This document shows positions 1-64,000 of a stretch of DNA of 64,000 bases, one piece after another. The notes below the pieces were generated by a model. That model searched no databases, was not told the origin of the DNA, and was given only the letters and a program-made list of their open reading frames with translations. The DNA comes from Acidimicrobiia bacterium (lineage in GTDB: Bacteria > Actinomycetota > Acidimicrobiia > Spongiisociales > ZC4RG35): NCBI GenBank assembly GCA_035461175.1, contig DATHVR010000151.1, forward strand, positions 5,971-69,970, in the 5' to 3' direction. Position 1 is the first letter of the stretch, and the number at the start of each line of letters is the position of its first letter. The position numbers and the translations under genes are program-made.

Positions 1-594
1 AGCCCGGAGCTCCTGGTGAGAAGAAGCGGCGACCGTTTCCAGTCCCTTGTGCTGGCCGGCTCGACACCGAGCTACTCCGATCCGACCCGCGACACGGCCG
101 CCGCCCGGGCACTCCTCGAATCGGACAAGGATCGGTGGGAACACGAGCTGTCGGTCAGATCGGTACGCCAGGCAATGGCTCCCTTCACCGCCGAAGCGGA
201 CATCGCCGACCAACCGGAGATTCTGCGCCTCGACAACGTCCAGCACCTCGCCACCGCCGTCACCGCCCGCGTCCTCGACGGCCACGACGCGCTGACGCTG
301 GCGGCTGCCCTACATCCAACTGCTGCCGTCGGCGGGACACCCACCGCGGCCGCCGTTTCCACCATTGCCGAACTGGAGGGTATGGACCGGGGTCGATACA
401 CCGGCCCCGTCGGGTGGACAGACACCCGCGGCGACGGTGAGTTCGCCATCGCCTTGCGCTGTGCCGAGATATCCGGGGCCCGGGCGCGATTGTTCGCGGG
501 GGCGGGGATCGTGGCGGACTCGCTGCCCGAGTCGGAACTCGACGAAACCCGCGTCAAGCTGGCAGCCATGATGGGGGCCCTGGACGCGGTCTAG
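1..594 (+). CDS. menF: Isochorismate synthase (chorismate-binding enzyme), C-terminal fragment running off the window start
   Basis: C-terminal chorismate-binding motifs (GGTP...LE, RGxYTGPVGW, GDGEFAIALRCA, ARLFAGAGIV). The frame is open from nt 1. Lies next to menD and menC. Confidence 0.65.
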   Translation, partial: SPELLVRRSGDRFQSLVLAGSTPSYSDPTRDTAAARALLESDKDRWEHELSVRSVRQAMAPFTAEADIADQPEILRLDNVQHLATAVTARVLDGHDALTLAAALHPTAAVGGTPTAAAVSTIAELEGMDRGRYTGPVGWTDTRGDGEFAIALRCAEISGARARLFAGAGIVADSLPESELDETRVKLAAMMGALDAV

Positions 595-2291
595 CCGGGC
601 GGAGTAAGCGAGGCGAGGGCCTCGTCGACCACCCGGGCCAGGCGCTGATGTTCGACGACGTTGGCGTCGCGCTCGCTTTCGACCACCACCAGCGCCCCTC
701 CCTCGGCCTCCCACCCCTTGGCCACCGCTCCCTCCAGCGAAGCGGCGTCGCCGGCGGAATGATGCTCGAGCTGGTGGAACTCGGCCAGCAGATCCAGCCG
801 CCGCCCTGGGGGCGTCGCGAACAGGCGCTCGAAATCCCCCCCAGCGTGGCGGGCCTGGGGAAGAAACGAGAAGATCCCGCCCCCACCGTTGTCGATCACG
901 ACGAATACACACGGGGGCCGCGGTCGGCACAGGAACCCGTTGGAGTCATATAGCAACGAGAGGTCGCCGCTGAGGGCGAGCGTGCGAAACCCGCCCCCGG
1001 CCACGCCCAGGGCGGTCGAGACCAGCCCATCGATCCCCGATGCCCCCCGGTTCGCCACGATGGGCGGCACCTCGAAGGCGTAGTTCTCGACATCTCGAAT
1101 CGGCATCGACGACGCCACCACCATCCGCTCGGCGGGCAGTCGGCCGGTGATTGCGGCCACGGCCGGCTCGGTGAGACCACCGGCCAGTTCCGGCTCTAGA
1201 GACCGGCGCAAGGCGGAATCCGCCGTCTTCCACCATTGCATCCACTCCCCCGCCTCCCGGGCCTCGACCCGGGCCGCCAGCCCGGCGGCGACGGCGGCGG
1301 GATCACCGTCCACGATGAGATCGGCCACCCGGCCCGGGTCGGACCATGTGGGAGCGACCACGATCTGGCGGGCGGGCCCGGAAACCAGGTCGATCATGTT
1401 GCGTGAAGGGCCCGGCCCGCCGAAGCGGAGCACCACTTCCGGCCGGACCCGGCCCGCCAGGTGATGGCCGGTCGCCAGAGCGGTACTTCCTCGCAGACCG
1501 GACTCGGCTGTGGCCAGGACCGGCCACCCCAATACTTCACCCAGGTCGGCTATCGCCCTCTTCCCGGCCACGCCGGCACCCGCCACCACCACCCCCCGCT
1601 CCACCCCAGAGACGGCGTCGGCCACCGTGGCGACCACCTCCGGATCCGGCGACCGAGCCCGGGCCACAGTGGTCCAGGGCCGCCCGTCCCTACCCGGCTC
1701 GTCATACGGATAAGGCTCGACCCGGCTACGACCGTCGTCCGCGACCGGAACGGTCGGCTCGCGGAACGCCAGATTGAACTGAACGGGGCCCGGCCGCGAC
1801 CCGAAGCCGGCCGCCTTCCCCAGGCCTTGAGCCACCATCGACCGCCACCATCGCGGTGCATCCGGATGTGACTCGCCCGGGCCGAGATCGAGCACGAAGC
1901 GGATCGAGCCTCCGAAGATGCCCACCTGATCGATGGTCTGGTTGGCCCCCACTCCGCGCAACTCGGCCGGACGATCGGATGAGAGCACGATCAGCGGGGT
2001 GGCGGAGAGGTCGGCTTCCACCACGGCCGGCAACAGGTTGGCCACGGCGGTGCCCGAGGTGGTGAGCACGGCGGCGGGCCGGCCGCTCGCCTTGGCCCAT
2101 CCCAGGGCGTGGAAAGCGGCGGAACGTTCGTCGAGGGCAACGACCAGATCGAGATCGGGAGCCTGAGCCGCCGCCAGCGCCAGCGCGGTCGACCGCGAAC
2201 CGGGTGCCGCCACGACGCGGCCGACGCCACCACGGGCCAACTCGTCGACGACGATGCGGGCGAGGGCGGTGGACGGATTGGGATAGCTCAT
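591..2291 (-). CDS. menD: 2-succinyl-5-enolpyruvyl-6-hydroxy-3-cyclohexene-1-carboxylate synthase (ThDP-dependent)
   Basis: Inside the 831-aa ORF, the sequence from MSYPNPSTALARIVVDEL onward has MenD-like ThDP N-terminal and GDLS...NGGGGIF C-terminal motifs. The long Arg/Gly-rich N-terminal extension is judged to be non-coding read-through. Start ATG at 2289-2291 overlaps the menC stop (ATGA). Confidence 0.8.
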   Translation of the reverse strand: MSYPNPSTALARIVVDELARGGVGRVVAAPGSRSTALALAAAQAPDLDLVVALDERSAAFHALGWAKASGRPAAVLTTSGTAVANLLPAVVEADLSATPLIVLSSDRPAELRGVGANQTIDQVGIFGGSIRFVLDLGPGESHPDAPRWWRSMVAQGLGKAAGFGSRPGPVQFNLAFREPTVPVADDGRSRVEPYPYDEPGRDGRPWTTVARARSPDPEVVATVADAVSGVERGVVVAGAGVAGKRAIADLGEVLGWPVLATAESGLRGSTALATGHHLAGRVRPEVVLRFGGPGPSRNMIDLVSGPARQIVVAPTWSDPGRVADLIVDGDPAAVAAGLAARVEAREAGEWMQWWKTADSALRRSLEPELAGGLTEPAVAAITGRLPAERMVVASSMPIRDVENYAFEVPPIVANRGASGIDGLVSTALGVAGGGFRTLALSGDLSLLYDSNGFLCRPRPPCVFVVIDNGGGGIFSFLPQARHAGGDFERLFATPPGRRLDLLAEFHQLEHHSAGDAASLEGAVAKGWEAEGGALVVVESERDANVVEHQRLARVVDEALASLTPPG

Positions 2292-3247
2292 GTCAACAGT
2301 TCCGCCGCCGCCCGCACCCGCCGCAGCATCTCGCCGGCCTGTTCCCGTCCGGGGTGATAACGCTCGAGCAGTTCGGGGAGGGGTTCGGGCCGGCGCACTT
2401 CCAGCCATCCTTCCCGGGGAAGGAGCGGCTCGTCGACCACGTCGCCGTCCAGAAGGGCCACCGTTCCCAGGCCGCAGGCGTACTCGAGTTCCGGCAGGGC
2501 GGCGGCGGCGGCCAGGCCGGCTGCCATTCCGACCGAGGTCTCGAGTGCCGATGAGACAACCACGGGCAGCCCGGCCCGTGCGGCCAGATCGAGAGTACGT
2601 TGTACTCCACCCAGAGGCTGGACCTTGAGCACCAGCAGGTCGGCCGCTCCCGCCTCCACCACCTCGAGCGGGTCGAGGGCGGTACGAACCGATTCGTCGG
2701 CGGCGATGGGGACCGCCACCGAGTCCCGCACCTGGCGCATCTCGTCCAGCGACGCCACCGGCTGCTCCACGTACTCGAGACCAAACGTGGCGAGCGCCTC
2801 GATACGGGCAACGGCCGTGCTGACATCCCAGGCGCCGTTGGCATCGATCCGGATCCGGCCCTTCGGTCCGAGAGCCCGTCGCACCGCTTCCAACCGGGCC
2901 ATGTCGGCCAGATCGTCCTGGCCGGGTTCGGCGACCTTCACCTTGGCCGTGGTGCTGGCGGATTCGGCCACGATCTCGGCCGCCACCGTCGGGTCGACGG
3001 CGGGGACCGTCACGTTGACGGGAATCCGCCTTCGAAGCGGATCGGGCAGCACGCTGCAGGCGGACTCCAGAGCCGACGCCAGCCACCGGGCCGTCACCTC
3101 GGGCGGATACTCGCGGAACGGTGAGAACTCGCCCCAGCCGGCCGGCCCTCGCACCAGCACCGCCTCCCGGTGATCGATGCGGCGAAATCGGTGGCGCATG
3201 GGAAGCCGGACCGGATGCAGTTCGAACGAATCGAGAACCGGGCTCAT
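2288..3247 (-). CDS. menC: o-succinylbenzoate synthase (enolase superfamily)
   Basis: From MSPVLDSFELHPVRLPMRHRF onward; motifs KVKV and RIDANGAWD match the mandelate-racemase/muconate-lactonising-enzyme fold. Start ATG at 3245-3247 overlaps the stop of the cytochrome c ORF (ATGA). Confidence 0.75.
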   Translation of the reverse strand: MSPVLDSFELHPVRLPMRHRFRRIDHREAVLVRGPAGWGEFSPFREYPPEVTARWLASALESACSVLPDPLRRRIPVNVTVPAVDPTVAAEIVAESASTTAKVKVAEPGQDDLADMARLEAVRRALGPKGRIRIDANGAWDVSTAVARIEALATFGLEYVEQPVASLDEMRQVRDSVAVPIAADESVRTALDPLEVVEAGAADLLVLKVQPLGGVQRTLDLAARAGLPVVVSSALETSVGMAAGLAAAAALPELEYACGLGTVALLDGDVVDEPLLPREGWLEVRRPEPLPELLERYHPGREQAGEMLRRVRAAAELLT

Positions 3248-3549
3248 GTACCCGCCTGAACCAGACGTAGATAGTCGACGACGCGCCTGATCTGGCCCTC
3301 CGACAGGGTTCGCGCGAACGAAGGCATTCGGCCGCGGCCGTGGGTGATGGCGTCGATCAGGAAGTCGTCGCTTCGCTCTGCTGCCTCGCCTTCCGGGCCT
3401 AGGGCCGGACCCAGCCCACCGCTCATGTCGGGGGCGTGGCAACGGGCGCACACCTGGAGGTAGATCTCCTCTCCAGAAGCGTCCTCGGCGGGGCCGCCAC
3501 AAGCGACGACCACGAGGGCGACGCCGAACATGATCCACATGAGTCGCAT
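3244..3549 (-). CDS. Small c-type cytochrome, probable lipoprotein/secreted
   Basis: Single CARCH haem-binding motif, a distal Met in RMPSF, and a hydrophobic N-terminus with VVACGG lipobox-like cysteine. Translationally coupled to menC. Confidence 0.65.
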   Translation of the reverse strand: MRLMWIMFGVALVVVACGGPAEDASGEEIYLQVCARCHAPDMSGGLGPALGPEGEAAERSDDFLIDAITHGRGRMPSFARTLSEGQIRRVVDYLRLVQAGT

Positions 3550-3594
3550 CTGGCACCATGCTATGAGGCTCGGGCACCCCCAAAGTCAGCCGGC

Positions 3595-4644
3595 TCACTC
3601 CTCGGGTCGAATGGAAGAAAACCAGGCCGCCGCCGCCCGCACATCCTGAGCCCGTCTCCGATCCATCACCAGGACCGCCTCCGGAGTCTCCACGACCACC
3701 ACGTCGGAGAGACCGATCACCGCCACCGGCTTCGATTCGGCGCGGAGATACGACCGCTCGACGTCGTGGGAGAAGACGGGACCCTCGGCCACGGTGTCGC
3801 TCTCGGGGGCGGCCACCTCCCATAGGGCCTGCCAGGAACCGACATCGCTCCACCCGGCATCGAGAGGGACGGCACGACCACGGTCGGTGTGTTCCATCAC
3901 GGCGTGGTCGATAGAGATCGAGGGGGCAGCCGAAAAGGCCCGGCCCAGCCGGACCAGGCCGTCATCGCGCTGAGCCTCTTCGACCGCCCGTCGCGCCGCG
4001 GCCTCCACTTCCGGTGCCCAGCGCCGCAACTCCTCCAGCATCACATCGGCCGTGAAGACGAACATTCCCGAGTTCCACAGGTACCCAGAATCCACGTAGG
4101 TTCGGGCGGTCTCCTCATCCGGCTTCTCGACGAAGCGGATCAGAGGGGCGGTCCCATCCCGGACCTCGCCCACCTCCAGATAGCCGAATCCGGTGTCGGC
4201 TCGGGTGGGGACGATTCCGAAGGTGACGATCGATCCCTGAGCGGCGGCGCCGGCAGCGATGGCGAGGCTGCGCCGGAACCGCTCGACGTCGCCGATCACG
4301 TGGTCGGCGGGCAGTACTGCCATCACCGTCCCGGGTTCCAGGAGATGGGCGGCGGCTGCCACCGCCGGGGCAGTGTTACGGCCCTCGGGCTCGATGACGA
4401 TCGACGACGGCGGCGTCCCGGTCGCCGCCAGCTGGACCGCGATCATCTCGGCCTGGGCCTCATTACATACGACCACCGGAGGGCGCCCCTCCTCGAGACC
4501 GGCGCTGCGTAGGGCGGTGTCCTGGATCATCGTCCGGTCCCCGACGAGTGCCTGCAGCTGCTTGGGGCGGTGAGGAAGTGACAGCGGCCACAGCCGGGTG
4601 CCGCTGCCTCCCGACAGAATCACGGGTACGAGCGGGGCAGGCAT
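3595..4644 (-). CDS. manC: Mannose-1-phosphate guanylyltransferase (GDP-mannose pyrophosphorylase) family
   Basis: From [22 protein letters not shown]...PKQ onward (nucleotidyltransferase signature) plus a C-terminal beta-helix region. The ORF's upstream extension is judged non-coding. Start ATG at 4642-4644 overlaps the upstream stop (TGATG). Confidence 0.7.
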   Translation of the reverse strand: MPAPLVPVILSGGSGTRLWPLSLPHRPKQLQALVGDRTMIQDTALRSAGLEEGRPPVVVCNEAQAEMIAVQLAATGTPPSSIVIEPEGRNTAPAVAAAAHLLEPGTVMAVLPADHVIGDVERFRRSLAIAAGAAAQGSIVTFGIVPTRADTGFGYLEVGEVRDGTAPLIRFVEKPDEETARTYVDSGYLWNSGMFVFTADVMLEELRRWAPEVEAAARRAVEEAQRDDGLVRLGRAFSAAPSISIDHAVMEHTDRGRAVPLDAGWSDVGSWQALWEVAAPESDTVAEGPVFSHDVERSYLRAESKPVAVIGLSDVVVVETPEAVLVMDRRRAQDVRAAAAWFSSIRPEE

Positions 4645-5186
4645 CAACGTTCCTCTTTCGCATACAGGTCGCGCAGCCGAAGGTAGGTCTGCATCCCCGA
4701 GCGCTGCCGTTCGATCTCGTCGGCTGTCAGTTCGCGAAGGGGTCGGGCCGGGGTGCCGACGGCCAGCGTCCAGGCCGGGATGCGCCGGCCTTCGGGAAGC
4801 ACGGAACCGGCCGCCAGCCAGGCACCTTGCTCCAGCACCGACCCGTTGAGAGCCAACGCTCCGATCCCGACCAGACACTCGTCACCGACCTCGGCGCCAT
4901 GGACGACGGCGGAATGACCCACGGTGGTTCGCGCTCCAATCCGGGCCGGGAAGCCGGTGTCGCAGTGGACCACCACGTTGTCCTGGATATTGGTCTCGGG
5001 GCCTACCTCGACCTGATCCTCCTCGGCGCGCAGCACCGCACCGAAGAGGACGACGGCACCGGCCCCGATCCGCACCGCGCCCCGCACGATGGCATTGGGG
5101 GCAACGAATGCTCCCGGCTCGATGACGGGAGCGGCGATGCCGCTCACTCTTCCAGGCCGATCGACACGTGTCCGCACTCCAGGCAC
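4644..5186 (-). CDS. Gamma-carbonic-anhydrase / hexapeptide-repeat (LbH) family protein
   Basis: Left-handed beta-helix repeats ([15 protein letters not shown]...[12 protein letters not shown]) resemble gamma-CA/PaaY/YrdA proteins. The real start may be the in-frame GTG near 5147. Confidence 0.65.
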
Positions 5187-6745
5187 ACCTTCCTGGTGAT
5201 GCCGACCACGGTCGTGCTCTCGACGTAGCTGTGCTCGTGGACCCCCTTCTTTCGCGAGAACATCGACCGCATGCTGGCGCGCAGGCCACTCGTCTCGGCG
5301 GGATGGTGGCCGTCGCCGTAGGCGCCGACCATGGCCGGCTGCCGCCTGCGACCGCCTCCCCCATTGCGTTCGGACTCAGGTGCCGCCCCGGATTCGGGCT
5401 CGGGATCCGGCTCCGTTTCCGGCTCGGACCGACTGACCGGCTCCGGTTCGGTTTCGGGCTCGGGCTCGGGCTCGGATCGACTGACCGCCTCGGGATGCGG
5501 TTCCGGCTCGGACCGAGCGACCGGCGCTGGTCCAGGTTCCGGCTCCGGCTCCGGCTCGGACCGACTGACCGGCTCCGGCTCCGGCTCCGGTTCCGGCTCG
5601 GGCCGACTGACCGGCTCGTACTCCGGATCCAGCTCGGGTTCCGCTTCCAACCCAGGCGCCGGCTCCGGCCGCGGCTCCGACTCGGACACGGGGTCGGGTT
5701 TCGGCTCGCTCCGCTCTGGTGGGGACGGCGACTCCACCTCGGCGACACCTTCGAGGGAGGTGGCTTCCTCGGGGGCGGAAGCGGCGGCCGGCTCATCGGG
5801 GTCGATCGGTCGGCGCTGGGCGGGACTTCCCGCGCCCGGCCCGGCGGGACGGAGGCGAGGCCGTCGACGGAGCGTGGCGGGGGGCTCGGCCGGTGGTTCC
5901 TCGGACCCCGGCGTGGGCTCAGCGGTCTCCGTCTTCGCGGCGAAGGGCTCGGCGGGCTCAGCCGGAGCCGGTGGCATGACCTCGTCTGCCTGGGCCTCGT
6001 CGGGAACAGGTCCCTCGTCGCCCGTACGTCGGTGGGCGGGGCGCCGGATCTGGGGACGTTTGGGCAGGGCGTCGAGACGCTTCATCTTCCCTATCACCGC
6101 CGCTACCTCGGAGGTGTCGAGCCTGTCATCGTCGGCAGACCGTCCCGCTTCGATCGGCGTCGGCGTCTCGTCGGAAGAGGTCACCTCTTCGGTGTAAACG
6201 CGTTCCGGGGCAGATTGGGCGTCGAACGGGCCGGCAGCCGCGGCCGCCTCGACCTTGGCCCAGAAGCCGCCGGTGGGCTCGGCGGCGGCGGCCGGCTCCG
6301 ACTCCTCCGGCGTCTCGACCGGTTCCTGTTGTGCTACCTCGGCCGGAGGTGGAAGCGGTCGATTCAGCTCGGCCTTCGCCTTCCCGAACGCCCGGTGCAC
6401 TTCGGCCAGGCGGGAGGGTTCATTCTCTCGGCGGGCCGATGCGACCGCCCGCTTGCGGGAGAGGACGTTCATCGAGTGGAAGCGGGCCCAACCTTCGGCC
6501 ATCGCCTGGACGGCCCCGTAGGCGAAATTCACCTGGTCGTCGGCCAGGAAGGTGATCACCTCACCCTGGAGGTCGATCTGGAACTCGTTGGCTACGACCC
6601 TCTCGGCAACCACGTCGGCCAGGCACCAACTGCCCAGCGCCTCGTCTCCCGACATCAGGCGGACATGGGTGTCCGACACCTCGACATAGACGTCGAGATC
6701 GGCTCCCTTCGTCTCCTCGATCCGGATCCGGCCGTGATACCGCAA
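5144..6745 (-). CDS. Hypothetical protein: folded N-terminal ~130 aa, ~350-aa Pro/Glu-rich disordered repeat region, C-terminal HxH...CxxC tail
   Basis: Minus-strand frame gives a plausible globular N-terminus, (EP)n-VSRS repeats, and a C-terminal [24 protein letters not shown]. The opposite-strand ORFs across this region are Gly/Ser/Arg-rich and look like junk. The start is uncertain. Confidence 0.5.
5380..5650. repeat. Tandem ~42-48 nt coding repeats (GGCTCCGGCTCCGG...GACCGACTGACC units)
   Basis: Repeated units are visible directly in the DNA. They encode [12 protein letters not shown] repeats in the minus-strand ORF. Confidence 0.7.
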
Positions 6746-6834
6746 CTTACCCCTTTCCTACCTGCCGTCCTGACTGGGCCGACACGGCGTAAGGCATCAT
6801 CGGCGCTCGAAGAGCCGGACTCAACAGTTACGCC

Positions 6835-9663
6835 TCACATGTACTCGTCCATGGGAGGGCAGGTGCAGACAAGGTTACGGTCTCCTCCGGCGGCATCGAG
6901 CCGTCCGATGGGAGGCCAGTACTTGTCTTGCTCCAACTCCTCGAGCGGGTAGGCGGCCAGCCGGGCCGGATACGGACGATCCCATTCTCCGATCAGGTCG
7001 GCGGCCGGGTGAGGAGCGTTGTGGAGAGGATTGTCGTCCCGGGGCCACTCCCCCGCTTCGATCCGGTCGATCTCTCCCTTGATGGCGATCATCGCCCGGC
7101 AGAACCGGTCGAGTTCGTACAGCGACTCCGACTCGGTCGGCTCGACCATCAGCGTCCCGGCCACGGGGAAGGCAACCGTGGGGGCGTGGAATCCGTAGTC
7201 GGCCAGCCGTTTGGCCACGTCCTCGGCGGTGACACCGGTGCGGTGGGTGATGGCCCTCAGATCGAGGATGCACTCGTGCGCCACCCGACCCCCGGGACCC
7301 GTGTACAGAACCGGGAAGTGAGGATCGAGCCGGGCGGCGACATAGTTCGCCGCCACGATCGCCCCTTCGGTGGCAGCCTTGAGACCCTCGGCACCCATCA
7401 GCCGGATGTACACCCACGGTATGGGCAGGATTCCCGGTGATCCCCAGGGCGCAGCCGAGATCGGCCCGATTCCGGTCTCGGGCCCGGCCTCGGGCGCCAG
7501 TGGGTGATTGGGCAGGAACGGCGCCAGATGGGACATCGCCCCCACCGGGCCGACTCCCGGGCCGCCACCGCCATGGGGGATCGTGAATGTCTTGTGCAGG
7601 TTGAGATGGCCGATGTCGGCCCCGAAGTCCCCCGGCCGGGCCAGGCCGACGAGGGCGTTCAGGTTGGCTCCGTCGACATAGACCTGGCCGCCCCGAGCGT
7701 GGATGATCTCGCACAACTTGACGATCCCGGGCTCGAACACCCCGTGAGTCGACGGATAGGTGATCATGGCCGCGGCCAGGCGTTTCGAGTGGGCGTCGGC
7801 TTTGGCCTCGAGATCCACCAGATCGACGTTGCCGTGATCGTCGGTGGCCACCACTACCACCGCCATCCCGGCCATCGTCGCCGAGGCGGCGTTGGTGCCG
7901 TGGGCAGATTGGGGGATCAGGCAAACCACCCGCTGGTCATCTCCCCGGCTGCGGTGGTAGGCACGGATGGCGAGGAGACCGGTCAGTTCGCCCTGCGAAC
8001 CGGCGTTGGGCTGGAGGGTGATGGCGTCGTAGCCGGTGAGTTCGGCCAGATACTCCTCCAGCTCGGTGATCATCGCCAGATAACCCTCGGCCTGGTCGAG
8101 AGGCACGAAAGGATGGAGCTCGGTGAACTCGGGCCACGTCATCGGGATCATCTCGGTAGTGGCGTTGAGCTTCATCGTGCACGATCCGAGCGGGATCATC
8201 GAACGATCCAGGGCCAGGTCGCGATCGGCCATGCGGCGCAGGTACCGAAGCATCTCGTGCTCGGTCTGAAAGCGGTGGAACATCGGATGCTCGAGGAAGG
8301 GCGTAGTTCGACGTCGATCGGACGGGATGCCATCTGCGGCCCTTTCGTCGTTCTCTCCGCCCCCGAAGGCAGCCAGCACTCCGGAGACCACGGTCGGCGA
8401 TGACGTCTCGTCGATAGAGATCCCGACGCGCGAGTCGTCGACCCGGCGCAGATTGATTCCCCGTTCCCGCGCCGCCGCAATCACCGTGTCGGCCGAGCAC
8501 CGGACGGTGAGGGTGTCGAAGAATGTCTCGTTCTCGACCTCGACCCCCTCGATCATCTCCAGACCTGCCGCCAGCCGGCCCGTTAGTTCGTTGACGCGGT
8601 GAGCGATGCCAGCGAGACCCTCGGGGCCGTGCCACTGGGCGTAGAGGGCGGCCACCACCGCCAGGAGGACCTGAGCCGTGCAGACATTGGAGGTGGCCCG
8701 TTCCCGTCGGATGTGCTGTTCACGAGTTTGCAGGCTGAGGCGGTATCCGGTGCGACCGGCCGGATCTCTGGCCACGCCCACCAGGCGACCCGGGAGGGCC
8801 CTGACATGACCCTCTCGAACGGCGATGAATCCGGCGTGGGGGCCGCCGAAAGCCATCGGCACGCCGAAGCGCTGGGTCGAGCCCACGGCGATGTCGGCTC
8901 CCAGTGCGCCCACCGGCTCCAGCAACACCGAAGCGAGCAGGTCGGTGGCCGCCACGACGATGCCGCCGGCAGCGTGTACGGCCTCGGCGATATTGGCCAG
9001 ATCCCCCAGCAGGCCACTCGAACCGGGATACTGGACGAGGACTCCGACGACGCCCTCCATCTCGTCGAGATGTTCCGCCACGTCGACCACCTCGACCGGG
9101 ATTCCCATCCCTTCGGCCCGGGTCTCCAACACGGCGACGGTCTGTGGATGGCAGTCCCGGTCGATCAGGAAGCGACCTTCGCGGCGGGTGATGCGAGGCG
9201 CCATGGCCATTGCCTCGGCGGCGGCCGTGCCCTCGTCGAGGAGCGACGAATTGGCGATCTCGAGGCCGGTCAGGTCGGCAACCATGGTCTGGAAATTGAG
9301 CAGGACCTCGAGGCGGCCCTGGGAGATCTCAGCCTGATAGGGGGTGTAGGCGGTGTACCAGGCCGGATTCTCGATGACGTTGCGCAGGATCACGGGCGGG
9401 GTGACGGTGCCGTAGTAACCCATCCCGATCAACGACTTGTGGCGCCGGTTGCGTCCGGCATGGCCCCGCAGGACCGCGAGCACCTCCTCCTCGCCGAGCG
9501 CGGCGGGCAGGTCGAGGGGCCGGCGCTCGAGGATGCGGTCGGGTACCGCCTCGTCGATCAGTTCATCGACGGTCTCGACCCCGAGAACGGGCAACACCTG
9601 TTCGAGGTCGTCGGGCTGGAGCCCGAGGTGGCGGTGGACGAATTGCTGGGCGGTCATGGGCAC
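6835..9663 (-). CDS. gcvP: Glycine dehydrogenase (decarboxylating), glycine cleavage system P protein
   Basis: 942-aa single-chain GcvP with typical N-terminus ([12 protein letters not shown]..., [19 protein letters not shown]) and PLP-dependent regions. Confidence 0.95.
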
Positions 9664-9825
9664 TCCATAACTCCGGAACTCCGGAGACCGGTGACATTGT
9701 CACCGCTGTCGAAGCCTCCAGCGGCGCCTCCGTCGGACGGTCCTGGTGCCTGAGAGTTTCCGCCTTGCGGCGTTGCCCCTTCGGCGTCCCGGCTGATGGG
9801 ACTCTCCCGTCCGAGATCCTCAGCT
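9664..9825 (-). promoter_or_regulatory. Glycine riboswitch in the gcvP leader (one clear aptamer plus a degenerate second)
   Basis: Minus-strand sense reads GGGAGAGUCCC...CGCCGAAGGGGCAACGCCGC...AAACUCUCAGGCACCAGGACCG, which matches the glycine aptamer core, followed by CUGGAGGC...CACCGGUCUCCGGAG. Located immediately upstream of the gcvP ATG. Confidence 0.7.
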
Positions 9826-9901
9826 CGCCCCATCTTATCCCCGGGGTGGAGATGACACCGGTGAGATCGACCTCCCGCATCCGGGCCATACACTTGCGCC
9901 G

Positions 9902-10816
9902 ATGGTCAGCCGTCCTCACACTCGACTTCTCTCGACCAGCCATGGCACCAATCGTGAGGCCTTCTCCGTAACTGACTGGGCCCTGTTCCTGACGCTGGTT
10001 CTGATCTGGGGTGGATCGTTCCTCTTCATGGCCATCGGTCTCGACCACTTCCATCCGGGCCTGGTGACGTTCCTGCGGGTCGGATTCGGTGCCGCCACTC
10101 TCGCCCTGATCCCTCGCGCCCGGCACACCCCGATCGCCCAGGAAGATTGGCCCCGGGTGATCGTGCTGGGCGTCATCTGGATCGCCCTCCCACTCACCTT
10201 CTTTCCCATCGCCCAGCAATGGATCAACTCGGCGGTGGCGGGGATGCTCAACGGCGCCATGCCCATCTTCACCGCACTGGTATCGGTCGCCCTCCTGCGT
10301 GAACTGCCGGGCCGTCGCCAGTCCTTCGGCCTGGTGATCGGATTTGCCGGCATCGCCGCCATCTCGATCCCTTCGGCGGGTGGCGAGAGCACAGCGGTGG
10401 TCGGCGTCGCCCTCGTTTTGGCCGCCACCATCTGTTACGCCTTCGCCACCAACATCGTCGCCCCCCTCCAGCAGAAGTACGGGTCGCTGGCCGTGCTCGC
10501 CCGCGTGCAGTGGGTGGCGGTGCTGTTGGTGGTTCCGTATGGAGCGGTGGGACTGGGCCCGTCGGAGTTCGCCTGGTCCTCGTTGTTGGCGGCACTGGCC
10601 GTTGGGGTGCTGGGAACCGGCCTCGCCTTCGTGTTGATGGGCACTCTGGCCGGGCGGGTGGGCGCAACCCGAGCCTCCTTCATCACCTACGTCATCCCGG
10701 TGGTGGCCCTGGTGCTCGGGGTGGTCTTCCGCAGCGACCAGGTGTCACCGATCGCAGTCGTCGGAGTCTTGTTGGTGATCGTCGGAGCCTTTCTCGCCTC
10801 CCGGCGCGAGCTCTAG
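9902..10816 (+). CDS. EamA/DMT-family membrane transporter
   Basis: About 10 predicted TM helices in two EamA-like halves. The true start is probably a GTG/ATG downstream of 9902. Confidence 0.65.
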   Translation: MVSRPHTRLLSTSHGTNREAFSVTDWALFLTLVLIWGGSFLFMAIGLDHFHPGLVTFLRVGFGAATLALIPRARHTPIAQEDWPRVIVLGVIWIALPLTFFPIAQQWINSAVAGMLNGAMPIFTALVSVALLRELPGRRQSFGLVIGFAGIAAISIPSAGGESTAVVGVALVLAATICYAFATNIVAPLQQKYGSLAVLARVQWVAVLLVVPYGAVGLGPSEFAWSSLLAALAVGVLGTGLAFVLMGTLAGRVGATRASFITYVIPVVALVLGVVFRSDQVSPIAVVGVLLVIVGAFLASRREL

Positions 10817-10817
10817 C

Positions 10818-11837
10818 TCACACCGGAACCGAGCTGGCCCCCATCCGGTCGACCAGCCTCTCACCCGGCTTCAGGGGGAAGTGACAGGCGACCCGGTGGC
10901 CCTCACCGACCTCGCCCAGCGCGGGTGTCTCCAGGGCGCATCTCTCCACCGCGATCGGGCAGCGGGTACGGAAACGGCAGCCACTGGGCGGGCTGGCCGG
11001 GGAGGGGAGATCGCCGGCCAACACAATGCGCCGGCGAGCCCGCTCCACCACCGGGTCGGCGACGGGAACCGCCGAGAGCAAGGCGTGGGTGTAGGGGTGG
11101 GCGGGGGCCGAATAGACATCTGTGCTGCTGCCGGATTCCACCGTTCGCCCCAGGTACATGACGATCACCCGGTCCGAGACGTGGCGCACTACCGCCAAAT
11201 CGTGGGCGATGAACAAGTAGGCGGGACCCATCGTCGCCTGAATCTCTTCGAGCAGGTTCAGGACCTGGGATTGGATCGAGACGTCGAGAGCCGACACCGG
11301 TTCGTCGAGAACGACCAGATCGGGATTCAATGCCAGAGCACGGGCGATCCCCACCCGCTGTCGCTGGCCTCCCGAGAACTCGTGGGGATACCGGTTCCCG
11401 TGCTCAGGCGAGAGGCCCACGGCTTCCATCAGCTCACCCGCCCGCTCCCGGGCCTCGCTCCCCCGCATCCCATGGATCACCAACGGCTCGGCCACCGTGT
11501 CCCGCACCGGTATTCGGGGGTTGAGGCTGGCATAGGGGTCCTGGAACACCATCTGCATCCGGCGGCGCAGTTCGCGTAGGCGCTCGGGCGACGCCTCGAT
11601 CAGGTCCTCGCCCCTGAATAGCACCTCTCCCCCGGTCGGCTCGACGAGTCGCAGAATCGACCGTCCCAGGGTCGTCTTCCCACACCCGGATTCCCCCACG
11701 ACGCCCACAGTTTCCCCCGTCTTCACTTCGAGGTCGATTCCATCGACGGCGTAGATCGTGCCCACTTGACGCCGCAACAGACCCGCCCTCACGGGGAAGT
11801 GAGTCTCGAGACCTCGAACGGATAGCAGCGGTTCCAC
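10818..11837 (-). CDS. oppF: Oligopeptide/dipeptide ABC transporter ATP-binding protein
   Basis: Walker [13 protein letters not shown] signature FSGGQRQRV, Walker [12 protein letters not shown], and an Opp-type C-terminal extension with Cys residues. Confidence 0.85.
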
Positions 11838-12896
11838 TCACCCCACCCCTTCCAGGTCCTCCGCCAGGACTCGGTCCACGTGATGACAGCGCACCGCGTG
11901 TCCGACCGCGACCTCGGCGAGGGGCGGCAGTGTCTCGGCGCAGATCTCGGTGGCGTACCCACATCGTGGCCGGAAGGGACATCCTCGAGGACGGAGGATC
12001 GCCGAGGGGGGAGCGCCCGGGATGGAGAAGAGGGGGGCATCACCAGTTCTCTCGATTCGGGGAAGTGAACGGAGAAGCCCTTGGGTGTAGGGGCTTGCCC
12101 CCTCGGCGAATATGTGTCGGGTGGGTCCGGATTCGAGGAACCGGCCCCCGTACATGACCTGGACCCGGTCGGCGGTGCCTGCCACCAGCCCGAGATCGTG
12201 GGTGATGAGAATCAACGCCGAACCGACCTCTTGCTGGACCTGGCGCATCACCTCCATCACCTGCGCTTGGATGGTGACATCGAGAGCCGTGGTGGGCTCG
12301 TCGGCGATGACGAGCCGGGGCCGGTTGGCCATGGCGATGGCAATGACGATGCGCTGACGCATTCCGCCCGAGAACTCGTGCGGATACTGGTCGATTCTTC
12401 GCCCCGGCTCGGGAATCCCCACCATCTCGAGAAGATCGAGAGCCTCATCACGTGCCTCGTCGCGATCCAGATCCTGGTGCTGGCGGAGCATCTCGGTGAT
12501 CTGGTCTCCCACCGTGAAGACCGGATTGAGGGAGGTCATCGGGTCCTGGAAGATCATCGCCAGATCGGACCCACGGCGACGACGCATCTCCCGCTCGGAT
12601 GCGCCCCGCAACTCGACACCGTCGAAGCGGATCGATCCCGCCACCTGCGCCCGCCTCGGGAGCAGACCCATCAGAGCCAAGCCGGTCACCGACTTGCCCG
12701 AGCCTGACTCTCCCACGATCCCGAGCACCTCCCCGGATGCCACCGAAAAGGAAATGTCCTCGACGGCATGCACGACTCCTTCGTCGGTCGGGAACCTGAC
12801 CGACAGACCCGACACTTCGAGCAGGGTGGTTCGAGGCGGATCGGCCGCCATGCCACTGGCCCGGCCTCCCGGATCGGGCGTCACCTTCCCCGTCAC
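11838..12896 (-). CDS. oppD: Oligopeptide/dipeptide ABC transporter ATP-binding protein
   Basis: Walker A GESGSGKSV, signature FSGGMRQRI, Walker B IADEPTTALD. The start may be the internal MAADPP. Confidence 0.85.
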   Translation of the reverse strand: MTGKVTPDPGGRASGMAADPPRTTLLEVSGLSVRFPTDEGVVHAVEDISFSVASGEVLGIVGESGSGKSVTGLALMGLLPRRAQVAGSIRFDGVELRGASEREMRRRRGSDLAMIFQDPMTSLNPVFTVGDQITEMLRQHQDLDRDEARDEALDLLEMVGIPEPGRRIDQYPHEFSGGMRQRIVIAIAMANRPRLVIADEPTTALDVTIQAQVMEVMRQVQQEVGSALILITHDLGLVAGTADRVQVMYGGRFLESGPTRHIFAEGASPYTQGLLRSLPRIERTGDAPLFSIPGAPPSAILRPRGCPFRPRCGYATEICAETLPPLAEVAVGHAVRCHHVDRVLAEDLEGVG

Positions 12897-13813
12897 CGCT
12901 GCCCCGCCGGGTCGAGGGCATCACGCAGTCCGTCGCCGATGAAGTTGACGCCCAGCGTGATAAACACCGCCACCGCCCCCGGAAAGAGGATGCGGGATGG
13001 GACCGTGTCGATGGCACCCTTGGCCTCGTTGATGAGATTGCCCAGAGTCGGAATCGGGAACTGCACGCCGAGTCCGAGGAAGGAAACCGTCGACTCGAGG
13101 ATGATGGCGGTTCCCACCAGCAGAGTCATCTCCACCACAATCGGGCCGATGGCGTTGGGAAGGATGTGCCGGAACATGATCCGCGGCGCCTTGGCTCCGG
13201 CCGCCCGAGCCGCCTGGACGAAGTCCGCCTCCCGGGTGGACAGGAACAGCCCCCGCACCACCCGTGCGATCCGCACCCACAGCAGTCCCGCCAGAATGAG
13301 CGCCAGGGCCCACGGGCCCGAACCCCAGCGCAGAGCGAGGACGAGGAGGACGGCCAGAGCCGGCACCACCAGGACAAGATTGATGAACTGGGACACGGCC
13401 GCATCCACCCACCCCCCGAAATAGCCCGAGAAGGCACCGAGCAAAGTGCCGAAGGCGGTCGCGACGACAGCGACCAACAGAGCAATCCGAATCGAAAATC
13501 GACCGCCCATGAAGGTGCGGACCATCAAGTCGCGCCCGATCTGGTCGGTTCCGAACGGATGCTCCCACGAGGGCCCCTGGCGAAGATCCGGGGTCAACTG
13601 GTCGAACTCGTAGGGTGAGAGAGCAGGGACGATCCAGAAGGCGGCCACGAGGATGCCCAACACCGCAACAGAGACCATTGCCACCCGGTGGTGACGGAAT
13701 CGATCCCACACCTGGCGGGCGAAGCTGCGCGCCTCCGGGGAGAGCGAGGGCTCCAGTCCCGCGCCGGCCGTCTCGCCCTCGACCGTGATCGACGCGGCGT
13801 AATCCTCAGTCAT
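12893..13813 (-). CDS. oppC: Peptide ABC transporter permease
   Basis: BPD-transporter permease fold with the EAA-like motif READFVQAARAAGA. Overlaps neighbouring genes by a few nt. Confidence 0.85.
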   Translation of the reverse strand: MTEDYAASITVEGETAGAGLEPSLSPEARSFARQVWDRFRHHRVAMVSVAVLGILVAAFWIVPALSPYEFDQLTPDLRQGPSWEHPFGTDQIGRDLMVRTFMGGRFSIRIALLVAVVATAFGTLLGAFSGYFGGWVDAAVSQFINLVLVVPALAVLLVLALRWGSGPWALALILAGLLWVRIARVVRGLFLSTREADFVQAARAAGAKAPRIMFRHILPNAIGPIVVEMTLLVGTAIILESTVSFLGLGVQFPIPTLGNLINEAKGAIDTVPSRILFPGAVAVFITLGVNFIGDGLRDALDPAGQR

Positions 13814-14765
13814 ACCGGACCCGCGGATCGAGGAAGCCGTAGAGGAGGTCGGCGACCAGGTTGAAGGCCACGGTTATGACGGCGATGAACATGACCACGC
13901 CCATTACCAGGTCGAGATCCTGGGCGGTGAGCGAACTGATGAGAAGCTGGCCCAGTCCGGGCCAGGCGAAAATCGTCTCGGTGATGACGGAACCGCCGAG
14001 GAGAGCCGAGAAATCCAGCGCCCACAGCGTAACGATCGGAATCATGGCGTTGCGGAGGGCGTGAACGAATACCACCTTCCGTTCCGACAGCCCCTTTGAG
14101 CGTGCCATGCGGATGTAGTCGGCGTTGATCACCTCCAGCATCGAGGCCCGCCCGAACCTGCTCTCGGTGGCCACGATCACGAGGGCCAGGGTGGCTATGG
14201 GCAGGGTGGCCGAGGCGACGTAGTCCTGCCAGGAGTCGAGGTGCATCCCGGTCACGTAGAAGGGCTTGGTCCCAGTCCAGTCCTGCCACCAGACTCCGAA
14301 GGCGACCTGAAGCAGCAGGCCGAAGAAGAAGGTGGGCATCGAGATCCCAAGGAAAGAGCCCCCGGTCACCAGGTAGTCGGCGAGCGAGTACTGGCGGACG
14401 GCGGAGATGACCGACAGGACCATGGCTGTGATGGCAATCAGGACGAAGGCCGGCACCGCCAGCAGCGCGGTGTTCCAGGCTCGCTCGAACAGGATCGGCG
14501 CCACCGGCTGTTGGCCCAGCGACGTAGAAATGCCCAGGTCTCCCTGGACGGCCGAGCCGATCCATCCCAGGAACCGAACCGGAATCGGCTGGTCGAGGTC
14601 GTAGAGGTCGATGATGCGGTCGTAGGCGGCCTGGTCGCAGTTGGTGCAGGTGGCAAGGCGAGCCAGGGGGTCGTTGGCGACCGACACCAGCACGTAGACG
14701 AGAAAGGTCGCCCCCACGAGCACGGGGAGAGTGGCGGCGATGCGCCGGACGGCGTAGGTCAGCAT
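13806..14765 (-). CDS. oppB: Peptide ABC transporter permease
   Basis: DppB/OppB-like permease: six TM helices and the motif MARSKGLSERKVVFVHALRNA. Confidence 0.85.
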   Translation of the reverse strand: MLTYAVRRIAATLPVLVGATFLVYVLVSVANDPLARLATCTNCDQAAYDRIIDLYDLDQPIPVRFLGWIGSAVQGDLGISTSLGQQPVAPILFERAWNTALLAVPAFVLIAITAMVLSVISAVRQYSLADYLVTGGSFLGISMPTFFFGLLLQVAFGVWWQDWTGTKPFYVTGMHLDSWQDYVASATLPIATLALVIVATESRFGRASMLEVINADYIRMARSKGLSERKVVFVHALRNAMIPIVTLWALDFSALLGGSVITETIFAWPGLGQLLISSLTAQDLDLVMGVVMFIAVITVAFNLVADLLYGFLDPRVRYD

Positions 14766-14972
14766 GAGACCGGATCGGACACGCCCGTCTTATGCCCCTT
14801 CGCCTGATCCCATTTCACGACCACCCGCCCGAGCTCAATCACCACGCTCCACGGCTCCACCCACCACCCACGACTCCCGGCGGAGCCGGCAATGCCGTGA
14901 CATGCCCACCCCGCTATCGGGCATGAACGCGCCGCGGGGATCACCCCGCCCCGAGCGAGACAGGAGACAGAG

Positions 14973-16892
14973 ATGCGACAACGATGGCTCATCGCAATCA
15001 CCGCCCTGGCGGTGGTGCTGACGGCCTGCGGTCAGGCCGAGCCCGCCGACACCACCGCCGGCGAGGCTGGGGGCACGACTATGGCGCCCGATGACACCAG
15101 CCCCACCACCATGGCGCCGGACGGGGCGCCGGCAACGACCGCCGCCCCGACCGGAGGGGACTACTGCGACGGGCGAGAGGGTGAACTGATCTGGGCCCAC
15201 GAGCAGGAGCCCCCGGACATGCACCTCAACGACCCCAACAACAATCTGTCGATCACCAGCTACATATGGCAAGCGCTGTGGGAGGACCTCTACGGTGTCA
15301 CCAACGACATCGGCTTCTACCCCGAGTTGCTCGCCGAGGAGGCCACCGTGTCGGAGAACGGCGACGGTTCCGTCACGATCTCCCATCGCCTCCGGGACGG
15401 GCTGACGTGGTCGGATGGTGAACCCCTCACCTCCGATGATGTCGAGTTCACCTACGAGGTCCTGATGGACGGCTACGACCCCGACTCGGGCGGCGGTACC
15501 TACCTCATTACTTCCCGCCAGGGATACGACCAGATAACCGACTTCAACGTCATCTCTCCCACCGAGTTCGAAATCACCTACGAGCCGTTCTTCGCCGGAT
15601 GGAAGTCGTTGTTCACCAACGTCTTCCCCGCCCACGCCTTCGGCGACGACGCCGACGCAGACACCGTGAACGAGATGCAACGCACCTGGACCGGCGCCAA
15701 CGGCGCCCCGCTCCCGTCCTCGGGGCCGATGGTGTTCGAGAGCTGGGACCAGGGTGTGTCCATGCATCTGGTCCGCAACGACAGATACCACGGCTCGATC
15801 AGCCCCGAGGCCGTCAACCGAGGACCGGCCTGTGTGAGTGGCGTCCGCATCAACTGGGTGGCGGACACCGACGCTCAGGTCAACTCATTGAAGGCAGGGG
15901 AGGCGCATGTGGTCTTCACTCAGCCCCAACTCGCCTTCGAAGAGATCAGCGGCGACGACGCCTTCACCGTGGCTGCGTCCCCGGGGCCGATCTACGAGCA
16001 CTGGGGAATCAACCTGCTCAACCCGCACCTGGCCAAGCCGGAAGTGCGCGAGGCGCTCGCCTTCGCCCTCGACAAGGCACAGGTGATCGAAACCCTGTAC
16101 GCCCCCATCCTGGGAGACGTCCTCGATCCGGCCGGACTCGGCAACACGATGTGGATGGCCAACCAGCCCGTCTACGAGGATCACCAGACTCCCGAGGGCT
16201 ACGGACTGGGCGACGTCGAGTCGGCTCGCGCCGCCCTCGAGTCAGCCGGGTACAGCGCAGAAAGCGACGGGATTTACGCCCACCCCGACGACGGACGGCT
16301 GACTCTGCGAGTAGGGACCACCGGCGGTAACGCCCTCCGCGAGCTACAGCAGCAGATCATCCAGGCCCAGATGAAAGAGGCCGGAATCGAAATCACCATC
16401 GACAATGTGCCCGGGTCGGATTACTTCACGAACCGGCCATTCTCGGCGGACAACCTGCTGGCTTCGGCTTCCGGCGGCGAGCTGGGCGATCCGAACCTGG
16501 TGGACATAATGCAGTTCGCCTGGGTGGGAGGCCCCTGGCCCGGTGGCCAGCTGTCCTCCTACCTGTCGGGAGGAATCGTGGAGGACGCCGAGGGCAATCC
16601 GGTTCCGGCCACCGGCAACCCCTACGGGTTCCGGAACGAGACCTTCGACGCTCTGGCGGCGCAGTGCAATGCCACCATCGACGACGAGGAAAGGGCCGCG
16701 TGTTACAACGAAGTCGATACCTACGTGACGACTCTCGGACCGGATCCGGACCAGGGCCTGTTCATGCTGCCGATCACACAGAAGCCAGACTTCTTCGCCT
16801 ACAGCAACCAGGCGTTGGCGAAGGGGGCGGTGGCGCCCGACGCCAACACGGCCGGTCCACTGGCCAACGTCGTGGACTTCGTCCTGCGTTGA
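14973..16892 (+). CDS. ABC transporter substrate-binding lipoprotein, family 5 (peptide/nickel)
   Basis: Lipoprotein signal (LTAC), a Thr/Pro-rich linker, then an SBP_bac_5-like domain. Transcribed divergently from oppBCDF. Confidence 0.8.
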   Translation: MRQRWLIAITALAVVLTACGQAEPADTTAGEAGGTTMAPDDTSPTTMAPDGAPATTAAPTGGDYCDGREGELIWAHEQEPPDMHLNDPNNNLSITSYIWQALWEDLYGVTNDIGFYPELLAEEATVSENGDGSVTISHRLRDGLTWSDGEPLTSDDVEFTYEVLMDGYDPDSGGGTYLITSRQGYDQITDFNVISPTEFEITYEPFFAGWKSLFTNVFPAHAFGDDADADTVNEMQRTWTGANGAPLPSSGPMVFESWDQGVSMHLVRNDRYHGSISPEAVNRGPACVSGVRINWVADTDAQVNSLKAGEAHVVFTQPQLAFEEISGDDAFTVAASPGPIYEHWGINLLNPHLAKPEVREALAFALDKAQVIETLYAPILGDVLDPAGLGNTMWMANQPVYEDHQTPEGYGLGDVESARAALESAGYSAESDGIYAHPDDGRLTLRVGTTGGNALRELQQQIIQAQMKEAGIEITIDNVPGSDYFTNRPFSADNLLASASGGELGDPNLVDIMQFAWVGGPWPGGQLSSYLSGGIVEDAEGNPVPATGNPYGFRNETFDALAAQCNATIDDEERAACYNEVDTYVTTLGPDPDQGLFMLPITQKPDFFAYSNQALAKGAVAPDANTAGPLANVVDFVLR

Positions 16893-16904
16893 GGGCCGGA
16901 CAAA

Positions 16905-16932
16905 TGAGGGGGCCGTCTCCGGACGGCCCCCT
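16905..16932 (+). terminator. GC-rich hairpin (12-bp stem, 4-nt loop) after the substrate-binding-protein gene
   Basis: GAGGGGGCCGTC-TCCG-GACGGCCCCCTC is a perfect hairpin 12 nt after the stop codon. It has no T-tract. Confidence 0.5.
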
Positions 16933-16980
16933 CTCGAATTCCTCGACAATCCGACATGCCGACGGGTCGGCGCGCATAGA

Positions 16981-17583
16981 TTGGACGTGGTGGATCGCAG
17001 CGATGCCCAACTGCTGGAAGCAGCAGCCGCGGGAGATGCGCAGTCCTACGCGCTCTTCTTCCGTCGGCATGTCGACTCGGTCACCCGTTACGCAATGCGC
17101 CGCTGCAACGGCCCCGAGGACGTCGCCGACCTCGTCGGCGAGTGCTTCCTGGTCGCCCTGCAGGCGGCAAGCCGCTATCGACCCGAGACGGACACCGCGC
17201 TCCCCTGGCTCTTTGGGATCGCCCGACGTCTCGTTGCCAGGCAACGGCGACGCACCGCCAGTCGCCGGCGTCTGCTCGCCAAGACCTCGAACGTGTTTCC
17301 TCGTTTCTCCGAGTCCGAAGCCGACGCAGTCGCCCGCGCCATCGATGCGTCCCGCCAGGCGCCGGCTCTCGAGCGGGCACTGGCCCGGCTCAGCTCTTCG
17401 GAACGCGAGGTCTTACTGCTGGTCGCCTTCGATGGCGTGTCACCCTCAGAAGCGGCCATCGCGCTGGGGATCACTCCCAACGCCGCTCGGCTCCGCCTCT
17501 CCCGCGCCCGCAAGACGGTAAAGGATGCGCTGGCTGTCGACCCTTCGCTTCCCCTGGATCCCGAGGCAACCTATGCCATCTGA
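16981..17583 (+). CDS. ECF-type RNA polymerase sigma-70 family factor
   Basis: Region 2 motif (FFRRHVDSVTRYAMRR...DLVGECFL) and region 4 helix-turn-helix (EREVLLLVAFDGVSPSEAAIALGITPNAARLRLSRAR). Start codon is ambiguous (TTG or GTG). Confidence 0.8.
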   Translation: MDVVDRSDAQLLEAAAAGDAQSYALFFRRHVDSVTRYAMRRCNGPEDVADLVGECFLVALQAASRYRPETDTALPWLFGIARRLVARQRRRTASRRRLLAKTSNVFPRFSESEADAVARAIDASRQAPALERALARLSSSEREVLLLVAFDGVSPSEAAIALGITPNAARLRLSRARKTVKDALAVDPSLPLDPEATYAI

Positions 17584-18052
17584 GCTGCGACGACCTCCGA
17601 TCCCTGATCTGTCCGACTGGAGCGGCCGGCTCGAACGAGAACTGGTGGCATCGGTGCGTCCGACGAAGCGCACGCTGATTCGACCTCAGATCATGGAACG
17701 AGTTCTGCGGATCAGCCGCAGCATCGCCCGGCCCGCCGGACACGGTGTCGCCGCAGTAGCGGCATCACTGGTGGTAGTGACGTCGCTGTCGGTGCCTGCT
17801 CCGGTTCAACGCTCCGCCGTCACGACGCCACCACCTCTGCCGGCACTAGATCAGTCCATCGCGATCATCCCGACACAGTCAGCGGGATTCGTCGCCCTGC
17901 TGCCCCCGGAGGATGCGGCCGCCGTCAGAAGCTCTGACATCCAACTCACCCGGAGCGCATTAACTGAGGCACCGCAGAGCGATGCTCCTGCGGTCCCCAC
18001 GCCGGACGGCGGAGGGTGGGCGGAAGCCACCCTCCGCCCAACGGTCCGCTGA
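17573..18052 (+). CDS. Putative anti-sigma factor (single TM helix)
   Basis: ATG overlaps the sigma gene's 3' end by 11 nt. There is one hydrophobic helix (VAAVAASLVVVTSLSV) and a Pro/Ala-rich extracytoplasmic tail. No motif identifies a specific family. Confidence 0.45.
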   Translation: MPSELRRPPIPDLSDWSGRLERELVASVRPTKRTLIRPQIMERVLRISRSIARPAGHGVAAVAASLVVVTSLSVPAPVQRSAVTTPPPLPALDQSIAIIPTQSAGFVALLPPEDAAAVRSSDIQLTRSALTEAPQSDAPAVPTPDGGGWAEATLRPTVR

Positions 18053-18055
18053 CGG

Positions 18056-18988
18056 CTAGCTGTGACAACCGGGGACGTTGTCCTTGGCGGCGGCCCGACG
18101 CAGGGCCCGAAACATCAGGTGCTGGTCGCCGAGCCGCCGGCGAAGCTCGCGTTCCAGGCCGCCGATCGGGTAGAGGTTCTCGGGCGCCCGGGGATCCTTG
18201 TGGGGGCGGGAGGCGAAACGGGGCAGGGTGGCCGTGACCTGGTCGGCCAGGCGGACCGCGGCGGCGATGTCGACGTCGGCCGCCACCTCGCAGCGCACCA
18301 GGCCCTCGGCGGGGCCCTGGCCGCGGGCCAGCCGCACGTACCACGAGTAGCGCGACCAGGCCCCGGTGGTCAGGAAGAGCGGCGTGCGCCGTCCCACCGC
18401 CAGCCCGTACTTGACGTCCCACAGCTCGGGCGGGAGGTACTCGACGTGCTCACGCTTGATGTATCCCACCGCTCGCTCGACGTGGCGGCGGTGGCTGAGG
18501 GGGCCGTCCACGACCACCAGCGCCACCCCATCCTGGGAAGCGGCTACGACGCCTTCCAGCTCGCCCATCCGTTGCTGGATCCCGAGCCACAACTCCTCCG
18601 GTGTCTGGCCATAGGTAGCCCGGACCTCGTAGCTTCCGCACCGGGTCTCCACGGCCTCGACACCGTGGGCGGCGGTGAAGAGTCCCCGTTCTACCGCCGT
18701 TTCGACCACGGTGGCGTGGCCGTTGGCCCGGACGGCACCGGCGGCGTAAGTGGCGGCCAGACCCAGCCCGGGACGACCCTCGCTCTGTTCGATCCACAGG
18801 TTGGCGTCGACCCGGCGAACCCCGTCGACGAACAGCACATCGTCGAGAGCCGCCGAATCCGGCGCCATGCCGCGCCACTCCCCCGCCGGAACCTCGACAC
18901 CCACGTCGACCCGGGAGCTGGCGTCCTCGAGGTCGGGGTCGACCGGCATCCCGTATTCGGGCGACCACTGGGCCACGGTGAATCTCAT
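18056..18988 (-). CDS. Hypothetical protein directly downstream of sbcDC; possible NurA-like nuclease
   Basis: Taking the MRFTVAQWSPEY start, the protein has two DG-containing beta-strand motifs (LFVDGV at ~55 and ALVVVDGPL at ~161) with acidic residues between them. This spacing is reminiscent of NurA, but it has not been verified. The plus-strand ORF across the same region is Gly/Arg/His-rich junk. Confidence 0.45.
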   Translation of the reverse strand: MRFTVAQWSPEYGMPVDPDLEDASSRVDVGVEVPAGEWRGMAPDSAALDDVLFVDGVRRVDANLWIEQSEGRPGLGLAATYAAGAVRANGHATVVETAVERGLFTAAHGVEAVETRCGSYEVRATYGQTPEELWLGIQQRMGELEGVVAASQDGVALVVVDGPLSHRRHVERAVGYIKREHVEYLPPELWDVKYGLAVGRRTPLFLTTGAWSRYSWYVRLARGQGPAEGLVRCEVAADVDIAAAVRLADQVTATLPRFASRPHKDPRAPENLYPIGGLERELRRRLGDQHLMFRALRRAAAKDNVPGCHS

Positions 18989-19021
18989 ACCGCCCCACCC
19001 ACCCACCGGAATCTCATATCC

Positions 19022-19074
19022 GAGGTCGGAGGTCGGAGGTCAGAATCAGCCAGTCGGAAGTCGGAAGTCGGAAG
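19022..19074. repeat. Two short tandem heptamer arrays, (GAGGTCG)x3 and (GTCGGAA)x3, in the sbcC/nurA-like intergenic region
   Basis: Seen directly in the DNA. On the minus-strand mRNA they read as CCUCCGA and CUUCCGA repeats, i.e. anti-Shine-Dalgarno-like. Confidence 0.6.
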
Positions 19075-19144
19075 CCAGACTGGCGTGCAGATAGCGACCG
19101 AGACGGGTTGATGCTGCACGTCGGTTTCCGAAAACAGGCTGTCA

Positions 19145-21511
19145 TCAGGTTTCGATTCTCTCGATCGTGCTGCCCCCGGGGCCGGGTCGGATCTCGAAGC
19201 GGACCGGCACCTGTTCCCCCAGGTCCTTGACGTGGGTGACCAGGCCCACCACCCGGCCGCTTGCCGCCAGCTCGGTGACGACGGCCGTGACGGTCTCGAG
19301 CGTCTCGGCGTCGAGGCTGCCGAATCCCTCGTCGAGGAAGATCGCCTCCAGACGGCTGCCGCCCAGTCGCGACATGTTGGACAGCTGCTCGCCGAGGGAG
19401 AGGGCCAGGGCCAACGAGACCAGGAAGGTCTCTCCGCCTGAAAGGCTGCGCACGGAGCGCCGTTCGTCGGCATTGCGGTGGTCGATGACTTCGATGCTGC
19501 GGTCGTGCAGCGCCAACGAGTAGGCACCCCGAGTCAGGTCGTCGAGCAGCGAGTTGGCCCCCTCGACCAGGGTGGCCAGGGCTTCGGCCAGAAACCAGCC
19601 GACGAAGTTGCCGGCCCGAAGATGATTGGCGAGAGCCGAGGCCACCGCCCCGCTCCGGGAGAACCTGGCCAGATCTGCCTCCAGCGTCTCCCGCTGGGAG
19701 CGCCGTTCGCGCACCCGATCGAGATCGGCGGCGGCGGTGGCACAGGCGGCGGCCAGCCGGGACGAGGCGGCTCCGGACCCGCCCACTCCGAGTTCTTCCA
19801 GCTTCGCCGCCAGCCGTGCCCGTTGCTCCTCGAGGTCGGCCTGGGCCAGCTTGGCCTGTTCCTCGCAGGATTCCACCCTGGCGTCGAGCAGCTGGGCCTG
19901 TTCCCGGGCCCATTCCGCCAGTTCGGACCAGGCGTCGTCGAGGGCATCCCGTCCCGCCGCCGGAGGCCCGAGGGCGGCCACGCCATCTCGCGCCGCCGAG
20001 TAATCATCCCACGCCTGACGCTCGCGAGTTTCCAGGGTGGTCAGGCCGGCCCGGGCGTCGACCACCCTTCGCCGGGCCTCCTTCAGAGCATTCTCCAGGA
20101 CGGCGGCTTCCGCATCGAGCCGGCTCCGTTCATCCAGCAGGCCCTTGAGCTCGGGCTCGCCGGGGGCATCGCCCAGACGCCGTCCCAGGTCATCGATCGT
20201 TTCGACACAGGCGGCGTGGGTGGCGCCCGCCTCAGCCCGGGCGTGTTCGGCTCGGCGCAGAACCGACTCTGCTTCGGCGACGGAACCCTCGGCCGAGCCG
20301 ACGGCCGCCTTCAACTCGTCCAGGTCGACCGGCGAATCGTCCGGCTCCTCCTCGAGAGGACGGTGGCACACCGGGCAGGGATCGCCGGCGTGGAGGCCGA
20401 CGGCGAGAGCATGGGCGGCGTGGCGGGTGCGCGCCTCCTCCCAGGCAGCAGCCGCCCCGTCTCGACCCGACCGTGCCTGAGCGACGGTCTCGGTGGCCGA
20501 TGCCACCTCCTGATCGAGACCGGCGAGGTCGATGGCCTCCCGCTTCTTCTCGGACTCACTCAGTTGCTGTCGCATCTGGAGCATCGCTTCGAGTTCCGGA
20601 CGTGACGGCGTCCCGGCGGCGGCTTCGACGGCCTTCTCGACGGCCTCCATCGCCTGGCCCTCGTCGGCCTGGGCCTGGCTGAGTCGCTCGCGGGCAACCT
20701 TGAGATCCTCCGCCAGCCGCCCGACCGAATCGGGAACCCGGACCTGGGCCACCTGTTTCTGTTGTTCCTGAACCGCCTTCAGCTCCTCGATCCGTTGCCG
20801 GACTTCGTTCTGAGCCGCCTGGATCTGCTCCTCGGCGTGGCCGACCGGCCCCACCTGGGCCTCGAGTGTGGCCAGACGCCGGGCGGTCTGGTCCTCGGCC
20901 TCGGCGGTGGCGTCGGCAAGGTGGTCGAGTTGAGTCCGGGCCGACTCCCCCAGCGCCTGGGCGGTGCGCTGCCGCTCCACCGCCAGGCGGCGCACCTCGT
21001 CGAGAACTCCCATGTCGAGCAGGGCCTTGACCAGCGCCTGCTGGCCGGCCGGGGTGTCGTGGAGGAAGGCGGCGAACTCGCCCTGGGGCAAGACGACCGA
21101 GCGATTGAAGTGGTCGAGCCCGAGCCCGAGAAGTTGCTCGACGTGGCGGCCTACCTCGTCGGCTCCGGAAGCGAGCACCGCTCCCCCACTCTCGAGACGG
21201 GCCTCGGCCACGGTGGCACCGCCCCGGGGATTCCGGCGCACCACCCGGGCGGCGGTGTAGGGAACCCCTTCGACGGTGAACTCGAACAGGACCCGGGCCT
21301 CGGCGGCCCCGAGGGAGATGACGGGCTCCACCGCCCGGCCTCCGTAACGGGCCACCCTTCCATACAGGGCAAACGTGATGGCATCGATCACCGAACTCTT
21401 GCCGCTGCCGGTGGGGCCGGTGAGGGCGAAGAGGTCGAGCCCACCGAAGTCGATCTCGGTGGCCGACCGGAAAGGTGCGAACCCGGCCATCTCGAGGCGT
21501 TCAGGCTTCAT
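19145..21511 (-). CDS. sbcC: SbcC/Rad50-family double-strand-break-repair ATPase
   Basis: N-terminal Walker A (LTGPTGSGKSS), a long coiled coil, a central CxxC zinc hook (DPCPVCHRPLEEE), and C-terminal signature and D-loop motifs (SLSGGETFLVSLALALS...IFLDEGFGSLD). Confidence 0.9.
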   Translation of the reverse strand: MKPERLEMAGFAPFRSATEIDFGGLDLFALTGPTGSGKSSVIDAITFALYGRVARYGGRAVEPVISLGAAEARVLFEFTVEGVPYTAARVVRRNPRGGATVAEARLESGGAVLASGADEVGRHVEQLLGLGLDHFNRSVVLPQGEFAAFLHDTPAGQQALVKALLDMGVLDEVRRLAVERQRTAQALGESARTQLDHLADATAEAEDQTARRLATLEAQVGPVGHAEEQIQAAQNEVRQRIEELKAVQEQQKQVAQVRVPDSVGRLAEDLKVARERLSQAQADEGQAMEAVEKAVEAAAGTPSRPELEAMLQMRQQLSESEKKREAIDLAGLDQEVASATETVAQARSGRDGAAAAWEEARTRHAAHALAVGLHAGDPCPVCHRPLEEEPDDSPVDLDELKAAVGSAEGSVAEAESVLRRAEHARAEAGATHAACVETIDDLGRRLGDAPGEPELKGLLDERSRLDAEAAVLENALKEARRRVVDARAGLTTLETRERQAWDDYSAARDGVAALGPPAAGRDALDDAWSELAEWAREQAQLLDARVESCEEQAKLAQADLEEQRARLAAKLEELGVGGSGAASSRLAAACATAAADLDRVRERRSQRETLEADLARFSRSGAVASALANHLRAGNFVGWFLAEALATLVEGANSLLDDLTRGAYSLALHDRSIEVIDHRNADERRSVRSLSGGETFLVSLALALSLGEQLSNMSRLGGSRLEAIFLDEGFGSLDAETLETVTAVVTELAASGRVVGLVTHVKDLGEQVPVRFEIRPGPGGSTIERIET

Positions 21512-22637
21512 GGGCCTCCTCGACCAGGTCCTCGAACAGCTTCACGACCGCCTCGTCGAAGGCGTCTACCTCGTTGAGGTATTCGGTGAGCAGCTCGGAA
21601 TGGGAGCGCCCGCTCCGATCGGGCCGCTCCCCGGCCTGGTCCTTCCGGCGCCGGGGGTCAATCACCACCTCGACTGCCTGTGGGAGCATCTCCCGGACCG
21701 TGTCGGCGATGCCCACCCGCACCGGCTCGTCGAGGACCACCCGGACGTAGTCGGATTCGGGAATCTCGGCGGCGGCCGCCTCGACCTGGGCCAGGGTCCC
21801 CGACACGGTCCGCAGCCTCCTTCCCCGGCTCAGCGGGCGGAAATCGACCTTGGAGGGTTGCCCGGGCTCGGCCTCGACCAACAGGACACCCTTGCGATCG
21901 TCCTCTTCACCGAAGTCGAGCTGGATCGGCGAACCCGAGTACCACACCGGGGCACCCGCCGGCAGCTTCTGATGGCGGTGCAGGTGCCCGAGGGCGACGT
22001 AGGACAGGCTGGTGGGGAACGCCTGGGAGGGAATCGAGTAGTCGAACACCGTATGAGCCGCCCGCTCCCCACCGCCCACCTCGCCGCCGTGGACCATGAC
22101 GTGGCCCACCACCACGTTGACGTCGTCGGCGGACAGGTCCTGGCACAGAGCCTCGATGATGGCCGACATGCGGTCGACGTACTTGCCGCCCTGGCGGTCG
22201 GCATCGAGGTCCATCAGATCGGCCGCCGAAACGATGGCGCGCTGGGAGACGAACGGAATCATCGCCACCCGGGCCGGTTCCACCGGCCGCACCACGCCGC
22301 CCCGGTCGGGAGCCGCCACCGTGCTGACACTTGTCACCCGCCCCAGTTCGAGTAGAGGAGCCACCGCCTCCAGACGCCGGGGATGGTCGTGGTTGCCCGC
22401 CACCATCACCACCGGTGCCACCTGGGCCAGTTGCATCAGGGTGCGATACACCAGTCGCTCCGCCTCGGGGGGCGGGCTGGAGATGTCGAACTGGTCGCCG
22501 GCCACCAGCACCAGATCCACCGCTTCGTCGGCGGCGATCCCGGCCATCTCGTCGAGGACCTCGGTTTGCTCCTCGACACGGCTGCGCCCGCGGATGGTAC
22601 GGCCGACATGCCAGTCGGCGGTGTGGAGAATCTTCAC
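21501..22637 (-). CDS. sbcD: SbcD/Mre11-family nuclease (calcineurin-like phosphoesterase)
   Basis: MKILHTADWHVG, LVAGDQFD, GNHDH and GHLH phosphoesterase motifs. Overlaps sbcC by 11 nt. Confidence 0.9.
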   Translation of the reverse strand: MKILHTADWHVGRTIRGRSRVEEQTEVLDEMAGIAADEAVDLVLVAGDQFDISSPPPEAERLVYRTLMQLAQVAPVVMVAGNHDHPRRLEAVAPLLELGRVTSVSTVAAPDRGGVVRPVEPARVAMIPFVSQRAIVSAADLMDLDADRQGGKYVDRMSAIIEALCQDLSADDVNVVVGHVMVHGGEVGGGERAAHTVFDYSIPSQAFPTSLSYVALGHLHRHQKLPAGAPVWYSGSPIQLDFGEEDDRKGVLLVEAEPGQPSKVDFRPLSRGRRLRTVSGTLAQVEAAAAEIPESDYVRVVLDEPVRVGIADTVREMLPQAVEVVIDPRRRKDQAGERPDRSGRSHSELLTEYLNEVDAFDEAVVKLFEDLVEEAHEA

Positions 22638-22690
22638 TGCTCCGAGACTAGGTCGGGGGTGTGACAGTTCCCGGCGTTTGCCGCCCCCGC

Positions 22691-22750
22691 AACCGTTCTG
22701 TGGGCCGGAAAGCGCGCCAGAACCGTCATTTTCCGACCCACAGAACGGAT
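22691..22750. promoter_or_regulatory. Long imperfect inverted repeat (16-nt arms, 24-nt spacer) in the divergent sbcD/serpin promoter region
   Basis: CCGTTCTGTGGGCCGG...(24 nt)...CCGACCCACAGAACGG. The arms are reverse complements with one mismatch. Confidence 0.4.
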
Positions 22751-22795
22751 CCGTGCCCCTTTGGCGGGAACCCGCCCGCCCACCGCCGACGTCAG

Positions 22796-24076
22796 ATGGG
22801 CATGAAGCGTGTGCCCTCCGTCTTCGCCGCCCTCGCCCTGGTAGCTACCGCTTGCGGCACCGGGACGACCCCTACCTTCGACTCCGAACCCATCACCGAA
22901 CCCACCGAGACCGCTCCCCCGGGGCCGCCCCGGACCCTCGCTGTCTCGGTGTCGCGGACCGATCCCGATCCGGCGGCGCCGGTCGCCCAGCTCGTCACCG
23001 GGTTCAACGACGCCGGCTTTGAGTTGCTGGGGCGCCAGGGGACCGAGAACTTCGTCTTCAGCCCCCTCAGCATCGGCCACGCCCTCCTCATGGCGCGAGG
23101 AGCTGCCGACGACCCCACCGGCCGGGCGATCGATGCCAGGTTCGATCTTCCCGAAGACCGGGCTGCCCACCAGGCCTGGAACGCCCTCGATCAGCAACTG
23201 GGTCAGGCGACCGCCGATCAGGACGAGATGGAGGTCACGATCGCCGACCGGATCTGGCCCCGGATCGGTCTGGAGCCGGAACAGGACTGGATCGACCTGC
23301 TGGCGGCCGAGCACGGCGCCTCGGTGGAGACTCTGGACCTGTCCGGTGACCCCACCGGGAGCCGGAAGCACATCAACGAATGGGTCTCCCAACAGACTCA
23401 GGGCCTCATCCCCGACCTCCTGCCAGACGGATTCATCACGCCCCAGACCCTGTTGGTGCTGACCGACGCCGTCTACTTCGAGGCCCGCTGGCAGACGCCG
23501 TTCGGCAAGTACGGCACCGTGAGTGAAGATTTCACGCTCCTGGACGGGAGCACGATCCAGGTCGAATACATGCGGGAACTGGAACTGCTGGACCGCCGCG
23601 GCGTCGGGGACGGCTTCGTCGCCGCGGAGATCCCCTATGTGGGCGGGGAGTTCTCGATGCTGCTGATCGTGCCCGACCGGGACCGGTTCACCGAGATCCG
23701 CGATTCCCTCGACCAGGGGCTGGTAGACACCATCGACCGCACCTTCGAGGAGGGGCCATTCGAACTCCTGGTTCCGAAATGGGAGACAACCACCAACCTC
23801 GATCTGCTCCCGTGGCTCGAAGAGGCGGGCGTAGCCCCCGGAAGCTATCCCGGCATCGACCCGAGCGCCTTCCTGGCCGGAGCCGTCCATGGCGCCGACA
23901 TCGCGGTGGATGAGGAGGGGACCGTGGCGGCGGCCGCCACCGGACTCGGCTTCAACGAATCGGCCGGGGCTATGCCGGAACTGACCATCGCCGCCGACCG
24001 GCCCTTCCTCTACCTGATCCGCCACCGTCCCAGCGGAGCGGTCTTGTTCGCCGGCCAGGTGACCGACCCGCGCTAG
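22796..24076 (+). CDS. Serpin (serine protease inhibitor) family lipoprotein
   Basis: Lipoprotein signal MGMKRVPSVFAALALVATAC, then serpin motifs NFVFSPLSIGHALLMA, the hinge/RCL region (EEGTVAAAATG...) and C-terminal ADRPFLYLIRHRPSGAVLFAGQV. Confidence 0.85.
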   Translation: MGMKRVPSVFAALALVATACGTGTTPTFDSEPITEPTETAPPGPPRTLAVSVSRTDPDPAAPVAQLVTGFNDAGFELLGRQGTENFVFSPLSIGHALLMARGAADDPTGRAIDARFDLPEDRAAHQAWNALDQQLGQATADQDEMEVTIADRIWPRIGLEPEQDWIDLLAAEHGASVETLDLSGDPTGSRKHINEWVSQQTQGLIPDLLPDGFITPQTLLVLTDAVYFEARWQTPFGKYGTVSEDFTLLDGSTIQVEYMRELELLDRRGVGDGFVAAEIPYVGGEFSMLLIVPDRDRFTEIRDSLDQGLVDTIDRTFEEGPFELLVPKWETTTNLDLLPWLEEAGVAPGSYPGIDPSAFLAGAVHGADIAVDEEGTVAAAATGLGFNESAGAMPELTIAADRPFLYLIRHRPSGAVLFAGQVTDPR

Positions 24077-24411
24077 CTCTCTCCCGCCCGGTAGACCCTG
24101 ACCTCCACCCTCTCCAACGTCACCAGGCCGTCGCCGATCATCCCCTCCAGGGCGGGGAGGACTGCCTCGATCTTCTCAGAGGCGTCCACACACTCGATCA
24201 CGATCGGCAGGTCCTCCGATAGGCGCAGGATGTGAGCGGCATGGAGGCGACTCGACTTGCCGAAGCCCTCGATCCCGCGCAGGACGGTCGCTCCCGCCAG
24301 ACCCTCCTTGCGCATCAACTCGACTATCGCCTGATACAGCGGCCGTCCGTCGTAGGTATCGGACTCGCCGATGAATATCCGCAGCAACCGGGCCTGGCTG
24401 GTGTTCTCCAT
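24073..24411 (-). CDS. DUF190 (PII-like) protein, fluoride-module associated
   Basis: 112 aa with the conserved ...FIGESDTYDGRPLYQAIVELMRKEGLAGATVLRGIEGFGK core. Directly downstream of two crcB genes. Confidence 0.7.
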   Translation of the reverse strand: MENTSQARLLRIFIGESDTYDGRPLYQAIVELMRKEGLAGATVLRGIEGFGKSSRLHAAHILRLSEDLPIVIECVDASEKIEAVLPALEGMIGDGLVTLERVEVRVYRAGES

Positions 24412-24419
24412 GTGCTCTC

Positions 24420-24773
24420 CTATCCGTTCGTGAGGCTATACCCGAGGGCGGCAAGGGCGACGCCACCGACGAGGCCACCCAGCAGGTTGATGAAGGCGAG
24501 CGGGCGCAAGCGCACCATTCCGATGCGCAGCGTCTCGACCATCCAGGTCGAGTAGGTGGTGAATCCGCCCAGGAAGCCGCCGAGGCCGATCACCCACGGA
24601 GACGTAGCACCACCGGCTCCGGCCACCAGTCCAAGCATGAATGCTCCACTCAGATTGACGAGGATGGTCCCGGCCGGAAACCCGGCCCCGGCCCGCTCCT
24701 GGACGAAACCCGAGAGGATATATCGCGCCACGGCCCCCACTCCTCCGGCCAGCGACAGGATGACCAGGCTCAC
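24420..24773 (-). CDS. crcB: Fluoride exporter CrcB/Fluc, second paralog
   Basis: 4-TM CrcB fold with GTILVNLSGAFMLG and GFLGGFTTYSTW motifs. GTG start overlaps the upstream crcB stop (GTGA). Confidence 0.75.
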   Translation of the reverse strand: MSLVILSLAGGVGAVARYILSGFVQERAGAGFPAGTILVNLSGAFMLGLVAGAGGATSPWVIGLGGFLGGFTTYSTWMVETLRIGMVRLRPLAFINLLGGLVGGVALAALGYSLTNG

Positions 24774-25189
24774 GTGGCCCCTCCGCCCAGCCGCAACCCG
24801 AGTTGTGCCGACGCCAGGCCACCGACGAGCGAGGCCAGGAGGTAGGCGAGCGCCGGACCGACACGGGCGGCTTCGACCAGCATGATGAGGTCGACGCTGA
24901 ATGCCGAGAAGGTGGTGAAGGACCCCAGGAGCCCGATCCCCCAGAACTGGACCGACCATCGCCGGTCGGGAGCCGTCCGCTCTCGCCGGGACACGAGATA
25001 GCCGAGGAGGAAGGAACCGATCAGATTGACGGCCAGGACCGATGCGGGAAACCCATCGGCCGGATGCGATATCAGCTCTCCGATTCCGACCCGGGCGGCC
25101 GAACCGAGAACCCCGCCGCCGAGCACGGCGACAAGCGACCGAAGCGGCTCTCGACTGCGTTGCGATCGGGGATGGGGATGGCTCGACAC
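24770..25189 (-). CDS. crcB: Fluoride exporter CrcB/Fluc, first paralog
   Basis: Motifs LAVNLIGSFLLG and GLLGSFTTFSAFS. Start assigned to the GTG at 25187-25189, which has a GGAAGGA Shine-Dalgarno 6 nt upstream. The longer ATG-start version would overlap the riboswitch. Confidence 0.7.
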   Translation of the reverse strand: MSSHPHPRSQRSREPLRSLVAVLGGGVLGSAARVGIGELISHPADGFPASVLAVNLIGSFLLGYLVSRRERTAPDRRWSVQFWGIGLLGSFTTFSAFSVDLIMLVEAARVGPALAYLLASLVGGLASAQLGLRLGGGAT

Positions 25190-25199
25190 GGTTCCTTCC

Positions 25200-25275
25200 G
25201 TCTGTCCAGGAGCCATCAGCCCTTGTCGGGCGCTTCACGGCGAGCCCCATCGCCGGGGATCATCCTAGTTCTACG
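25200..25275 (-). promoter_or_regulatory. Fluoride riboswitch (crcB motif)
   Basis: Minus-strand sense reads GGAUGAUCCCCGGCGAUGGGGCUCGCCGUGAAGCGCCCGACAAGGGCUGAUGGCUCCUGG. This matches the conserved GGCGAUGGNGUUCGCC...AAC(C)GCC...GCUAAUGACUCCUAC architecture, directly 5' of crcB. Confidence 0.7.
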
Positions 25276-25281
25276 AGCGGG

Positions 25282-26961
25282 TCACAATCCCTCGAAGGGG
25301 TCGTCGGGGACGTCGCCCCGGCCCGCCCCGGCAGCCACCTCGGATGGGCGGGTGGCCCAGGCCGGGAAGGGGAACTCGGCCACGACCGGCACGGGTAGTT
25401 CCGGCTGGCTGACCAGCATCGTTCCCGGCTTGATGATGGTGGCCCGCTGACGATGGACCTGGGGCAGAAACCCGTACTCCTCCCGGCTGGCCTCGGCCGA
25501 GTCGAGTCGGCCCACCACCCGGATCGAGGAGTTGGCGATGATGCGGCGCTCAACCTCGGAGGCGGTCTGCTGGGCGCCGATCAGGATCACACCCAGGCTG
25601 CGACCGCGTTCGGCCACATCGAGCAGGATCTCCTTGATCGGGCTCGACCCGTCCCGGGGGGCGTACTTGTTCAACTCGTCGAGCACCACGAACAGGAGAT
25701 CGTCGTCACCCTGGCGACCCTGCCGTTCCTTCTGCTCGAAGGCACGCCGCACCGTGACCCCGACGACGAATCGCTTGGCCCGGTCGTTGAGATTGTGGAG
25801 GTCGACCACCGTGACCTGGTTGTTCTCGAGGGCCACCCGGTGTCGCTCCGGGTCGGGGAGATTGCCCCGGATCAACCGCTCGACGTGACGTACCGCCGAG
25901 TTGAGCCGGCGGACGAAGGCGTTGATGGTCCCCCGCCCGATGGCAGTCCCGGCCCAGACCGGGCCGTCGTCCTCGCTCAGGACCTTCTCGGTGATCAACT
26001 CGACCAGGGCGCGGAAAGTGCGGACCGTGGTCCCGTCGATCACCACCGATCCGTCGTCGGTGGCCTGGGCCCGCTTCAACTGGGCCATGACCGAATACAC
26101 CACCATGGTGTACTGGGCCCGGTCGTCCTCGGCGTCGGCGAACAGGAACGGAAGCAGGTCGTCGTGGCAGAACTCGCCCAGGGACCAGCAGAACGAGGTC
26201 ACGTCGGACCGGGAGTGGACGTCGGCCCGCAGGGTGGCCGAGTCGGGGCGGGGCGGGGCGTAGAGGCCGACCGAGCGGAAGGGCTCGGCCGGCAGCCCCA
26301 GCGACCCGTAGCGGGCGACCTGGTCGGCGTCGAGGAGACCGTTGGGGCGGTCGAGATGGAGCAGATCCTCGCCCTTGACGTTGAAGATCAGAGCCTTGGT
26401 GTTTATCGCTCCCGCCCCCAACACCCCGCCGGTGAACAGGGAATGGAGCAGAAAGGTGGCGTAGGTGGTCTTCGTGGCCACCCCGGACACACCCGAGATG
26501 TTGACGTGGGCGCCCCGCTCCCCGTTGACGAACTCGAAGTTGACGAACAGCGGCTCGTCGTCGCGGGTCATCCCGATCACCAAGCGGCGCTCCATCCGGT
26601 CGAAGAAGAGCGCCTTGTCGCGCTCCTCCCCCTCGGCGCGGGCCACCGGCTGGCCGGGCCGGGGCGGGACGAACACCTCGGGTTCGAAGCGGGTGGCGGT
26701 GATGCGGGCGGATTCGGCCACCTCGGCAGGAAGGACGCCATCGGAGATGAGGAAGACGTCCGAGTCGAAGCGTGCTCCCTCGTGGCGGGCCCGGACCTGA
26801 GACACCATCCCGTAGACCCGCACCGCCTCGCCCGTGGGGAGCACCCTTTCCAGGGCGACGACGTCGTCGAGCTGGAGGTACTGACCCTCCGCCACCGCCA
26901 CCCAGAAGTCGAGCGGGGTGGCGTCTTCGGTTCCGATCACCCGGCCGACCATCTCTGCCAT
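25282..26961 (-). CDS. HerA-like ATPase (HAS-barrel plus DUF87/FtsK-HerA P-loop NTPase) with atypical Walker A
   Basis: From MAEMVGRVIGTEDATPLDFWVAVAEGQYLQLDDVV (HAS-barrel) onward. Walker A-like NISGVSGVATKTT (deviant), Walker B LLFVVLDELNKY, and arginine finger and C-terminal regions typical of HerA. The upstream 105 codons of the ORF are judged non-coding. Confidence 0.65.
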   Translation of the reverse strand: MAEMVGRVIGTEDATPLDFWVAVAEGQYLQLDDVVALERVLPTGEAVRVYGMVSQVRARHEGARFDSDVFLISDGVLPAEVAESARITATRFEPEVFVPPRPGQPVARAEGEERDKALFFDRMERRLVIGMTRDDEPLFVNFEFVNGERGAHVNISGVSGVATKTTYATFLLHSLFTGGVLGAGAINTKALIFNVKGEDLLHLDRPNGLLDADQVARYGSLGLPAEPFRSVGLYAPPRPDSATLRADVHSRSDVTSFCWSLGEFCHDDLLPFLFADAEDDRAQYTMVVYSVMAQLKRAQATDDGSVVIDGTTVRTFRALVELITEKVLSEDDGPVWAGTAIGRGTINAFVRRLNSAVRHVERLIRGNLPDPERHRVALENNQVTVVDLHNLNDRAKRFVVGVTVRRAFEQKERQGRQGDDDLLFVVLDELNKYAPRDGSSPIKEILLDVAERGRSLGVILIGAQQTASEVERRIIANSSIRVVGRLDSAEASREEYGFLPQVHRQRATIIKPGTMLVSQPELPVPVVAEFPFPAWATRPSEVAAGAGRGDVPDDPFEGL

Positions 26962-27142
26962 CGGCGGCGAGGGTAGTGGGCGGCTGTGACATCGACCGAA
27001 GCGATCGATCCACCGCCGGGCGTTCTGTGATGGTGGGCGGCTGGCCCGGATTCCCTCCCGGCACCTCCTGCCCGGAATCCCTGGTCGCGCCGGAGGCACG
27101 ACCCATTGCCCGAAGCCCCGGTTCGGAGTCCGCTCGGGTACG

Positions 27143-28330
27143 GTGACCCGGTTGAGCTTCGTCGCATTTCCGTTCAAGTCCGAGGACCCGGCCGTCGCCG
27201 TCGCCAATCTCGAGGTAGCGGCGCGCCATCCGCGTGTCCGACGGGTGCTGGCGGTGGGCTCGGGTGCGGACGCCACCTACCGAAGCCTGGCCGAGTTCGC
27301 CCCCGCTCTCGAGCGTCGCACCGGCACCCCGGTCGAGGTGATCGTCCAGGAGCGGATCGGGGACCGCCGCCCCGGCAAGGGCGACGGCATGAACACTGCC
27401 CTGCGGCGTTTCCGCGACTCCGACCACCAGCGCATCCACTTCTACGACGCCGACATCACCAACTTCGACGCCACCTGGATCGACGGGGCCGAGGCGGCGG
27501 CCGACCGCCACTTCCCCGTCGTTCGTCACTATTTCCCCCGCGCCTCCACCGACGCCATGATCACCTGGTTGGTGACCCGGCCGATCTTCGCCCTGGCTCA
27601 CCCCGATTCGATCCTGTGGGAGATCCGCCAGCCGTTGGGTGGCGAGCTGCTCCTCACCCGGGACATCGCCGTCGCCCTGGCGGATGACCCCCGGGTGGTG
27701 GAACGCTCCGACTGGGGGATCGACACCGTCCTCACGTATGCCACCGTCGCCCTCGGCGAACCGGTCTACGAGCACTACGTGGCCGAGGGCAAACAACACG
27801 CCCTCTACCGCTCCCTGGGCGATATCCGCCAGATGCTCGTCGAGTGCTTCGAGGCGGCGGCCGCAGTCGCCGCCCTCCCCTCCCCCGGCCGGCCCCGCCA
27901 CGAGGTGGCGCCTCCGGCCACGGCCGGGCCCGCCATCGCCCACAAGGTGGGATTCGACATCGAGAGCACCATCCACCTGCTGATCGCCCCGTGGCCGCCG
28001 GAGGCGGTCTCGGCGGCGGCCGAACTTCCTGCCGACCTCTCCCGGCCCCTGCTCGCCAACCTGGTCCGACCCACCTTTTCGTTCATGGACGGCGCCCGCT
28101 GGCGGAGGACGCTTCAGGTGCTGCTGGCGCGCTACGAGTCGACACCGGGCTGGGAAGAAGTGCTGTTCCGGCTGTGGGTCGCCCGGGTGCTCGCCTACGC
28201 CACCGGCGAGGCTCTATATGGCCATGCAGCAGCGATGGCAGTGCTGGAGGAACAGGTGCGCCGCTGTGCCCGTCCCAGGACAGACCGATCAGGGAATGGA
28301 CAACAGGGCGACGGCCAGCACTCCCAGTGA
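27143..28330 (+). CDS. GT-A-fold glycosyltransferase, glucosyl-/mannosyl-3-phosphoglycerate-synthase-like
   Basis: RPGKGDGMNTAL and FYDADITNF resemble the GpgS/MpgS GT81 motifs RPGKGEA and DxD. GTG start. Confidence 0.45.
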   Translation: MTRLSFVAFPFKSEDPAVAVANLEVAARHPRVRRVLAVGSGADATYRSLAEFAPALERRTGTPVEVIVQERIGDRRPGKGDGMNTALRRFRDSDHQRIHFYDADITNFDATWIDGAEAAADRHFPVVRHYFPRASTDAMITWLVTRPIFALAHPDSILWEIRQPLGGELLLTRDIAVALADDPRVVERSDWGIDTVLTYATVALGEPVYEHYVAEGKQHALYRSLGDIRQMLVECFEAAAAVAALPSPGRPRHEVAPPATAGPAIAHKVGFDIESTIHLLIAPWPPEAVSAAAELPADLSRPLLANLVRPTFSFMDGARWRRTLQVLLARYESTPGWEEVLFRLWVARVLAYATGEALYGHAAAMAVLEEQVRRCARPRTDRSGNGQQGDGQHSQ

Positions 28331-29098
28331 GAGACCCCCCACCTGGCGGGGACTGAGATGCTCGAGATGGATGACTCGCGCCATCAGCACCGTCACGGCC
28401 GGATAGAGCGAGGCAACCACCGCCACCACCACCAGCGAGGCGAGGTTGGCGGCGAGGAGATAACCGATGTTTCCGACCAGGTCGAGGACTCCGACGCCCA
28501 GCACCGCCCAACCCACTCCTCCGGTGGGGGGACGCAACCACACCCGGGGGCCGACGAGCGCGATCACGGCCAGGATCAGCACCGACAGGGAGCGGGAGGC
28601 GACCAGCGGCCACATGCCCGCGTCCGCCCCGGCTCCGGCCAGCGCCACGAAATAGCCTCCGAACAGCACACCGGCCGCCACCCCGTAACCGAGACCCGCC
28701 CCCGAGCGGCCTTCGCCCTCCACCGTCGAGACCAGGTAGATGGCGGGAAGGGCGGCCATCACCCCCAGCCAGCCCAAGGCGCCGGGAGCATCACCCTGTC
28801 CCACCCCTGCCACCACCGGGATCACCGCTCCCACCACCGCCGCCGCCGGCGCCACCACTGCCGCCCGTCCCCGGGCGAGGCCGTTGTAGAGGAAGATCAG
28901 GCCGGACAATCCGAAGATGGAGGCGAGGGCACCGGCGAGCAGGTCTCCGCCGGCGGCAACCCCGGTGTCGAAGGGCATCCAGGCGACCAGGAGCACCAGA
29001 CCGATCAGATGCCCCCAGAGCAGGGTGCGGCCGGCGGCGATCTTTCGGGTGGCGGAGCCGCCCAGGAAGTCACCGATGCCGTAACCGAGTGCCGCCAC
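28289..29098 (-). CDS. EamA/DMT-family membrane protein
   Basis: About 10 TM helices and a Gly/Ala-rich membrane protein with two repeated halves. Confidence 0.6.
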   Translation of the reverse strand: MAALGYGIGDFLGGSATRKIAAGRTLLWGHLIGLVLLVAWMPFDTGVAAGGDLLAGALASIFGLSGLIFLYNGLARGRAAVVAPAAAVVGAVIPVVAGVGQGDAPGALGWLGVMAALPAIYLVSTVEGEGRSGAGLGYGVAAGVLFGGYFVALAGAGADAGMWPLVASRSLSVLILAVIALVGPRVWLRPPTGGVGWAVLGVGVLDLVGNIGYLLAANLASLVVVAVVASLYPAVTVLMARVIHLEHLSPRQVGGLSLGVLAVALLSIP

Positions 29099-29120
29099 CG
29101 CGGCGAGGACGACGCCTATC

Positions 29121-29539
29121 TCAGACCACTCTCGTCTCGCCGGCGGCCCGGAGCTCCGCCCGGATCGCCTCGGCCGCCGACTCCAGTTCGTCGCGATCGA
29201 TCGAGGCGGCGGCGTTGGCGAAGTCCATGTCGTGCATCCCGTCGATCGGGACCACGTGAAGATGGAGGTGAGGGACCTCCAGCCCGGCGATCATGAGACC
29301 GATCCGGGTGGGCGAGAAGGCCGCCTGCTGGGCCCTCCCGATCTTCTGGGCGACTTCGAAGAGGTGATCCCGAAGGTCGTCGGGACAATCCAGCCAGTGG
29401 TCGATCTCGGCGATCGGAACCACCAGGACGTGACCGGTGCGGAGGGGGTTGATCGACATGAACACGACGCAGCGGTCGTCCCTCCAGACGAAGGTTCCGG
29501 GTATCTCTCCCTCGATGATGCGGGTGAAGATCGTGGCCA
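29121..29539 (-). CDS. HIT (histidine triad) family hydrolase
   Basis: From MATIFTRIIEGEIPG... onward, with the HLHLHVVP histidine-triad motif. Confidence 0.8.
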
Positions 29540-29652
29540 TTCCCGGAGGGTAGATGCTTTTGCTGCCGTTGCTTGCGCGCGGGTGGTGGGCTGCACCGTC
29601 ATGCGGGCACTTCGTGCGCGAGCCGCGATCTGGTCGGCGTAACGTGTCGGCG

Positions 29653-30123
29653 ATGGACCAGGGACCCGTCGTTCTCGAACCGTCTTCTCCCCTCGAGACA
29701 GAGGCGGCCACGCTGATCGCCGAGCTCAACTCCTTTCTCGACGACCTCTACCACCCCGACGACAACCATTTCTGGCTCGAGCCCGACGAGGTGGACGGTG
29801 TCCGGGGCGTCTTCTTCATCGCCCGCCTCGACGGCCGGTCGGTGGGGTGCGGGGCGGTGCGGATGCTGGATGGGGGTCGGGCGGAGGTGAAGCGGATGTA
29901 CGTTCGACCCGATGCCCGAGGACGCGGGGTCGGTCGGGCCATCCTGGAGCGACTGGCATCTGAGGCCGCCGCCCGCCACGCCCGGGAACTGGTGCTGGAG
30001 ATGGGGGACAACCAACCCGGGGCACGCGCCCTCTACGACTCGTTCGGATTCACACCGATCCCGTGTTTCGGCGAGTATCTGGCCACCCCTAAGAGCGTCT
30101 GCCTGGGCAAGCTCCTCACCTGA
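29653..30123 (+). CDS. GNAT-family N-acetyltransferase
   Basis: From MDQGPVVLE... onward. Acetyl-CoA-binding motif RGRGVGRAILERL and the C-terminal motif ALYDSFGF. Confidence 0.7.
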   Translation: MDQGPVVLEPSSPLETEAATLIAELNSFLDDLYHPDDNHFWLEPDEVDGVRGVFFIARLDGRSVGCGAVRMLDGGRAEVKRMYVRPDARGRGVGRAILERLASEAAARHARELVLEMGDNQPGARALYDSFGFTPIPCFGEYLATPKSVCLGKLLT

Positions 30124-31333
30124 GGGGATCGAGACGCAGGATCCGGTCCGTGGTGAGCACGTAGACCTCGCCGGCGCCGTCGACTCCGAACGACACCACC
30201 CGGCCCACCGTCCCCACCCCGTCGGTGTGGTCATCGACCGATCCGTCGCGACCGACCGAGCGCAGGTATCCGCCGCAGTAGTCGGAGAAGAGAAACCGAC
30301 CGTCGAGCTCGGGGATGGCCGAACCTGAATAGACCACTCCCCCGGTCACGGCACAGCTGCCTCCATCTCCGCGTGCGATCTCGACCAGGGGCATGGTGAG
30401 GTCGTCACTCTCGCACGGGTCGACCGAGTAGCAGTGGGCCCCCTCCATCAGCGGCCACCCGTAGTTGATTCCCTGGCGGACGACGTCGGCCAGGTCGATC
30501 TCCTCGTAGGCCCCCTGGCCGACGTCGGCGATCCAGATGAGGTCGTCGTCAATCCAGAACCGCCACGGGTTGCGCAGCCCGTACTGCCACAGGGTTGCCT
30601 CGCCGCCGTCGACATCGATGCGGACCAGGCCCCCGAGCAGCGTGTCCAGATTCTGGCCGTTGCCGTAGCGGTCCCCGGCTCCGCCTCCGTCGCCCAGGCC
30701 CAGGTAGAGGGCGCCGTCGGGACCGAACTGGATCATGCCGCCGTTGTGGTTGCCGGCCGGCTGATCCACCGTCAGCAGCACCCGTTCCGAGCCGGGATCG
30801 GCCTTCGTGCCCTCCAGTGCCATCTCGGACACCACCGTGTCCCCGGCATCATCGGTGTAATGGAGAAACAGGCGGGCGTCGTCGTCGGGATGACGGGCCA
30901 GGCCGAGCAGGCCCCGCTCTCCGTCCACCGTGGTGCGGGAAGAGATGTCGAGGACCTCGTCGCCCAGGCCCGCTTCGTCGAGCACCATCACCACCCCGGC
31001 CCGCGTCGCCGCCAGGGCGAATGGATCACCGGGGCGGGCGGTGACGACGATGGGAAAGGAGACCTCGGCCACGGTGGCGTACTCCAGGCCCTGCAGCTCG
31101 GGCAACGACGAGGTCATGACGGGGGTGCTGGTGGACGGGACAGAGCCGGCGGCGGTGGTGTCGGTGGTCGCACTCGTGGTGGGCGAGGGGGCGGATGACG
31201 AAGAAGTGGACCCGGAGGCCGTCGTTGCCGTCGCTCCTGTGGAAGGCGGGGCGGAGGCGGGTGAGGGCTCCTCGGCGCAAGCGGCCACGGCGACGGCGAA
31301 CACGACAAGCGCTACCAGCATTCGGACCCTCAC
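30116..31333 (-). CDS. PQQ-dependent soluble sugar (glucose/sorbosone) dehydrogenase family lipoprotein
   Basis: Signal/lipobox (AVAACA), a Ser/Thr-rich linker, then beta-propeller motifs (AGNHNGGMIQFGPDGALYLGLGDGG, GLRNPWRF). Confidence 0.75.
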   Translation of the reverse strand: MRVRMLVALVVFAVAVAACAEEPSPASAPPSTGATATTASGSTSSSSAPSPTTSATTDTTAAGSVPSTSTPVMTSSLPELQGLEYATVAEVSFPIVVTARPGDPFALAATRAGVVMVLDEAGLGDEVLDISSRTTVDGERGLLGLARHPDDDARLFLHYTDDAGDTVVSEMALEGTKADPGSERVLLTVDQPAGNHNGGMIQFGPDGALYLGLGDGGGAGDRYGNGQNLDTLLGGLVRIDVDGGEATLWQYGLRNPWRFWIDDDLIWIADVGQGAYEEIDLADVVRQGINYGWPLMEGAHCYSVDPCESDDLTMPLVEIARGDGGSCAVTGGVVYSGSAIPELDGRFLFSDYCGGYLRSVGRDGSVDDHTDGVGTVGRVVSFGVDGAGEVYVLTTDRILRLDPLR

Positions 31334-31387
31334 CCCGGGGACGCTATCGCGCTCCCGTCACAAACCGCATGGCTACGCTCAGCGCCC

Positions 31388-32742
31388 GTGTCGACGCCCA
31401 TCACCGTGAAGAACGACCGCAGCGCACTCCGGGCATGGGCCATGTACGACTGGGCCAACTCTGCCTATTCGACCGTGATCGCCGGCGCCGTCCTCCCCGC
31501 CTATTTCGCCGCCTCCGTTGTGCCCGAAGAGGGATACCGCCTCTTCGGACGCATCTGGGCCGGCGACAGCCTGTGGGGCCTGGTGGCCGGCTTCGGACCG
31601 CTGGTGATGTTCCTGCTAGTGCCGATCCTCGGGGCGATCGCCGACTTCTCCGCCTCCAAGAGGCGGTTCCTCAGGTTCTTCGCTCTCACCGGATCGATCT
31701 TCACCATCCTGCTCTTGTTCGCCGCCCCGGTCGGGTGCTCACCACGATGGGCCTGTTCCTCCTCGCCCAGATGGGCTTCGTGGCCGCCAACGTGTTCTAC
31801 GACGGCTTTCTACCCGACCTGACCACCGACGAGACCATCGACCGCGAGTCCTCCCGGGGATTCGCGCTCGGGTACATCGGCGGTGGCGTCTATCTGCTCA
31901 TCGCGGTGGGTCTGATCCTGGCCGAGCCCTTCGGCGAGGAGTTGACGACCCGGATCGCCATCGCCGGAGCGGGAGTGTGGTGGATGGGATTCGCCCTGTG
32001 GGCGATTCCCCGGATCCCGGAAGTCGGCGTCTCCCAGCCGCTCCCCGCCCGACTGGCCCACCTCACCCCCATCAACGCCTACCTTCGGATCGGATTCGGC
32101 CGCACCTGGGGGACGGCGAAACGCCTGACCGCCTTCCCCCAGCTCCTTCTGTTCGTGGTGGCGTTCATTCTCTACAACGATGGGGTCCAGACCACGATCA
32201 ACATCTCGGGCGCCTACGCCTCCAGCACCCTCGACCTGGACCCGACCACGATCATCCTCGCCTTCTTGATCGTCCAGTTCATCGCCTACTTCGGGGCCCT
32301 CGGGTTCGGCAAACTCAGCTATCGCCTCGGGATCAAGCGAGCACTGCTCACTTCGCTGGTGATCTGGACCTCGATCGCCATCGCTGCCTTCTTCCTACCG
32401 GAAGGTGAGACGCTCCCCTTCCTGGCCCTGGCGGTGGTGATCGGGTTCGTGCTCGGAGGCGTCCAGGCACTGTCGCGGAGCCTCTACGGATCGATGATTC
32501 CTGCCCAGGCTTCGGCCGAGTTCTATGGCTTCTACTCGGTGTTCTCGAAATTCTCCGCCATCTGGGGTCCGTTCCTATTCGCCTTCATCGGAAACATCTC
32601 CGGCTCCTCCCGCTATGCCATCCTGTCCCTGGTCGTTTTCTTCGCCCTGGGCGGATTCCTCCTGTTCCGGGTCGACATCGAGGCCGCCCGAGCCTCCCGG
32701 GGCCGCTGGTCCTTCGAGGCCGATGAGACCGAGGTCCATTGA
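31388..32742 (+). pseudogene. UMF1/Atg22-like MFS transporter with an apparent -1 frameshift near 31726 (C-run)
   Basis: The N-terminal 113 aa (WAMYDWANSAYSTVI...) are in frame 2 and the rest (RVLTTMGLFLLAQMGFVAANVFYDGF...) in frame 1. Both halves belong to one transporter family. The junction is in GCCGCCCCGG. This could also be a sequencing error. Confidence 0.6.
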
Positions 32743-32760
32743 TCACGTAGAGTTGGTGCC

Positions 32761-33135
32761 ATGACCGACGATCGCAACTTCGAAGATGGCCCCGCCGACC
32801 CGGCTCCGCCCGAGCTCGAGCCCGAACTCGCCGAGGACCGTCCACACGAGACCGCGCCGGTCACCGTCTCCGAACCGTCGGCCGGAATCCCGTGGCGACT
32901 GGGCCTGTTCCTCTTGCTGGCGGTGGTGGTCGTGATCTTCGCCGTCCAGAACACCCAGGAGGTGGAACTGGAGTTCCTCGGGTGGTCGTGGCAGCTGCCT
33001 CTCGTGATCATCATCACGATCACGGTGGTGGTGTCGGTGCTCCTCGACGAGATCCTGGGAGGGATCATCAAGGGGCGCCGTCGCAAGCGCCGGGTCGAAC
33101 GCAGCGAGCTCAAGCGGCTCCGCAGCGAGAGGTGA
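32761..33135 (+). CDS. Small membrane protein, LapA-like (DUF1049) domain
   Basis: Acidic N-terminus, two TM helices flanking a short loop, and a basic C-terminal tail (KGRRRKRRVERSELKRLR). Confidence 0.5.
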   Translation: MTDDRNFEDGPADPAPPELEPELAEDRPHETAPVTVSEPSAGIPWRLGLFLLLAVVVVIFAVQNTQEVELEFLGWSWQLPLVIIITITVVVSVLLDEILGGIIKGRRRKRRVERSELKRLRSER

Positions 33136-33959
33136 GCCTCCGGCTCCTGCTGGTCCTTCTCGTCTTCGGCCTCGCCTCTTCGGCCTGTTACGAGCCGTCC
33201 CCATCGCCGGATGACTCGGCCCCGGAGGCCTCGGCCCGGGTTTGGCCGGACGTGCTCGACGGCGACAGTCTGCGCACCCCGGACGGCGTCGAATACCGAC
33301 TGATCGGCATCAACGCCCCCGACCGGGGAGAGTGCCTGGCCGAGGCTGCCGCCGGACGGCTGGAGGATCTGGTCGAGGAGGGAGTGGTATTCGAGACCGA
33401 CGCCGAACTCGAGGACCAGTTCGGTCGGCGATTGGTGTACGTCTACGCCGGTGACGTCCTCGTAAACGAACGCCTGGTCGAGGAAGGATTGGCCCTGGGC
33501 CTGCACAGCGATCCCAACTCGCTTGCCGCCGAGCGGATCTTCTCGGCGATGGCGCGGGCGGTGGCGGCCCGGGTGGGACTGTGGGATCCCGAGGCGTGTG
33601 GGGGCGGAACGGTGACCTCACTCGAGGTCGTCGAGGTCCAGGCCGACCCTCGGGGGCCGGATGAGGATCATCTCGATGAGGAGTTTGTCGTGCTGGAGAA
33701 CACCGGCACCGAGGCACTCGATCTCACCGGGTGGGGCATCCGGGACGAGTCAACCCGCAACCGCTACCGGTTCCCGGACGGCTTCGCCCTCCCCCCGGGT
33801 GAACGGGTCACGATCACCTCGGGCTCCGGTCCCCTTGGCTTCGGCACCGACTCCCCGATATGGAACAACGCCGGCGACACCGTGTTCGTGGTCGATCCGG
33901 GGGGACGATTCGTGACTTTTGCCTCCACCTCCGAATCGGGCAACGTCGGCGCCAACTAG
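33132..33959 (+). CDS. Thermonuclease (SNase-like) fused to a lamin-tail domain; lipoprotein
   Basis: GTG start overlaps the upstream stop (GTGA). Lipobox LVFGLASSAC. SNase motifs (DGDSLRT...YRLIGINAPD, RLVYVYAGDVLVNERLVEEGLA). C-terminal lamin-tail-domain-like EFVVLENTGTEALDLTGWGIRDESTRNRYRFPDGFALPPGERVTITSG. Confidence 0.7.
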   Translation: MSLRLLLVLLVFGLASSACYEPSPSPDDSAPEASARVWPDVLDGDSLRTPDGVEYRLIGINAPDRGECLAEAAAGRLEDLVEEGVVFETDAELEDQFGRRLVYVYAGDVLVNERLVEEGLALGLHSDPNSLAAERIFSAMARAVAARVGLWDPEACGGGTVTSLEVVEVQADPRGPDEDHLDEEFVVLENTGTEALDLTGWGIRDESTRNRYRFPDGFALPPGERVTITSGSGPLGFGTDSPIWNNAGDTVFVVDPGGRFVTFASTSESGNVGAN

Positions 33960-33986
33960 GCTGACCTCTTCCCCGAGGAGGCATGG

Positions 33987-34286
33987 ATGGCACTCAAGGA
34001 CACCCTCAAGAATCTGTTCGGCAAGGCCCAGGAGAGCGCCGCCGAAGCCGCCGAGAAGGCCAGGCCCATGATGGAAAAGGCCAAAGAAACCGCCGCCGAA
34101 GCCGCCGAAAAGGCCAAGCCCATGATGGAAAAGGCCAAGGAGGCCGCGAGCGAGGTCGCCGACAAAGCCAAGGGAGCTGGAGAGTCTGCCGCTGCCAAGG
34201 CCGGCGACGCCGCCCAGACCATGGCCGACAAGACCGCCGAGGCAGCCGAGGCCGTGGCCGAGGTCACCGACGAAACCGAACGCTGA
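33987..34286 (+). CDS. Small hydrophilic Ala/Lys/Glu-rich repeat protein
   Basis: Strong Shine-Dalgarno (GAGGAG) 5 nt upstream. Contains a 54-nt tandem duplication encoding AAEAAEKA(R/K)PMMEKAKE(T/A). Predicted helical, amphipathic, LEA/stress-protein-like. Confidence 0.55.
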   Translation: MALKDTLKNLFGKAQESAAEAAEKARPMMEKAKETAAEAAEKAKPMMEKAKEAASEVADKAKGAGESAAAKAGDAAQTMADKTAEAAEAVAEVTDETER

Positions 34287-34290
34287 CCGC

Positions 34291-35472
34291 ATGACACGGG
34301 TGTCGCACCGGCTGGCTGCCATTTCGGAGTCGGCCACGATGGCCATCACAGCTCGCGCCGCCGCTCTCAAAGCGGCGGGCGAGGACGTCATCAGCTTCGG
34401 TGCCGGAGAACCGGATTTCCCCACCCCCGACCACATCGTCGAGGCGGCGATCGCCGCGGTACGCGACCCTGTCAACCACCACTACACCGCGGCCGGAGGA
34501 CTGGCCGATCTGCGGGAGGCGGTAGTCGCCAACGCGGGCCAGTTCTCGAACCTCGAGATCTCCCCCGGCCAGGTCGTGATCACCAACGGCGGCAAGCAGG
34601 CCGTGTACACCGCCTTCCAGGCTCTTCTGGATCCTGGTGACGAGGCCCTGGTGCCGGCGCCGTACTGGGTCACCTATCCCGAGGCGATCTCGCTCACCGG
34701 CGCCCGGGCGATCGAGGTGCCGACCACGATCGACGTTGGCTTCAAGGTGACCCCCGAGATTCTCGAGCGTCACCGCACGGCGGCCACCAAGCTCCTCGTC
34801 TTCGTGTCTCCCTCCAACCCGACCGGCGCCGTCTACGACCACGCCGAAGTCGAGGCGGTGGCACGCTGGGCGGCCGACCACGGGATCTGGGTGGTCACCG
34901 ACGAGATCTATCAGCGTCTCGTCTACGGCGATGCCCGTTTCGTCAGCCTCCCCGGGGCGTTCCCCGACCTCGGCGACCGGTGGGTGGTCGTCAGCGGAGT
35001 CGCCAAGTCCTACGCGATGACCGGCTGGCGGGTGGGATGGCTGATCGGGCCCCCCGACGTCGTCTCGGCCTCCCTCAAGCTCCAGTCACACCTCACTTCC
35101 AACGTCGCCAACGTCAGCCAGCGGGCGGCGGTGGCCGCTCTGACCGGCTCCCAGGACGTCGTCGAGGAGATGCGTCAGGCCTTCGATCGACGGCGGCGTC
35201 TGGCCGTGAAGGCCATCTCCGAGATGAGCGGAGTCCGCTGTCTCGAGCCGCAGGGTGCCTTCTACCTCTTTCCCGACCTGTCGGCCTTCATCGGCGACCG
35301 CTTCCGCTCGAGCGCCGACCTGGTGGCCTGGATCCTGGACGAGGCCCGGGTCGCCCTGGTCCCGGGAGAGGGATTCGGTGCCCCCGGCTACGCCCGCCTT
35401 TCCTATGCGCTCGCCGACCAGGACCTGGCGACCGGCTTGGAGCGAATGGGCGACGCCCTCGCTTCGCTCTGA
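34291..35472 (+). CDS. aspC: Pyridoxal-phosphate-dependent aminotransferase class I (aspartate aminotransferase-like)
   Basis: Motifs FGAGEPDFPTP and NPTGAVY, lysine in SGVAKSYAMTGWRVGW, and the arginine in GFGAPGYARLSYA. Confidence 0.85.
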   Translation: MTRVSHRLAAISESATMAITARAAALKAAGEDVISFGAGEPDFPTPDHIVEAAIAAVRDPVNHHYTAAGGLADLREAVVANAGQFSNLEISPGQVVITNGGKQAVYTAFQALLDPGDEALVPAPYWVTYPEAISLTGARAIEVPTTIDVGFKVTPEILERHRTAATKLLVFVSPSNPTGAVYDHAEVEAVARWAADHGIWVVTDEIYQRLVYGDARFVSLPGAFPDLGDRWVVVSGVAKSYAMTGWRVGWLIGPPDVVSASLKLQSHLTSNVANVSQRAAVAALTGSQDVVEEMRQAFDRRRRLAVKAISEMSGVRCLEPQGAFYLFPDLSAFIGDRFRSSADLVAWILDEARVALVPGEGFGAPGYARLSYALADQDLATGLERMGDALASL

Positions 35473-35982
35473 GGTGCGCTAAGCCCGAACTGAATCGCTC
35501 TCGGTGATAGCAGCCGAAGGATTCTCCAGATTCTCTCAGGCGAGCTCCCCATCAGCCGCAGGAATCCGGCCCAGCGCTCATGCATCTCAACGACAACGGA
35601 GTCGCCCAGCATCGCCGCCTTGTCCTCCAGCAGCGCCAACACCACCTCCCCTGGCTTTCCGTACACCTCGATGGAGTGAAGATCGATCAGATCGGCGAAC
35701 TCGCCAAAGGCGACACGGCCCACCTCCAGGTGGTATCGCAAGGAATCGGAGTCGGGTGGACGGACACGACGGTCATGTTCCGTCCTCAGCGTCGATGTAG
35801 AAGTCGTAGGCGATCAGCTGCGGCTCCTTCTCCTGGATGCAGTCAACCAGGTTCTCGACCCGCCGTGCCACTTCCTCCCGGGCGCCTTCTCGGATCGTAG
35901 AACGATCGATGTAGAAGATGGGCCCGAACACGAATCTCCCTCGTCGCTCCCTTCCGACCATAGGCGAACCCACAGACGCCAT
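35403..35982 (-). pseudogene. Possible frameshifted small alpha+beta-barrel (ABM/Dabb-like) gene, as two ORFs (35773-35982 and 35403-35741)
   Basis: The 69-aa ORF (...EKEPQLIAYDFYIDAEDGT) and the 112-aa ORF (...LIDLHSIEVYGKPGEVVLALLEDKAAMLGDSVVVEMHE) are adjacent and in different frames. The second runs 70 nt into the aspC 3' end. Weak resemblance to ABM-type proteins. Confidence 0.25.
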
Positions 35983-36032
35983 CCACTCTCGCTTCGGTTA
36001 GGGCCCCTGACAGCCCGCCTACACTCCTCGCC

Positions 36033-37115
36033 ATGGTCGAACTCGGGCACGCCGCAAAGGCAATGGTGCTCGTCGAGCCCCGCCAGCTTGCCGCCACCAA
36101 GATCCCATCCCAGCCGGTGGCGGCGGGTGGTTGGCTCGCCGTAGAAGCTACGGCGATATCGGGGGCCGACGTCCAGGCCTGGCACGGCGAGAGACGTGAA
36201 GTGCAATACCCCCTCATCCCCGGCCACCAGGTGGTGGGACGGATCGCCATCGCCGACGACACCATCCCCTACGAGATCGGCACCCGGGTGGTACTGGAGC
36301 CGGTGATCCGGTGCGGACAATGCAACCGCTGCAAGCTCGGCCTGGCCACCTGCCAGATGCGCAAGCCTTCCAACACCTACGGTCTCATCCCCTCCACCGA
36401 GCCCCCGGCGCTGTGGGGGGGAATGGCCGAGTACCTCTACATCGATCCCCACGCCACGATCCACCCCGTCACCGACGACGTCCCGGCCGAGGTCGCCACC
36501 TCGGTCCATTCTCTCGCCACCGGCCACACCTGGGCGGTGCAACTGCCCGACCTGCGTGCGGGCGACAGGGTGCTGATCCTGGGTCCGGGACCGCGGGGGC
36601 TGGCCTGTGTGCTCGCTGCCAAGGCGGCGGGAGCGTTCTGGGTGGGGATCACCGGGCTCTCTCACGACCGGGACCGCCTCGACCTCGCCCTCCGCCTCGG
36701 CGCCGACATGGCCCTCGACATCGAACGCCATCCCGACCTGGCCAGCTCCATCGCCGACTCGACCGGCTGCCGCCCCGACATCGTCGTCGACGTCACCTCG
36801 GACGATCCCGAGGCGGTGTTCACCGCGCTCGATATCGTCCGCTCCGGCGGACGAGTTGTGCTTGCCTCCACCAAGGGCAACCGGGCCCTCCACTTCTTCT
36901 CCGACGTTCTCGTCACCAAGCAGCTACTCGTCCGGGGCGCCATGGGCGCCTCCACCGAGAGCTACGCCTGGGCCACCGAGCGGATCGCCACCGACGAGCG
37001 CGTCGACGGCCTGGTATCGCATCAGTTCCCCCTCGACGAGGCCCAGCGGGCAATGCAGGCGGCGGCGGGACTGCTCGGACACGACGAGCTGATCGCGGTG
37101 GCGGTCACCTTCTGA
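36033..37115 (+). CDS. Zinc-dependent medium-chain alcohol dehydrogenase family
   Basis: Catalytic zinc ligands (GHQVVG), structural zinc CGQCNRCKLGLATC, and Rossmann motif LILGPGPRGLACVLAAKAAGA. Confidence 0.8.
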   Translation: MVELGHAAKAMVLVEPRQLAATKIPSQPVAAGGWLAVEATAISGADVQAWHGERREVQYPLIPGHQVVGRIAIADDTIPYEIGTRVVLEPVIRCGQCNRCKLGLATCQMRKPSNTYGLIPSTEPPALWGGMAEYLYIDPHATIHPVTDDVPAEVATSVHSLATGHTWAVQLPDLRAGDRVLILGPGPRGLACVLAAKAAGAFWVGITGLSHDRDRLDLALRLGADMALDIERHPDLASSIADSTGCRPDIVVDVTSDDPEAVFTALDIVRSGGRVVLASTKGNRALHFFSDVLVTKQLLVRGAMGASTESYAWATERIATDERVDGLVSHQFPLDEAQRAMQAAAGLLGHDELIAVAVTF

Positions 37116-37186
37116 CCCAGGCGGGCCCAGTAGGTTCCGGGCGCTCGATCCCGGATTCCGTCTCCCGGCGGGCCACCTGGTCATGG

Positions 37187-38368
37187 GTGGTCTACGACCT
37201 GGCCAACACGATCTTCGCCCTCGGGGTGATCGGCCTCTACTTCCCGGCCTGGCTGAGCGAAGCCGGCCTGGCCGACTCGGCCCTCTCCTTCGTCGAGGCC
37301 GGAGCCGGGATCGCAGTGGTGTTCCTGGCCCCCTGGATCGGAGCCCGCACCGATGCCGTTGGGCGGCGGGTCCCGGCGCTGGTCGTCACCACCCTGGTGG
37401 CAGTGGCCGCCACGGCGACGCTGGCCTCGGGGCCGGTGTGGCTTTCGCTGGCGGCGCTGACCGTGGCTCTGATCGCCTTCAACACCGGCTCGGTGGTGTA
37501 TGACGCCCTCCTCCCACTTGTGTCGACTCCGGCCACCCGGGGCACCGTCTCGGGCCTGGGCGTGGGGGTGGGTTATCTGGGGTCCTTCGTCGGCCTCGGA
37601 ATCGGAACGGTGACCCTGGAGGTACTCGATCTGGGCTACCCGCTCACCTTTCAACTCCTGGCCGCCGGCTTCCTGCTGTTTGCTCTCCCCTCCTTCTTCT
37701 GGATCGGCGAACCCGTCCGCTCCCATCCCCGGCCCCCGGGTCTGAGCGACGTGGTCGGTCGTCTGATCCGCTCGTGGCGGCTGGCCGCCACCCTGCCGGG
37801 AATGGTCCGCTTCCTAGTGGGACGTTTCCTCTACACCGACGCCATCAACACCCTGATCGGCGGTTTTCTGGCGATCTACGCCATCCAGGAGCTGGGCCTC
37901 GATACCGCCCAGACCCGGGTGTTGCTGGCATTGGCCATCGCCGCCGCCATTCCCGGCAGCTTCGGGGCTGGCTGGGCGGTGCGCCGCTTCGGAGCCCTGC
38001 CGGTGCTGCGGGTGACGCTGGGGGCCTGGCTGGTGGCTCTGGGGGCGGGCATCCTCGCCGGGATCGACGGCAACCTGACGTTGGCGTGGGCGATCGGCCC
38101 GCTGGGCGGCGCCGCCCTGGGGGCGACATGGACCGCCGATCGGGTGCTGATGACCGACATCAGCCCTCCCGAGCATCTGGGCGAGATGTACGGCCTGTAC
38201 GCCACCGTGGGCCGCTTCGCCACCATCCTCGGCCCGCTGGTGTGGGCGGCGGTGGTGGACGGTCTCGGGCTGGATCGAACCTGGGCGCTGGGGGCGCTGG
38301 CCGCCTTCGTCGCCGCCTCCCTCGTGGTGCTGAGCCGGCTGCGGACGCCGCCTGTCGCTACCGACTAG
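37187..38368 (+). CDS. UMF1/Atg22-like MFS transporter (second paralog)
   Basis: TWSWVVYDLANTIF N-terminal motif and 12 TM helices. The start is uncertain and the WSW suggests a non-canonical start a few codons upstream. The 685-aa ORF's N-terminal part overlaps the ADH gene and is rejected. Confidence 0.6.
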   Translation: MVYDLANTIFALGVIGLYFPAWLSEAGLADSALSFVEAGAGIAVVFLAPWIGARTDAVGRRVPALVVTTLVAVAATATLASGPVWLSLAALTVALIAFNTGSVVYDALLPLVSTPATRGTVSGLGVGVGYLGSFVGLGIGTVTLEVLDLGYPLTFQLLAAGFLLFALPSFFWIGEPVRSHPRPPGLSDVVGRLIRSWRLAATLPGMVRFLVGRFLYTDAINTLIGGFLAIYAIQELGLDTAQTRVLLALAIAAAIPGSFGAGWAVRRFGALPVLRVTLGAWLVALGAGILAGIDGNLTLAWAIGPLGGAALGATWTADRVLMTDISPPEHLGEMYGLYATVGRFATILGPLVWAAVVDGLGLDRTWALGALAAFVAASLVVLSRLRTPPVATD

Positions 38369-39333
38369 AGACGGTGGTCGGGGGCGATGTAGGTGACGCG
38401 CTGCTCCACCGCATAGGGGACGGGAAGGTCAACGAGGTCGGCCCTTCCTTCCACCAGCCGCTGACCCAGCGCCACGAACCAGGTGTCGTTCGGCACCTCC
38501 CACGGCCAGCGCCGGATCCCGACCCGGGCCCCGACGATGCCTCCGACCAGTGCCCCCAGGGGACTGCCGCCCACCGTCGCCGCCTCGGACAGGATCATCT
38601 GGGGATCCCGACCGATCACCGTCCCCAGCACCAACCCCGCCAGCGCCAACCCCACCGGATCCGAACCGACGGCCGTCACCAGCTCCACCGCGGGGACACC
38701 TACCAGTTGGGAAGCCTCACGGATACGGCTCAGGGTGAGGGCGATCTGGTCCAGGTGGGCGTATCGAAGTGGTTCCTCCTCTACCAGCCTCGCCGCCCGG
38801 GCCGCCACATCCGTCACCGCCATCAGCATGTCACGGCCGTTCTGGGCGAAGCAGGCCGCCGCCACCGCTCCCGCCGCCGCCGCCGCCATCACGGCTGTGG
38901 GGCCGTCGAGGTGGGTGACCCGGGCCGACTGCAACGCAGCCTCGATCAGATCCTCGGGACGACGCCGGTACCACATCCCGATCGGGGTCACCCGGACGAC
39001 CGGATCCAATCCCGGTTCGGAGCGGTACTCGGGCTCGCCGCCGTGGGCCGAGTCGAGCCAGGCCCGCAACGCATCCGAGGGTCGGCGGAGTACGCTCGGA
39101 TCGCGGGAATCGCCGTCCATGTCGACCAGTTCGGAGAGCATGAGCTCGCGTTCGAACGACCCGTGCCGGAGCAGGTGGTAGGCAACGACCAGCGACTGCT
39201 GGGTGGAGGCGGCATAACCGCCCTCGAAGTCGCCGCCGGCGGCATCGCCGACGGCCACCCCCAGCATCGCACCTGCCCCCTCATTGACGGGTAGGGAGAA
39301 GCGTGTACCGGCTTCTTCCGACATCGGCGCCAC
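38365..39333 (-). CDS. ADP-ribosylglycohydrolase family protein
   Basis: GAMLGVAVGDAAGGDFEG N-terminal signature with C-terminal Asp/Thr metal-binding regions. Confidence 0.65.
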   Translation of the reverse strand: MAPMSEEAGTRFSLPVNEGAGAMLGVAVGDAAGGDFEGGYAASTQQSLVVAYHLLRHGSFERELMLSELVDMDGDSRDPSVLRRPSDALRAWLDSAHGGEPEYRSEPGLDPVVRVTPIGMWYRRRPEDLIEAALQSARVTHLDGPTAVMAAAAAGAVAAACFAQNGRDMLMAVTDVAARAARLVEEEPLRYAHLDQIALTLSRIREASQLVGVPAVELVTAVGSDPVGLALAGLVLGTVIGRDPQMILSEAATVGGSPLGALVGGIVGARVGIRRWPWEVPNDTWFVALGQRLVEGRADLVDLPVPYAVEQRVTYIAPDHRL

Positions 39334-39402
39334 GGTAACCCGACCCGAAATCCGTTCCAGGGGTCGTCCGACCTACGCTCTGCGCCAACCTCCAGGAGGA
39401 AC

Positions 39403-40341
39403 ATGGCCCGGCTGATGCTGATCGCCAACCCGGCGGCCTCGCAGTTCACCGGCGGCGACCACCGCCAGATCGTCCGCCTGCTGTCGCGCGAGCATCTGGT
39501 GGAGGCGGTGTGGCCCAACTCGGCCGCCGACGCCCGGGTCATCGCCGCCGACGCCGTCACGGCCGGATTCGACGGCGTGGTGGCGATGGGCGGGGACGGG
39601 ATCGTGCACCAGGTGGCGCAATCGCTGGTCGGAACGGAGGTGTTCCTCGGTGTGCTTCCCGCCGGGACGACCAACGTGTTCGCTCGCCAGATCGGCCTCC
39701 CCAACCGGGCCACCCGGGCCGCCCGCCTCCTCGCCACCGCGCCCGAACTGGTCCACCGACCGGTGGTCACGGTCGAGGGCGTCGATCCCGATGGCGGCAC
39801 CAGCCTCCATCATGCCGTTTTCGCCGTGGGGGCAGGGGTGGACGCCGACATCGTCGCCGCCGCCGAGACCGAGCCCTATCGCAAGTACCGCTTCGGCGCC
39901 TTTCACTACGCCCGCACCGCCATCTCACTCCTGTGGCGTGACATCCGGCGTCGCCGCCCCGAGATCACCCTCAGGACCACCGATGGCCGCTGGGCGGGCG
40001 CCATCGGGGTGATGGCACAGTTCCATCCTGCCTTTACCTACTTCGGGCGACGACCGCTGCGCCTCGAGCCCGGGGCCCCTGAGCCGATGACCCTGATGGT
40101 GATGGAACGCCTGCCCATGCGCCGTCTCCCCTCTCTCCTCGGCCACCTCTTCGTCGGAGCCTCGCTTGACGGCGTGAAGGGGCTTCAAGTCTGGGACCGG
40201 GTGGAGGAGTTCACTTTGACGGCTCCGGTTCCTTTCCGAATGGAGGCCGACGGCGAACTGGTCGGACCGTTCTCGGCGACCACCGTGCGCTTCAGACCCG
40301 AGGCCCTCTGGGTGGCAGGTCCTCCCGCCGAGTCAGCCTGA
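39403..40341 (+). CDS. Diacylglycerol kinase catalytic domain lipid kinase (YegS/DagK family)
   Basis: Motifs MLIANPAAS, VVAMGGDGIVHQV and LGVLPAGTTNVFAR. Confidence 0.8.
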   Translation: MARLMLIANPAASQFTGGDHRQIVRLLSREHLVEAVWPNSAADARVIAADAVTAGFDGVVAMGGDGIVHQVAQSLVGTEVFLGVLPAGTTNVFARQIGLPNRATRAARLLATAPELVHRPVVTVEGVDPDGGTSLHHAVFAVGAGVDADIVAAAETEPYRKYRFGAFHYARTAISLLWRDIRRRRPEITLRTTDGRWAGAIGVMAQFHPAFTYFGRRPLRLEPGAPEPMTLMVMERLPMRRLPSLLGHLFVGASLDGVKGLQVWDRVEEFTLTAPVPFRMEADGELVGPFSATTVRFRPEALWVAGPPAESA

Positions 40342-41739
40342 GCCCAGCCGCCGCTCCAGTTCGGCCAGGGCCAGATTGAGCTCGGTGGCCGCCGCCGTCA
40401 CCCCGGCCCGCCGGCGCAGCACGCCGCGCAGGCGCCGTCCGAGTTGAGCGTCGATCTGGCGAGAAATGGGATCGACGAGCTCTCGCCGGTATTCGGCCAC
40501 GAGGCGTTCTCTGACCCGGGCACGATGAGTCGACGTCCAGGAGCCGACTCCGACCCAGATCGCCAGGGCGACGACCGCCACCACCGCCGGCCACAGCAAC
40601 TCGCCGCCCGACCGCAACCGATCGAATCCCCAGAACAGCCCCGCCACCATCACCACCAGGGCAGCCCAGCGGAGCGGGGAGACCCACGCCGGCGCCGGCG
40701 GTGGCTCCGGCAGCCGGTAGGCGCCCGATGCCTCGTAAGCGACCTCGACCGCCGATCCGACCTCGGCTGACCCCACCTCTTCGCGGAGGGAAACACCGGC
40801 ACCTCCCCCTACCTCGTCGGCCAGGTCGGCCAGGAACCGGCTCAGGTGAGCCTCACACCCGCGCCGGTCCCCTATGGCGAGACGCTCGGCTGCAACCAGG
40901 CGGGCCTCGTCCCAGCGGGGTCCGAATCCGACCCCTCCGGACAGGTCGGGAGCGGCCGACAACTGCCGGGCCGCTTCGCCCAGGTCGGTGGCGAGCTTCT
41001 CGTACACCGTCTGTTTGACGTCGACGGTCTTTTCAAGCGTCCCGATCAGCTCCTCGATGCCGATCGGGGGCCCGGCCGTGGGGTCGGCGGCCACGGTCAC
41101 TATGAGGGGCTCGGGTATGCCGTCGGCGATGAGCGAATCACGCAGGTCGGTCACCATTGTGTCGATCGTGTCCTGGTCGAGGCGATCGATCTGGTTGAGG
41201 ACGAATACGAACTGACGGTGGTAGGCGGCCAGACGACGCACGTAGCCCTCGTGGAGCAGGCGATCCTGGTACTTCTCGGGGTCGATCACCCACAGCACCA
41301 GGTCCACCCGGGGCAGCAACTGCTCGACCGTGTGCCGGTGATCGACGACGACCGAGTCGGTGTCGGGCAGGTCGAGGAGGGCCAGCCACGGGTGGAGGTC
41401 CTGTCCCACCCGGTTCTCGACGCCGAGGTCATCGAGCAGCCGTACCAGTCCTGGTTCAGGGTTGGCGGGGATCCAGGCCACCGGAATGCCGGTGGTGGGA
41501 CGCATCCCACCCGACTCCGTCACCACCTCTCCTGCCAGCGCGTTGATCAGGCTGGACTTTCCCGATCCCGTGCCCCCCGCCACCGCCGCCACCAGGGTGT
41601 CCCCGAGGTATCCGGCCCGATCCCGCACCGACCGCACGGTGTGGGCGACCGGATCGAGCGTGGCGGGGTCGACCAGGCCGTCGGCGGCGGCGATGACCCG
41701 GTCGAAGGCGTCGAGTGCCGCCTGCAGGTCACCCCGCAT
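40333..41739 (-). CDS. Dynamin-like/HSR1-type GTPase, paired, with C-terminal TM hairpin
   Basis: G1 GGTGSGKSSLINAL, G3 DLPDTD, G4 NQID, a long helical stalk, and two TM helices near the C-terminus. ATG at 41737-41739 overlaps the upstream GTPase stop by 11 nt. Confidence 0.7.
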   Translation of the reverse strand: MRGDLQAALDAFDRVIAAADGLVDPATLDPVAHTVRSVRDRAGYLGDTLVAAVAGGTGSGKSSLINALAGEVVTESGGMRPTTGIPVAWIPANPEPGLVRLLDDLGVENRVGQDLHPWLALLDLPDTDSVVVDHRHTVEQLLPRVDLVLWVIDPEKYQDRLLHEGYVRRLAAYHRQFVFVLNQIDRLDQDTIDTMVTDLRDSLIADGIPEPLIVTVAADPTAGPPIGIEELIGTLEKTVDVKQTVYEKLATDLGEAARQLSAAPDLSGGVGFGPRWDEARLVAAERLAIGDRRGCEAHLSRFLADLADEVGGGAGVSLREEVGSAEVGSAVEVAYEASGAYRLPEPPPAPAWVSPLRWAALVVMVAGLFWGFDRLRSGGELLWPAVVAVVALAIWVGVGSWTSTHRARVRERLVAEYRRELVDPISRQIDAQLGRRLRGVLRRRAGVTAAATELNLALAELERRLGSG

Positions 41740-43393
41740 GGAAACGCTCCGACTCCATCTCCACAGCCGCCGCCGCCTCCCGGATGATCCCGGCCATCTC
41801 CACCGGATCGGTGGCGGCCCGGAGGACGTGGCGGAAACGATCCGCCTCGATCCCAAAGGCGCGTTCCAGCGACTCGAGCAGGCCGGCCTGGGCGGATCCC
41901 GACAGCGAGCGGGCCGCCGCCCGGCCCAGGACGTGCTCGAGAATTCCCTGCTGGGCCGCCGCCGCCCCCGCCGCCACTCCCATCTCTGCTCCGGTCAACC
42001 CTCCGGTGGCGGCGAAGACGGCGAGGATCGTCCCAATCGCGGCGGCGTTGACTCCGGTCGAAGCGACCCGGGCCGCTCGAAAACGACCGGGAGCTTCCTC
42101 TTCCACCATCCGGGTGAGACCGGCCAGCCACTCGTCCACCAGCACCGCGACCTCCTCCCGGGCCTCCTCCGAGGCGGCTCGCAGGTCGGGGGTGACCAGC
42201 GAACTCCCGATCTCGTCGACATCCCAGGCGGTGGCCACGGCCCGGGCGGCCCGATCGAGGCGGGTCGACACGGCATCCACCAGTTCGCGCCGGGCCTCCT
42301 GCTCCAGAGCATCCACCACCGCCGCCGGTTGACCGGTGAGGCGATCGGCAACGTCGCGCAGCCACGAGGCCGACCCCTTCACCCAGCGTGCCACCTCGCC
42401 CGTCCCCACCCGTTCGCTCCAGCGCTCTACCACCTCGGTGCGGATCAGCGTCCCTCGCTCCAGTTCGCCGGTCAGCTCGGCCATCGCGTCGGCGTATGAC
42501 CCCTCCACCACCGCCTCCAGCCGGCGCCGTTCCTCCTCCTGATCCTCCACGGCGGAGGCCACCTCTCCGGCGGCCTTCACCGTGTAGGCGGTGGCCCGCT
42601 CGGTGACCGCGGCGAGGACGCCGGCACGATCACGGGCGATGAGCCGGAGGCGCTCGGCCAGCTTCGATACGGCCCGGGCGGGAAGGATGGCGGCCTCGCC
42701 CCGTACCCGTTGCTCCTGGATCGTGTAGACCTCGTCGAAGGCGAGATCGCGGCGACGCAGGAGGGCGGAGTAGTCCGACACGGCTCCCGATGAACGCCGA
42801 CTGAGGCGGTTGAGAACGTAGAGGACCACGCTGCCGCGCCGGTCGATCGCCGACAGCACCTCCCAGGGCACGGCGTCCGCATAGCGCTGAGCCGAAGTGA
42901 GAAAAACCACCACGTCGGCGTGGCTGAGGATCTCCTGGGTGACCAACCGGTGGTCGACCACGTAGGAGTCGATGTCGGGTGTGTCGACGATCGTGATGTC
43001 AGACAGCAGCGGGTGGGTGTCGGTGACCACCTTCGCCGCCACGGAACCGATCTGCTCGTAGCGTTGGGAGTGGTCGGGATGAGCCCACACCACCGGCTGT
43101 CGTGTGGTGGGCCGCAGCGGCCCCGGTCGGGACACCTCCCGTTCGGCGAGCGAGTTGACCACCGTCGACTTGCCGGAGCCGGTCGGCCCAGCCACCACCA
43201 CCAGCAGGGGCGCCTCCGGATCGCCCAGACGCGGAATCAGATAGCTACGGACCACTCCCACGAGTTCGTCGCGGTGGCTCCTGCGGCTCTCCTGCCGGGA
43301 GGACTGGAGCCCGAAGCCGACGGCGCCGACCTCGTCGCCCAGGCGATCGAGGTCGGCGCGGAGCCGCGCGGCGCGTGCGATTGGCGGTGGCAT
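41729..43393 (-). CDS. Dynamin-like/HSR1-type GTPase, paired
   Basis: From MPPPIARAARL... onward. G1 AGPTGSGKSTVVNSL, G3 DTPDID, G4 LNRL, and a long coiled-coil stalk. The upstream ORF extension is judged non-coding. Confidence 0.7.
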   Translation of the reverse strand: MPPPIARAARLRADLDRLGDEVGAVGFGLQSSRQESRRSHRDELVGVVRSYLIPRLGDPEAPLLVVVAGPTGSGKSTVVNSLAEREVSRPGPLRPTTRQPVVWAHPDHSQRYEQIGSVAAKVVTDTHPLLSDITIVDTPDIDSYVVDHRLVTQEILSHADVVVFLTSAQRYADAVPWEVLSAIDRRGSVVLYVLNRLSRRSSGAVSDYSALLRRRDLAFDEVYTIQEQRVRGEAAILPARAVSKLAERLRLIARDRAGVLAAVTERATAYTVKAAGEVASAVEDQEEERRRLEAVVEGSYADAMAELTGELERGTLIRTEVVERWSERVGTGEVARWVKGSASWLRDVADRLTGQPAAVVDALEQEARRELVDAVSTRLDRAARAVATAWDVDEIGSSLVTPDLRAASEEAREEVAVLVDEWLAGLTRMVEEEAPGRFRAARVASTGVNAAAIGTILAVFAATGGLTGAEMGVAAGAAAAQQGILEHVLGRAAARSLSGSAQAGLLESLERAFGIEADRFRHVLRAATDPVEMAGIIREAAAAVEMESERFHAG

Positions 43394-43538
43394 GTGCCAA
43401 TTGTGGCATCGGCCCGGTGGCTGGAGGAACCGTTCTCCGGCGTGGGCAACCCAGGGCCGGCGACAGCGCTTTCCGCGGTGAGCAACCCAGGCTTGGCGAC
43501 AGCGCTTTCCGCGGTCCCCGGCGGCAAGCTCCGCCGGC

Positions 43539-44722
43539 TCAGATGATCCGGCCGGGGTGCTCGTGAAGGGGCACGCCGGCGATGATCCGCTCCGGACCAA
43601 GCCGGGAAAGGTCGAGAAACGGCTCGCGTCCCGTGATCGACTCGGCCAGATAGCGGCCGACCGCGTGGCACTGCTGGTATCCATGGCCGCTGAATCCGGT
43701 GGCCTGGTACAGGCCCGCGATTGTCGGCCACTCCCCCACGATCGCATTCGAGTCGAGCAGGTTCTGGGCGTAGAGACCTGCCCACGAGCGGACCACCTCG
43801 AGACGGTCGAAGGCCGGGAAGTTGTCGACTAGTTCCGGCCACACGACCTCGTAGAAGCGGGATCGGTCGGCCGGGGTGAAATCGAAACCGACGGGATCGT
43901 CGGGCAGCGACCAGGCGATGAGGTAGGTGCCCGGGTGCTCGGGGATGACATAGACCCCCGAAGGGGCGAAGGCGCTGGGGAGCAGGGTGTCGGCGCCGAC
44001 GTCGGTGGCCACCACGTACACCGTGCGCATGATGGGAACGACGGGAATCTCGACCCCGGCCGTGGCCAGCAGTTCGGTCGACCAGGCGCCCGCGCACACC
44101 ACCACCGCCCCGGCCACGATCTCCTCTCCCCCAGCGGTCTCGACACCCCGGACCCGATCCCCGTCGACGAGCAGGCGAACGACCTCGGCGCTCTCGAACT
44201 GCGCCCCCCGGCTCTCGGCGGCGCGGCGGTAGCCGTTGGTGACCGCCGTGGGATCGACCGAACCGTCCTCCGGCCCGAACGTGCCGCCGACGAAGCGTTC
44301 GGCGGCGAAAGGGGCGAAGCGGTTGCGAATCTGGTCGATGTCCAGCCATTCGACGTTGCAGCCCAGACGGCGCTGGTGCTCGAGGCCGTCACGGGCGGCG
44401 GCCTCGTTGTCCGGGTCGACCATGAACAGGTTCCCCTGCTTGAGCATCGACACCTCGGGCCGGAACTCGCCTACCGCCATCCGATCGCCGAAGTCCTCCA
44501 GCACCTCCATCGCGTAGCGAGAGATGGCGATGTTCTCGTCGAGGTTGAACTGGATCCGGACATTGCCGTCGGAGAGCAGAGTCGAGGACCGGGCCAGCGT
44601 GAGGTCCCTGTCCAGGACACGGACACCCAGCGAGGGGTCGACATCGAGGAGGTGGAAGGCGGTGGAGGCCCCCATACAGGCGCCCCCCACCACGATGACG
44701 TCGGGGTGGAGACTGGTCGGCA
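43539..44722 (-). CDS. FAD-dependent oxidoreductase (DAO / glycine-sarcosine oxidase family)
   Basis: From MPTSLHPDVIVVGGACMGASTAF (dinucleotide-binding motif) onward, with C-terminal motif GFSGHGYQQ. Confidence 0.75.
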
Positions 44723-44797
44723 TAGACGGCACTCTAAGGCCTGGCCGGATACCCACCTTAGGGAACCGTGGCTCCGGGGCCGACGTCCCATCGGCAT

Positions 44798-45293
44798 GCG
44801 CCAACTCGCCATTCTCATCTCTCTCCTCTCCCTCTCGGCCTGTGGTGGTGTGCTGCCGGACACGTTCACCGCGGAGGATCTGCCCGACCCGGCGGCGTTG
44901 ACGATGGAGTGGGGATGCGGGCACGGGTTCTGGCTGGGCACCAGCGACCAGACGGCCGCCCTGCAAGTTGCCTATACCGGCGAGGGGTCACCCCCGGCCA
45001 CCGCCGACCTACCCTCGCCCGACTGGGATGTCAGGCTGATCGTCGGCAGCGACCTCTACGCCAACTGGTGCGACGACGTCATCGAGCCGGGCGAGCCCAC
45101 CCCGGTCGAGCACTGGGTTCTCCCTGTGACCGGGGGCCGGATCACCGTGCTGGGCGAAGCCCCCGAACCTTTCTCGGGAGGCGAGCTGAGATTCACCGCC
45201 GACGACCTGGTGGTGGAACTTCCCGACGGCGCGACGGCGCCCTGGGGCGATTTCTCGGGCCGCAACCCCACCTGGGGATTCTTCGCCGGCTGA
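44798..45293 (+). CDS. Hypothetical lipoprotein
   Basis: MRQLAILISLLSLSACGG lipoprotein signal; no recognisable domain. Defined within the larger 452-aa ORF. Confidence 0.5.
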
Positions 45294-45324
45294 AGATGTC
45301 ACACCCCCCGGGTACGTTGCGGGC

Positions 45325-46650
45325 ATGGACCAGCCCGACCTTCCCACCCAGCCGAATTCTCCCGACCAGGGAGCACCCCCGGCGCGTGCCGCGGCGATCT
45401 CGGTGCAGGGCGATCGGGTCAGGGTGGAGGACCTCGAGTTCGACGACCCGGTCGTGGCCGAGATCCTCTCCCGCCAGGAGGGACCGGACCGGGTCCGGGC
45501 TCTGGTTCAGATGCTCGGCGTGGGCGCCCGGGGCATGACGTCGATGGGCCTCGGCCTCGAGTTGAGCGACGTGGATCGCCGGGTCAGGGCGACGGTGGCC
45601 GATGCCCTGGAGGAGGGCCGCCGGCACATGGGGTCCACGCTGGCGGAACTGCAGGCGGCGGTGGTGGGCTCGCTCGACCCTGACCAGCGCGCCTCGGTGG
45701 TGGCCCGCTGCCTGGACCAGCTCGAGACCTTTCGCTCCGACCTGACCGCGGCGGTGGACCCCGCCCTCCGGGGCAGCCACACCGCAATCCTTCTCGACGA
45801 GATGAAGGCGATGCTCGGCCCCGGCGGAGTGCTCGAACAGCGCCTCCGCTCCGCCCTCGATCCCGAGGCGGACGCCTCGGCCCTGGCCGGCACCCTCGGG
45901 CGACTCGAAACCCGACTCGACCAACTCCACCAGCTGGTCTCCGAGGACCGGGGACGCCAGACCGAGGCCCTGCGGGGAACTGCCAAGGGTTTCGAGTACG
46001 AAGACGAGGTGGAAGATCGTCTGCGGCGCTGGGCCAAGGGGCGGGGCGCCGCCGTCGAACGCACCTCCAACTCCGCCGGCACCCGTGGCCAGGGCCTGGC
46101 GGGAGACTTCCTGGTCGAGCTCGCCGACGGCGCCCGGATCGTGATCGAGACCAAGAACACGGGCACACTCGCTCTCAACGGCACCACCGGCATTCTCTTC
46201 GAGTTGCGCCGGGCCCTCGACAACCGCCGGGCCGACGCCGGGGTGTGTCTGAGCCGGCTGCCGGCCTTCCCGGCCGAGGTGGGAGCGTTGGGGATCTACG
46301 GCGAGGTCGTGCTGGCCGTAGATGATGACGACGACACCATGCTCGAAGCGGCCCTGGCCATCGCCGCCCACCGGGCCGCCCAATCGAAGCAGGCCGCCTC
46401 GGTGGTCGACGCCCGATTGATCGCCGAACGGGTGGAGCGGGTCCGCAACCTCGCCATCCAGTTGTCCAGCAGCAAACGCGCCCTGACCGACATCTCCGGA
46501 TCGGTCGAGAAGGTCAAGCTGGGCCTCGAGACCATCCGCACCGACCTGATCGAGGCGGCGGCCGACATCCACCTGGCCCTTCGCCCCGACCCCTCCGAGA
46601 CCGGGGCCGACGTGATCGCGCTCGAACCCGGCCTGGTGCGGAGAGGCTGA
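45325..46650 (+). CDS. Hypothetical coiled-coil protein with a PD-(D/E)xK nuclease-like motif (RmuC/DUF2130-like?)
   Basis: Helical N-terminal half, then FEYEDE...GDFLVELADGARIVIETKNTG (an E...D...ExK pattern), then further helices. The plus-strand ORF is the only sensible frame here. Confidence 0.5.
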   Translation: MDQPDLPTQPNSPDQGAPPARAAAISVQGDRVRVEDLEFDDPVVAEILSRQEGPDRVRALVQMLGVGARGMTSMGLGLELSDVDRRVRATVADALEEGRRHMGSTLAELQAAVVGSLDPDQRASVVARCLDQLETFRSDLTAAVDPALRGSHTAILLDEMKAMLGPGGVLEQRLRSALDPEADASALAGTLGRLETRLDQLHQLVSEDRGRQTEALRGTAKGFEYEDEVEDRLRRWAKGRGAAVERTSNSAGTRGQGLAGDFLVELADGARIVIETKNTGTLALNGTTGILFELRRALDNRRADAGVCLSRLPAFPAEVGALGIYGEVVLAVDDDDDTMLEAALAIAAHRAAQSKQAASVVDARLIAERVERVRNLAIQLSSSKRALTDISGSVEKVKLGLETIRTDLIEAAADIHLALRPDPSETGADVIALEPGLVRRG

Positions 46651-46884
46651 ACCAACGGCCCGCAACCCTTCGGGAGGCTGAAACCGACCCACACCACGAC
46701 GGCGACCGGCCGCCCGGGTTGCCACGAAATGATCCCGGGCAGTCGGGAACGCTCCCCGGAGGGTGCAACCAGGAGTACTGAGTCGATCTCGTTTAGCCCG
46801 GGATGAGGTCTAGCCTACAATCGGCCCGACCGGGGGACCTCGCTGTCGCGCCTGCCGGCCCCGATTCCGCCACCCATTAGAGAC

Positions 46885-48828
46885 GTGCCAGCCCGAGCCA
46901 GATCAGCCCGCTCCCTCCTCCTAGTTCTCGCCGCCGTCTTGCTGGTGGCGGGGATCTACGGCGTCGCCCGCTGGGCCTCGGCCGGAGAGGTGCTGGGTTC
47001 CGTGACCGTACTGGATCTAGAGCTGGGAGGCACCACGCCCGACGTCGCCGCTCAGGCCCTGGCCGACCTCGAGGTGCGACTGGCAGACATGCCGGCGCGG
47101 GTCTCGATCGAGAGCACCGTGGTAGACGTACTGCCGACCCAGGCCGGCTTCGACCTCGACGAGGAGACACTGGTCGAGGAGGCAATGGCGGTGGGCCGGA
47201 CCGCGAACCCCGTGTCCGATTTCATATGGTGGTTGACGCATCTGACCGGCTCGACCGAGATCCAGCCCCAGGGCTCGCTCGACGAGGGGGCACTCGAGGC
47301 CCTTCTGGAAGGCTACGACGGCGCCATCATCGGGAACCCACCCTTCGAGGGGTCGATCGAATTGGAGGAGGGCTCGATCGTCGCCCAGTATCCGCGTCCG
47401 GGCAGGCGCATCGCCCGTGATACGGCCGGCGAGTTGCTGCTCGCCAACTTCCTCGATCCCCAGCGTCCCCCGGTCGAACTCCCCATCCGCGAGGAGGTCC
47501 CCACACTGACCCCGGCCGACATCGATGCCGCTCGAGGTGAGGCCGAGCTGATGCTGTCGGGGCCCATCGTCCTCACCGCCGAGAACGACACCACCCTCAC
47601 CTTCTCGGTCGAAGATCTCCGGAACTCCTTTGTGACCGGGACACGCCAGGATCCGCCCGGCATCGAACTCGGATTCGATCCCGGTGCGATCGAGACCCGC
47701 CTCGCCGAGGTTCGCCCAGAATTCGAGTCCTCACCGGTCAACGCCCGCTTCGAGATCAGCGGCTACGAGGTGGGAATCATTCCCGGACGCAACGGGACGC
47801 TGCTCGAAGCCGACGACACGGCCGAGGTCCTGGCCGCCGCCTCCCGGACCTCGCTGCGCCGGGCCGAGTTGCCCCTCGTCGAGGGCGCCGAGCCCGAGGT
47901 CACTACCGCCGACCTCGAGGCTCTCGACATCCGGCATCTGGTGGCACAGTTCACCACCTACCACGAGTGTTGCGCTGCCCGGGTAACCAACATCCACCTG
48001 ATGGCCGACGAGGTCGACGGGGCCGTCGTCCCTTCCGGCGGGGAGTTCTCGCTCAACGACTACGTCGGGCGCCGGACCGAAGCGGAGGGTTACCTGCCCG
48101 CCGGCACCATCGTCGGCGGCGAGATCGTCGACACCGTGGGGGGCGGTGTGAGCCAGTTCGCCACCACCTTCTACAACGCCGTGTTCTGGGGCGGCTACCA
48201 GGACGTCACCCACAAACCCCACTCCTTCTGGTTCGATCGCTATCCGGAAGGGATCGAGGCCACCATCTCGTGGCCGCTCCCCGACCTGGTCTTCCGCAAT
48301 GACGACGAGTCGGGCGTTCTCATCAAGACCGAGTACACCGACACCTCGATCACAGTCAAGTTCTACGGCAACAACGAGGGTCGAATCCTCTCGGGAGAGA
48401 ACTCCAACGGCAACCTCTCGGTGGGCGTCGTGGCCGAGGGTGGTCCGGGCGCCAAAGAGGTGAGAGGTGACCGGTCGGAGCGATTCGACTTCCGCGATCC
48501 TCCTTCGCCCCTCTACCGGGGCAACCCCGAGCTCGGGGTCGACGACAGCAGAACCGTCCAGCGACCGAGGGAAGGCTGGAGCCTGACCGTCACCCGCACC
48601 ATCACGATCGATGGCGAGACCACCACTGAGGAGTGGCCGGTTCGTTACGTACCCCAGCAGGAGATCATCGAGGTGCATCCGTGCAAGGTGCCGGACGCGT
48701 CGGAGAGCTGTCCCACCACGACGACCACCACGGTGACGACGGTGCCACCGACCACCGAGCCGACCGAGACCACATCCACCACCGCAGCGCCCGAGTCGAC
48801 CACCACGACCGTACCCGACGAGGGCTAG
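46885..48828 (+). CDS. VanW-family protein with N-terminal membrane anchor and Thr/Pro-rich C-terminal tail
   Basis: VanW core VVPSGGEFSLNDYVGRRTEAEGYLPAGTIVGGEIVDTVGGGVSQFATTFYNAVFWGG, an N-terminal TM helix, and a C-terminal TTTTTVTTVPPTTEPTETTSTT. Confidence 0.8.
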   Translation: MPARARSARSLLLVLAAVLLVAGIYGVARWASAGEVLGSVTVLDLELGGTTPDVAAQALADLEVRLADMPARVSIESTVVDVLPTQAGFDLDEETLVEEAMAVGRTANPVSDFIWWLTHLTGSTEIQPQGSLDEGALEALLEGYDGAIIGNPPFEGSIELEEGSIVAQYPRPGRRIARDTAGELLLANFLDPQRPPVELPIREEVPTLTPADIDAARGEAELMLSGPIVLTAENDTTLTFSVEDLRNSFVTGTRQDPPGIELGFDPGAIETRLAEVRPEFESSPVNARFEISGYEVGIIPGRNGTLLEADDTAEVLAAASRTSLRRAELPLVEGAEPEVTTADLEALDIRHLVAQFTTYHECCAARVTNIHLMADEVDGAVVPSGGEFSLNDYVGRRTEAEGYLPAGTIVGGEIVDTVGGGVSQFATTFYNAVFWGGYQDVTHKPHSFWFDRYPEGIEATISWPLPDLVFRNDDESGVLIKTEYTDTSITVKFYGNNEGRILSGENSNGNLSVGVVAEGGPGAKEVRGDRSERFDFRDPPSPLYRGNPELGVDDSRTVQRPREGWSLTVTRTITIDGETTTEEWPVRYVPQQEIIEVHPCKVPDASESCPTTTTTTVTTVPPTTEPTETTSTTAAPESTTTTVPDEG

Positions 48829-48831
48829 GGA

Positions 48832-49128
48832 TCAGTCGGGATAGAAACGGAAGAAATGGGCGACCACCTGTTCGACCGTCTCGCGGGCCGATTCGGTCCA
48901 CTCACCGGCGCGAGAGATGCTGACGGCATTGGACATGACGTGGACCCGGTCGATGTCGGCGTCGGCCTCGAACAGCCGTTCCGCCAGCCGGGCCGGGAAG
49001 GTGTCCGAGGTCGTCGTGTAGCCGGGGGTGTAGGCCTCACCGTCCTGGCCCGCCAGGCTGCGGTTGGTGTCGATGACGAGGACCTCGCCGATCTGGCGTG
49101 ACCCGTTGATCTCGATGGTCTGACCCAT
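48832..49128 (-). CDS. Small protein resembling the Nfu/NifU N-terminal scaffold domain
   Basis: The pattern FPARLAERLFE...IDRVHVMSNAVSISRAGEW...VEQVVAHFF resembles the Nfu_N consensus. The match is weak. Confidence 0.4.
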   Translation of the reverse strand: MGQTIEINGSRQIGEVLVIDTNRSLAGQDGEAYTPGYTTTSDTFPARLAERLFEADADIDRVHVMSNAVSISRAGEWTESARETVEQVVAHFFRFYPD

Positions 49129-49188
49129 GGACGGGGAGCATAGCCGTCAGGCCTGCCACCCCGACCCGCCGACGACACGTCCGGGCGG

Positions 49189-50652
49189 CTAGTAGCCGAG
49201 TCCGCCGACTTCGGGAGAGCGGCGCGCGCTGCGCTGGGACAGCACCCCGCCGTGCCGTTCTCCCACCAGGTGGATCTTCATGAGGTTGGTGGCGGAGCGC
49301 TGGTTGGGGGGGATGCCCGCCACCATCACGACCAGGTCGCCCCGATGACAGATCTCCTCGCGCTCGAGGAACTTCTCGGCGGCGGCGATCTCGTGATCGG
49401 TGTAGTCGCGCCGCTCGAACGGGTACGCGGTCACTCCCCAGAACAGTGCCATTCGCCGACGGGTGGGCGGAAGGGGGGTGAAGGCGACGATGGCGGCCTC
49501 GGGCCGGTACTTGGAGATCAGCCGGGCCGTGCTGCCGGTCTCCGTGAAGGCGACGATGGTGTTGATGCCGAGATTGGCCGCCGCCTCCGTGGCAGCCTGG
49601 GCGATGGCGGAGGCGACCCGATTGGCCGCTCCGACGAACGGGACCGGTTGGGCCAGGGGCGACGATTCGGCTTCGACACAGATGCGGGCCATGGTCTCGA
49701 CGGTCTTGGACGGGTAGTCGCCCACCGCGGTCTCACCCGAAAGCATCACGGCGTCGGTCCCCGAGATGACGGCGGTGGCGACATCCGTCACCTCGGCCCG
49801 GGTGGGGCGGGGGGAATGGGTCATCGACTCCAGCATCTCGGTGGCCGTGATCGAGATCCGGCCGGCGGCGTTGGTCCGGGCCAGGATGTCGGTCTGGATG
49901 TGGGGAATCCTCTCCAGCGGCAATTGAACACCGAGGTCGCCACGGGCCACCATCACCCCATCCGCTTCGGCGAGGATGTCGTCGAGATTCTGATAGGCCA
50001 CCGCCAGCTCGACCTTGGCGATCACCGGCGCCTCGCCCACCAACTTACGGACCTCGCGCACATCGTCGCCGGTTCGCACGAACGAGGCGGCCACGTAGTC
50101 GACGCCCAGCTCCCTGCCCAGCTTGAGATCGTCGCGGTCCTTGGCGGTGACACTCGGCACCCGCAGATCGGTGTCGGGGCAGGCGACTCCCTTGCGGTCC
50201 TTGAGCTCGCCGCCCACCCGAACCAGCGCCGTGAGCGAGTCCGGGTCGGTGCCGATCACCTCCAGCACGATCAGCCCATCCGAGAGAAGGATCGTGTCTC
50301 CCACGTCCACGTCCTCGGTCAGATACGGATAGTCGACCTCGATGCGGTTCTCTGTGCCGAGGCCTGAGCCGGCGACCAGAGAGACCAAGTCCCCCTGTTC
50401 GAGATCGATCGAGCCATCGGGAAAGCGGCCGACCCGGAGTTTGGGGCCCTGGATGTCCTGGAGAACGGCCACGTTGCGACCCGCCTCGTCGGCCGCCTGC
50501 CTGATCCAGTCGAACCAGCGGCGGTGAGTCGCGTGGTCGCCGTGGGAGAAATTGAGCCGGGCCACGTCCATTCCCGCCGCCACCAGCGACTGGACGGACT
50601 CATAGGTATGTATAGAGGGCCCCAGTGTGGCCACAATCTTGGTTCGACGCAC
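49189..50652 (-). CDS. pyk: Pyruvate kinase
   Basis: MRRTKIVATLGPS, ARLNFSHG, MVARGDLG and the full-length PK fold. Confidence 0.95.
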   Translation of the reverse strand: MRRTKIVATLGPSIHTYESVQSLVAAGMDVARLNFSHGDHATHRRWFDWIRQAADEAGRNVAVLQDIQGPKLRVGRFPDGSIDLEQGDLVSLVAGSGLGTENRIEVDYPYLTEDVDVGDTILLSDGLIVLEVIGTDPDSLTALVRVGGELKDRKGVACPDTDLRVPSVTAKDRDDLKLGRELGVDYVAASFVRTGDDVREVRKLVGEAPVIAKVELAVAYQNLDDILAEADGVMVARGDLGVQLPLERIPHIQTDILARTNAAGRISITATEMLESMTHSPRPTRAEVTDVATAVISGTDAVMLSGETAVGDYPSKTVETMARICVEAESSPLAQPVPFVGAANRVASAIAQAATEAAANLGINTIVAFTETGSTARLISKYRPEAAIVAFTPLPPTRRRMALFWGVTAYPFERRDYTDHEIAAAEKFLEREEICHRGDLVVMVAGIPPNQRSATNLMKIHLVGERHGGVLSQRSARRSPEVGGLGY

Positions 50653-50698
50653 GCCTAGAACCTAGCGCCCCCGCCGTCTCTCCACCCGCACCGCCCGC

Positions 50699-51331
50699 TC
50701 AGATGAGCGAGGAGACCACCCTGGTGGCCGCCTGCAGGGCAGCCGACCCGAACACTCCGCGATCCACGGCCACCACCCGCATGCCCGCCGCTCGGGCCGA
50801 GGCGACCCCTGTGGGACTGTCTTCGATTACCAGGCAGCGGGAGGGGTCGGTGTCCAGCAGGCGGGCGGCGAGGAGGTAGATGTCGGGCTCGGGCTTGGGG
50901 TGGGTCACGTCGTCGCTGGTGACCCGGATCCGGAACCGGTCGGCCAGCCCGGCCGAAGTGAGGATGGCATCCAGCCGCCAGGACTCGCTGTTCGTCACCA
51001 CCGCCGTCGACAGGGTCGAGCCTTCGACCTGCTCGAGAGCCTTGGTGGCGTCGGGGAACACCTCGAGGGGCGACTCGGCGAGACCTGTGAGAAGGAAGTC
51101 GGCGGCGCGATCGGCCAGCACGGCCGGAGAAACCCCGGCTTCGGCGGCGTAGCGCACGGCTATCGACTCGTCGGTGGTCCCGACCCAAGCTGAGAAGTCG
51201 CCCAGGTCGATCCCGTACTCGGCCAGGGCGGTCCGCCAGGCCCATTCGGAGACCGGTTCGGAGTCGACCAGGACACCATCGCAGTCGAACAGGACCGCGT
51301 CCACCCCCTCGAAATCCAGGAAACGCCCCAC
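50699..51331 (-). CDS. HAD-superfamily hydrolase, subfamily IA (beta-phosphoglucomutase-like)
   Basis: Motif I LFDCDGVLVDSE, motif II VVTNS, motif III/IV K...IEDSPTGVASARAAGM. Confidence 0.8.
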   Translation of the reverse strand: MGRFLDFEGVDAVLFDCDGVLVDSEPVSEWAWRTALAEYGIDLGDFSAWVGTTDESIAVRYAAEAGVSPAVLADRAADFLLTGLAESPLEVFPDATKALEQVEGSTLSTAVVTNSESWRLDAILTSAGLADRFRIRVTSDDVTHPKPEPDIYLLAARLLDTDPSRCLVIEDSPTGVASARAAGMRVVAVDRGVFGSAALQAATRVVSSLI

Positions 51332-52780
51332 TCAGGTCTCGAGGTGCTGGGTCAGCAACTCATTGACGAGCCTGGGATCGGCCTTGCCTCCGGACGAGCG
51401 CATCACGGCCCCGACCAGGAAACCGATCACCTTCTGCTCGCCCCCCCGATACCGCTCGACCGCATCCGGGTTTTCGACCAGAACCGAAGCGACGATGCTC
51501 TCCAGGGCGCCGGTATCGGAGATCTGGATCAGGTCGCGGCTCTCGGCCACGGCGCGGGGAGAGCCTTCTCCGGCGACGACGCCGGCCAGCACCTCCTTGG
51601 CGGCCGATGCCGATAGGTCCCCGCCGGCCACCATGGCGGACAGCTCGGCGATAGCGGCGCCATCCACAGCCGTCGCCTCGAGGGCCAGCTCCTCACGTCG
51701 CAACAGAGCTGTGAGTTCCCCTGTCACCCAGTTGGCGGCCGGAACCGGATCGGCTCCCGCCCCCACGGCCTCCTCGAATAGACCCCGCAGATCCGGTTCG
51801 GCGGCGGTGAGAACGGCCGCGGTGTGGTTGTCGAGTCCCGCCTCGGCGTAGCGCCGTCGACGCGCCCCCGGTGTCTCGGGGAGGCGGGCGGCGATGGCCG
51901 CCACCCAATCGTCCTCGAGCACCATGGGGAGCAGGTCGGGTTCGGTGAAGTAGCGGTAGTCCGAGGAGCCCTCTTTGACACGCATGCTGTGGGTGACCCC
52001 GGCCTCCTCGTCCCAGTGCCGGGTCTCCTGCACCAAGCTGCCGCCGCCTTCGAGAACCTCGATCTGACGCTGGATCTCGTAGTCGACGGCCCGTTCCAGG
52101 GATCGGAAGGAATTCATGTTCTTGATCTCGACCTTGGTTCCCAGCGTCGAGGACCCGACGGGCCGCACCGACACGTTGGCGTCGAAGCGGATCGAGCCCT
52201 CTTCCATCCGGGCGTCGGACACCCCGAGCTCGGCGACGAGTGCCCGCAGCTCCTGGGCGTAGGCCCGGGCCTGGGCGGCCGAGTGGATGTCGGGGCGGGA
52301 GACGATCTCCACCAGCGGGACGCCGGAGCGGTTGAAGTCGAGCAGAGTCGCCTCGGCTCCGTGGATGCGTCCGCCCTCGCCCACGTGGCGGGACTTGCCG
52401 GTGTCCTCTTCCATGTGGGCGCGTTCGATACCGACGACCGTCGTCTCCCCGTCCACCTCGACCTCGAGGCGGCCGTCATGGCAGACCGGGATGTCGAACT
52501 GGGAGATCTGGTAGTTCTTGGGGAGGTCGGCGTAGAAGTAGTTCTTGCGATGGAATACCGACCGGGGGGTGATCGAGCACTCCAGCGCCAGCCCGATGGC
52601 GGTGATCCATTCGATCGCCCGGGCGTTCGTCACCGGCAGCGCGCCGGGCAACCCCAGGCACACCGGGCAGACGCTGGTGTTGGGGTCCTCACCGAAGCCG
52701 ACGGCACAGCCACAGAACATCTTCGAGTCGGTGCGCAACTCGACGTGCACCTCGATCCCGATCACCGGCTCCCAGTTCAC
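51332..52780 (-). CDS. gatB: Asp-tRNA(Asn)/Glu-tRNA(Gln) amidotransferase subunit B
   Basis: [15 protein letters not shown]...KMFCGC...[11 protein letters not shown]-terminus and the full GatB architecture. Confidence 0.95.
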
Positions 52781-54237
52781 GACCCACCTCCCGGGCGCAT
52801 CGAGAACCCGGCCGCCCGCTCGATCTGGGCGGCGACGGCGAACATGATCTCTTCACCCAGCGCCGGCGCCATCACCTGGATACCGATCGGGAGGCCGTCG
52901 GAATCCAGCCCGGTCGGAACCGACATGGCCGGGTGCCCGGTGAGGTTGGCGGGAATGGTGCAAATGTCCGAGAGATACATCGCCAACGGGTCGGAGGTCT
53001 TGGCGCCCAATTCGAAGGCGACGGTGGGACTGGTCGGTGAGATGAGGACATCGACATTCTCGAAGGCGGCCTCGAACTCGGCGATGAGTCGGGTCCTGAC
53101 TCGCTGGGCCTGGCCGTAGAAGGCGTCGTAGTAGCCGGCGGAGAGCGAATAGGTCCCGAGGAGGATCCGCCGGGTCGGCTCAGGCCCGAAGCCGGCGGCG
53201 CGGGTGCGGGCCATCATCTCTTCGGTGGTCTCACCGTCGACCCGGTTGCCGTACCTGACCCCGTCGAAACGGGCGAGGTTGGCCGACGCCTCGGCGGGGG
53301 CGATCAGGTAGTAGGCGGAGAGGGCGACGTCGGCGGTGGGAATGCTGATGTCGACGATCTCGGCGCCCCGACCCGAGAGAGAGTCGAGCATCGCCGCCAC
53401 CGAGGACTCCACCGCCTCCTCATACCCCTCCCCTGAGAACTGCTCCACCACTCCGATCCGCAGGCCTTCCACCTCCGCGCCCAACGCCGCCATCAGATCG
53501 GGGTAGTCGCCCGGATACGAGGTGGCGTCCCGGGGATCATGGCCCCAAACGGCTTCGAGAAGGATGGCGGCATCCTCCACCGAGCGGGCCATGGGACCGA
53601 TCTGGTCCAGGGAGGAGGCAAAAGCGATCAGGCCGTAGCGACTGACCCGTCCGTAGGTGGGTTTGACCCCCACCACCCCGCACAGGCTGGCCGGCTGGCG
53701 GATCGAACCACCCGTGTCGGACCCAAACGAGCCCAGGGCGGAACCGGCGGCGACGGCCGCCGCCGACCCCCCGGACGACCCGCCGGGGACCCGATCGGGG
53801 TTCCAGGGGTTGCGACTGGGACCGTAGGCGGAGTTCTCCGTCGACGATCCCATGGCGAACTCGTCGAGGTTGGTCTTGCCGAGGATGACGGCGCCCTGCG
53901 CCCGCAATCGCTCCACGATGTGGGCGTCATAGGGCGGCACGTAGCCGGCCAGGATCTGCGATCCGGCAGTGGTCTCGAGGCCCCGGGTGCTCATGTTGTC
54001 CTTGAGTGCGACCGGGATCCCGTCGATCCGGCCGAGAGAACGCCCCTCGGCCCGGCGGGCGTCGGCGGCCCGGGCGGCTTCCAGCGCCCCCTCACGGTCG
54101 AGGGTGAGATAGCAGTGCAAGTCGGCCTCGGTCATCGTGGCCCGTTCCAGCACGGCGGTGGTCAGGGTCACCGAGTCGAGTTCACTCTCCTCCAGGCGTC
54201 GGGCAGCCTCCGAGATCGTCAGATCGGCCGGACTCAC
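52777..54237 (-). CDS. gatA: Asp-tRNA(Asn)/Glu-tRNA(Gln) amidotransferase subunit A (amidase)
   Basis: Amidase signature [14 protein letters not shown] with Ser-cisSer-Lys triad regions. Overlaps gatB and gatC by 4 nt each. Confidence 0.95.
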
Positions 54238-54524
54238 TCGACCTCCAGGGCCGGGGGTACCACGAAGAAGCCGTCCCGGCTGTCGGGAGCCTGGGAGACC
54301 ACCTCGTCACGGTCGAGTGAGGGGCGGACGCGGTCCTCCCGGAAACCGTTGGTGATGCCGAGGGGGTGAGCGGTGGGCTCGACGTCCGGCGTCGCCACCT
54401 CCTGAACCTTGGCGGCATGCTCGAGAATCACAGCCAGTTGCCGGCGATACATCTCGAGATCCTCGGGACTGAGACCGAGTCGGGCGAGGCGCGCCACATG
54501 GGCGATATCGATGTCGATGGGCAC
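54234..54524 (-). CDS. gatC: Asp-tRNA(Asn)/Glu-tRNA(Gln) amidotransferase subunit C
   Basis: 96 aa; motif [18 protein letters not shown]...REDRV is typical of GatC. Confidence 0.85.
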
Positions 54525-54585
54525 AGCGCGAGCTTAGTTTGCCACTATCTCGACCCGGCATTCAGGGCACCACTAGCGTCCTCAC

Positions 54586-56044
54586 CATGCACCTGATCCC
54601 AGTCGTCATCGTCGCCCACGCGGGGGAGCCCGCCGGGTGGGAGGATGCGGTCGGCGCCCTGGCGTCTGTACTGGAAAGGCATCCGGACCTGTCCTTGGCG
54701 GTGCGCATGCCGGGGGCGGTGGTCGAGCATCTCACTCGCTCCGACCCGGACGGTTGGAAACGACTCGTCGAGCATCCCATCACCTGGCTGGCGGGTGGCT
54801 ACAGCGACCCCGTCCTCACGACACTTCCGCCGGCGGCGGTGGAGGCCCAACTCGACCGTGAGCACACGGCCATGGAAGGAGCGGGGATCACCCCGTCCGG
54901 CCTGTGGCTGGGTGACGCCTGGGAGCCGGGGCTGGTTACGGCCGCCCGCCGGGCCGAGCTGCCGCTGGTGTACCTCGACACGACGGTGCTGGGAGAGGAA
55001 TGCGACCGCCCGGCCGCCGTGGAGAGGGCGGGAGAAACGGTGATCGCGATCCCGGTCCACTCCCGGCCTCCCGGGCTCGATGGCGACGGGCTGGTGGGCG
55101 TCCGCACCACCCCCGCCGATCTTGCCCTCCTCGTGGAGGAGCACAGCGGTCGTTTCCTCGACCCGGAAAGCTACCTGAGCCTCCACCGTCCCGGCCCCAA
55201 GGTGGCTCCTGCCGTGGTGTCACCCACCCGTTCCGACGATGCCGAGCATTTCTATCGGCGTCTGCTGTTGCTGATAGGCGAGGAAGGTGAACGCAGCGGC
55301 CCCCGCGACGAGATTCTCCGTCTCCAGTCCCGGGAGTTCATCACCGGGACCGGCCAAATCGCCGCACTCCCCCGTCTGCTCGAGGCGCGCACGGTGGTCG
55401 ACGCCGCCCGGCACCGGGGCGACACCTGGGTCACCACCAAGGTCGTCGACTGGGATGCCGACGGCATCGACGAGATCCAGATCGAGACGGCGGCCACCTC
55501 GCTCGTCGTCGACCCCCACTTGGGCTCCATCGACGTCTGGGACGACAAGACCGGACGCTGGCCCATCTGTGCGGTGGATCCCCCCACTTCGGCGGTCCTG
55601 ATTCGGCGCCTCGACGCCGACGGTGAGGAGCCGCCTGTCGAACCGATGCGGGTCGAACGGCGCAGTGAAGCGCGGGCGGAGGCCCAGCTGACGCTGGTGG
55701 GAGGGTCGGGCGCCCGCGTCGCAATCGAGGCCCGCGGCCGCTCCCTCGATCTGAGCCTCGACGTGACCGACTCCGGACCAATCCGTTTCGGGCCCGAGAT
55801 CCCCCTCGCCCTCCGGGGCGCCCGGATCCGGGTCGATGGCGGTGACTGGACCGAGACCTCGGCCCCGCTGGCCCTGTCGGGCCACCGGTTCCGCTTGACC
55901 GACGACGACCACGGGATGCTGATCTCCGCTCCCCGCCCCTGCGACATGTTCGTCCGCCCCCTCCCCGGACACGGGATCGTGATCTGGCCCCATTGGGTCA
56001 GCGGCGGCGGCGGCTCTTATCGGCTGGCCTTCTCGGTGGTTTGA
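54586..56044 (+). CDS. Glycoside hydrolase family 57-like protein (divergent)
   Basis: GGYSDPVLTTLP...GITPSGLWLGDAWEPGLV aligns with GH57 GFYEPVLASIP...GVWLTERVWQPELV. The N-terminal HQP motif is replaced by HAGEP and the nucleophile position reads D. Start at MHLIPV. Confidence 0.45.
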
Positions 56045-56072
56045 GAGAACGCAACCGGGCGCCCATGCGTCT

Positions 56073-56612
56073 GTGGGTGTGACCAAGGAGAGTTCCACCA
56101 TCGCCAGATCCCACCAGCAGCGGGTCGAACGGTCGGCGACCCGGGTCCGGCAGCGGCACTTCCCGGACTTCTACCGGGTGAACCACCAGTCCGTCTTCCG
56201 GGCCCTCGTCGCCACCCTGAGCGACCACGATCTCGCCCGGGAAGCCACCGACGAGGCCATGACACGGGCCTACCAGCATTGGGCGAAGGTATCTGGATAC
56301 GACAACGCCCCCGGCTGGGTGTACCGGGTGGGCCTCAACTGGGCCCGGTCCCGGCTCCGCAAGACCACCCGGGAGCATCTCCACGACGTCCCCCCTGATC
56401 GGGGTGTCGCCCAACCCCTGCCCGACCCCGACGTGGAGGCGGCGCTGAAAGCCCTTCCCCTGGAGGCGCGCTCGCTGGTGGTGCTCCGCCACCTCATGGA
56501 CTGGTCATACGAGGAGATCGCCCAGGCCTTGAGCATTCCCGTGGGCACCGTCAAAAGCCGTCTCCATCGCGTCATGAACGAACTCCGCCAGAGCTTGCAG
56601 GAGCCAAGATGA
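56073..56612 (+). CDS. ECF-type RNA polymerase sigma factor
   Basis: Region 2 (REATDEAMTRAYQHW...GWVYRVGLN) and region 4 (EARSLVVLRHLMDWSYEEIAQALSIPVGTVKSRLHRV). Confidence 0.8.
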   Translation: MGVTKESSTIARSHQQRVERSATRVRQRHFPDFYRVNHQSVFRALVATLSDHDLAREATDEAMTRAYQHWAKVSGYDNAPGWVYRVGLNWARSRLRKTTREHLHDVPPDRGVAQPLPDPDVEAALKALPLEARSLVVLRHLMDWSYEEIAQALSIPVGTVKSRLHRVMNELRQSLQEPR

Positions 56613-58144
56613 ACACCGAAGAACGGGTCCGCCTCCACCTCCAGGCGAAAGCCGGCCGACTCGACGCCCCCGATCGCCTCGAGGAAGTGATGCGGGAAGG
56701 CCGCCTGCGACGGATCCGCCGCCAGACCGCCACGGTGCTGGGAGCAGCCGCGCTGGTGGCCGCAGTGGTGGGACTGGCCGCCAACCTCATTCCCGACACC
56801 CAGGGGACGGTCGCCGTCTCGCCCGACACAACGACCTCCGACCCGGCCACCACCACCACCTCCACCTCCATCCCCGGGGCCGTGGACGTCGCCGCCCCGG
56901 CCGGGATCCTGGTGGTGGACGCCGGTGGGATCACCTCGCTGGCACGCGACGGGTCGCCCGGCATCGCCATCGCCGGCGACCCCACCCATCCCATCGCCAC
57001 CGTCTTCCCCGACCAGATGGGCGGGATCATCTACCAGCACGCCACCACCCCGCTGCCCTGGGAGCAGGGCACGCTGCTGTGGTTGCGAGCAGGAGCGGAC
57101 TCCCCCGAGCCGCTGGCGGTCCCCGCGCCGGGCGTTCGCCTCACCCCGGTGGGGCCGGCGCTCTCGACCGGATTCGTCTACCTGCTGGTTGAGCCGACCG
57201 AAGCGGACCCCGAGACCGTGATCATGGTCGTGGACCTGGCCGACGGCGTTCATGAGGAGATCGCTCCCCTGGCGCCCACCGAGGAGGTGAGCGTCGGCGG
57301 CGACCTCCTGGCGGTGGTCGATCGAACCGACGTCATGTGTCCCGAACTGCGCCTGATCGACGTCCACGGGGCACCCCGGCAGTCCCCGCTGGCCGACTGC
57401 CTGCCCGTCGGCGCAGGGATCAGCGTTTCCTCCGATGGCAGCCGGTTGGCACTGCTGGCCGCCGGGACACTGACCGAGTACCACCTCGCCACAGGTGAGG
57501 CAGGACGACAGATCGGGATTCCGGACGGCTATATGGTCACCTCGGGTGCCGGCGGCTGGGCGGTACGGACACCCGAGGAGGTCCGTCTGATCGGGCCCGG
57601 CTGGGAGGAATCGCTTCCCGCGGTCGAATCCGGCTGGGTGGTGCCGTTTGCCCGCCTCGATCTCGGTGCGAATCCCACCCTGGAGTCGGGATCCGATCAG
57701 CTTCCTTGTGTGCCGACGGAGCTGGATCTCCCCGGTCAGGATCTGCCCGCTCCGGTCGTCGAGACGCGAAGGGCTCTGTTCGACCTCGCCTCGACCTGTG
57801 ACTACGAGGGACTGGCGGCACTGGTCGCCGTGGATGGCACCACCATCTCCTACGGAGCTCCCGATGATCCCGTTGCCTTCTGGGTGGGGGAAGCCCGTAG
57901 CGGCACCGAGCCGCTGTCGGTGCTGGCACGGCTCCTCGCCATGACACCCGGGTGGCATGCCGATGGTTGGTATGGCTGGCCGGCGGTCCACGTCGATCCC
58001 GGCACCGAGGCCTACTGGGAGGAACTCGAGGAAGCCGGGATCGACGACGGTGTCGTCGAATCCCCCGAAGGTCGCATTTACTACGGATACCGGGTCGGCA
58101 TCGCCGCCGACGGCACCTGGATGTTCTTCGTGGCCGGCGACTGA
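56609..58144 (+). CDS. Putative anti-sigma factor with single TM helix and large extracytoplasmic domain
   Basis: ATGA overlap with the sigma gene. Cytoplasmic N-terminal ~40 aa, a TM helix (VLGAAALVAAVVGLAANLI), a Thr-rich linker and a ~430-aa periplasmic domain of unknown fold. Confidence 0.5.
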   Translation: MNTEERVRLHLQAKAGRLDAPDRLEEVMREGRLRRIRRQTATVLGAAALVAAVVGLAANLIPDTQGTVAVSPDTTTSDPATTTTSTSIPGAVDVAAPAGILVVDAGGITSLARDGSPGIAIAGDPTHPIATVFPDQMGGIIYQHATTPLPWEQGTLLWLRAGADSPEPLAVPAPGVRLTPVGPALSTGFVYLLVEPTEADPETVIMVVDLADGVHEEIAPLAPTEEVSVGGDLLAVVDRTDVMCPELRLIDVHGAPRQSPLADCLPVGAGISVSSDGSRLALLAAGTLTEYHLATGEAGRQIGIPDGYMVTSGAGGWAVRTPEEVRLIGPGWEESLPAVESGWVVPFARLDLGANPTLESGSDQLPCVPTELDLPGQDLPAPVVETRRALFDLASTCDYEGLAALVAVDGTTISYGAPDDPVAFWVGEARSGTEPLSVLARLLAMTPGWHADGWYGWPAVHVDPGTEAYWEELEEAGIDDGVVESPEGRIYYGYRVGIAADGTWMFFVAGD

Positions 58145-58150
58145 GCCTTT

Positions 58151-58192
58151 TCGCGACAGGATTGCGTGCCATAGCCCGCAATCCTGTCGCGA
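58151..58192. terminator. Bidirectional 16-bp-stem hairpin between convergent anti-sigma and dapE genes
   Basis: TCGCGACAGGATTGCG-TGCCATAGCC-CGCAATCCTGTCGCGA is a perfect inverted repeat. Confidence 0.5.
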
Positions 58193-58204
58193 GAAGCCCG
58201 GTGG

Positions 58205-59240
58205 TCAGCCTGCGAGGAGGCGACGGAGCGCGGCGAGGACTCGATCCAGGTCAGCGATGCTGACCGACTCGTCGGCTTGATGGGCCCGGGAGGTCTCTCC
58301 CGGCCCGAAGTTGACGGCGGGGACGCCGATCTCCGAGAAGCGGGCCACGTCGGTCCAGCCCTGCTTGGCGGCGGGGGCGGCTCCGCTCAACTCCACCAGC
58401 CGGGCCAGGATCGGATGATCCACCGATACCGCTCCGGACGGGGCGGTATCGGCTACCTCGAACGCGTCGGCGGGGGCGCAGATCTGGCGGAGCTCATCGA
58501 TCGCCTGGTCGACGGTCATATCGGGCGTGAACCGCATGTTGACGTTGAGAGTGAACTCGGCAGGGATGATGTTGTTGGCGATTCCGCCCTCCGCCCGGGT
58601 CACGGCCACTGTCCGCCGGTACTCGAGGTCTCCCACCCGGTAGGGACGGGGTTCGAGCCGGTGCATGGTCGCCAGCCACTCCCCCGCCTTGGTAACGGCG
58701 TTCTCCCCCCACCAGGGTCGGGCCGAGTGCGACGCCCTGCCCACGAAGCGCACGCGGGCGTTGACGACCCCGTTGCAGCCGTATTGGATCTCACCATCGG
58801 ACGGCTCGAGGACGACGGCGGAGTCCGCCCCGGCCAGCCACGGCACCTCGGCGAGGACCTGGCGCAACTGGTTGTTCTCGTGCGGACCTTCCTCGGCGGC
58901 ATAAAAGACGCCCACCACCGAGTAGGGGCCATTGGCGACCGCCTCATCCTCCAGCAGGTGGATAATCGCCGCCAGACCCGATTTCATGTCCGACGACCCC
59001 AGACCCCACATCCGGTCCCCCTCGATCCGGGCCGGTCCCTGGCCCTGAGATGGAACCGTGTCCAGGTGCCCGGCCAGGACCACCAGCGGCCGAGTATCGG
59101 GCTGTCCGACAACCACCGACTCTCCCACCCGTCGTTGCGGGAGATGGGAGAGACGGGCCTCGATGGCAGCACAGATGGCGGCCTCGTCCCCGGTTTCGGA
59201 GGGGATATCGATCAACCAGCGCAGGGTCTCGACGGGAGTC
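58205..59240 (-). CDS. dapE: Succinyl-diaminopimelate desuccinylase (M20 peptidase family)
   Basis: From MTPVETLRWLIDIPSETGDE onward; motifs AGHLDTVP, GSSDMKSG and EEGP, with a dimerisation domain. Confidence 0.8.
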
Positions 59241-59282
59241 ATGGCGCCTGAGCGTACTGCCGGACCGTCTAGCCTCCGACCC

Positions 59283-60266
59283 ATGACAGAGCAGATCGCC
59301 GCCGGCATCGGCTTGGCAACGGTGGGTGGGGATGGTTCGGTCCTGGCCGTCGCCTACCCCCGTCCGGAACTGGGCACCCGCAGCATCGAACGGGTCGGAA
59401 TCGTCTCCGGCGGTACCACCGCCATCACCGCCGACCAGGCCGATGAGCTCGGGTTTTCCGATCTGGCGGCGCGGGCCGGCGAGGACCAAGCCAGAGGGGT
59501 GAGTCTGGGCGTCGTCGCCACGTCGATCGAACTGGATCGCCCACCCACCGACGCCTACGACGTCTACCTCCGCCTCCACCTTCTCTCCCACCGGCTGGTC
59601 CGTCCCCACGGGCTGGACGTCGGTGGGATCTTCGCCACGCTGAACAACGTGGTGTGGACGACCCAGGGTCCCTGCTCCGTCGACGACTTCGAGGTCACCC
59701 GCCACCGCCTGGAGGCGGCCGGACGCCCGGTGGCCGTGACCTCGGTAGACAAGTTCCCGCGCATGACCGACTACGTGATCCCGCCCGGCGTCCGGATCGC
59801 CGACGCCGACCGGGTACGGCTCGGCGCCCACCTCGCCGAGGGCACGACCGTGATGCACGAGGGCTTCGTCAATTTCAACGCCGGCACTCTCGGCACCTCG
59901 ATGGTCGAGGGACGCATCTCGGCGGGTGTGGTCGTCGGCGACGGTACCGACATCGGTGGTGGCGCCTCGATCATGGGCACCCTGTCCGGTGGCGGCTCCG
60001 AGGTCATCTCGATCGGGGAACGCTGCCTGCTCGGTGCCAACTCGGGGGTGGGAATCTCACTGGGCGACGACTGCACCGTCGAGGCGGGCCTCTACCTCAC
60101 CGCCGGCACGGTCGTGAGACTGCCCGATGGGGAGGCCGCCAAGGCCCGGAGTCTGTCGGGGATCGATCGCATGCTGTTCCGGCGCAACTCGTTGACCGGC
60201 CAGGTCGAGGCGCTCCCTACCTCGGGCAAGTGGACGGGCCTCAACGCCGCCCTCCACGCCAACTGA
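59283..60266 (+). CDS. dapD: 2,3,4,5-tetrahydropyridine-2,6-dicarboxylate N-succinyltransferase (actinobacterial type)
   Basis: From MTEQIAAGIG... onward. Hexapeptide LbH repeats (GTSMVEGRISAGVVVGDGTDIGGGASIMGTLSGGG) and the classic divergent arrangement with dapE. Confidence 0.8.
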   Translation: MTEQIAAGIGLATVGGDGSVLAVAYPRPELGTRSIERVGIVSGGTTAITADQADELGFSDLAARAGEDQARGVSLGVVATSIELDRPPTDAYDVYLRLHLLSHRLVRPHGLDVGGIFATLNNVVWTTQGPCSVDDFEVTRHRLEAAGRPVAVTSVDKFPRMTDYVIPPGVRIADADRVRLGAHLAEGTTVMHEGFVNFNAGTLGTSMVEGRISAGVVVGDGTDIGGGASIMGTLSGGGSEVISIGERCLLGANSGVGISLGDDCTVEAGLYLTAGTVVRLPDGEAAKARSLSGIDRMLFRRNSLTGQVEALPTSGKWTGLNAALHAN

Positions 60267-60269
60267 TCC

Positions 60270-61412
60270 TCATCCAGCCAGGATCGGCGCCATCAACTCC
60301 ACGGCCCGAAGACAGGTGGCCGCATCAGGCACCAGCGCCAGGCGGAGGAAGCCGGTCCCCCGCGTGCCGAAGATGCTCCCCGGGCTGACCACGACCCCCG
60401 CCGCCGCCAGGTCGGTGGCGACGCCGAGATCGTCCGCCACCTTGACCCACAGATAGAGGCCGGCACTGGAGGCGAAAACCTCGACGCCGGCCGCCTCCAG
60501 ACCCGATCGCAGGATCCGGCGCTTCTCGGCAAACGTCTCCCGACGGGCCGCCACATGCTCGTCGTCGTTCCACGCTACCGCCGCCCCGCTCTGGACGAAC
60601 TCGGGGGAGGCGGTCCCCGTGGAGGTACGAAGTCGGAAGATCCGCTCGATGGCGGCCCGATCCCCGACGATCGCCCCCGACCGGTATCCGGTCATACCCG
60701 AGCGCTTGGAGAGCGACAGAAACGACAGCACCCCTTCCGAGTCCGGTCCGGCCGCCTGCAGGACGGAGGCGGGGGGATCGTCCTCGTAGAGATCGACGTA
60801 GCACTCGTCGCTGCACAGCAGGGTCTCATGGGTTCGGGCCGCCTCCACCAGCCCCTGGAGTTGGGTCAGCGAGGTGACCGCTCCGGTCGGATTGGAAGGA
60901 GTGCAGATCCACAGCATCGCCATCCGCTCCCAGTCGGCCGGTCTGACCTGGCCGGCCGCGACCACGAAATCGTCTCCGGCGGGTATGGGGCGCGGCTCCG
61001 CCCCCGCCAGTCCCGCCCCCCGGGCATAGACGGGATAGCCGGGGTCGGGGTATCCCACCGCGTCTCCCCGATCGCGGTCCACGAACGCCAGATGGGACGA
61101 GAAGATGGCTTCCTTCGCTCCGGAGGTGGGGATGATCTGGGTGTCGGGGTCGACCTCGACACCGAACCTGCGGCGCAGGTAGCCGGCGATCGCCCGGCGC
61201 AGGTCGGGCAGCCCACGAGTAGTCGGATACTGGGAGACGGGGGGGATCGAGGTGGCCACGGTGGAGCGAACCTCCTCCCAGGTGGGCTCGACCGGATCGC
61301 CGAGCGAGAAGTCGAGCACTTCTTCGCCCCGTGCCCGCAGGTCGCGGACCTGCTCCTGGATGGCGGTGATGGGATGGGCGCCGGCCCGGTCGAGAGCTGG
61401 ATTGACCCGCAT
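60270..61412 (-). CDS. dapC: Class I/II PLP aminotransferase, probable N-succinyldiaminopimelate aminotransferase
   Basis: Motif NPTGAV, lysine in SLSKRSGMTGYRSGA, and adjacency to dapD. Confidence 0.7.
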   Translation of the reverse strand: MRVNPALDRAGAHPITAIQEQVRDLRARGEEVLDFSLGDPVEPTWEEVRSTVATSIPPVSQYPTTRGLPDLRRAIAGYLRRRFGVEVDPDTQIIPTSGAKEAIFSSHLAFVDRDRGDAVGYPDPGYPVYARGAGLAGAEPRPIPAGDDFVVAAGQVRPADWERMAMLWICTPSNPTGAVTSLTQLQGLVEAARTHETLLCSDECYVDLYEDDPPASVLQAAGPDSEGVLSFLSLSKRSGMTGYRSGAIVGDRAAIERIFRLRTSTGTASPEFVQSGAAVAWNDDEHVAARRETFAEKRRILRSGLEAAGVEVFASSAGLYLWVKVADDLGVATDLAAAGVVVSPGSIFGTRGTGFLRLALVPDAATCLRAVELMAPILAG

Positions 61413-61481
61413 CGGGCCAGGCTAACCCGACGGTCGGGCTTTTTCTTCCGGTTGCTTTTTACGGCCGGGTAGCGTTCCCAC

Positions 61482-61868
61482 GTGTCCTACCGCCTCATCT
61501 ACGCCGGGCTCGGACTGCTGGCGATCGCGGTCGTTGCCCTCGGCGTCGCATTCGCTCAGGAGGGCGATGCCGTCGATCTGCCCAACCCGATCGAAGCCGT
61601 TTCTCCTCTCCCCGGCGACCGCGTCATCCGCCAAACCAGCGTCCAGGTCGACCTGGCCGTCGGCTACGTCGCCGACCTCTTCGTGGACGGTTTTCCGGTC
61701 GACGCCGCCTTCGTGGATGCCACCGGTGTGTACAGCTGGTCACCATCTCCGACCTCGCCGATCATGACCGAGTGGAGCCCGGGTGAGCACACCGTGCGGG
61801 TCGAGTGGCGTCGGATCAGCGGTTCGCCCGAGTTCGGCTCCTTCGAGTGGACCTTCCGGGTTTCGTGA
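61482..61868 (+). CDS. Hypothetical membrane-anchored small protein
   Basis: GTG start, N-terminal TM/signal (LIYAGLGLLAIAVVALGVAFA), and a ~100-aa extracytoplasmic domain rich in Val/Asp. Confidence 0.4.
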   Translation: MSYRLIYAGLGLLAIAVVALGVAFAQEGDAVDLPNPIEAVSPLPGDRVIRQTSVQVDLAVGYVADLFVDGFPVDAAFVDATGVYSWSPSPTSPIMTEWSPGEHTVRVEWRRISGSPEFGSFEWTFRVS

Positions 61869-61942
61869 TGCTCTGGCTTGCGCGCCCGGTTCTGACCCAC
61901 ACCTACGACGAACCTGACCACGACATCACACCCCGATGCGGC

Positions 61943-64000
<2,058 letters not shown>

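Follow-up and report, generated by a model that had tools for sequence, protein, structure and literature searches.

In thermophilic archaea, the order of genes in the Sulfolobus-type operon is herA-mre11-rad50-nurA. These archaeal genes are essential. To our knowledge, work on bacterial HerA and NurA has been limited almost entirely to Deinococcus and Thermus, in which the mutants have puzzling phenotypes. The archaeal genes are co-transcribed and UV-inducible (PMC2288612, PMC5448004), and in the accepted model of archaeal resection a HerA hexamer and a NurA dimer act with Mre11-Rad50 (PMC3326311). Damage resistance in D. radiodurans and Thermus mutants is modest or even improved (PMC9960219), and the authors working on HerA-NurA of these bacteria described the connection to SbcCD as still to be uncovered (PMC4663267). 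A bacterial nurA-hepA(herA)-sbcD-sbcC cluster is present in Oceanithermus profundus and was read by its authors as an archaeal-like architecture of double-strand break (DSB) repair (PMC5448004). What bacterial HerA-NurA does biologically is disputed; a study published in 2026 on the complex of archaea doubts a role in resection and raises an antiviral one (PMC12977600).

The window, by which we mean the whole 64-kb stretch of Acidimicrobiia DNA analysed here, carries a DSB repair cluster of herA, sbcD, sbcC, and nurA on its minus strand (Table 1). The locus is probably a DSB end-processing module of Acidimicrobiia, made up of two adjacent units (herA and sbcD-sbcC-nurA) that are split here by a fluoride cassette and a serpin gene.

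Gene content and protein identities

All genes listed by a sequence-only reading of the window lie at essentially the positions it had assigned to them, and profile searches, structure-database searches, and direct reading of the sequence bear out its gene content and order. Some of its figures need correction: the span 18988-18056 encodes 310 aa, whereas the 316 aa attributed to it belong to a longer open reading frame (ORF) starting from GTG 19006, and the distance between herA and sbcD is 2.6 kb, whereas the approximately 6 kb given for herA to sbcDC reaches nurA.

Table 1. Features of the herA-sbcD-sbcC-nurA locus, with positions counted from the first nucleotide of the window.
Feature	Coordinates	Strand	Description
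RecA-NDp-like motif before herA	26970..26991	-	TGTCACAG-N8-TACCCT
herA	25282..26961	-	Bacterial-type HerA hexameric ATPase/translocase, 559 aa
Fluoride riboswitch aptamer	25200..25263	-	Rfam RF01734, full-length match
crcB1 and crcB2, tandem fluoride channel genes	24420..25189	-	crcB1 24770-25189, crcB2 24420-24773; Pfam CRCB E 6e-22, 4e-17
DUF190 gene	24073..24411	-	PF02641, E 4e-42
Serpin gene	22796..24076	+	PF00079, E 1e-67; lipoprotein-type signal peptide MKRVPSVFAALALVATAC
Inverted repeat	22688..22753	.	24-nt arms, 88% complementary, 18-nt loop
RecA-NDp-like motif before sbcD	22645..22666	-	TGTCACAC-N8-TAGTCT
sbcD, Mre11-family nuclease subunit	21501..22637	-	378 aa, TIGR00619
sbcC, Rad50-family ATPase	19145..21511	-	788 aa; AAA_23, SbcC_Walker_B, TIGR00618
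sbcC-nurA spacer, expanded	18985..19144	-	156 nt
nurA, bacterial-type RNase-H-like nuclease	18056..18988	-	310 aa; homology to 7f6d_H, 1zup

The ATPase, which had been called HerA-like, is a genuine HerA and, judging by sequence comparison, an orthologue of D. radiodurans HerA (PDB 7f6d_B; E = 2.7e-152, with residues 2-547 aligned). Pfam returned no significant match for HerA (HAS-barrel at E = 0.023 only), and residues 2-302 align with residues 12-335 of D. radiodurans HerA, a span that includes the HAS barrel of the latter. The Walker motifs are intact: Walker A (GVATKT) aligns with K175/T176 and Walker B (VVLDELNKYAP) with D487/E488 of the D. radiodurans protein, in which the roles of these residues have been described (PMC9960219). 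Orthologues that are 70-90 per cent identical are encoded in 66 loci, and no archaeal HerA structure is among the sequence matches of HerA.

The 310-aa protein, previously described as NurA-like with two DG motifs, is by homology and predicted fold a bacterial-type NurA nuclease. Alignment of homologues favours ATG 18988 (MRFTV) over GTG 19006 as the start of its gene. In phmmer searches it matches D. radiodurans NurA (PDB 7f6d_H; E = 5e-19) and TM1739 (1zup; E = 2e-9), and no archaeal NurA structure is among its sequence matches. The Pfam search suggested earlier gave a divided answer, as the NurA model (PF09376) scores 18.5 bits (E = 1.5e-3), under the gathering score of 21, whereas several close homologues have a precomputed PF09376 match. 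The structural comparison suggested alongside it agrees with the assignment: the AF2 model (pLDDT 82.6, pTM 0.81) has a predicted RNase-H-like fold, and its best Foldseek matches are 7f6d_G (E = 9e-17) and 1zup (E = 1e-15), with TdpAB and Argonaute PIWI/RNase H folds ranking next. Additionally, D61 (FVDGVRR), E151, and D167 (VVDGPL), numbered on the 316-aa ORF, are invariant in 22 NurA sequences, lie in motifs that align with those of D. radiodurans NurA, and are by homology the predicted catalytic residues. An HKDPRAP motif is also present in the homologue alignment.

SbcD scores 177 bits with TIGR00619 (cut-off 77.65), compared with 55 for archaeal Mre11; the protein has a calcineurin-like phosphoesterase core (Metallophos, E = 9e-15) and matches E. 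coli SbcD (6s6v_A) at E = 3e-27, whereas archaeal Mre11 is matched over the N-terminal 97 aa only. Its gene overlaps sbcC by 11 nt. SbcC is likewise closer to E. coli SbcC (E = 3e-37) than to archaeal Rad50 (E = 8e-14). Walker A (GPTGSGKS), signature (LSGGE), and Walker B (FLDEGF) motifs can be read directly from its sequence, with a CPVC zinc hook near mid-protein. The AAA_23 and SbcC_Walker_B models are above threshold, and the full-length model TIGR00618 reaches 245 bits, under its cut-off of 478.5. Since SbcC here has 788 aa, compared with about 1040, its coiled coil is much shorter.

Conservation of the cluster and the inserted block

The comparison covered 80 loci of Acidimicrobiia, retrieved by their NurA as 20-kb stretches, and herA upstream could be scored in 63 of them. 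The genes sbcD-sbcC-nurA are always contiguous in these genomes, and among loci long enough sbcC lies directly upstream of nurA in 80 of 80. In the 63 scorable loci, herA is found upstream on the same strand within 6 kb. The gap between herA and sbcD is below 200 bp in 41 of these, so that all four genes are contiguous and in order, and the junction carries an insertion in 22. Even distant relatives (L082 and L083, with NurA 44-46 per cent identical) keep the order herA-(insert)-sbcD-sbcC-nurA. The chromosomal context is the same class-wide, with mannosylglycerate synthase and HIT genes and no variable island. The linkage of herA with sbcDC-nurA is thus far beyond chance, and the order herA-sbcD-sbcC-nurA is standard for Acidimicrobiia as a class, not an oddity of one genome. 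A bacterial cluster of herA and nurA with sbcDC had already been noted in O. profundus (PMC5448004).

The window departs from its relatives in the spacer between sbcC and nurA, which measures -1 to 26 nt in 56 of 63 relatives, compared with 156 nt here; therefore, nurA and sbcC are less tightly coupled than in most relatives. The spacer contains 7-nt tandem repeats at 19022-19074 and a duplicated nurA 5' end, owing to which nurA is preceded by an upstream ORF (uORF) of 10 codons (19017-18985, MRFRWVGGAV), the stop codon of which overlaps with the ATG of nurA.

At 18 nt past the herA stop, the block between herA and sbcD begins with the fluoride riboswitch, which scores 48 bits with RF01734 (E = 1e-12; gathering score, 34). 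The first crcB gene begins 11 nt after the aptamer, and the GTG start of the second overlaps its stop. DUF190 genes are frequent partners of crcB. The serpin gene converges on the DUF190 gene, with stop regions overlapping by 4 nt; its start is likely at 22796 or 22802, where the signal peptide begins, rather than at 22661. The inverted repeat is flanked by the motif of sbcD on one side and by the start of the serpin gene on the other.

The earlier reading had taken these genes for an insertion and had asked whether herA abuts sbcD when they are missing, which is what the 41 loci with short gaps reveal. None of the 80 related loci contains the fluoride genes (crcB and DUF190), and a serpin gene occurs at the junction in one relative only (L017), in the opposite orientation. 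In L003, the relative that is most syntenic on both flanks, the herA-sbcD gap is 153 bp. Because the fluoride module is found in no other locus and the serpin gene in one, the crcB/crcB/DUF190/serpin block looks like a recent, lineage-specific insertion of 2.6 kb.

Promoter-like motifs before herA and sbcD

A TGTCR-N11-TAnnnT motif lies upstream of both herA and sbcD, 7-8 nt from the start codon. Specifically, the end of the -10 hexamer lies 8 nt upstream of the herA ATG and, in the other copy, 7 nt upstream of the sbcD GTG. The strict motif has three matches in the 64-kb window, against 0.41 expected, each of them 6-8 nt before a start codon. Among relatives, it precedes herA in 20 of 60 (43 of 60 with a relaxed motif) and sbcD in 33 of 70 (relaxed, 51 of 70), and it was found upstream of sbcC in none of 68 and upstream of nurA in none of 80. 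The conservation of the motif is position-specific: 53 of the 63 strict matches in 1.4 Mb of related loci immediately precede herA or sbcD. Every locus with the motif has a start codon 5-9 nt downstream of the -10 hexamer, either that of the gene itself or that of a 7-codon uORF with a stop overlapping the sbcD start; therefore, the herA and sbcD transcripts would both be leaderless. The distant loci L082 and L083 gave no match to the motif upstream of the cluster, and such regulation may therefore not extend to the whole class.

The motifs before herA and sbcD fit the consensus of RecA-independent (PafBC) DNA-damage promoters, which is a mycobacterial one, and may represent damage-inducible promoters of the PafBC type. 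This RecA-NDp consensus is tTGTCRgtg-8nt-TAnnnT (PMC5656591), and PafBC acts through it (PMC6789036). Genes encoding DUF222 and HNH domains are preceded by the same motif, as is one unrelated conserved gene in 4 of 4 genomes examined. The DUF222/HNH family (REP13E12) is damage-induced in M. tuberculosis. Positions 45325-46650 of the window encode an uncharacterised protein that has a coiled coil and an Hjc-like PD-(D/E)xK domain; if the PafBC assignment is true, this protein would also belong to the regulon.

Proposed pathway, alternatives, and comparison with known systems

In the module proposed here, DNA damage would activate two PafBC-type, RecA-independent promoters, one immediately before herA and the other before sbcD. 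SbcCD, dimerized through its zinc hook, would recognise and clip blocked or hairpin DNA ends, and the HerA hexamer would feed duplex to a NurA dimer, which would degrade the 5' strand and leave a 3' tail for RecA. This scheme draws on the biochemistry of homologues (PMC9960219, PMC3326311), and by analogy with the D. radiodurans and archaeal enzymes SbcCD and HerA-NurA may cooperate physically, with the polarity of resection given above. As herA and sbcD each appear to have their own promoter, their junction could take up foreign genes without regulation being uncoupled. Such tolerance, with sbcD, sbcC, and nurA staying tightly packed, would be a simple explanation for insertions collecting at that junction.

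A resection machine linking HerA-NurA to SbcCD, one of two possibilities raised by the sequence-only reading, is the best-supported interpretation. The other, a defence-type HerA borrowing SbcCD, amounts to an anti-phage system built on a HerA ATPase (Sir2-HerA- or DUF4297-HerA-like), with NurA as effector and SbcCD as helper, and we consider it very unlikely. An antiviral role for HerA-NurA has been raised (PMC12977600), and PADLOC partially matches the C-terminal half of HerA to defence HerA models and mad8 (E = 2e-11 to 4e-2) and SbcC weakly to LmuB, mad3, and PbeC. However, the PADLOC HerA models cover the C-terminal ATPase part of HerA only, at E = 2e-7 or weaker, and NurA has no PADLOC match. 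HerA aligns over its full length with the repair HerA of D. radiodurans (E = 1e-152), whereas the defence structures 8xau, 8ziq, and 9c1m are matched in the ATPase core only, at E = 4e-4 or weaker. Moreover, the locus encodes neither Sir2 nor DUF4297 nor any further defence effector, keeps its synteny throughout the class in a conserved chromosomal context rather than a variable island, and shares its promoter motif with a regulon of the DNA-damage type. With HerA far closer to the repair enzyme and the effector absent, a defence system is not supported.

Horizontal transfer of the whole four-gene operon from archaea would explain the shared herA-mre11-rad50-nurA order, which is identical to that of the Sulfolobus-type operon (the listing in PMC4351679 is consistent with this), and an archaeal origin of bacterial herA-nurA has been assumed (PMC12977600, PMC5448004). 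We nevertheless regard such a transfer as very improbable, given that bacterial models and structures give much better scores for SbcD and SbcC than archaeal ones (177 versus 55 bits, and E = 3e-37 versus 8e-14) and that HerA and NurA are of the bacterial type represented by D. radiodurans and T. maritima, with no archaeal structure among their sequence matches. Other bacterial lineages (L084 and L086) carry the same four genes as nurA-herA-sbcD-sbcC, which argues for assembly and rearrangement within bacteria. The earlier label of the cluster as archaeal-style accordingly holds for gene order but not for the proteins, all four of which match bacterial homologues best (6s6v, D. radiodurans HerA and NurA). 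As for a coincidental neighbourhood of unrelated housekeeping genes with chance TGTC...TAnnnT matches, five unrelated genes do separate herA from sbcD in the window, and 3 of 100 shuffles of the window likewise yield three motif matches. Yet at least 63 species-level genomes keep the linkage, across NurA identities as low as 44 per cent, and two specific positions account for 53 of 63 motif matches in 1.4 Mb, with none before sbcC or nurA. Conserved linkage and motif positions thus contradict chance, which we consider close to negligible as an explanation.

The end-processing module favoured here is not a new kind of system, because its parts and their biochemistry have already been described, as has a cluster of the four genes in a bacterium (Oceanithermus); the paired promoter motif at herA and sbcD is a new result. 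That the four genes are kept together class-wide is strong genomic evidence for one bacterial pathway of both complexes, and it points to organisms in which the link between SbcCD and HerA-NurA can be tested. It is quite possible, if short of likely, that in Acidimicrobiia and in bacteria with the nurA-herA-sbcD-sbcC order SbcCD and HerA-NurA form a dedicated long-range resection machine that is wired to PafBC and was assembled within bacteria into the archaeal order. If so, the clade would be a natural bacterial system for asking whether and how Mre11-Rad50-type complexes pass DNA ends to HerA-NurA.

The locus has the same four functional components in the same order as the archaeal operon of Sulfolobus, Pyrococcus, and Thermococcus, but its proteins are bacterial-type, the likeness being in gene order only, and it apparently has two promoters with an actinobacterial RecA-NDp-type motif, whereas the archaeal operon has one. 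With the two-gene nurA-herA operon of Deinococcus and Thermus (7f6d, 7wrw) it shares orthologous HerA and NurA in which the Walker, DG, and HKDxRAP motifs are kept. In those bacteria, however, nurA directly precedes herA and has no visible link to sbcCD, whereas here nurA follows sbcC and herA precedes sbcD. In Oceanithermus, as here, bacterial-type HerA and NurA are joined with SbcD and SbcC; the order there is nurA-herA-sbcD-sbcC, as in L084 and L086, whereas nurA of Acidimicrobiia is at the 3' end, behind sbcC. Neither promoter analysis nor class-wide conservation was reported for the Oceanithermus cluster (PMC5448004). Finally, as in the mycobacterial PafBC/RecA-NDp regulon, TGTCR-N3-N8-TAnnnT immediately precedes the starts of DNA-repair genes, and DUF222/HNH genes are preceded by the motif here; TGTCR is followed in most cases by CAC or CCC, in contrast to GTG in the mycobacterial consensus. 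The paired RecA-NDp-like promoters would extend the mycobacterial regulon to a deep-branching actinobacterial class.

Gene content and protein identities

All elements listed by the sequence-only reading, which had proposed a herA and sbcD-sbcC-nurA-like cluster split by a fluoride module and a serpin gene, are present in the window, on the minus strand throughout except for the serpin (see table). The NurA-like gene is where that reading placed it, but its product is shorter than the proposed 316 aa: that length belongs to a longer ORF from GTG 19006, whereas alignment of homologues sets the start at ATG 18988 and the protein at 310 aa. The spacer between sbcC and nurA (18985-19144) measures 156 nt, versus the usual 2-11 nt, and contains 7-nt tandem repeats (19022-19074) and a duplication of the nurA 5' end. 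The duplication yields a 10-codon upstream ORF, MRFRWVGGAV* (19017-18985), whose TGA overlaps the nurA ATG; a close relative (locus L001, 9900-10025) carries this ~33-nt unit three to four times in tandem.

Features of the cluster in the window and in loci from other genomes
Feature	Locus	Position	Strand	Remark
herA	window	25282-26961	-	PDB sequence match
Fluoride riboswitch	window	25200-25263	-	RF01734, 48 bits vs gathering score 34
Two crcB genes	window	24770-25189 and 24420-24773	-	
DUF190 gene	window	24073-24411	-	
Serpin gene	window	22796-24076	+	convergent with DUF190 gene
Inverted repeat	window	22688-22753		24-nt arms, 88% complementary, 18-nt loop
sbcD	window	21501-22637	-	
sbcC	window	19145-21511	-	
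nurA	window	18056-18988	-	
Motif before herA	window	26970-26991	-	TGTCACAG-N8-TACCCT; ends 8 nt before ATG
Motif before sbcD	window	22645-22666	-	TGTCACAC-N8-TAGTCT; ends 7 nt before GTG
Third motif	window	45297-45318	+	6 nt before ATG of 441-aa ORF
441-aa ORF	window	45325-46650		no Pfam or NCBIfam family
Mannosylglycerate synthase gene	window	27143-28330	+	MGS_GT and MGS_C, E 6e-99; divergent from herA
Glycine riboswitch aptamer	window	9728-9819	-	RF00504, 66 bits vs gathering score 32
Serpin gene in herA-sbcD gap	L017	3265-3915	+	orientation opposite to window serpin
Motif before DUF222+HNH gene	L037	~12081-12102	-	6 nt before start
Motif before DUF222+HNH gene	L047	~4459-4480	-	6 nt before start
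7-codon ORF upstream of sbcD	L008-L015, L021, L023, L025, L028, L030, L032, L034, L046, L049, L058			start 7-8 nt after -10 hexamer

Pfam is weak for both NurA (18.5 bits, under the gathering score of 21) and HerA, and both identities were settled by comparison with solved structures. Neither the full 664-aa herA ORF nor the trimmed 559-aa protein had a significant Pfam match (the sole match to HerA, HAS-barrel, has an E-value of 0.023), and HerA was therefore identified through PDB sequences. It matches HerA of Deinococcus radiodurans (7f6d_B) over almost its full length (E 2.7e-152) and keeps Walker A (GVATKT) and Walker B (VVLDELNKYAP), the roles of which in HerA have been described (PMC9960219). 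For the 310-aa protein, the matches are D. radiodurans NurA (7f6d_H; E 5e-19) and Thermotoga maritima TM1739 (1zup; 2e-9). It is 100% identical to an NCBI hypothetical protein of an Acidimicrobiia metagenome-assembled genome, the kind of genome to which the window belongs. Its AlphaFold2 model, built with 22 homologues in the alignment (pLDDT 82.6, pTM 0.81), retrieved the same two structures at the top of a Foldseek search (E 9e-17 and 1e-15, respectively), followed by other RNase-H-like folds. The protein suspected of being NurA-like is thus a NurA in sequence and fold, despite its sub-threshold Pfam score. The two DG motifs noticed earlier are FVDGVRR and VVDGPL; both of their aspartates are invariant across the family alignment, as are a central glutamate and an HKDPRAP motif.

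SbcD scores above its NCBIfam cut-off (177 bits vs 77.65). SbcC, at 788 aa with a short coiled coil, falls below the full-length TIGR00618 cut-off; it has the Walker A, signature and Walker B motifs, and its CPVC zinc hook lies midway along the protein. Both are far closer to SbcCD of Escherichia coli and T. maritima than to archaeal Mre11/Rad50. By these matches, HerA, SbcD, SbcC and NurA are all of bacterial type.

Synteny and the herA-sbcD junction

A scan of one genome per species returned 80 loci with NurA proteins 55-80% identical to that of the window, all from Acidimicrobiia or evidently mislabelled metagenome-assembled genomes (MAGs), onto which the window proteins were mapped by tblastn. 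The sbcD-sbcC-nurA series is unbroken in every locus whose contig is long enough, with an sbcC-nurA spacer of -1 to 26 nt in 56 of 63 loci. In the 63 loci that could be scored for it, herA lies upstream on the same strand, less than 200 bp from sbcD (typically ~66 bp) in 41. The upstream herA and the contiguous sbcD-sbcC-nurA of the relatives mark herA-sbcD-sbcC-nurA as the ancestral arrangement of the class. Operons of the Sulfolobus type in archaea have this same order. The listing in PMC4351679 is consistent with the Sulfolobus-type order.

In the other 22 loci the herA-sbcD gap ranges from 0.2 to at least 6 kb. Gap genes were chosen by an amino-acid composition filter and then compared with Pfam; a GC3-GC2 contrast was dropped as a means of choosing them because it picked shadow frames (Arg-rich nonsense). 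The gap genes are mutually unrelated: a PTS permease with a SIS protein; a pyridine-nucleotide disulphide oxidoreductase; mannosyl-3-phosphoglycerate synthase; a Na/Pi transporter with DUF819; a PLP decarboxylase, DsbA-like protein and hydrolase; and, in L017, a serpin. The opposite orientation of this serpin at the shared junction suggests that it and the window serpin arrived in independent events.

In the window genome, the cluster is interrupted by a fluoride-resistance and serpin insertion. No crcB or DUF190 gene was found in any of the 80 related loci by tblastn, and in L003, where synteny with the window holds on either side, the gap is only 153 bp; similarity between the two stops right after the herA stop and restarts ~15 nt before the sbcD promoter motif. 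The 2.6-kb block (~22680-25280) is therefore an insertion, as the sequence-only reading had supposed, and a lineage-specific one. A search around it for target-site duplications, terminal inverted repeats and a transposase gave nothing convincing. The riboswitch begins 18 nt past the herA stop, and a TAGGAT hexamer just ahead of it could be its own -10 element. The serpin and DUF190 genes overlap by 4 nt at their stop regions. The serpin most likely starts at 22796 or 22802, where a lipoprotein-type signal peptide (MKRVPSVFAALALVATAC) begins, and this peptide means that the protein is probably exported. The inverted repeat sits in the 158-bp divergent region from the sbcD promoter motif to the serpin start, and might act as an operator or, as an insulator, block antisense read-through.

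The mannosylglycerate synthase gene of the window is likewise divergent from herA in about 42 of the 80 relatives, and in several split-cluster loci a mannosyl-3-phosphoglycerate synthase gene lies instead directly upstream of sbcD on the opposite strand. The cluster is thus persistently accompanied by compatible-solute genes.

RecA-NDp-like promoter motifs

Scans of 17800-27300 for a sigma-70 consensus found no promoter, and terminator scans found none on the minus strand; both are uninformative for an actinobacterium of 68% GC. A literature search with TGTCGGTG returned primer noise only. Reading of the upstream regions brought out the RecA-NDp pattern, which was tested for that reason. The motifs before herA and sbcD match tTGTCRgtg-8nt-TAnnnT, the consensus of the mycobacterial RecA-independent DNA-damage promoter (quoted in PMC5656591), through which PafBC works (PMC6789036, PMC8223512). 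The strict motif occurs three times in the 64-kb window (0.41 expected), the third time 6 nt before the ATG of another gene. Across the 80 related loci (1.4 Mb, both strands) it has 63 matches, 53 of them directly upstream of herA (20/60) or sbcD (33/70) and none upstream of sbcC (0/68) or nurA (0/80). Relaxing one position and the spacing raises the counts to 43/60 for herA and 51/70 for sbcD.

Two of the ten remaining strict matches precede DUF222+HNH endonuclease genes. In Mycobacterium tuberculosis, the DUF222/HNH family (REP13E12) is among the genes induced by damage independently of RecA. In L047 and in L029 (4772-4847), such genes sit within the herA-sbcD gap.

Every motif-bearing locus has a start codon 5-9 nt past the -10 hexamer, which is the geometry required by leaderless transcripts. 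This start is the gene's own or, in 18 loci, belongs to a 7-codon ORF that overlaps the sbcD start by 4 nt at its stop. The ORF (e.g. MTRSVPP* or MKEAWLT*) lies ~50 nt upstream of sbcD, with ATGA or TTGA as the overlap, and resembles a leaderless mini-ORF with translational coupling to sbcD. From these motifs we infer that herA and sbcD-sbcC-nurA would be two separately promoted, co-regulated, damage-inducible units. Separate promoters would explain why insertions are tolerated at the herA-sbcD junction and not within sbcD-sbcC-nurA.

The 441-aa ORF behind the third motif, on the plus strand like the motif itself, has 33 homologues, every named source being Acidimicrobiia. Its orthologues in L087, L088 and L089 (36-56% identical) have the same motif 6-7 nt before the ATG (~2970-3003). 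In its AlphaFold2 model (pLDDT 76), long coiled coils accompany an alpha/beta core with invariant D261, E275 and K277, and the best PDB fold matches are archaeal Hjc Holliday-junction resolvases (probability 0.99, E 5e-3). The product may be an as yet uncharacterised PD-(D/E)xK nuclease belonging to the same damage regulon.

Wider distribution and known systems

A NurA profile searched against 1.84 billion cluster representatives matched 1,639 clusters at E <=1e-3 and 423 at <=1e-30. The distant contexts show two architectures: herA-(insert)-sbcD-sbcC-nurA in L082 and L083 (NurA 44-46% identical), the former next to the actinobacterial marker DUF3097, and nurA-herA-sbcD-sbcC in L084 and L086 (35-37%). 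In L082 (4316-7984), sbcD and sbcC are called as one 1,222-aa product (Metallophos and SMC_N/AAA_23/SbcC_Walker_B), and their tblastn matches share one frame; it may be a natural fusion or a sequencing artefact. L085 (1921-5148), from a MAG labelled Pleurocapsa, has nurA, a small Avd/23S-rRNA-IVP-family gene and herA in two pieces, with no sbcCD within the 8-kb contig. Another distant representative, P0270, comes from a rare metagenomic lineage with little gene context.

The conserved linkage among relatives excludes a chance neighbourhood of herA, sbcDC and nurA. The bacterial type of all four proteins, and the presence of the same genes in a different order in other bacteria, make transfer of an entire archaeal operon unlikely. 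It is also unlikely that the cluster is a defence system, as the sequence-only reading had entertained beside a distinct resection machine: HerA is orthologous to the repair enzyme (E 1e-152) and matches defence HerA structures only at 4e-4 or weaker, NurA has no PADLOC match, no defence effector lies at the cluster, and the cluster is syntenic across the class. The observation behind that reading holds and its main interpretation is partly supported: judged by sequence and synteny, this is a class-wide bacterial HerA-SbcDC-NurA cluster for double-strand-break processing, with archaeal gene order.

We found no description of the Acidimicrobiia arrangement or its promoters in the accessible literature; the arrangement, its class-wide conservation and the paired RecA-NDp-like promoters are new. 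The cluster is chiefly of value as a natural bacterial setting in which to test whether SbcCD and HerA-NurA cooperate. The Oceanithermus profundus cluster is ordered nurA-herA-sbcD-sbcC, as in L084 and L086, and its authors already saw an archaeal-like architecture (PMC5448004). Elsewhere, bacterial herA-nurA has been regarded as a two-gene operon of the Deinococcus-Thermus phylum (PMC9960219, PMC12977600), and in D. radiodurans its link to SbcCD 'remained to be uncovered' (PMC4663267).

Follow-up and report, generated by a model that had tools for sequence, protein, structure and literature searches.

The locus described here lies in the window, i.e. the whole stretch of 64 kb of Acidimicrobiia DNA that was analysed, which has a G+C content of 68%. 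Its focus is a reading frame on the reverse strand whose product is almost certainly a NurA nuclease. The genes sbcD and sbcC are located directly upstream of it, and a gene that by its sequence encodes the translocase HerA lies at a greater distance. The features are, by ascending position:

18056-18988, reverse strand: nurA, encoding a 310-aa bacterial-type NurA nuclease with a predicted RNase H-like/PIWI fold (sequence and profile searches, AF2 model, Foldseek)
18989-19144, reverse strand: spacer between sbcC and nurA, 156 nt, atypical and repeat-bearing
19145-21511, reverse strand: sbcC, encoding a 788-aa Rad50-like ATPase (Pfam AAA_23 and SbcC_Walker_B; TIGR00618, E 1.2e-72)
21501-22637, reverse strand: sbcD, encoding a 378-aa Mre11-like phosphoesterase (TIGR00619, 177 bits at a cutoff of 77.65; Pfam Metallophos)
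25200-25263: fluoride riboswitch, between herA and sbcD
25285-26961, reverse strand: herA, encoding a 559-aa hexameric translocase of the bacterial HerA type, as judged by phmmer against 7f6d_B

The reading frame of nurA has G+C contents of 0.77, 0.50 and 0.87 at the three codon positions, which is a typical coding pattern for DNA of 68% G+C, whereas the antisense ORF at 18062-19111 exhibits the mirrored, non-coding pattern (0.84/0.51/0.76) and was discarded as a gene. The codon positions of both strands thereby bear out the original prediction, made by eye, of a clear coding signal opposite a non-coding strand. The gene is full length, without frameshift or internal stop within the ORF. Its mechanical delimitation starts with a GTG at 19006 and yields 316 aa, the length originally given for the protein. 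This start was rejected, because the N-termini of 78 diverse homologs align at M1-R2...W8 of a 310-aa product that begins with the ATG at 18988; the coordinates originally given were thus right, but the stated length is six residues too long. A sequence-identical protein (P0001) has been deposited from an Acidimicrobiia MAG under the name "hypothetical protein". The protein search retrieved 4084 scored homologs at E ≤ 1e-3, and at the same threshold the family comprises 1236 clusters (50% identity) in a search of representatives.

The original prediction had noted a resemblance of the protein to NurA, had seen no assignable family and had proposed profile searches. The missing assignment reflects the limits of inspection by eye only, and the resemblance is right on the evidence of sequence, fold and active site. 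In single-sequence phmmer searches against the PDB, the protein matches NurA of Deinococcus radiodurans (drNurA; 7f6d_H) with an E-value of 4.8e-19 and the Thermotoga maritima protein TM1739 (TmNurA; 1zup) with 2.4e-09. A profile of 78 family members reaches E-values of 3.9e-51 and 8e-21 for the same two structures, and both alignments cover almost the entire protein. The Pfam model NurA (PF09376) scores it at 18.6 bits (E 0.0014) and thus below the gathering cutoff of 21, and NCBIfam has no match for it, which is why the identification relies on the PDB sequence and profile searches together with the fold. Given the phmmer and profile matches, the sub-threshold Pfam score represents a sensitivity limit of the models and is not counter-evidence. 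PF09376 is matched by 44 of the 78 family members (best E 4.1e-12), and some homologs at about 64% identity are already named "DNA double-strand break repair nuclease NurA" by NCBI. The AF2 model, which was built on the alignment, is confident throughout (pLDDT 94.2, pTM 0.91), and both the model and the Foldseek comparison predict an RNase H-like/PIWI fold with a central mixed beta-sheet. The two NurA structures from D. radiodurans and T. maritima rank first in Foldseek against the PDB (TM 0.67-0.72, E 6e-18 to 8e-16), followed by lower matches to a HerA/NurA-like TdpAB chain, to Argonaute PIWI domains and to RNase H domains. We have hardly any doubt that the product of 18056-18988 is a NurA nuclease. 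It belongs to a known family and is therefore not an "unknown" protein, and that family is NurA rather than a well-characterised non-nuclease family.

The sequence features that had originally attracted attention, namely two DG motifs on beta-strands about 105 aa apart with a conserved-looking acidic region between them, are confirmed by the alignment and the model. The motifs are FVDGV from residue 53 (D55-G56) and VVVDGPL from residue 158 (D161-G162). Their Asp residues are 106 residues apart, and the AlphaFold model has both motifs in beta-strands (E51-66 and E157-162), with E145 of the helix 130-150 as the invariant acidic residue that lies between them. D55, E145 and D161 are invariant among the 78 aligned sequences, as are W8, K178 and R267, and every residue that is invariant in this alignment is retained in the NurA of the window. 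The profile alignment places D55, E145 and D161 on Asp49, Glu140 and Asp157 of TmNurA, conserved active-site residues that correspond to Asp51, Glu105 and Asp126 of the Mn2+ site in PfNurA (PMC3300031). In the same type of alignment D55 falls on D53 of drNurA, whose D53A variant served as nuclease-dead control (PMC9960219). D55, E145 and D161 are the predicted Asp-Glu-Asp Mn2+ triad of the protein. A fourth metal-binding residue in the C-terminal region is a His (His411) in PfNurA and an Asp in TmNurA; the alignment offers the invariant N271 and E279 of the RAPxNLxPIxxLE motif as candidate ligands.

The residues that mediate the interplay with HerA and with DNA in D. radiodurans are largely preserved as well. 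W8, K201 and R309 of drNurA, which have been mutated and are functionally important, W8 adjoining a strand-splitting pin-like motif (PMC9960219), correspond to W8, K178 and R267 of the window protein; the numbering of the PDB chain is offset by a 20-residue tag. The basic motif-3 residues of drNurA, which contact HerA (PMC9960219), are retained in our reading of the alignment, with K299, K303, H305 and K306 aligned to R257, R261, H263 and K264. In motif-4 we read R336 and R339 as equivalents of R294 and R297, whereas R337 has no conserved counterpart, being aligned with A295.

The expected partner of NurA is the translocase HerA, and the gene at 25285-26961, about 6.3 kb upstream of nurA, is to judge from its sequence a clear and intact HerA ortholog. 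Its product matches HerA of D. radiodurans (7f6d_B) with an E-value of 2.7e-152 in phmmer and contains a Walker A motif GVSGVATKT at residue 157 and a Walker B motif VLDELNKY at residue 426. The ortholog of a related locus (L002) aligns with the Deinococcus protein over nearly its whole length in two segments separated by a short gap (E 2.6e-143), with both Walker motifs, an unusual A motif (GxSGVATKT) and the B motif LDELNKY, in the aligned part. Pfam reports for the window protein a weak HAS-barrel match alone (E 0.023). Because Pfam gives no proper match, the gene was overlooked both in the original prediction and in precomputed annotations. In the related contigs inspected, a gene of about 550-570 aa without a Pfam match always preceded sbcD. 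The designation of nurA as a dedicated third component of an sbcCD operon accordingly misses the canonical NurA partner, which is present in the window. Since herA directly precedes sbcD in most relatives, the unit consists of the four genes herA-sbcD-sbcC-nurA and not of a three-gene sbcCD operon.

The remaining two proteins are supported by motifs in addition to the model matches. SbcC exhibits a Walker A motif GPTGSGKS at residue 32, a CPVC zinc hook at 379, LSGGE at 690 and a Walker B motif FLDEGFG at 725, and its gene is overlapped at the start by sbcD by 11 nt. The position of nurA had been described as translationally downstream of sbcC. In this window the sbcC stop codon (19145-19147) is separated from the ATG at 18988 by the 156-nt spacer, and nurA is therefore translationally uncoupled from sbcC. 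The spacer contains about seven copies of a 7-nt repeat at 19025-19074 (TRF), and a direct-repeat search detected a 29-nt duplication that repeats the start of nurA (ATGAGATTC at 19017 and 18988). The duplicated start region carries a mini-ORF of 10 codons. A consensus scan of 18989-19144 revealed neither a sigma-70-like promoter nor an intrinsic terminator, and there was no Rfam match at E ≤ 1. The interval between herA and sbcD is occupied by the fluoride riboswitch, crcB genes, a DUF190 gene and a serpin gene on the opposite strand. Because of this fluoride-riboswitch/crcB cassette and the intervening serpin gene, herA is not co-transcribable with nurA here; sbcD, sbcC and nurA are contiguous on the same strand, and judging from this arrangement only these three can form one transcript. 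The window is thus atypical at both junctions, sbcC-nurA and herA-sbcD. The serpin gene is divergent; among the other neighbours, the ECF sigma factor gene is convergent and precedes a 175-aa ORF. Some flanking genes are kept in related Acidimicrobiia, namely those for mannosylglycerate synthase, the ECF sigma factor and EamA, with gcvP within 10 kb.

A genome scan with an 18-sequence alignment and one genome per species recovered at least 581 relatives among the 600 matched stretches listed, and the best 80 loci of the scan are nearly all labelled as Acidimicrobiia or other actinomycetotal MAGs. The gene order was compared in 84 loci, which were searched by tblastn with the four proteins of the window and are nearly all from MAGs with taxon labels as given in the database records. 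A few of them are redundant: L001 and L006 come from one contig, and L003 and L004 hardly differ from L002. The usual order in most of the 84 loci is herA-sbcD-sbcC-nurA, and it persists in family members with an identity of only 36-37%. In each of the 83 testable loci, sbcC immediately precedes nurA. This result answers the question, raised with the original prediction, whether homologs co-occur with sbcCD in other genomes, and it confirms that the gene belongs with sbcCD; a general absence of nurA from the vicinity of sbcCD in the relatives was not observed. The sbcC stop and the nurA start overlap without any spacer in 67 of 82 measurable loci, in 63 of them by 4 nt, and sbcD overlaps with sbcC in 65 of 70. 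The gap between herA and sbcD has a median of 63 nt; it does not exceed 100 nt in 46 of 66 loci and is larger in the other 20, with a maximum of 6 kb. Where a related locus extends far enough, HerA is almost always encoded no more than 10 kb upstream; the tblastn search of the 84 loci did not find it within this distance in four. Deviations from the usual scheme comprise a relative with 37% identity (L088), in which the order is nurA-herA-sbcD-sbcC and nurA abuts herA, a distant relative (38% identity) with a solitary NurA, and the L001/L006 contig, whose similar sbcC-nurA spacer measures 217 nt and whose genes are intact.

Among characterised systems, close counterparts of NurA and HerA are found in D. 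radiodurans. The window HerA is a close ortholog of the Deinococcus protein, and NurA shares family and fold with DR_0836 of the NurA-HerA complex (PDB 7F6D; Foldseek TM 0.71). The two NurA proteins differ in that their identity amounts to about 27% and that the protein of the window is about 40 residues shorter (310 versus 349 aa) and lacks several of the Deinococcus insertions. A further difference from D. radiodurans is that nurA follows sbcC and herA precedes sbcD. TM1739, a structural-genomics NurA homolog (PDB 1ZUP), also matches in fold (TM 0.68-0.72) at an identity of about 26-28%.

The same four functions are combined in the archaeal herA-mre11-rad50-nurA operon of Sulfolobus and Pyrococcus. 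We take the order in which its genes are listed in the literature to be their physical order. The arrangement of most relatives matches this listing of translocase, Mre11-type nuclease, Rad50-type ATPase and NurA (PMC4351679), and in archaea all four genes share a transcript (PMC2288612). All four proteins of the window are nevertheless of the bacterial type. The archaeal Mre11 and Rad50 models fit SbcD and SbcC much less well than the bacterial TIGR models do, and in the PDB searches with the window HerA and NurA no archaeal chain of either protein passed the thresholds, the matches being Deinococcus and Thermotoga structures. The NurA of the window retains the N-terminal Trp8/pin region, an element of bacterial NurA that is missing from archaeal NurA (PMC9960219). 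The operon of the window moreover differs from the archaeal one by its interruption between herA and sbcD. A bacterial cluster with the order nurA-hepA(herA)-sbcD-sbcC has been noted in Oceanithermus profundus (PMC5448004). It likewise links NurA and HerA to sbcD and sbcC, and its order is shared by L088, but nurA is the first gene and abuts herA, whereas it is the last gene in the window and in most of the actinomycetotal loci examined, where it overlaps sbcC.

Taken together, NurA probably acts with HerA and SbcCD in the resection of DNA ends, a function assigned by analogy with the characterised enzymes. The gene would be expressed from the sbcD-sbcC-nurA transcription unit. By comparison with the Deinococcus and archaeal proteins, a NurA dimer would cap a HerA hexamer in a 2:6 complex (PMC9960219, PMC3300031, PMC3326311). 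Duplex DNA would be pumped into NurA by HerA and its strands split by the N-terminal Trp8/pin region; the Mn2+-dependent RNase H-like sites of NurA would then digest chiefly the 5' strand, so that a 3' tail remains for RecA. SbcCD, which is of the Mre11-Rad50 type, presumably first recognises and opens blocked or hairpin ends and then hands them to HerA-NurA, a step modelled on Mre11-Rad50 in archaea. The biological role of NurA-HerA is unsettled in D. radiodurans, where the deletion improved the tolerance of mitomycin C and far-UV (PMC9960219).

The original view of the gene would make NurA chiefly an accessory nuclease of SbcCD, which binds to or acts directly with SbcC or SbcD and is largely independent of HerA. 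The junction of nurA with sbcC is indeed far tighter than that of herA with sbcD, as documented by the 4-nt overlap in 63 of 82 loci and the invariable upstream position of SbcC (83 of 83) versus distances of more than 100 nt, reaching 6 kb, in 20 of 66. The four loci without HerA within 10 kb and the window itself, in which only sbcD-sbcC-nurA can share a transcript, point in the same direction. We still regard this explanation as unlikely: a neighbouring HerA is found in almost every locus whose upstream sequence is long enough, and we know of no direct contact between SbcC and NurA in any system. Most basic HerA-contact residues and the Trp8/pin region are conserved (PMC9960219), and in other family members the order is nurA-herA-sbcD-sbcC with nurA adjacent to herA (L088; PMC5448004).

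Two further scenarios concern the nature of the cluster and the integrity of nurA. A function of the cluster as a defence module against phages or foreign DNA appears highly improbable. Defence systems that pair a nuclease with a HerA-type ATPase do exist, as exemplified by SIR2-HerA and TdpAB, and the TdpAB chain 8wfd_G is the fourth Foldseek match (E 1.4e-4), but with a TM of 0.41 and 12% identity it is weak compared with the TM of about 0.7 obtained for genuine NurAs. PADLOC returned weak matches of SbcC to LmuB and mad3 and of HerA to HerA and mad8; the defence scenario is rejected because these are generic ATPase matches and there is none for NurA. Far stronger matches link the three other proteins to housekeeping models (E 1e-72 for SbcC, 5e-52 for SbcD and 2.7e-152 for HerA), and the flanking genes, partly conserved in related Acidimicrobiia, are more in keeping with a core chromosomal gene than with a mobile island. 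That NurA is a catalytically inactive relic or its ORF in decay could be suspected from the outlier status of the window, with a nurA uncoupled from sbcC by a 156-nt spacer that carries tandem repeats and a duplicated start region, and from the sub-threshold Pfam score. We give this idea next to no credence, as the ORF is full length without frameshift or internal stop and has a GC3 of 0.87, all residues invariant in the 78-sequence alignment are present, the AF2 model is confident throughout, and the close relatives with a similar spacer of 217 nt (L001/L006) keep intact genes.

The preferred explanation, a joint action of NurA, HerA and SbcCD in end resection, does not require a new kind of system: the locus is a bacterial copy of a four-gene break-repair cluster that is best known from archaea. 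With this assignment, two genes that had been deposited or scored as hypothetical gain a confident function, namely nurA and a herA that is undetected by any Pfam model. The added value lies in the breadth of the family, the tight four-gene operon of Actinomycetota and a HerA clade missed by the Pfam models. Bacterial NurA-HerA has been said to occur "only in a few bacteria, such as Deinococcus-Thermus" (PMC9960219); the 1236 clusters and the at least 581 relatives among the 600 listed stretches argue against this view. The herA-sbcDC-nurA operon is widespread and under-described, with Oceanithermus as the one published bacterial precedent. For the actinobacterial herA-sbcD-sbcC-nurA operon we found no description in the literature searched, which is absence of evidence only. 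In the actinomycetotal loci examined, the genes of NurA and HerA form one operon with sbcDC and follow the order of the archaeal genes as listed in the literature.

The question whether SbcCD works with NurA-HerA in bacteria has been raised and left open for Deinococcus (PMC4663267), and the genomic linkage of NurA-HerA and SbcCD provides a direct, testable handle on it. As a tentative extension, many Actinomycetota may run an archaeal-style four-protein resection machine, HerA-SbcD-SbcC-NurA, that is assembled wholly from bacterial-type parts, the overlap of sbcC and nurA possibly reflecting co-assembly or a direct hand-off from SbcCD to NurA. The overlap in this reading is a near-universal ATGA, and co-assembly would be stoichiometric. 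If this proposal is true, the functional connection of SbcCD with NurA-HerA that has been missing for bacteria would be provided by the actinomycetotal clade.

A self-contained fluoride-resistance cassette (24073-25263, minus strand) is inserted between herA, the gene of the NurA partner translocase, and sbcD, and in related loci these two genes directly adjoin each other. The features of this region and of the more distant flanks are as follows.

Annotated features of the window
6835-9699 (-), gcvP, glycine dehydrogenase
9728-9819 (-), glycine riboswitch, 66 bits
19025-19074, 7-nt repeat (+ strand: GTCGGAA / GAGGTCG) present about seven times inside the sbcC-nurA spacer
22661-24076 (+), serpin gene (Pfam Serpin, E 1.6e-67)
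24073-24411 (-), DUF190 gene
24420-25250 (-), ORF whose 3' part holds a probable second crcB, recognized by eye only
24770-25216 (-), ORF containing crcB
25200-25263 (-), fluoride riboswitch, 48 bits
25285-26961 (-), herA, 559 aa, E 2.7e-152 against HerA of D. radiodurans
26990-28330 (+), mannosylglycerate synthase gene (MGS_GT, E 8.6e-99)

The gap between herA and sbcD also accommodates the serpin gene, which is oriented divergently from sbcD and whose product probably carries a lipoprotein-type signal peptide (MKRVPSVFAALALVATACG, judged by eye). Bacterial serpins are uncommon.

Based on its sequence, the 559-aa product of herA is clearly a HerA ortholog. A Pfam search with this protein returned nothing significant, the sole match being HAS-barrel (E 0.023), and the precomputed annotations of the herA orthologs in the related contigs are blank (‘-’) throughout. 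The bacterial HerA clade to which the gene belongs appears to be missed as a whole by the current Pfam models of the HerA/DUF87 type.

The start region of nurA is duplicated. The unit of a 29-nt tandem repeat (18980-19018) includes the start codon together with the G-rich stretch immediately 5' of it, and ATGAGATTC is found in two copies spaced 29 nt apart. In the related locus L001 the 29-nt unit is present in 3.9 copies with 97% match (9915-10027). Inspection by eye showed that each extra unit of L001 represents a 10-codon mini-ORF (MRFRWMGGAV) with a TGA overlapping the next ATG, and that the single extra unit of the window reads MRFRWVGGAV. Such a series of coupled mini-ORFs might modulate the translation of nurA. 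The 7-nt repeat of the window spacer was not seen by eye in the L001 spacer, and the window spacer has no match to Rfam, a promoter or a terminator.

Gene arrangements vary within the NurA family. The locus L086 (1921-2955) harbors a solitary NurA of 344 aa adjoining a 23S_rRNA_IVP/bAvd-like gene, and its contig also bears, at a greater distance, a PIN and BrnA toxin-antitoxin pair. L088 (263-4449) exhibits the order nurA-herA-sbcD-sbcC, the same as reported for Oceanithermus. In the window, the glycine riboswitch is located directly 5' of gcvP, which is the layout to be expected. The mannosylglycerate synthase gene, which is divergent from herA, also adjoins herA in the related locus L002, which suggests that synteny is partly conserved around the repair cluster.
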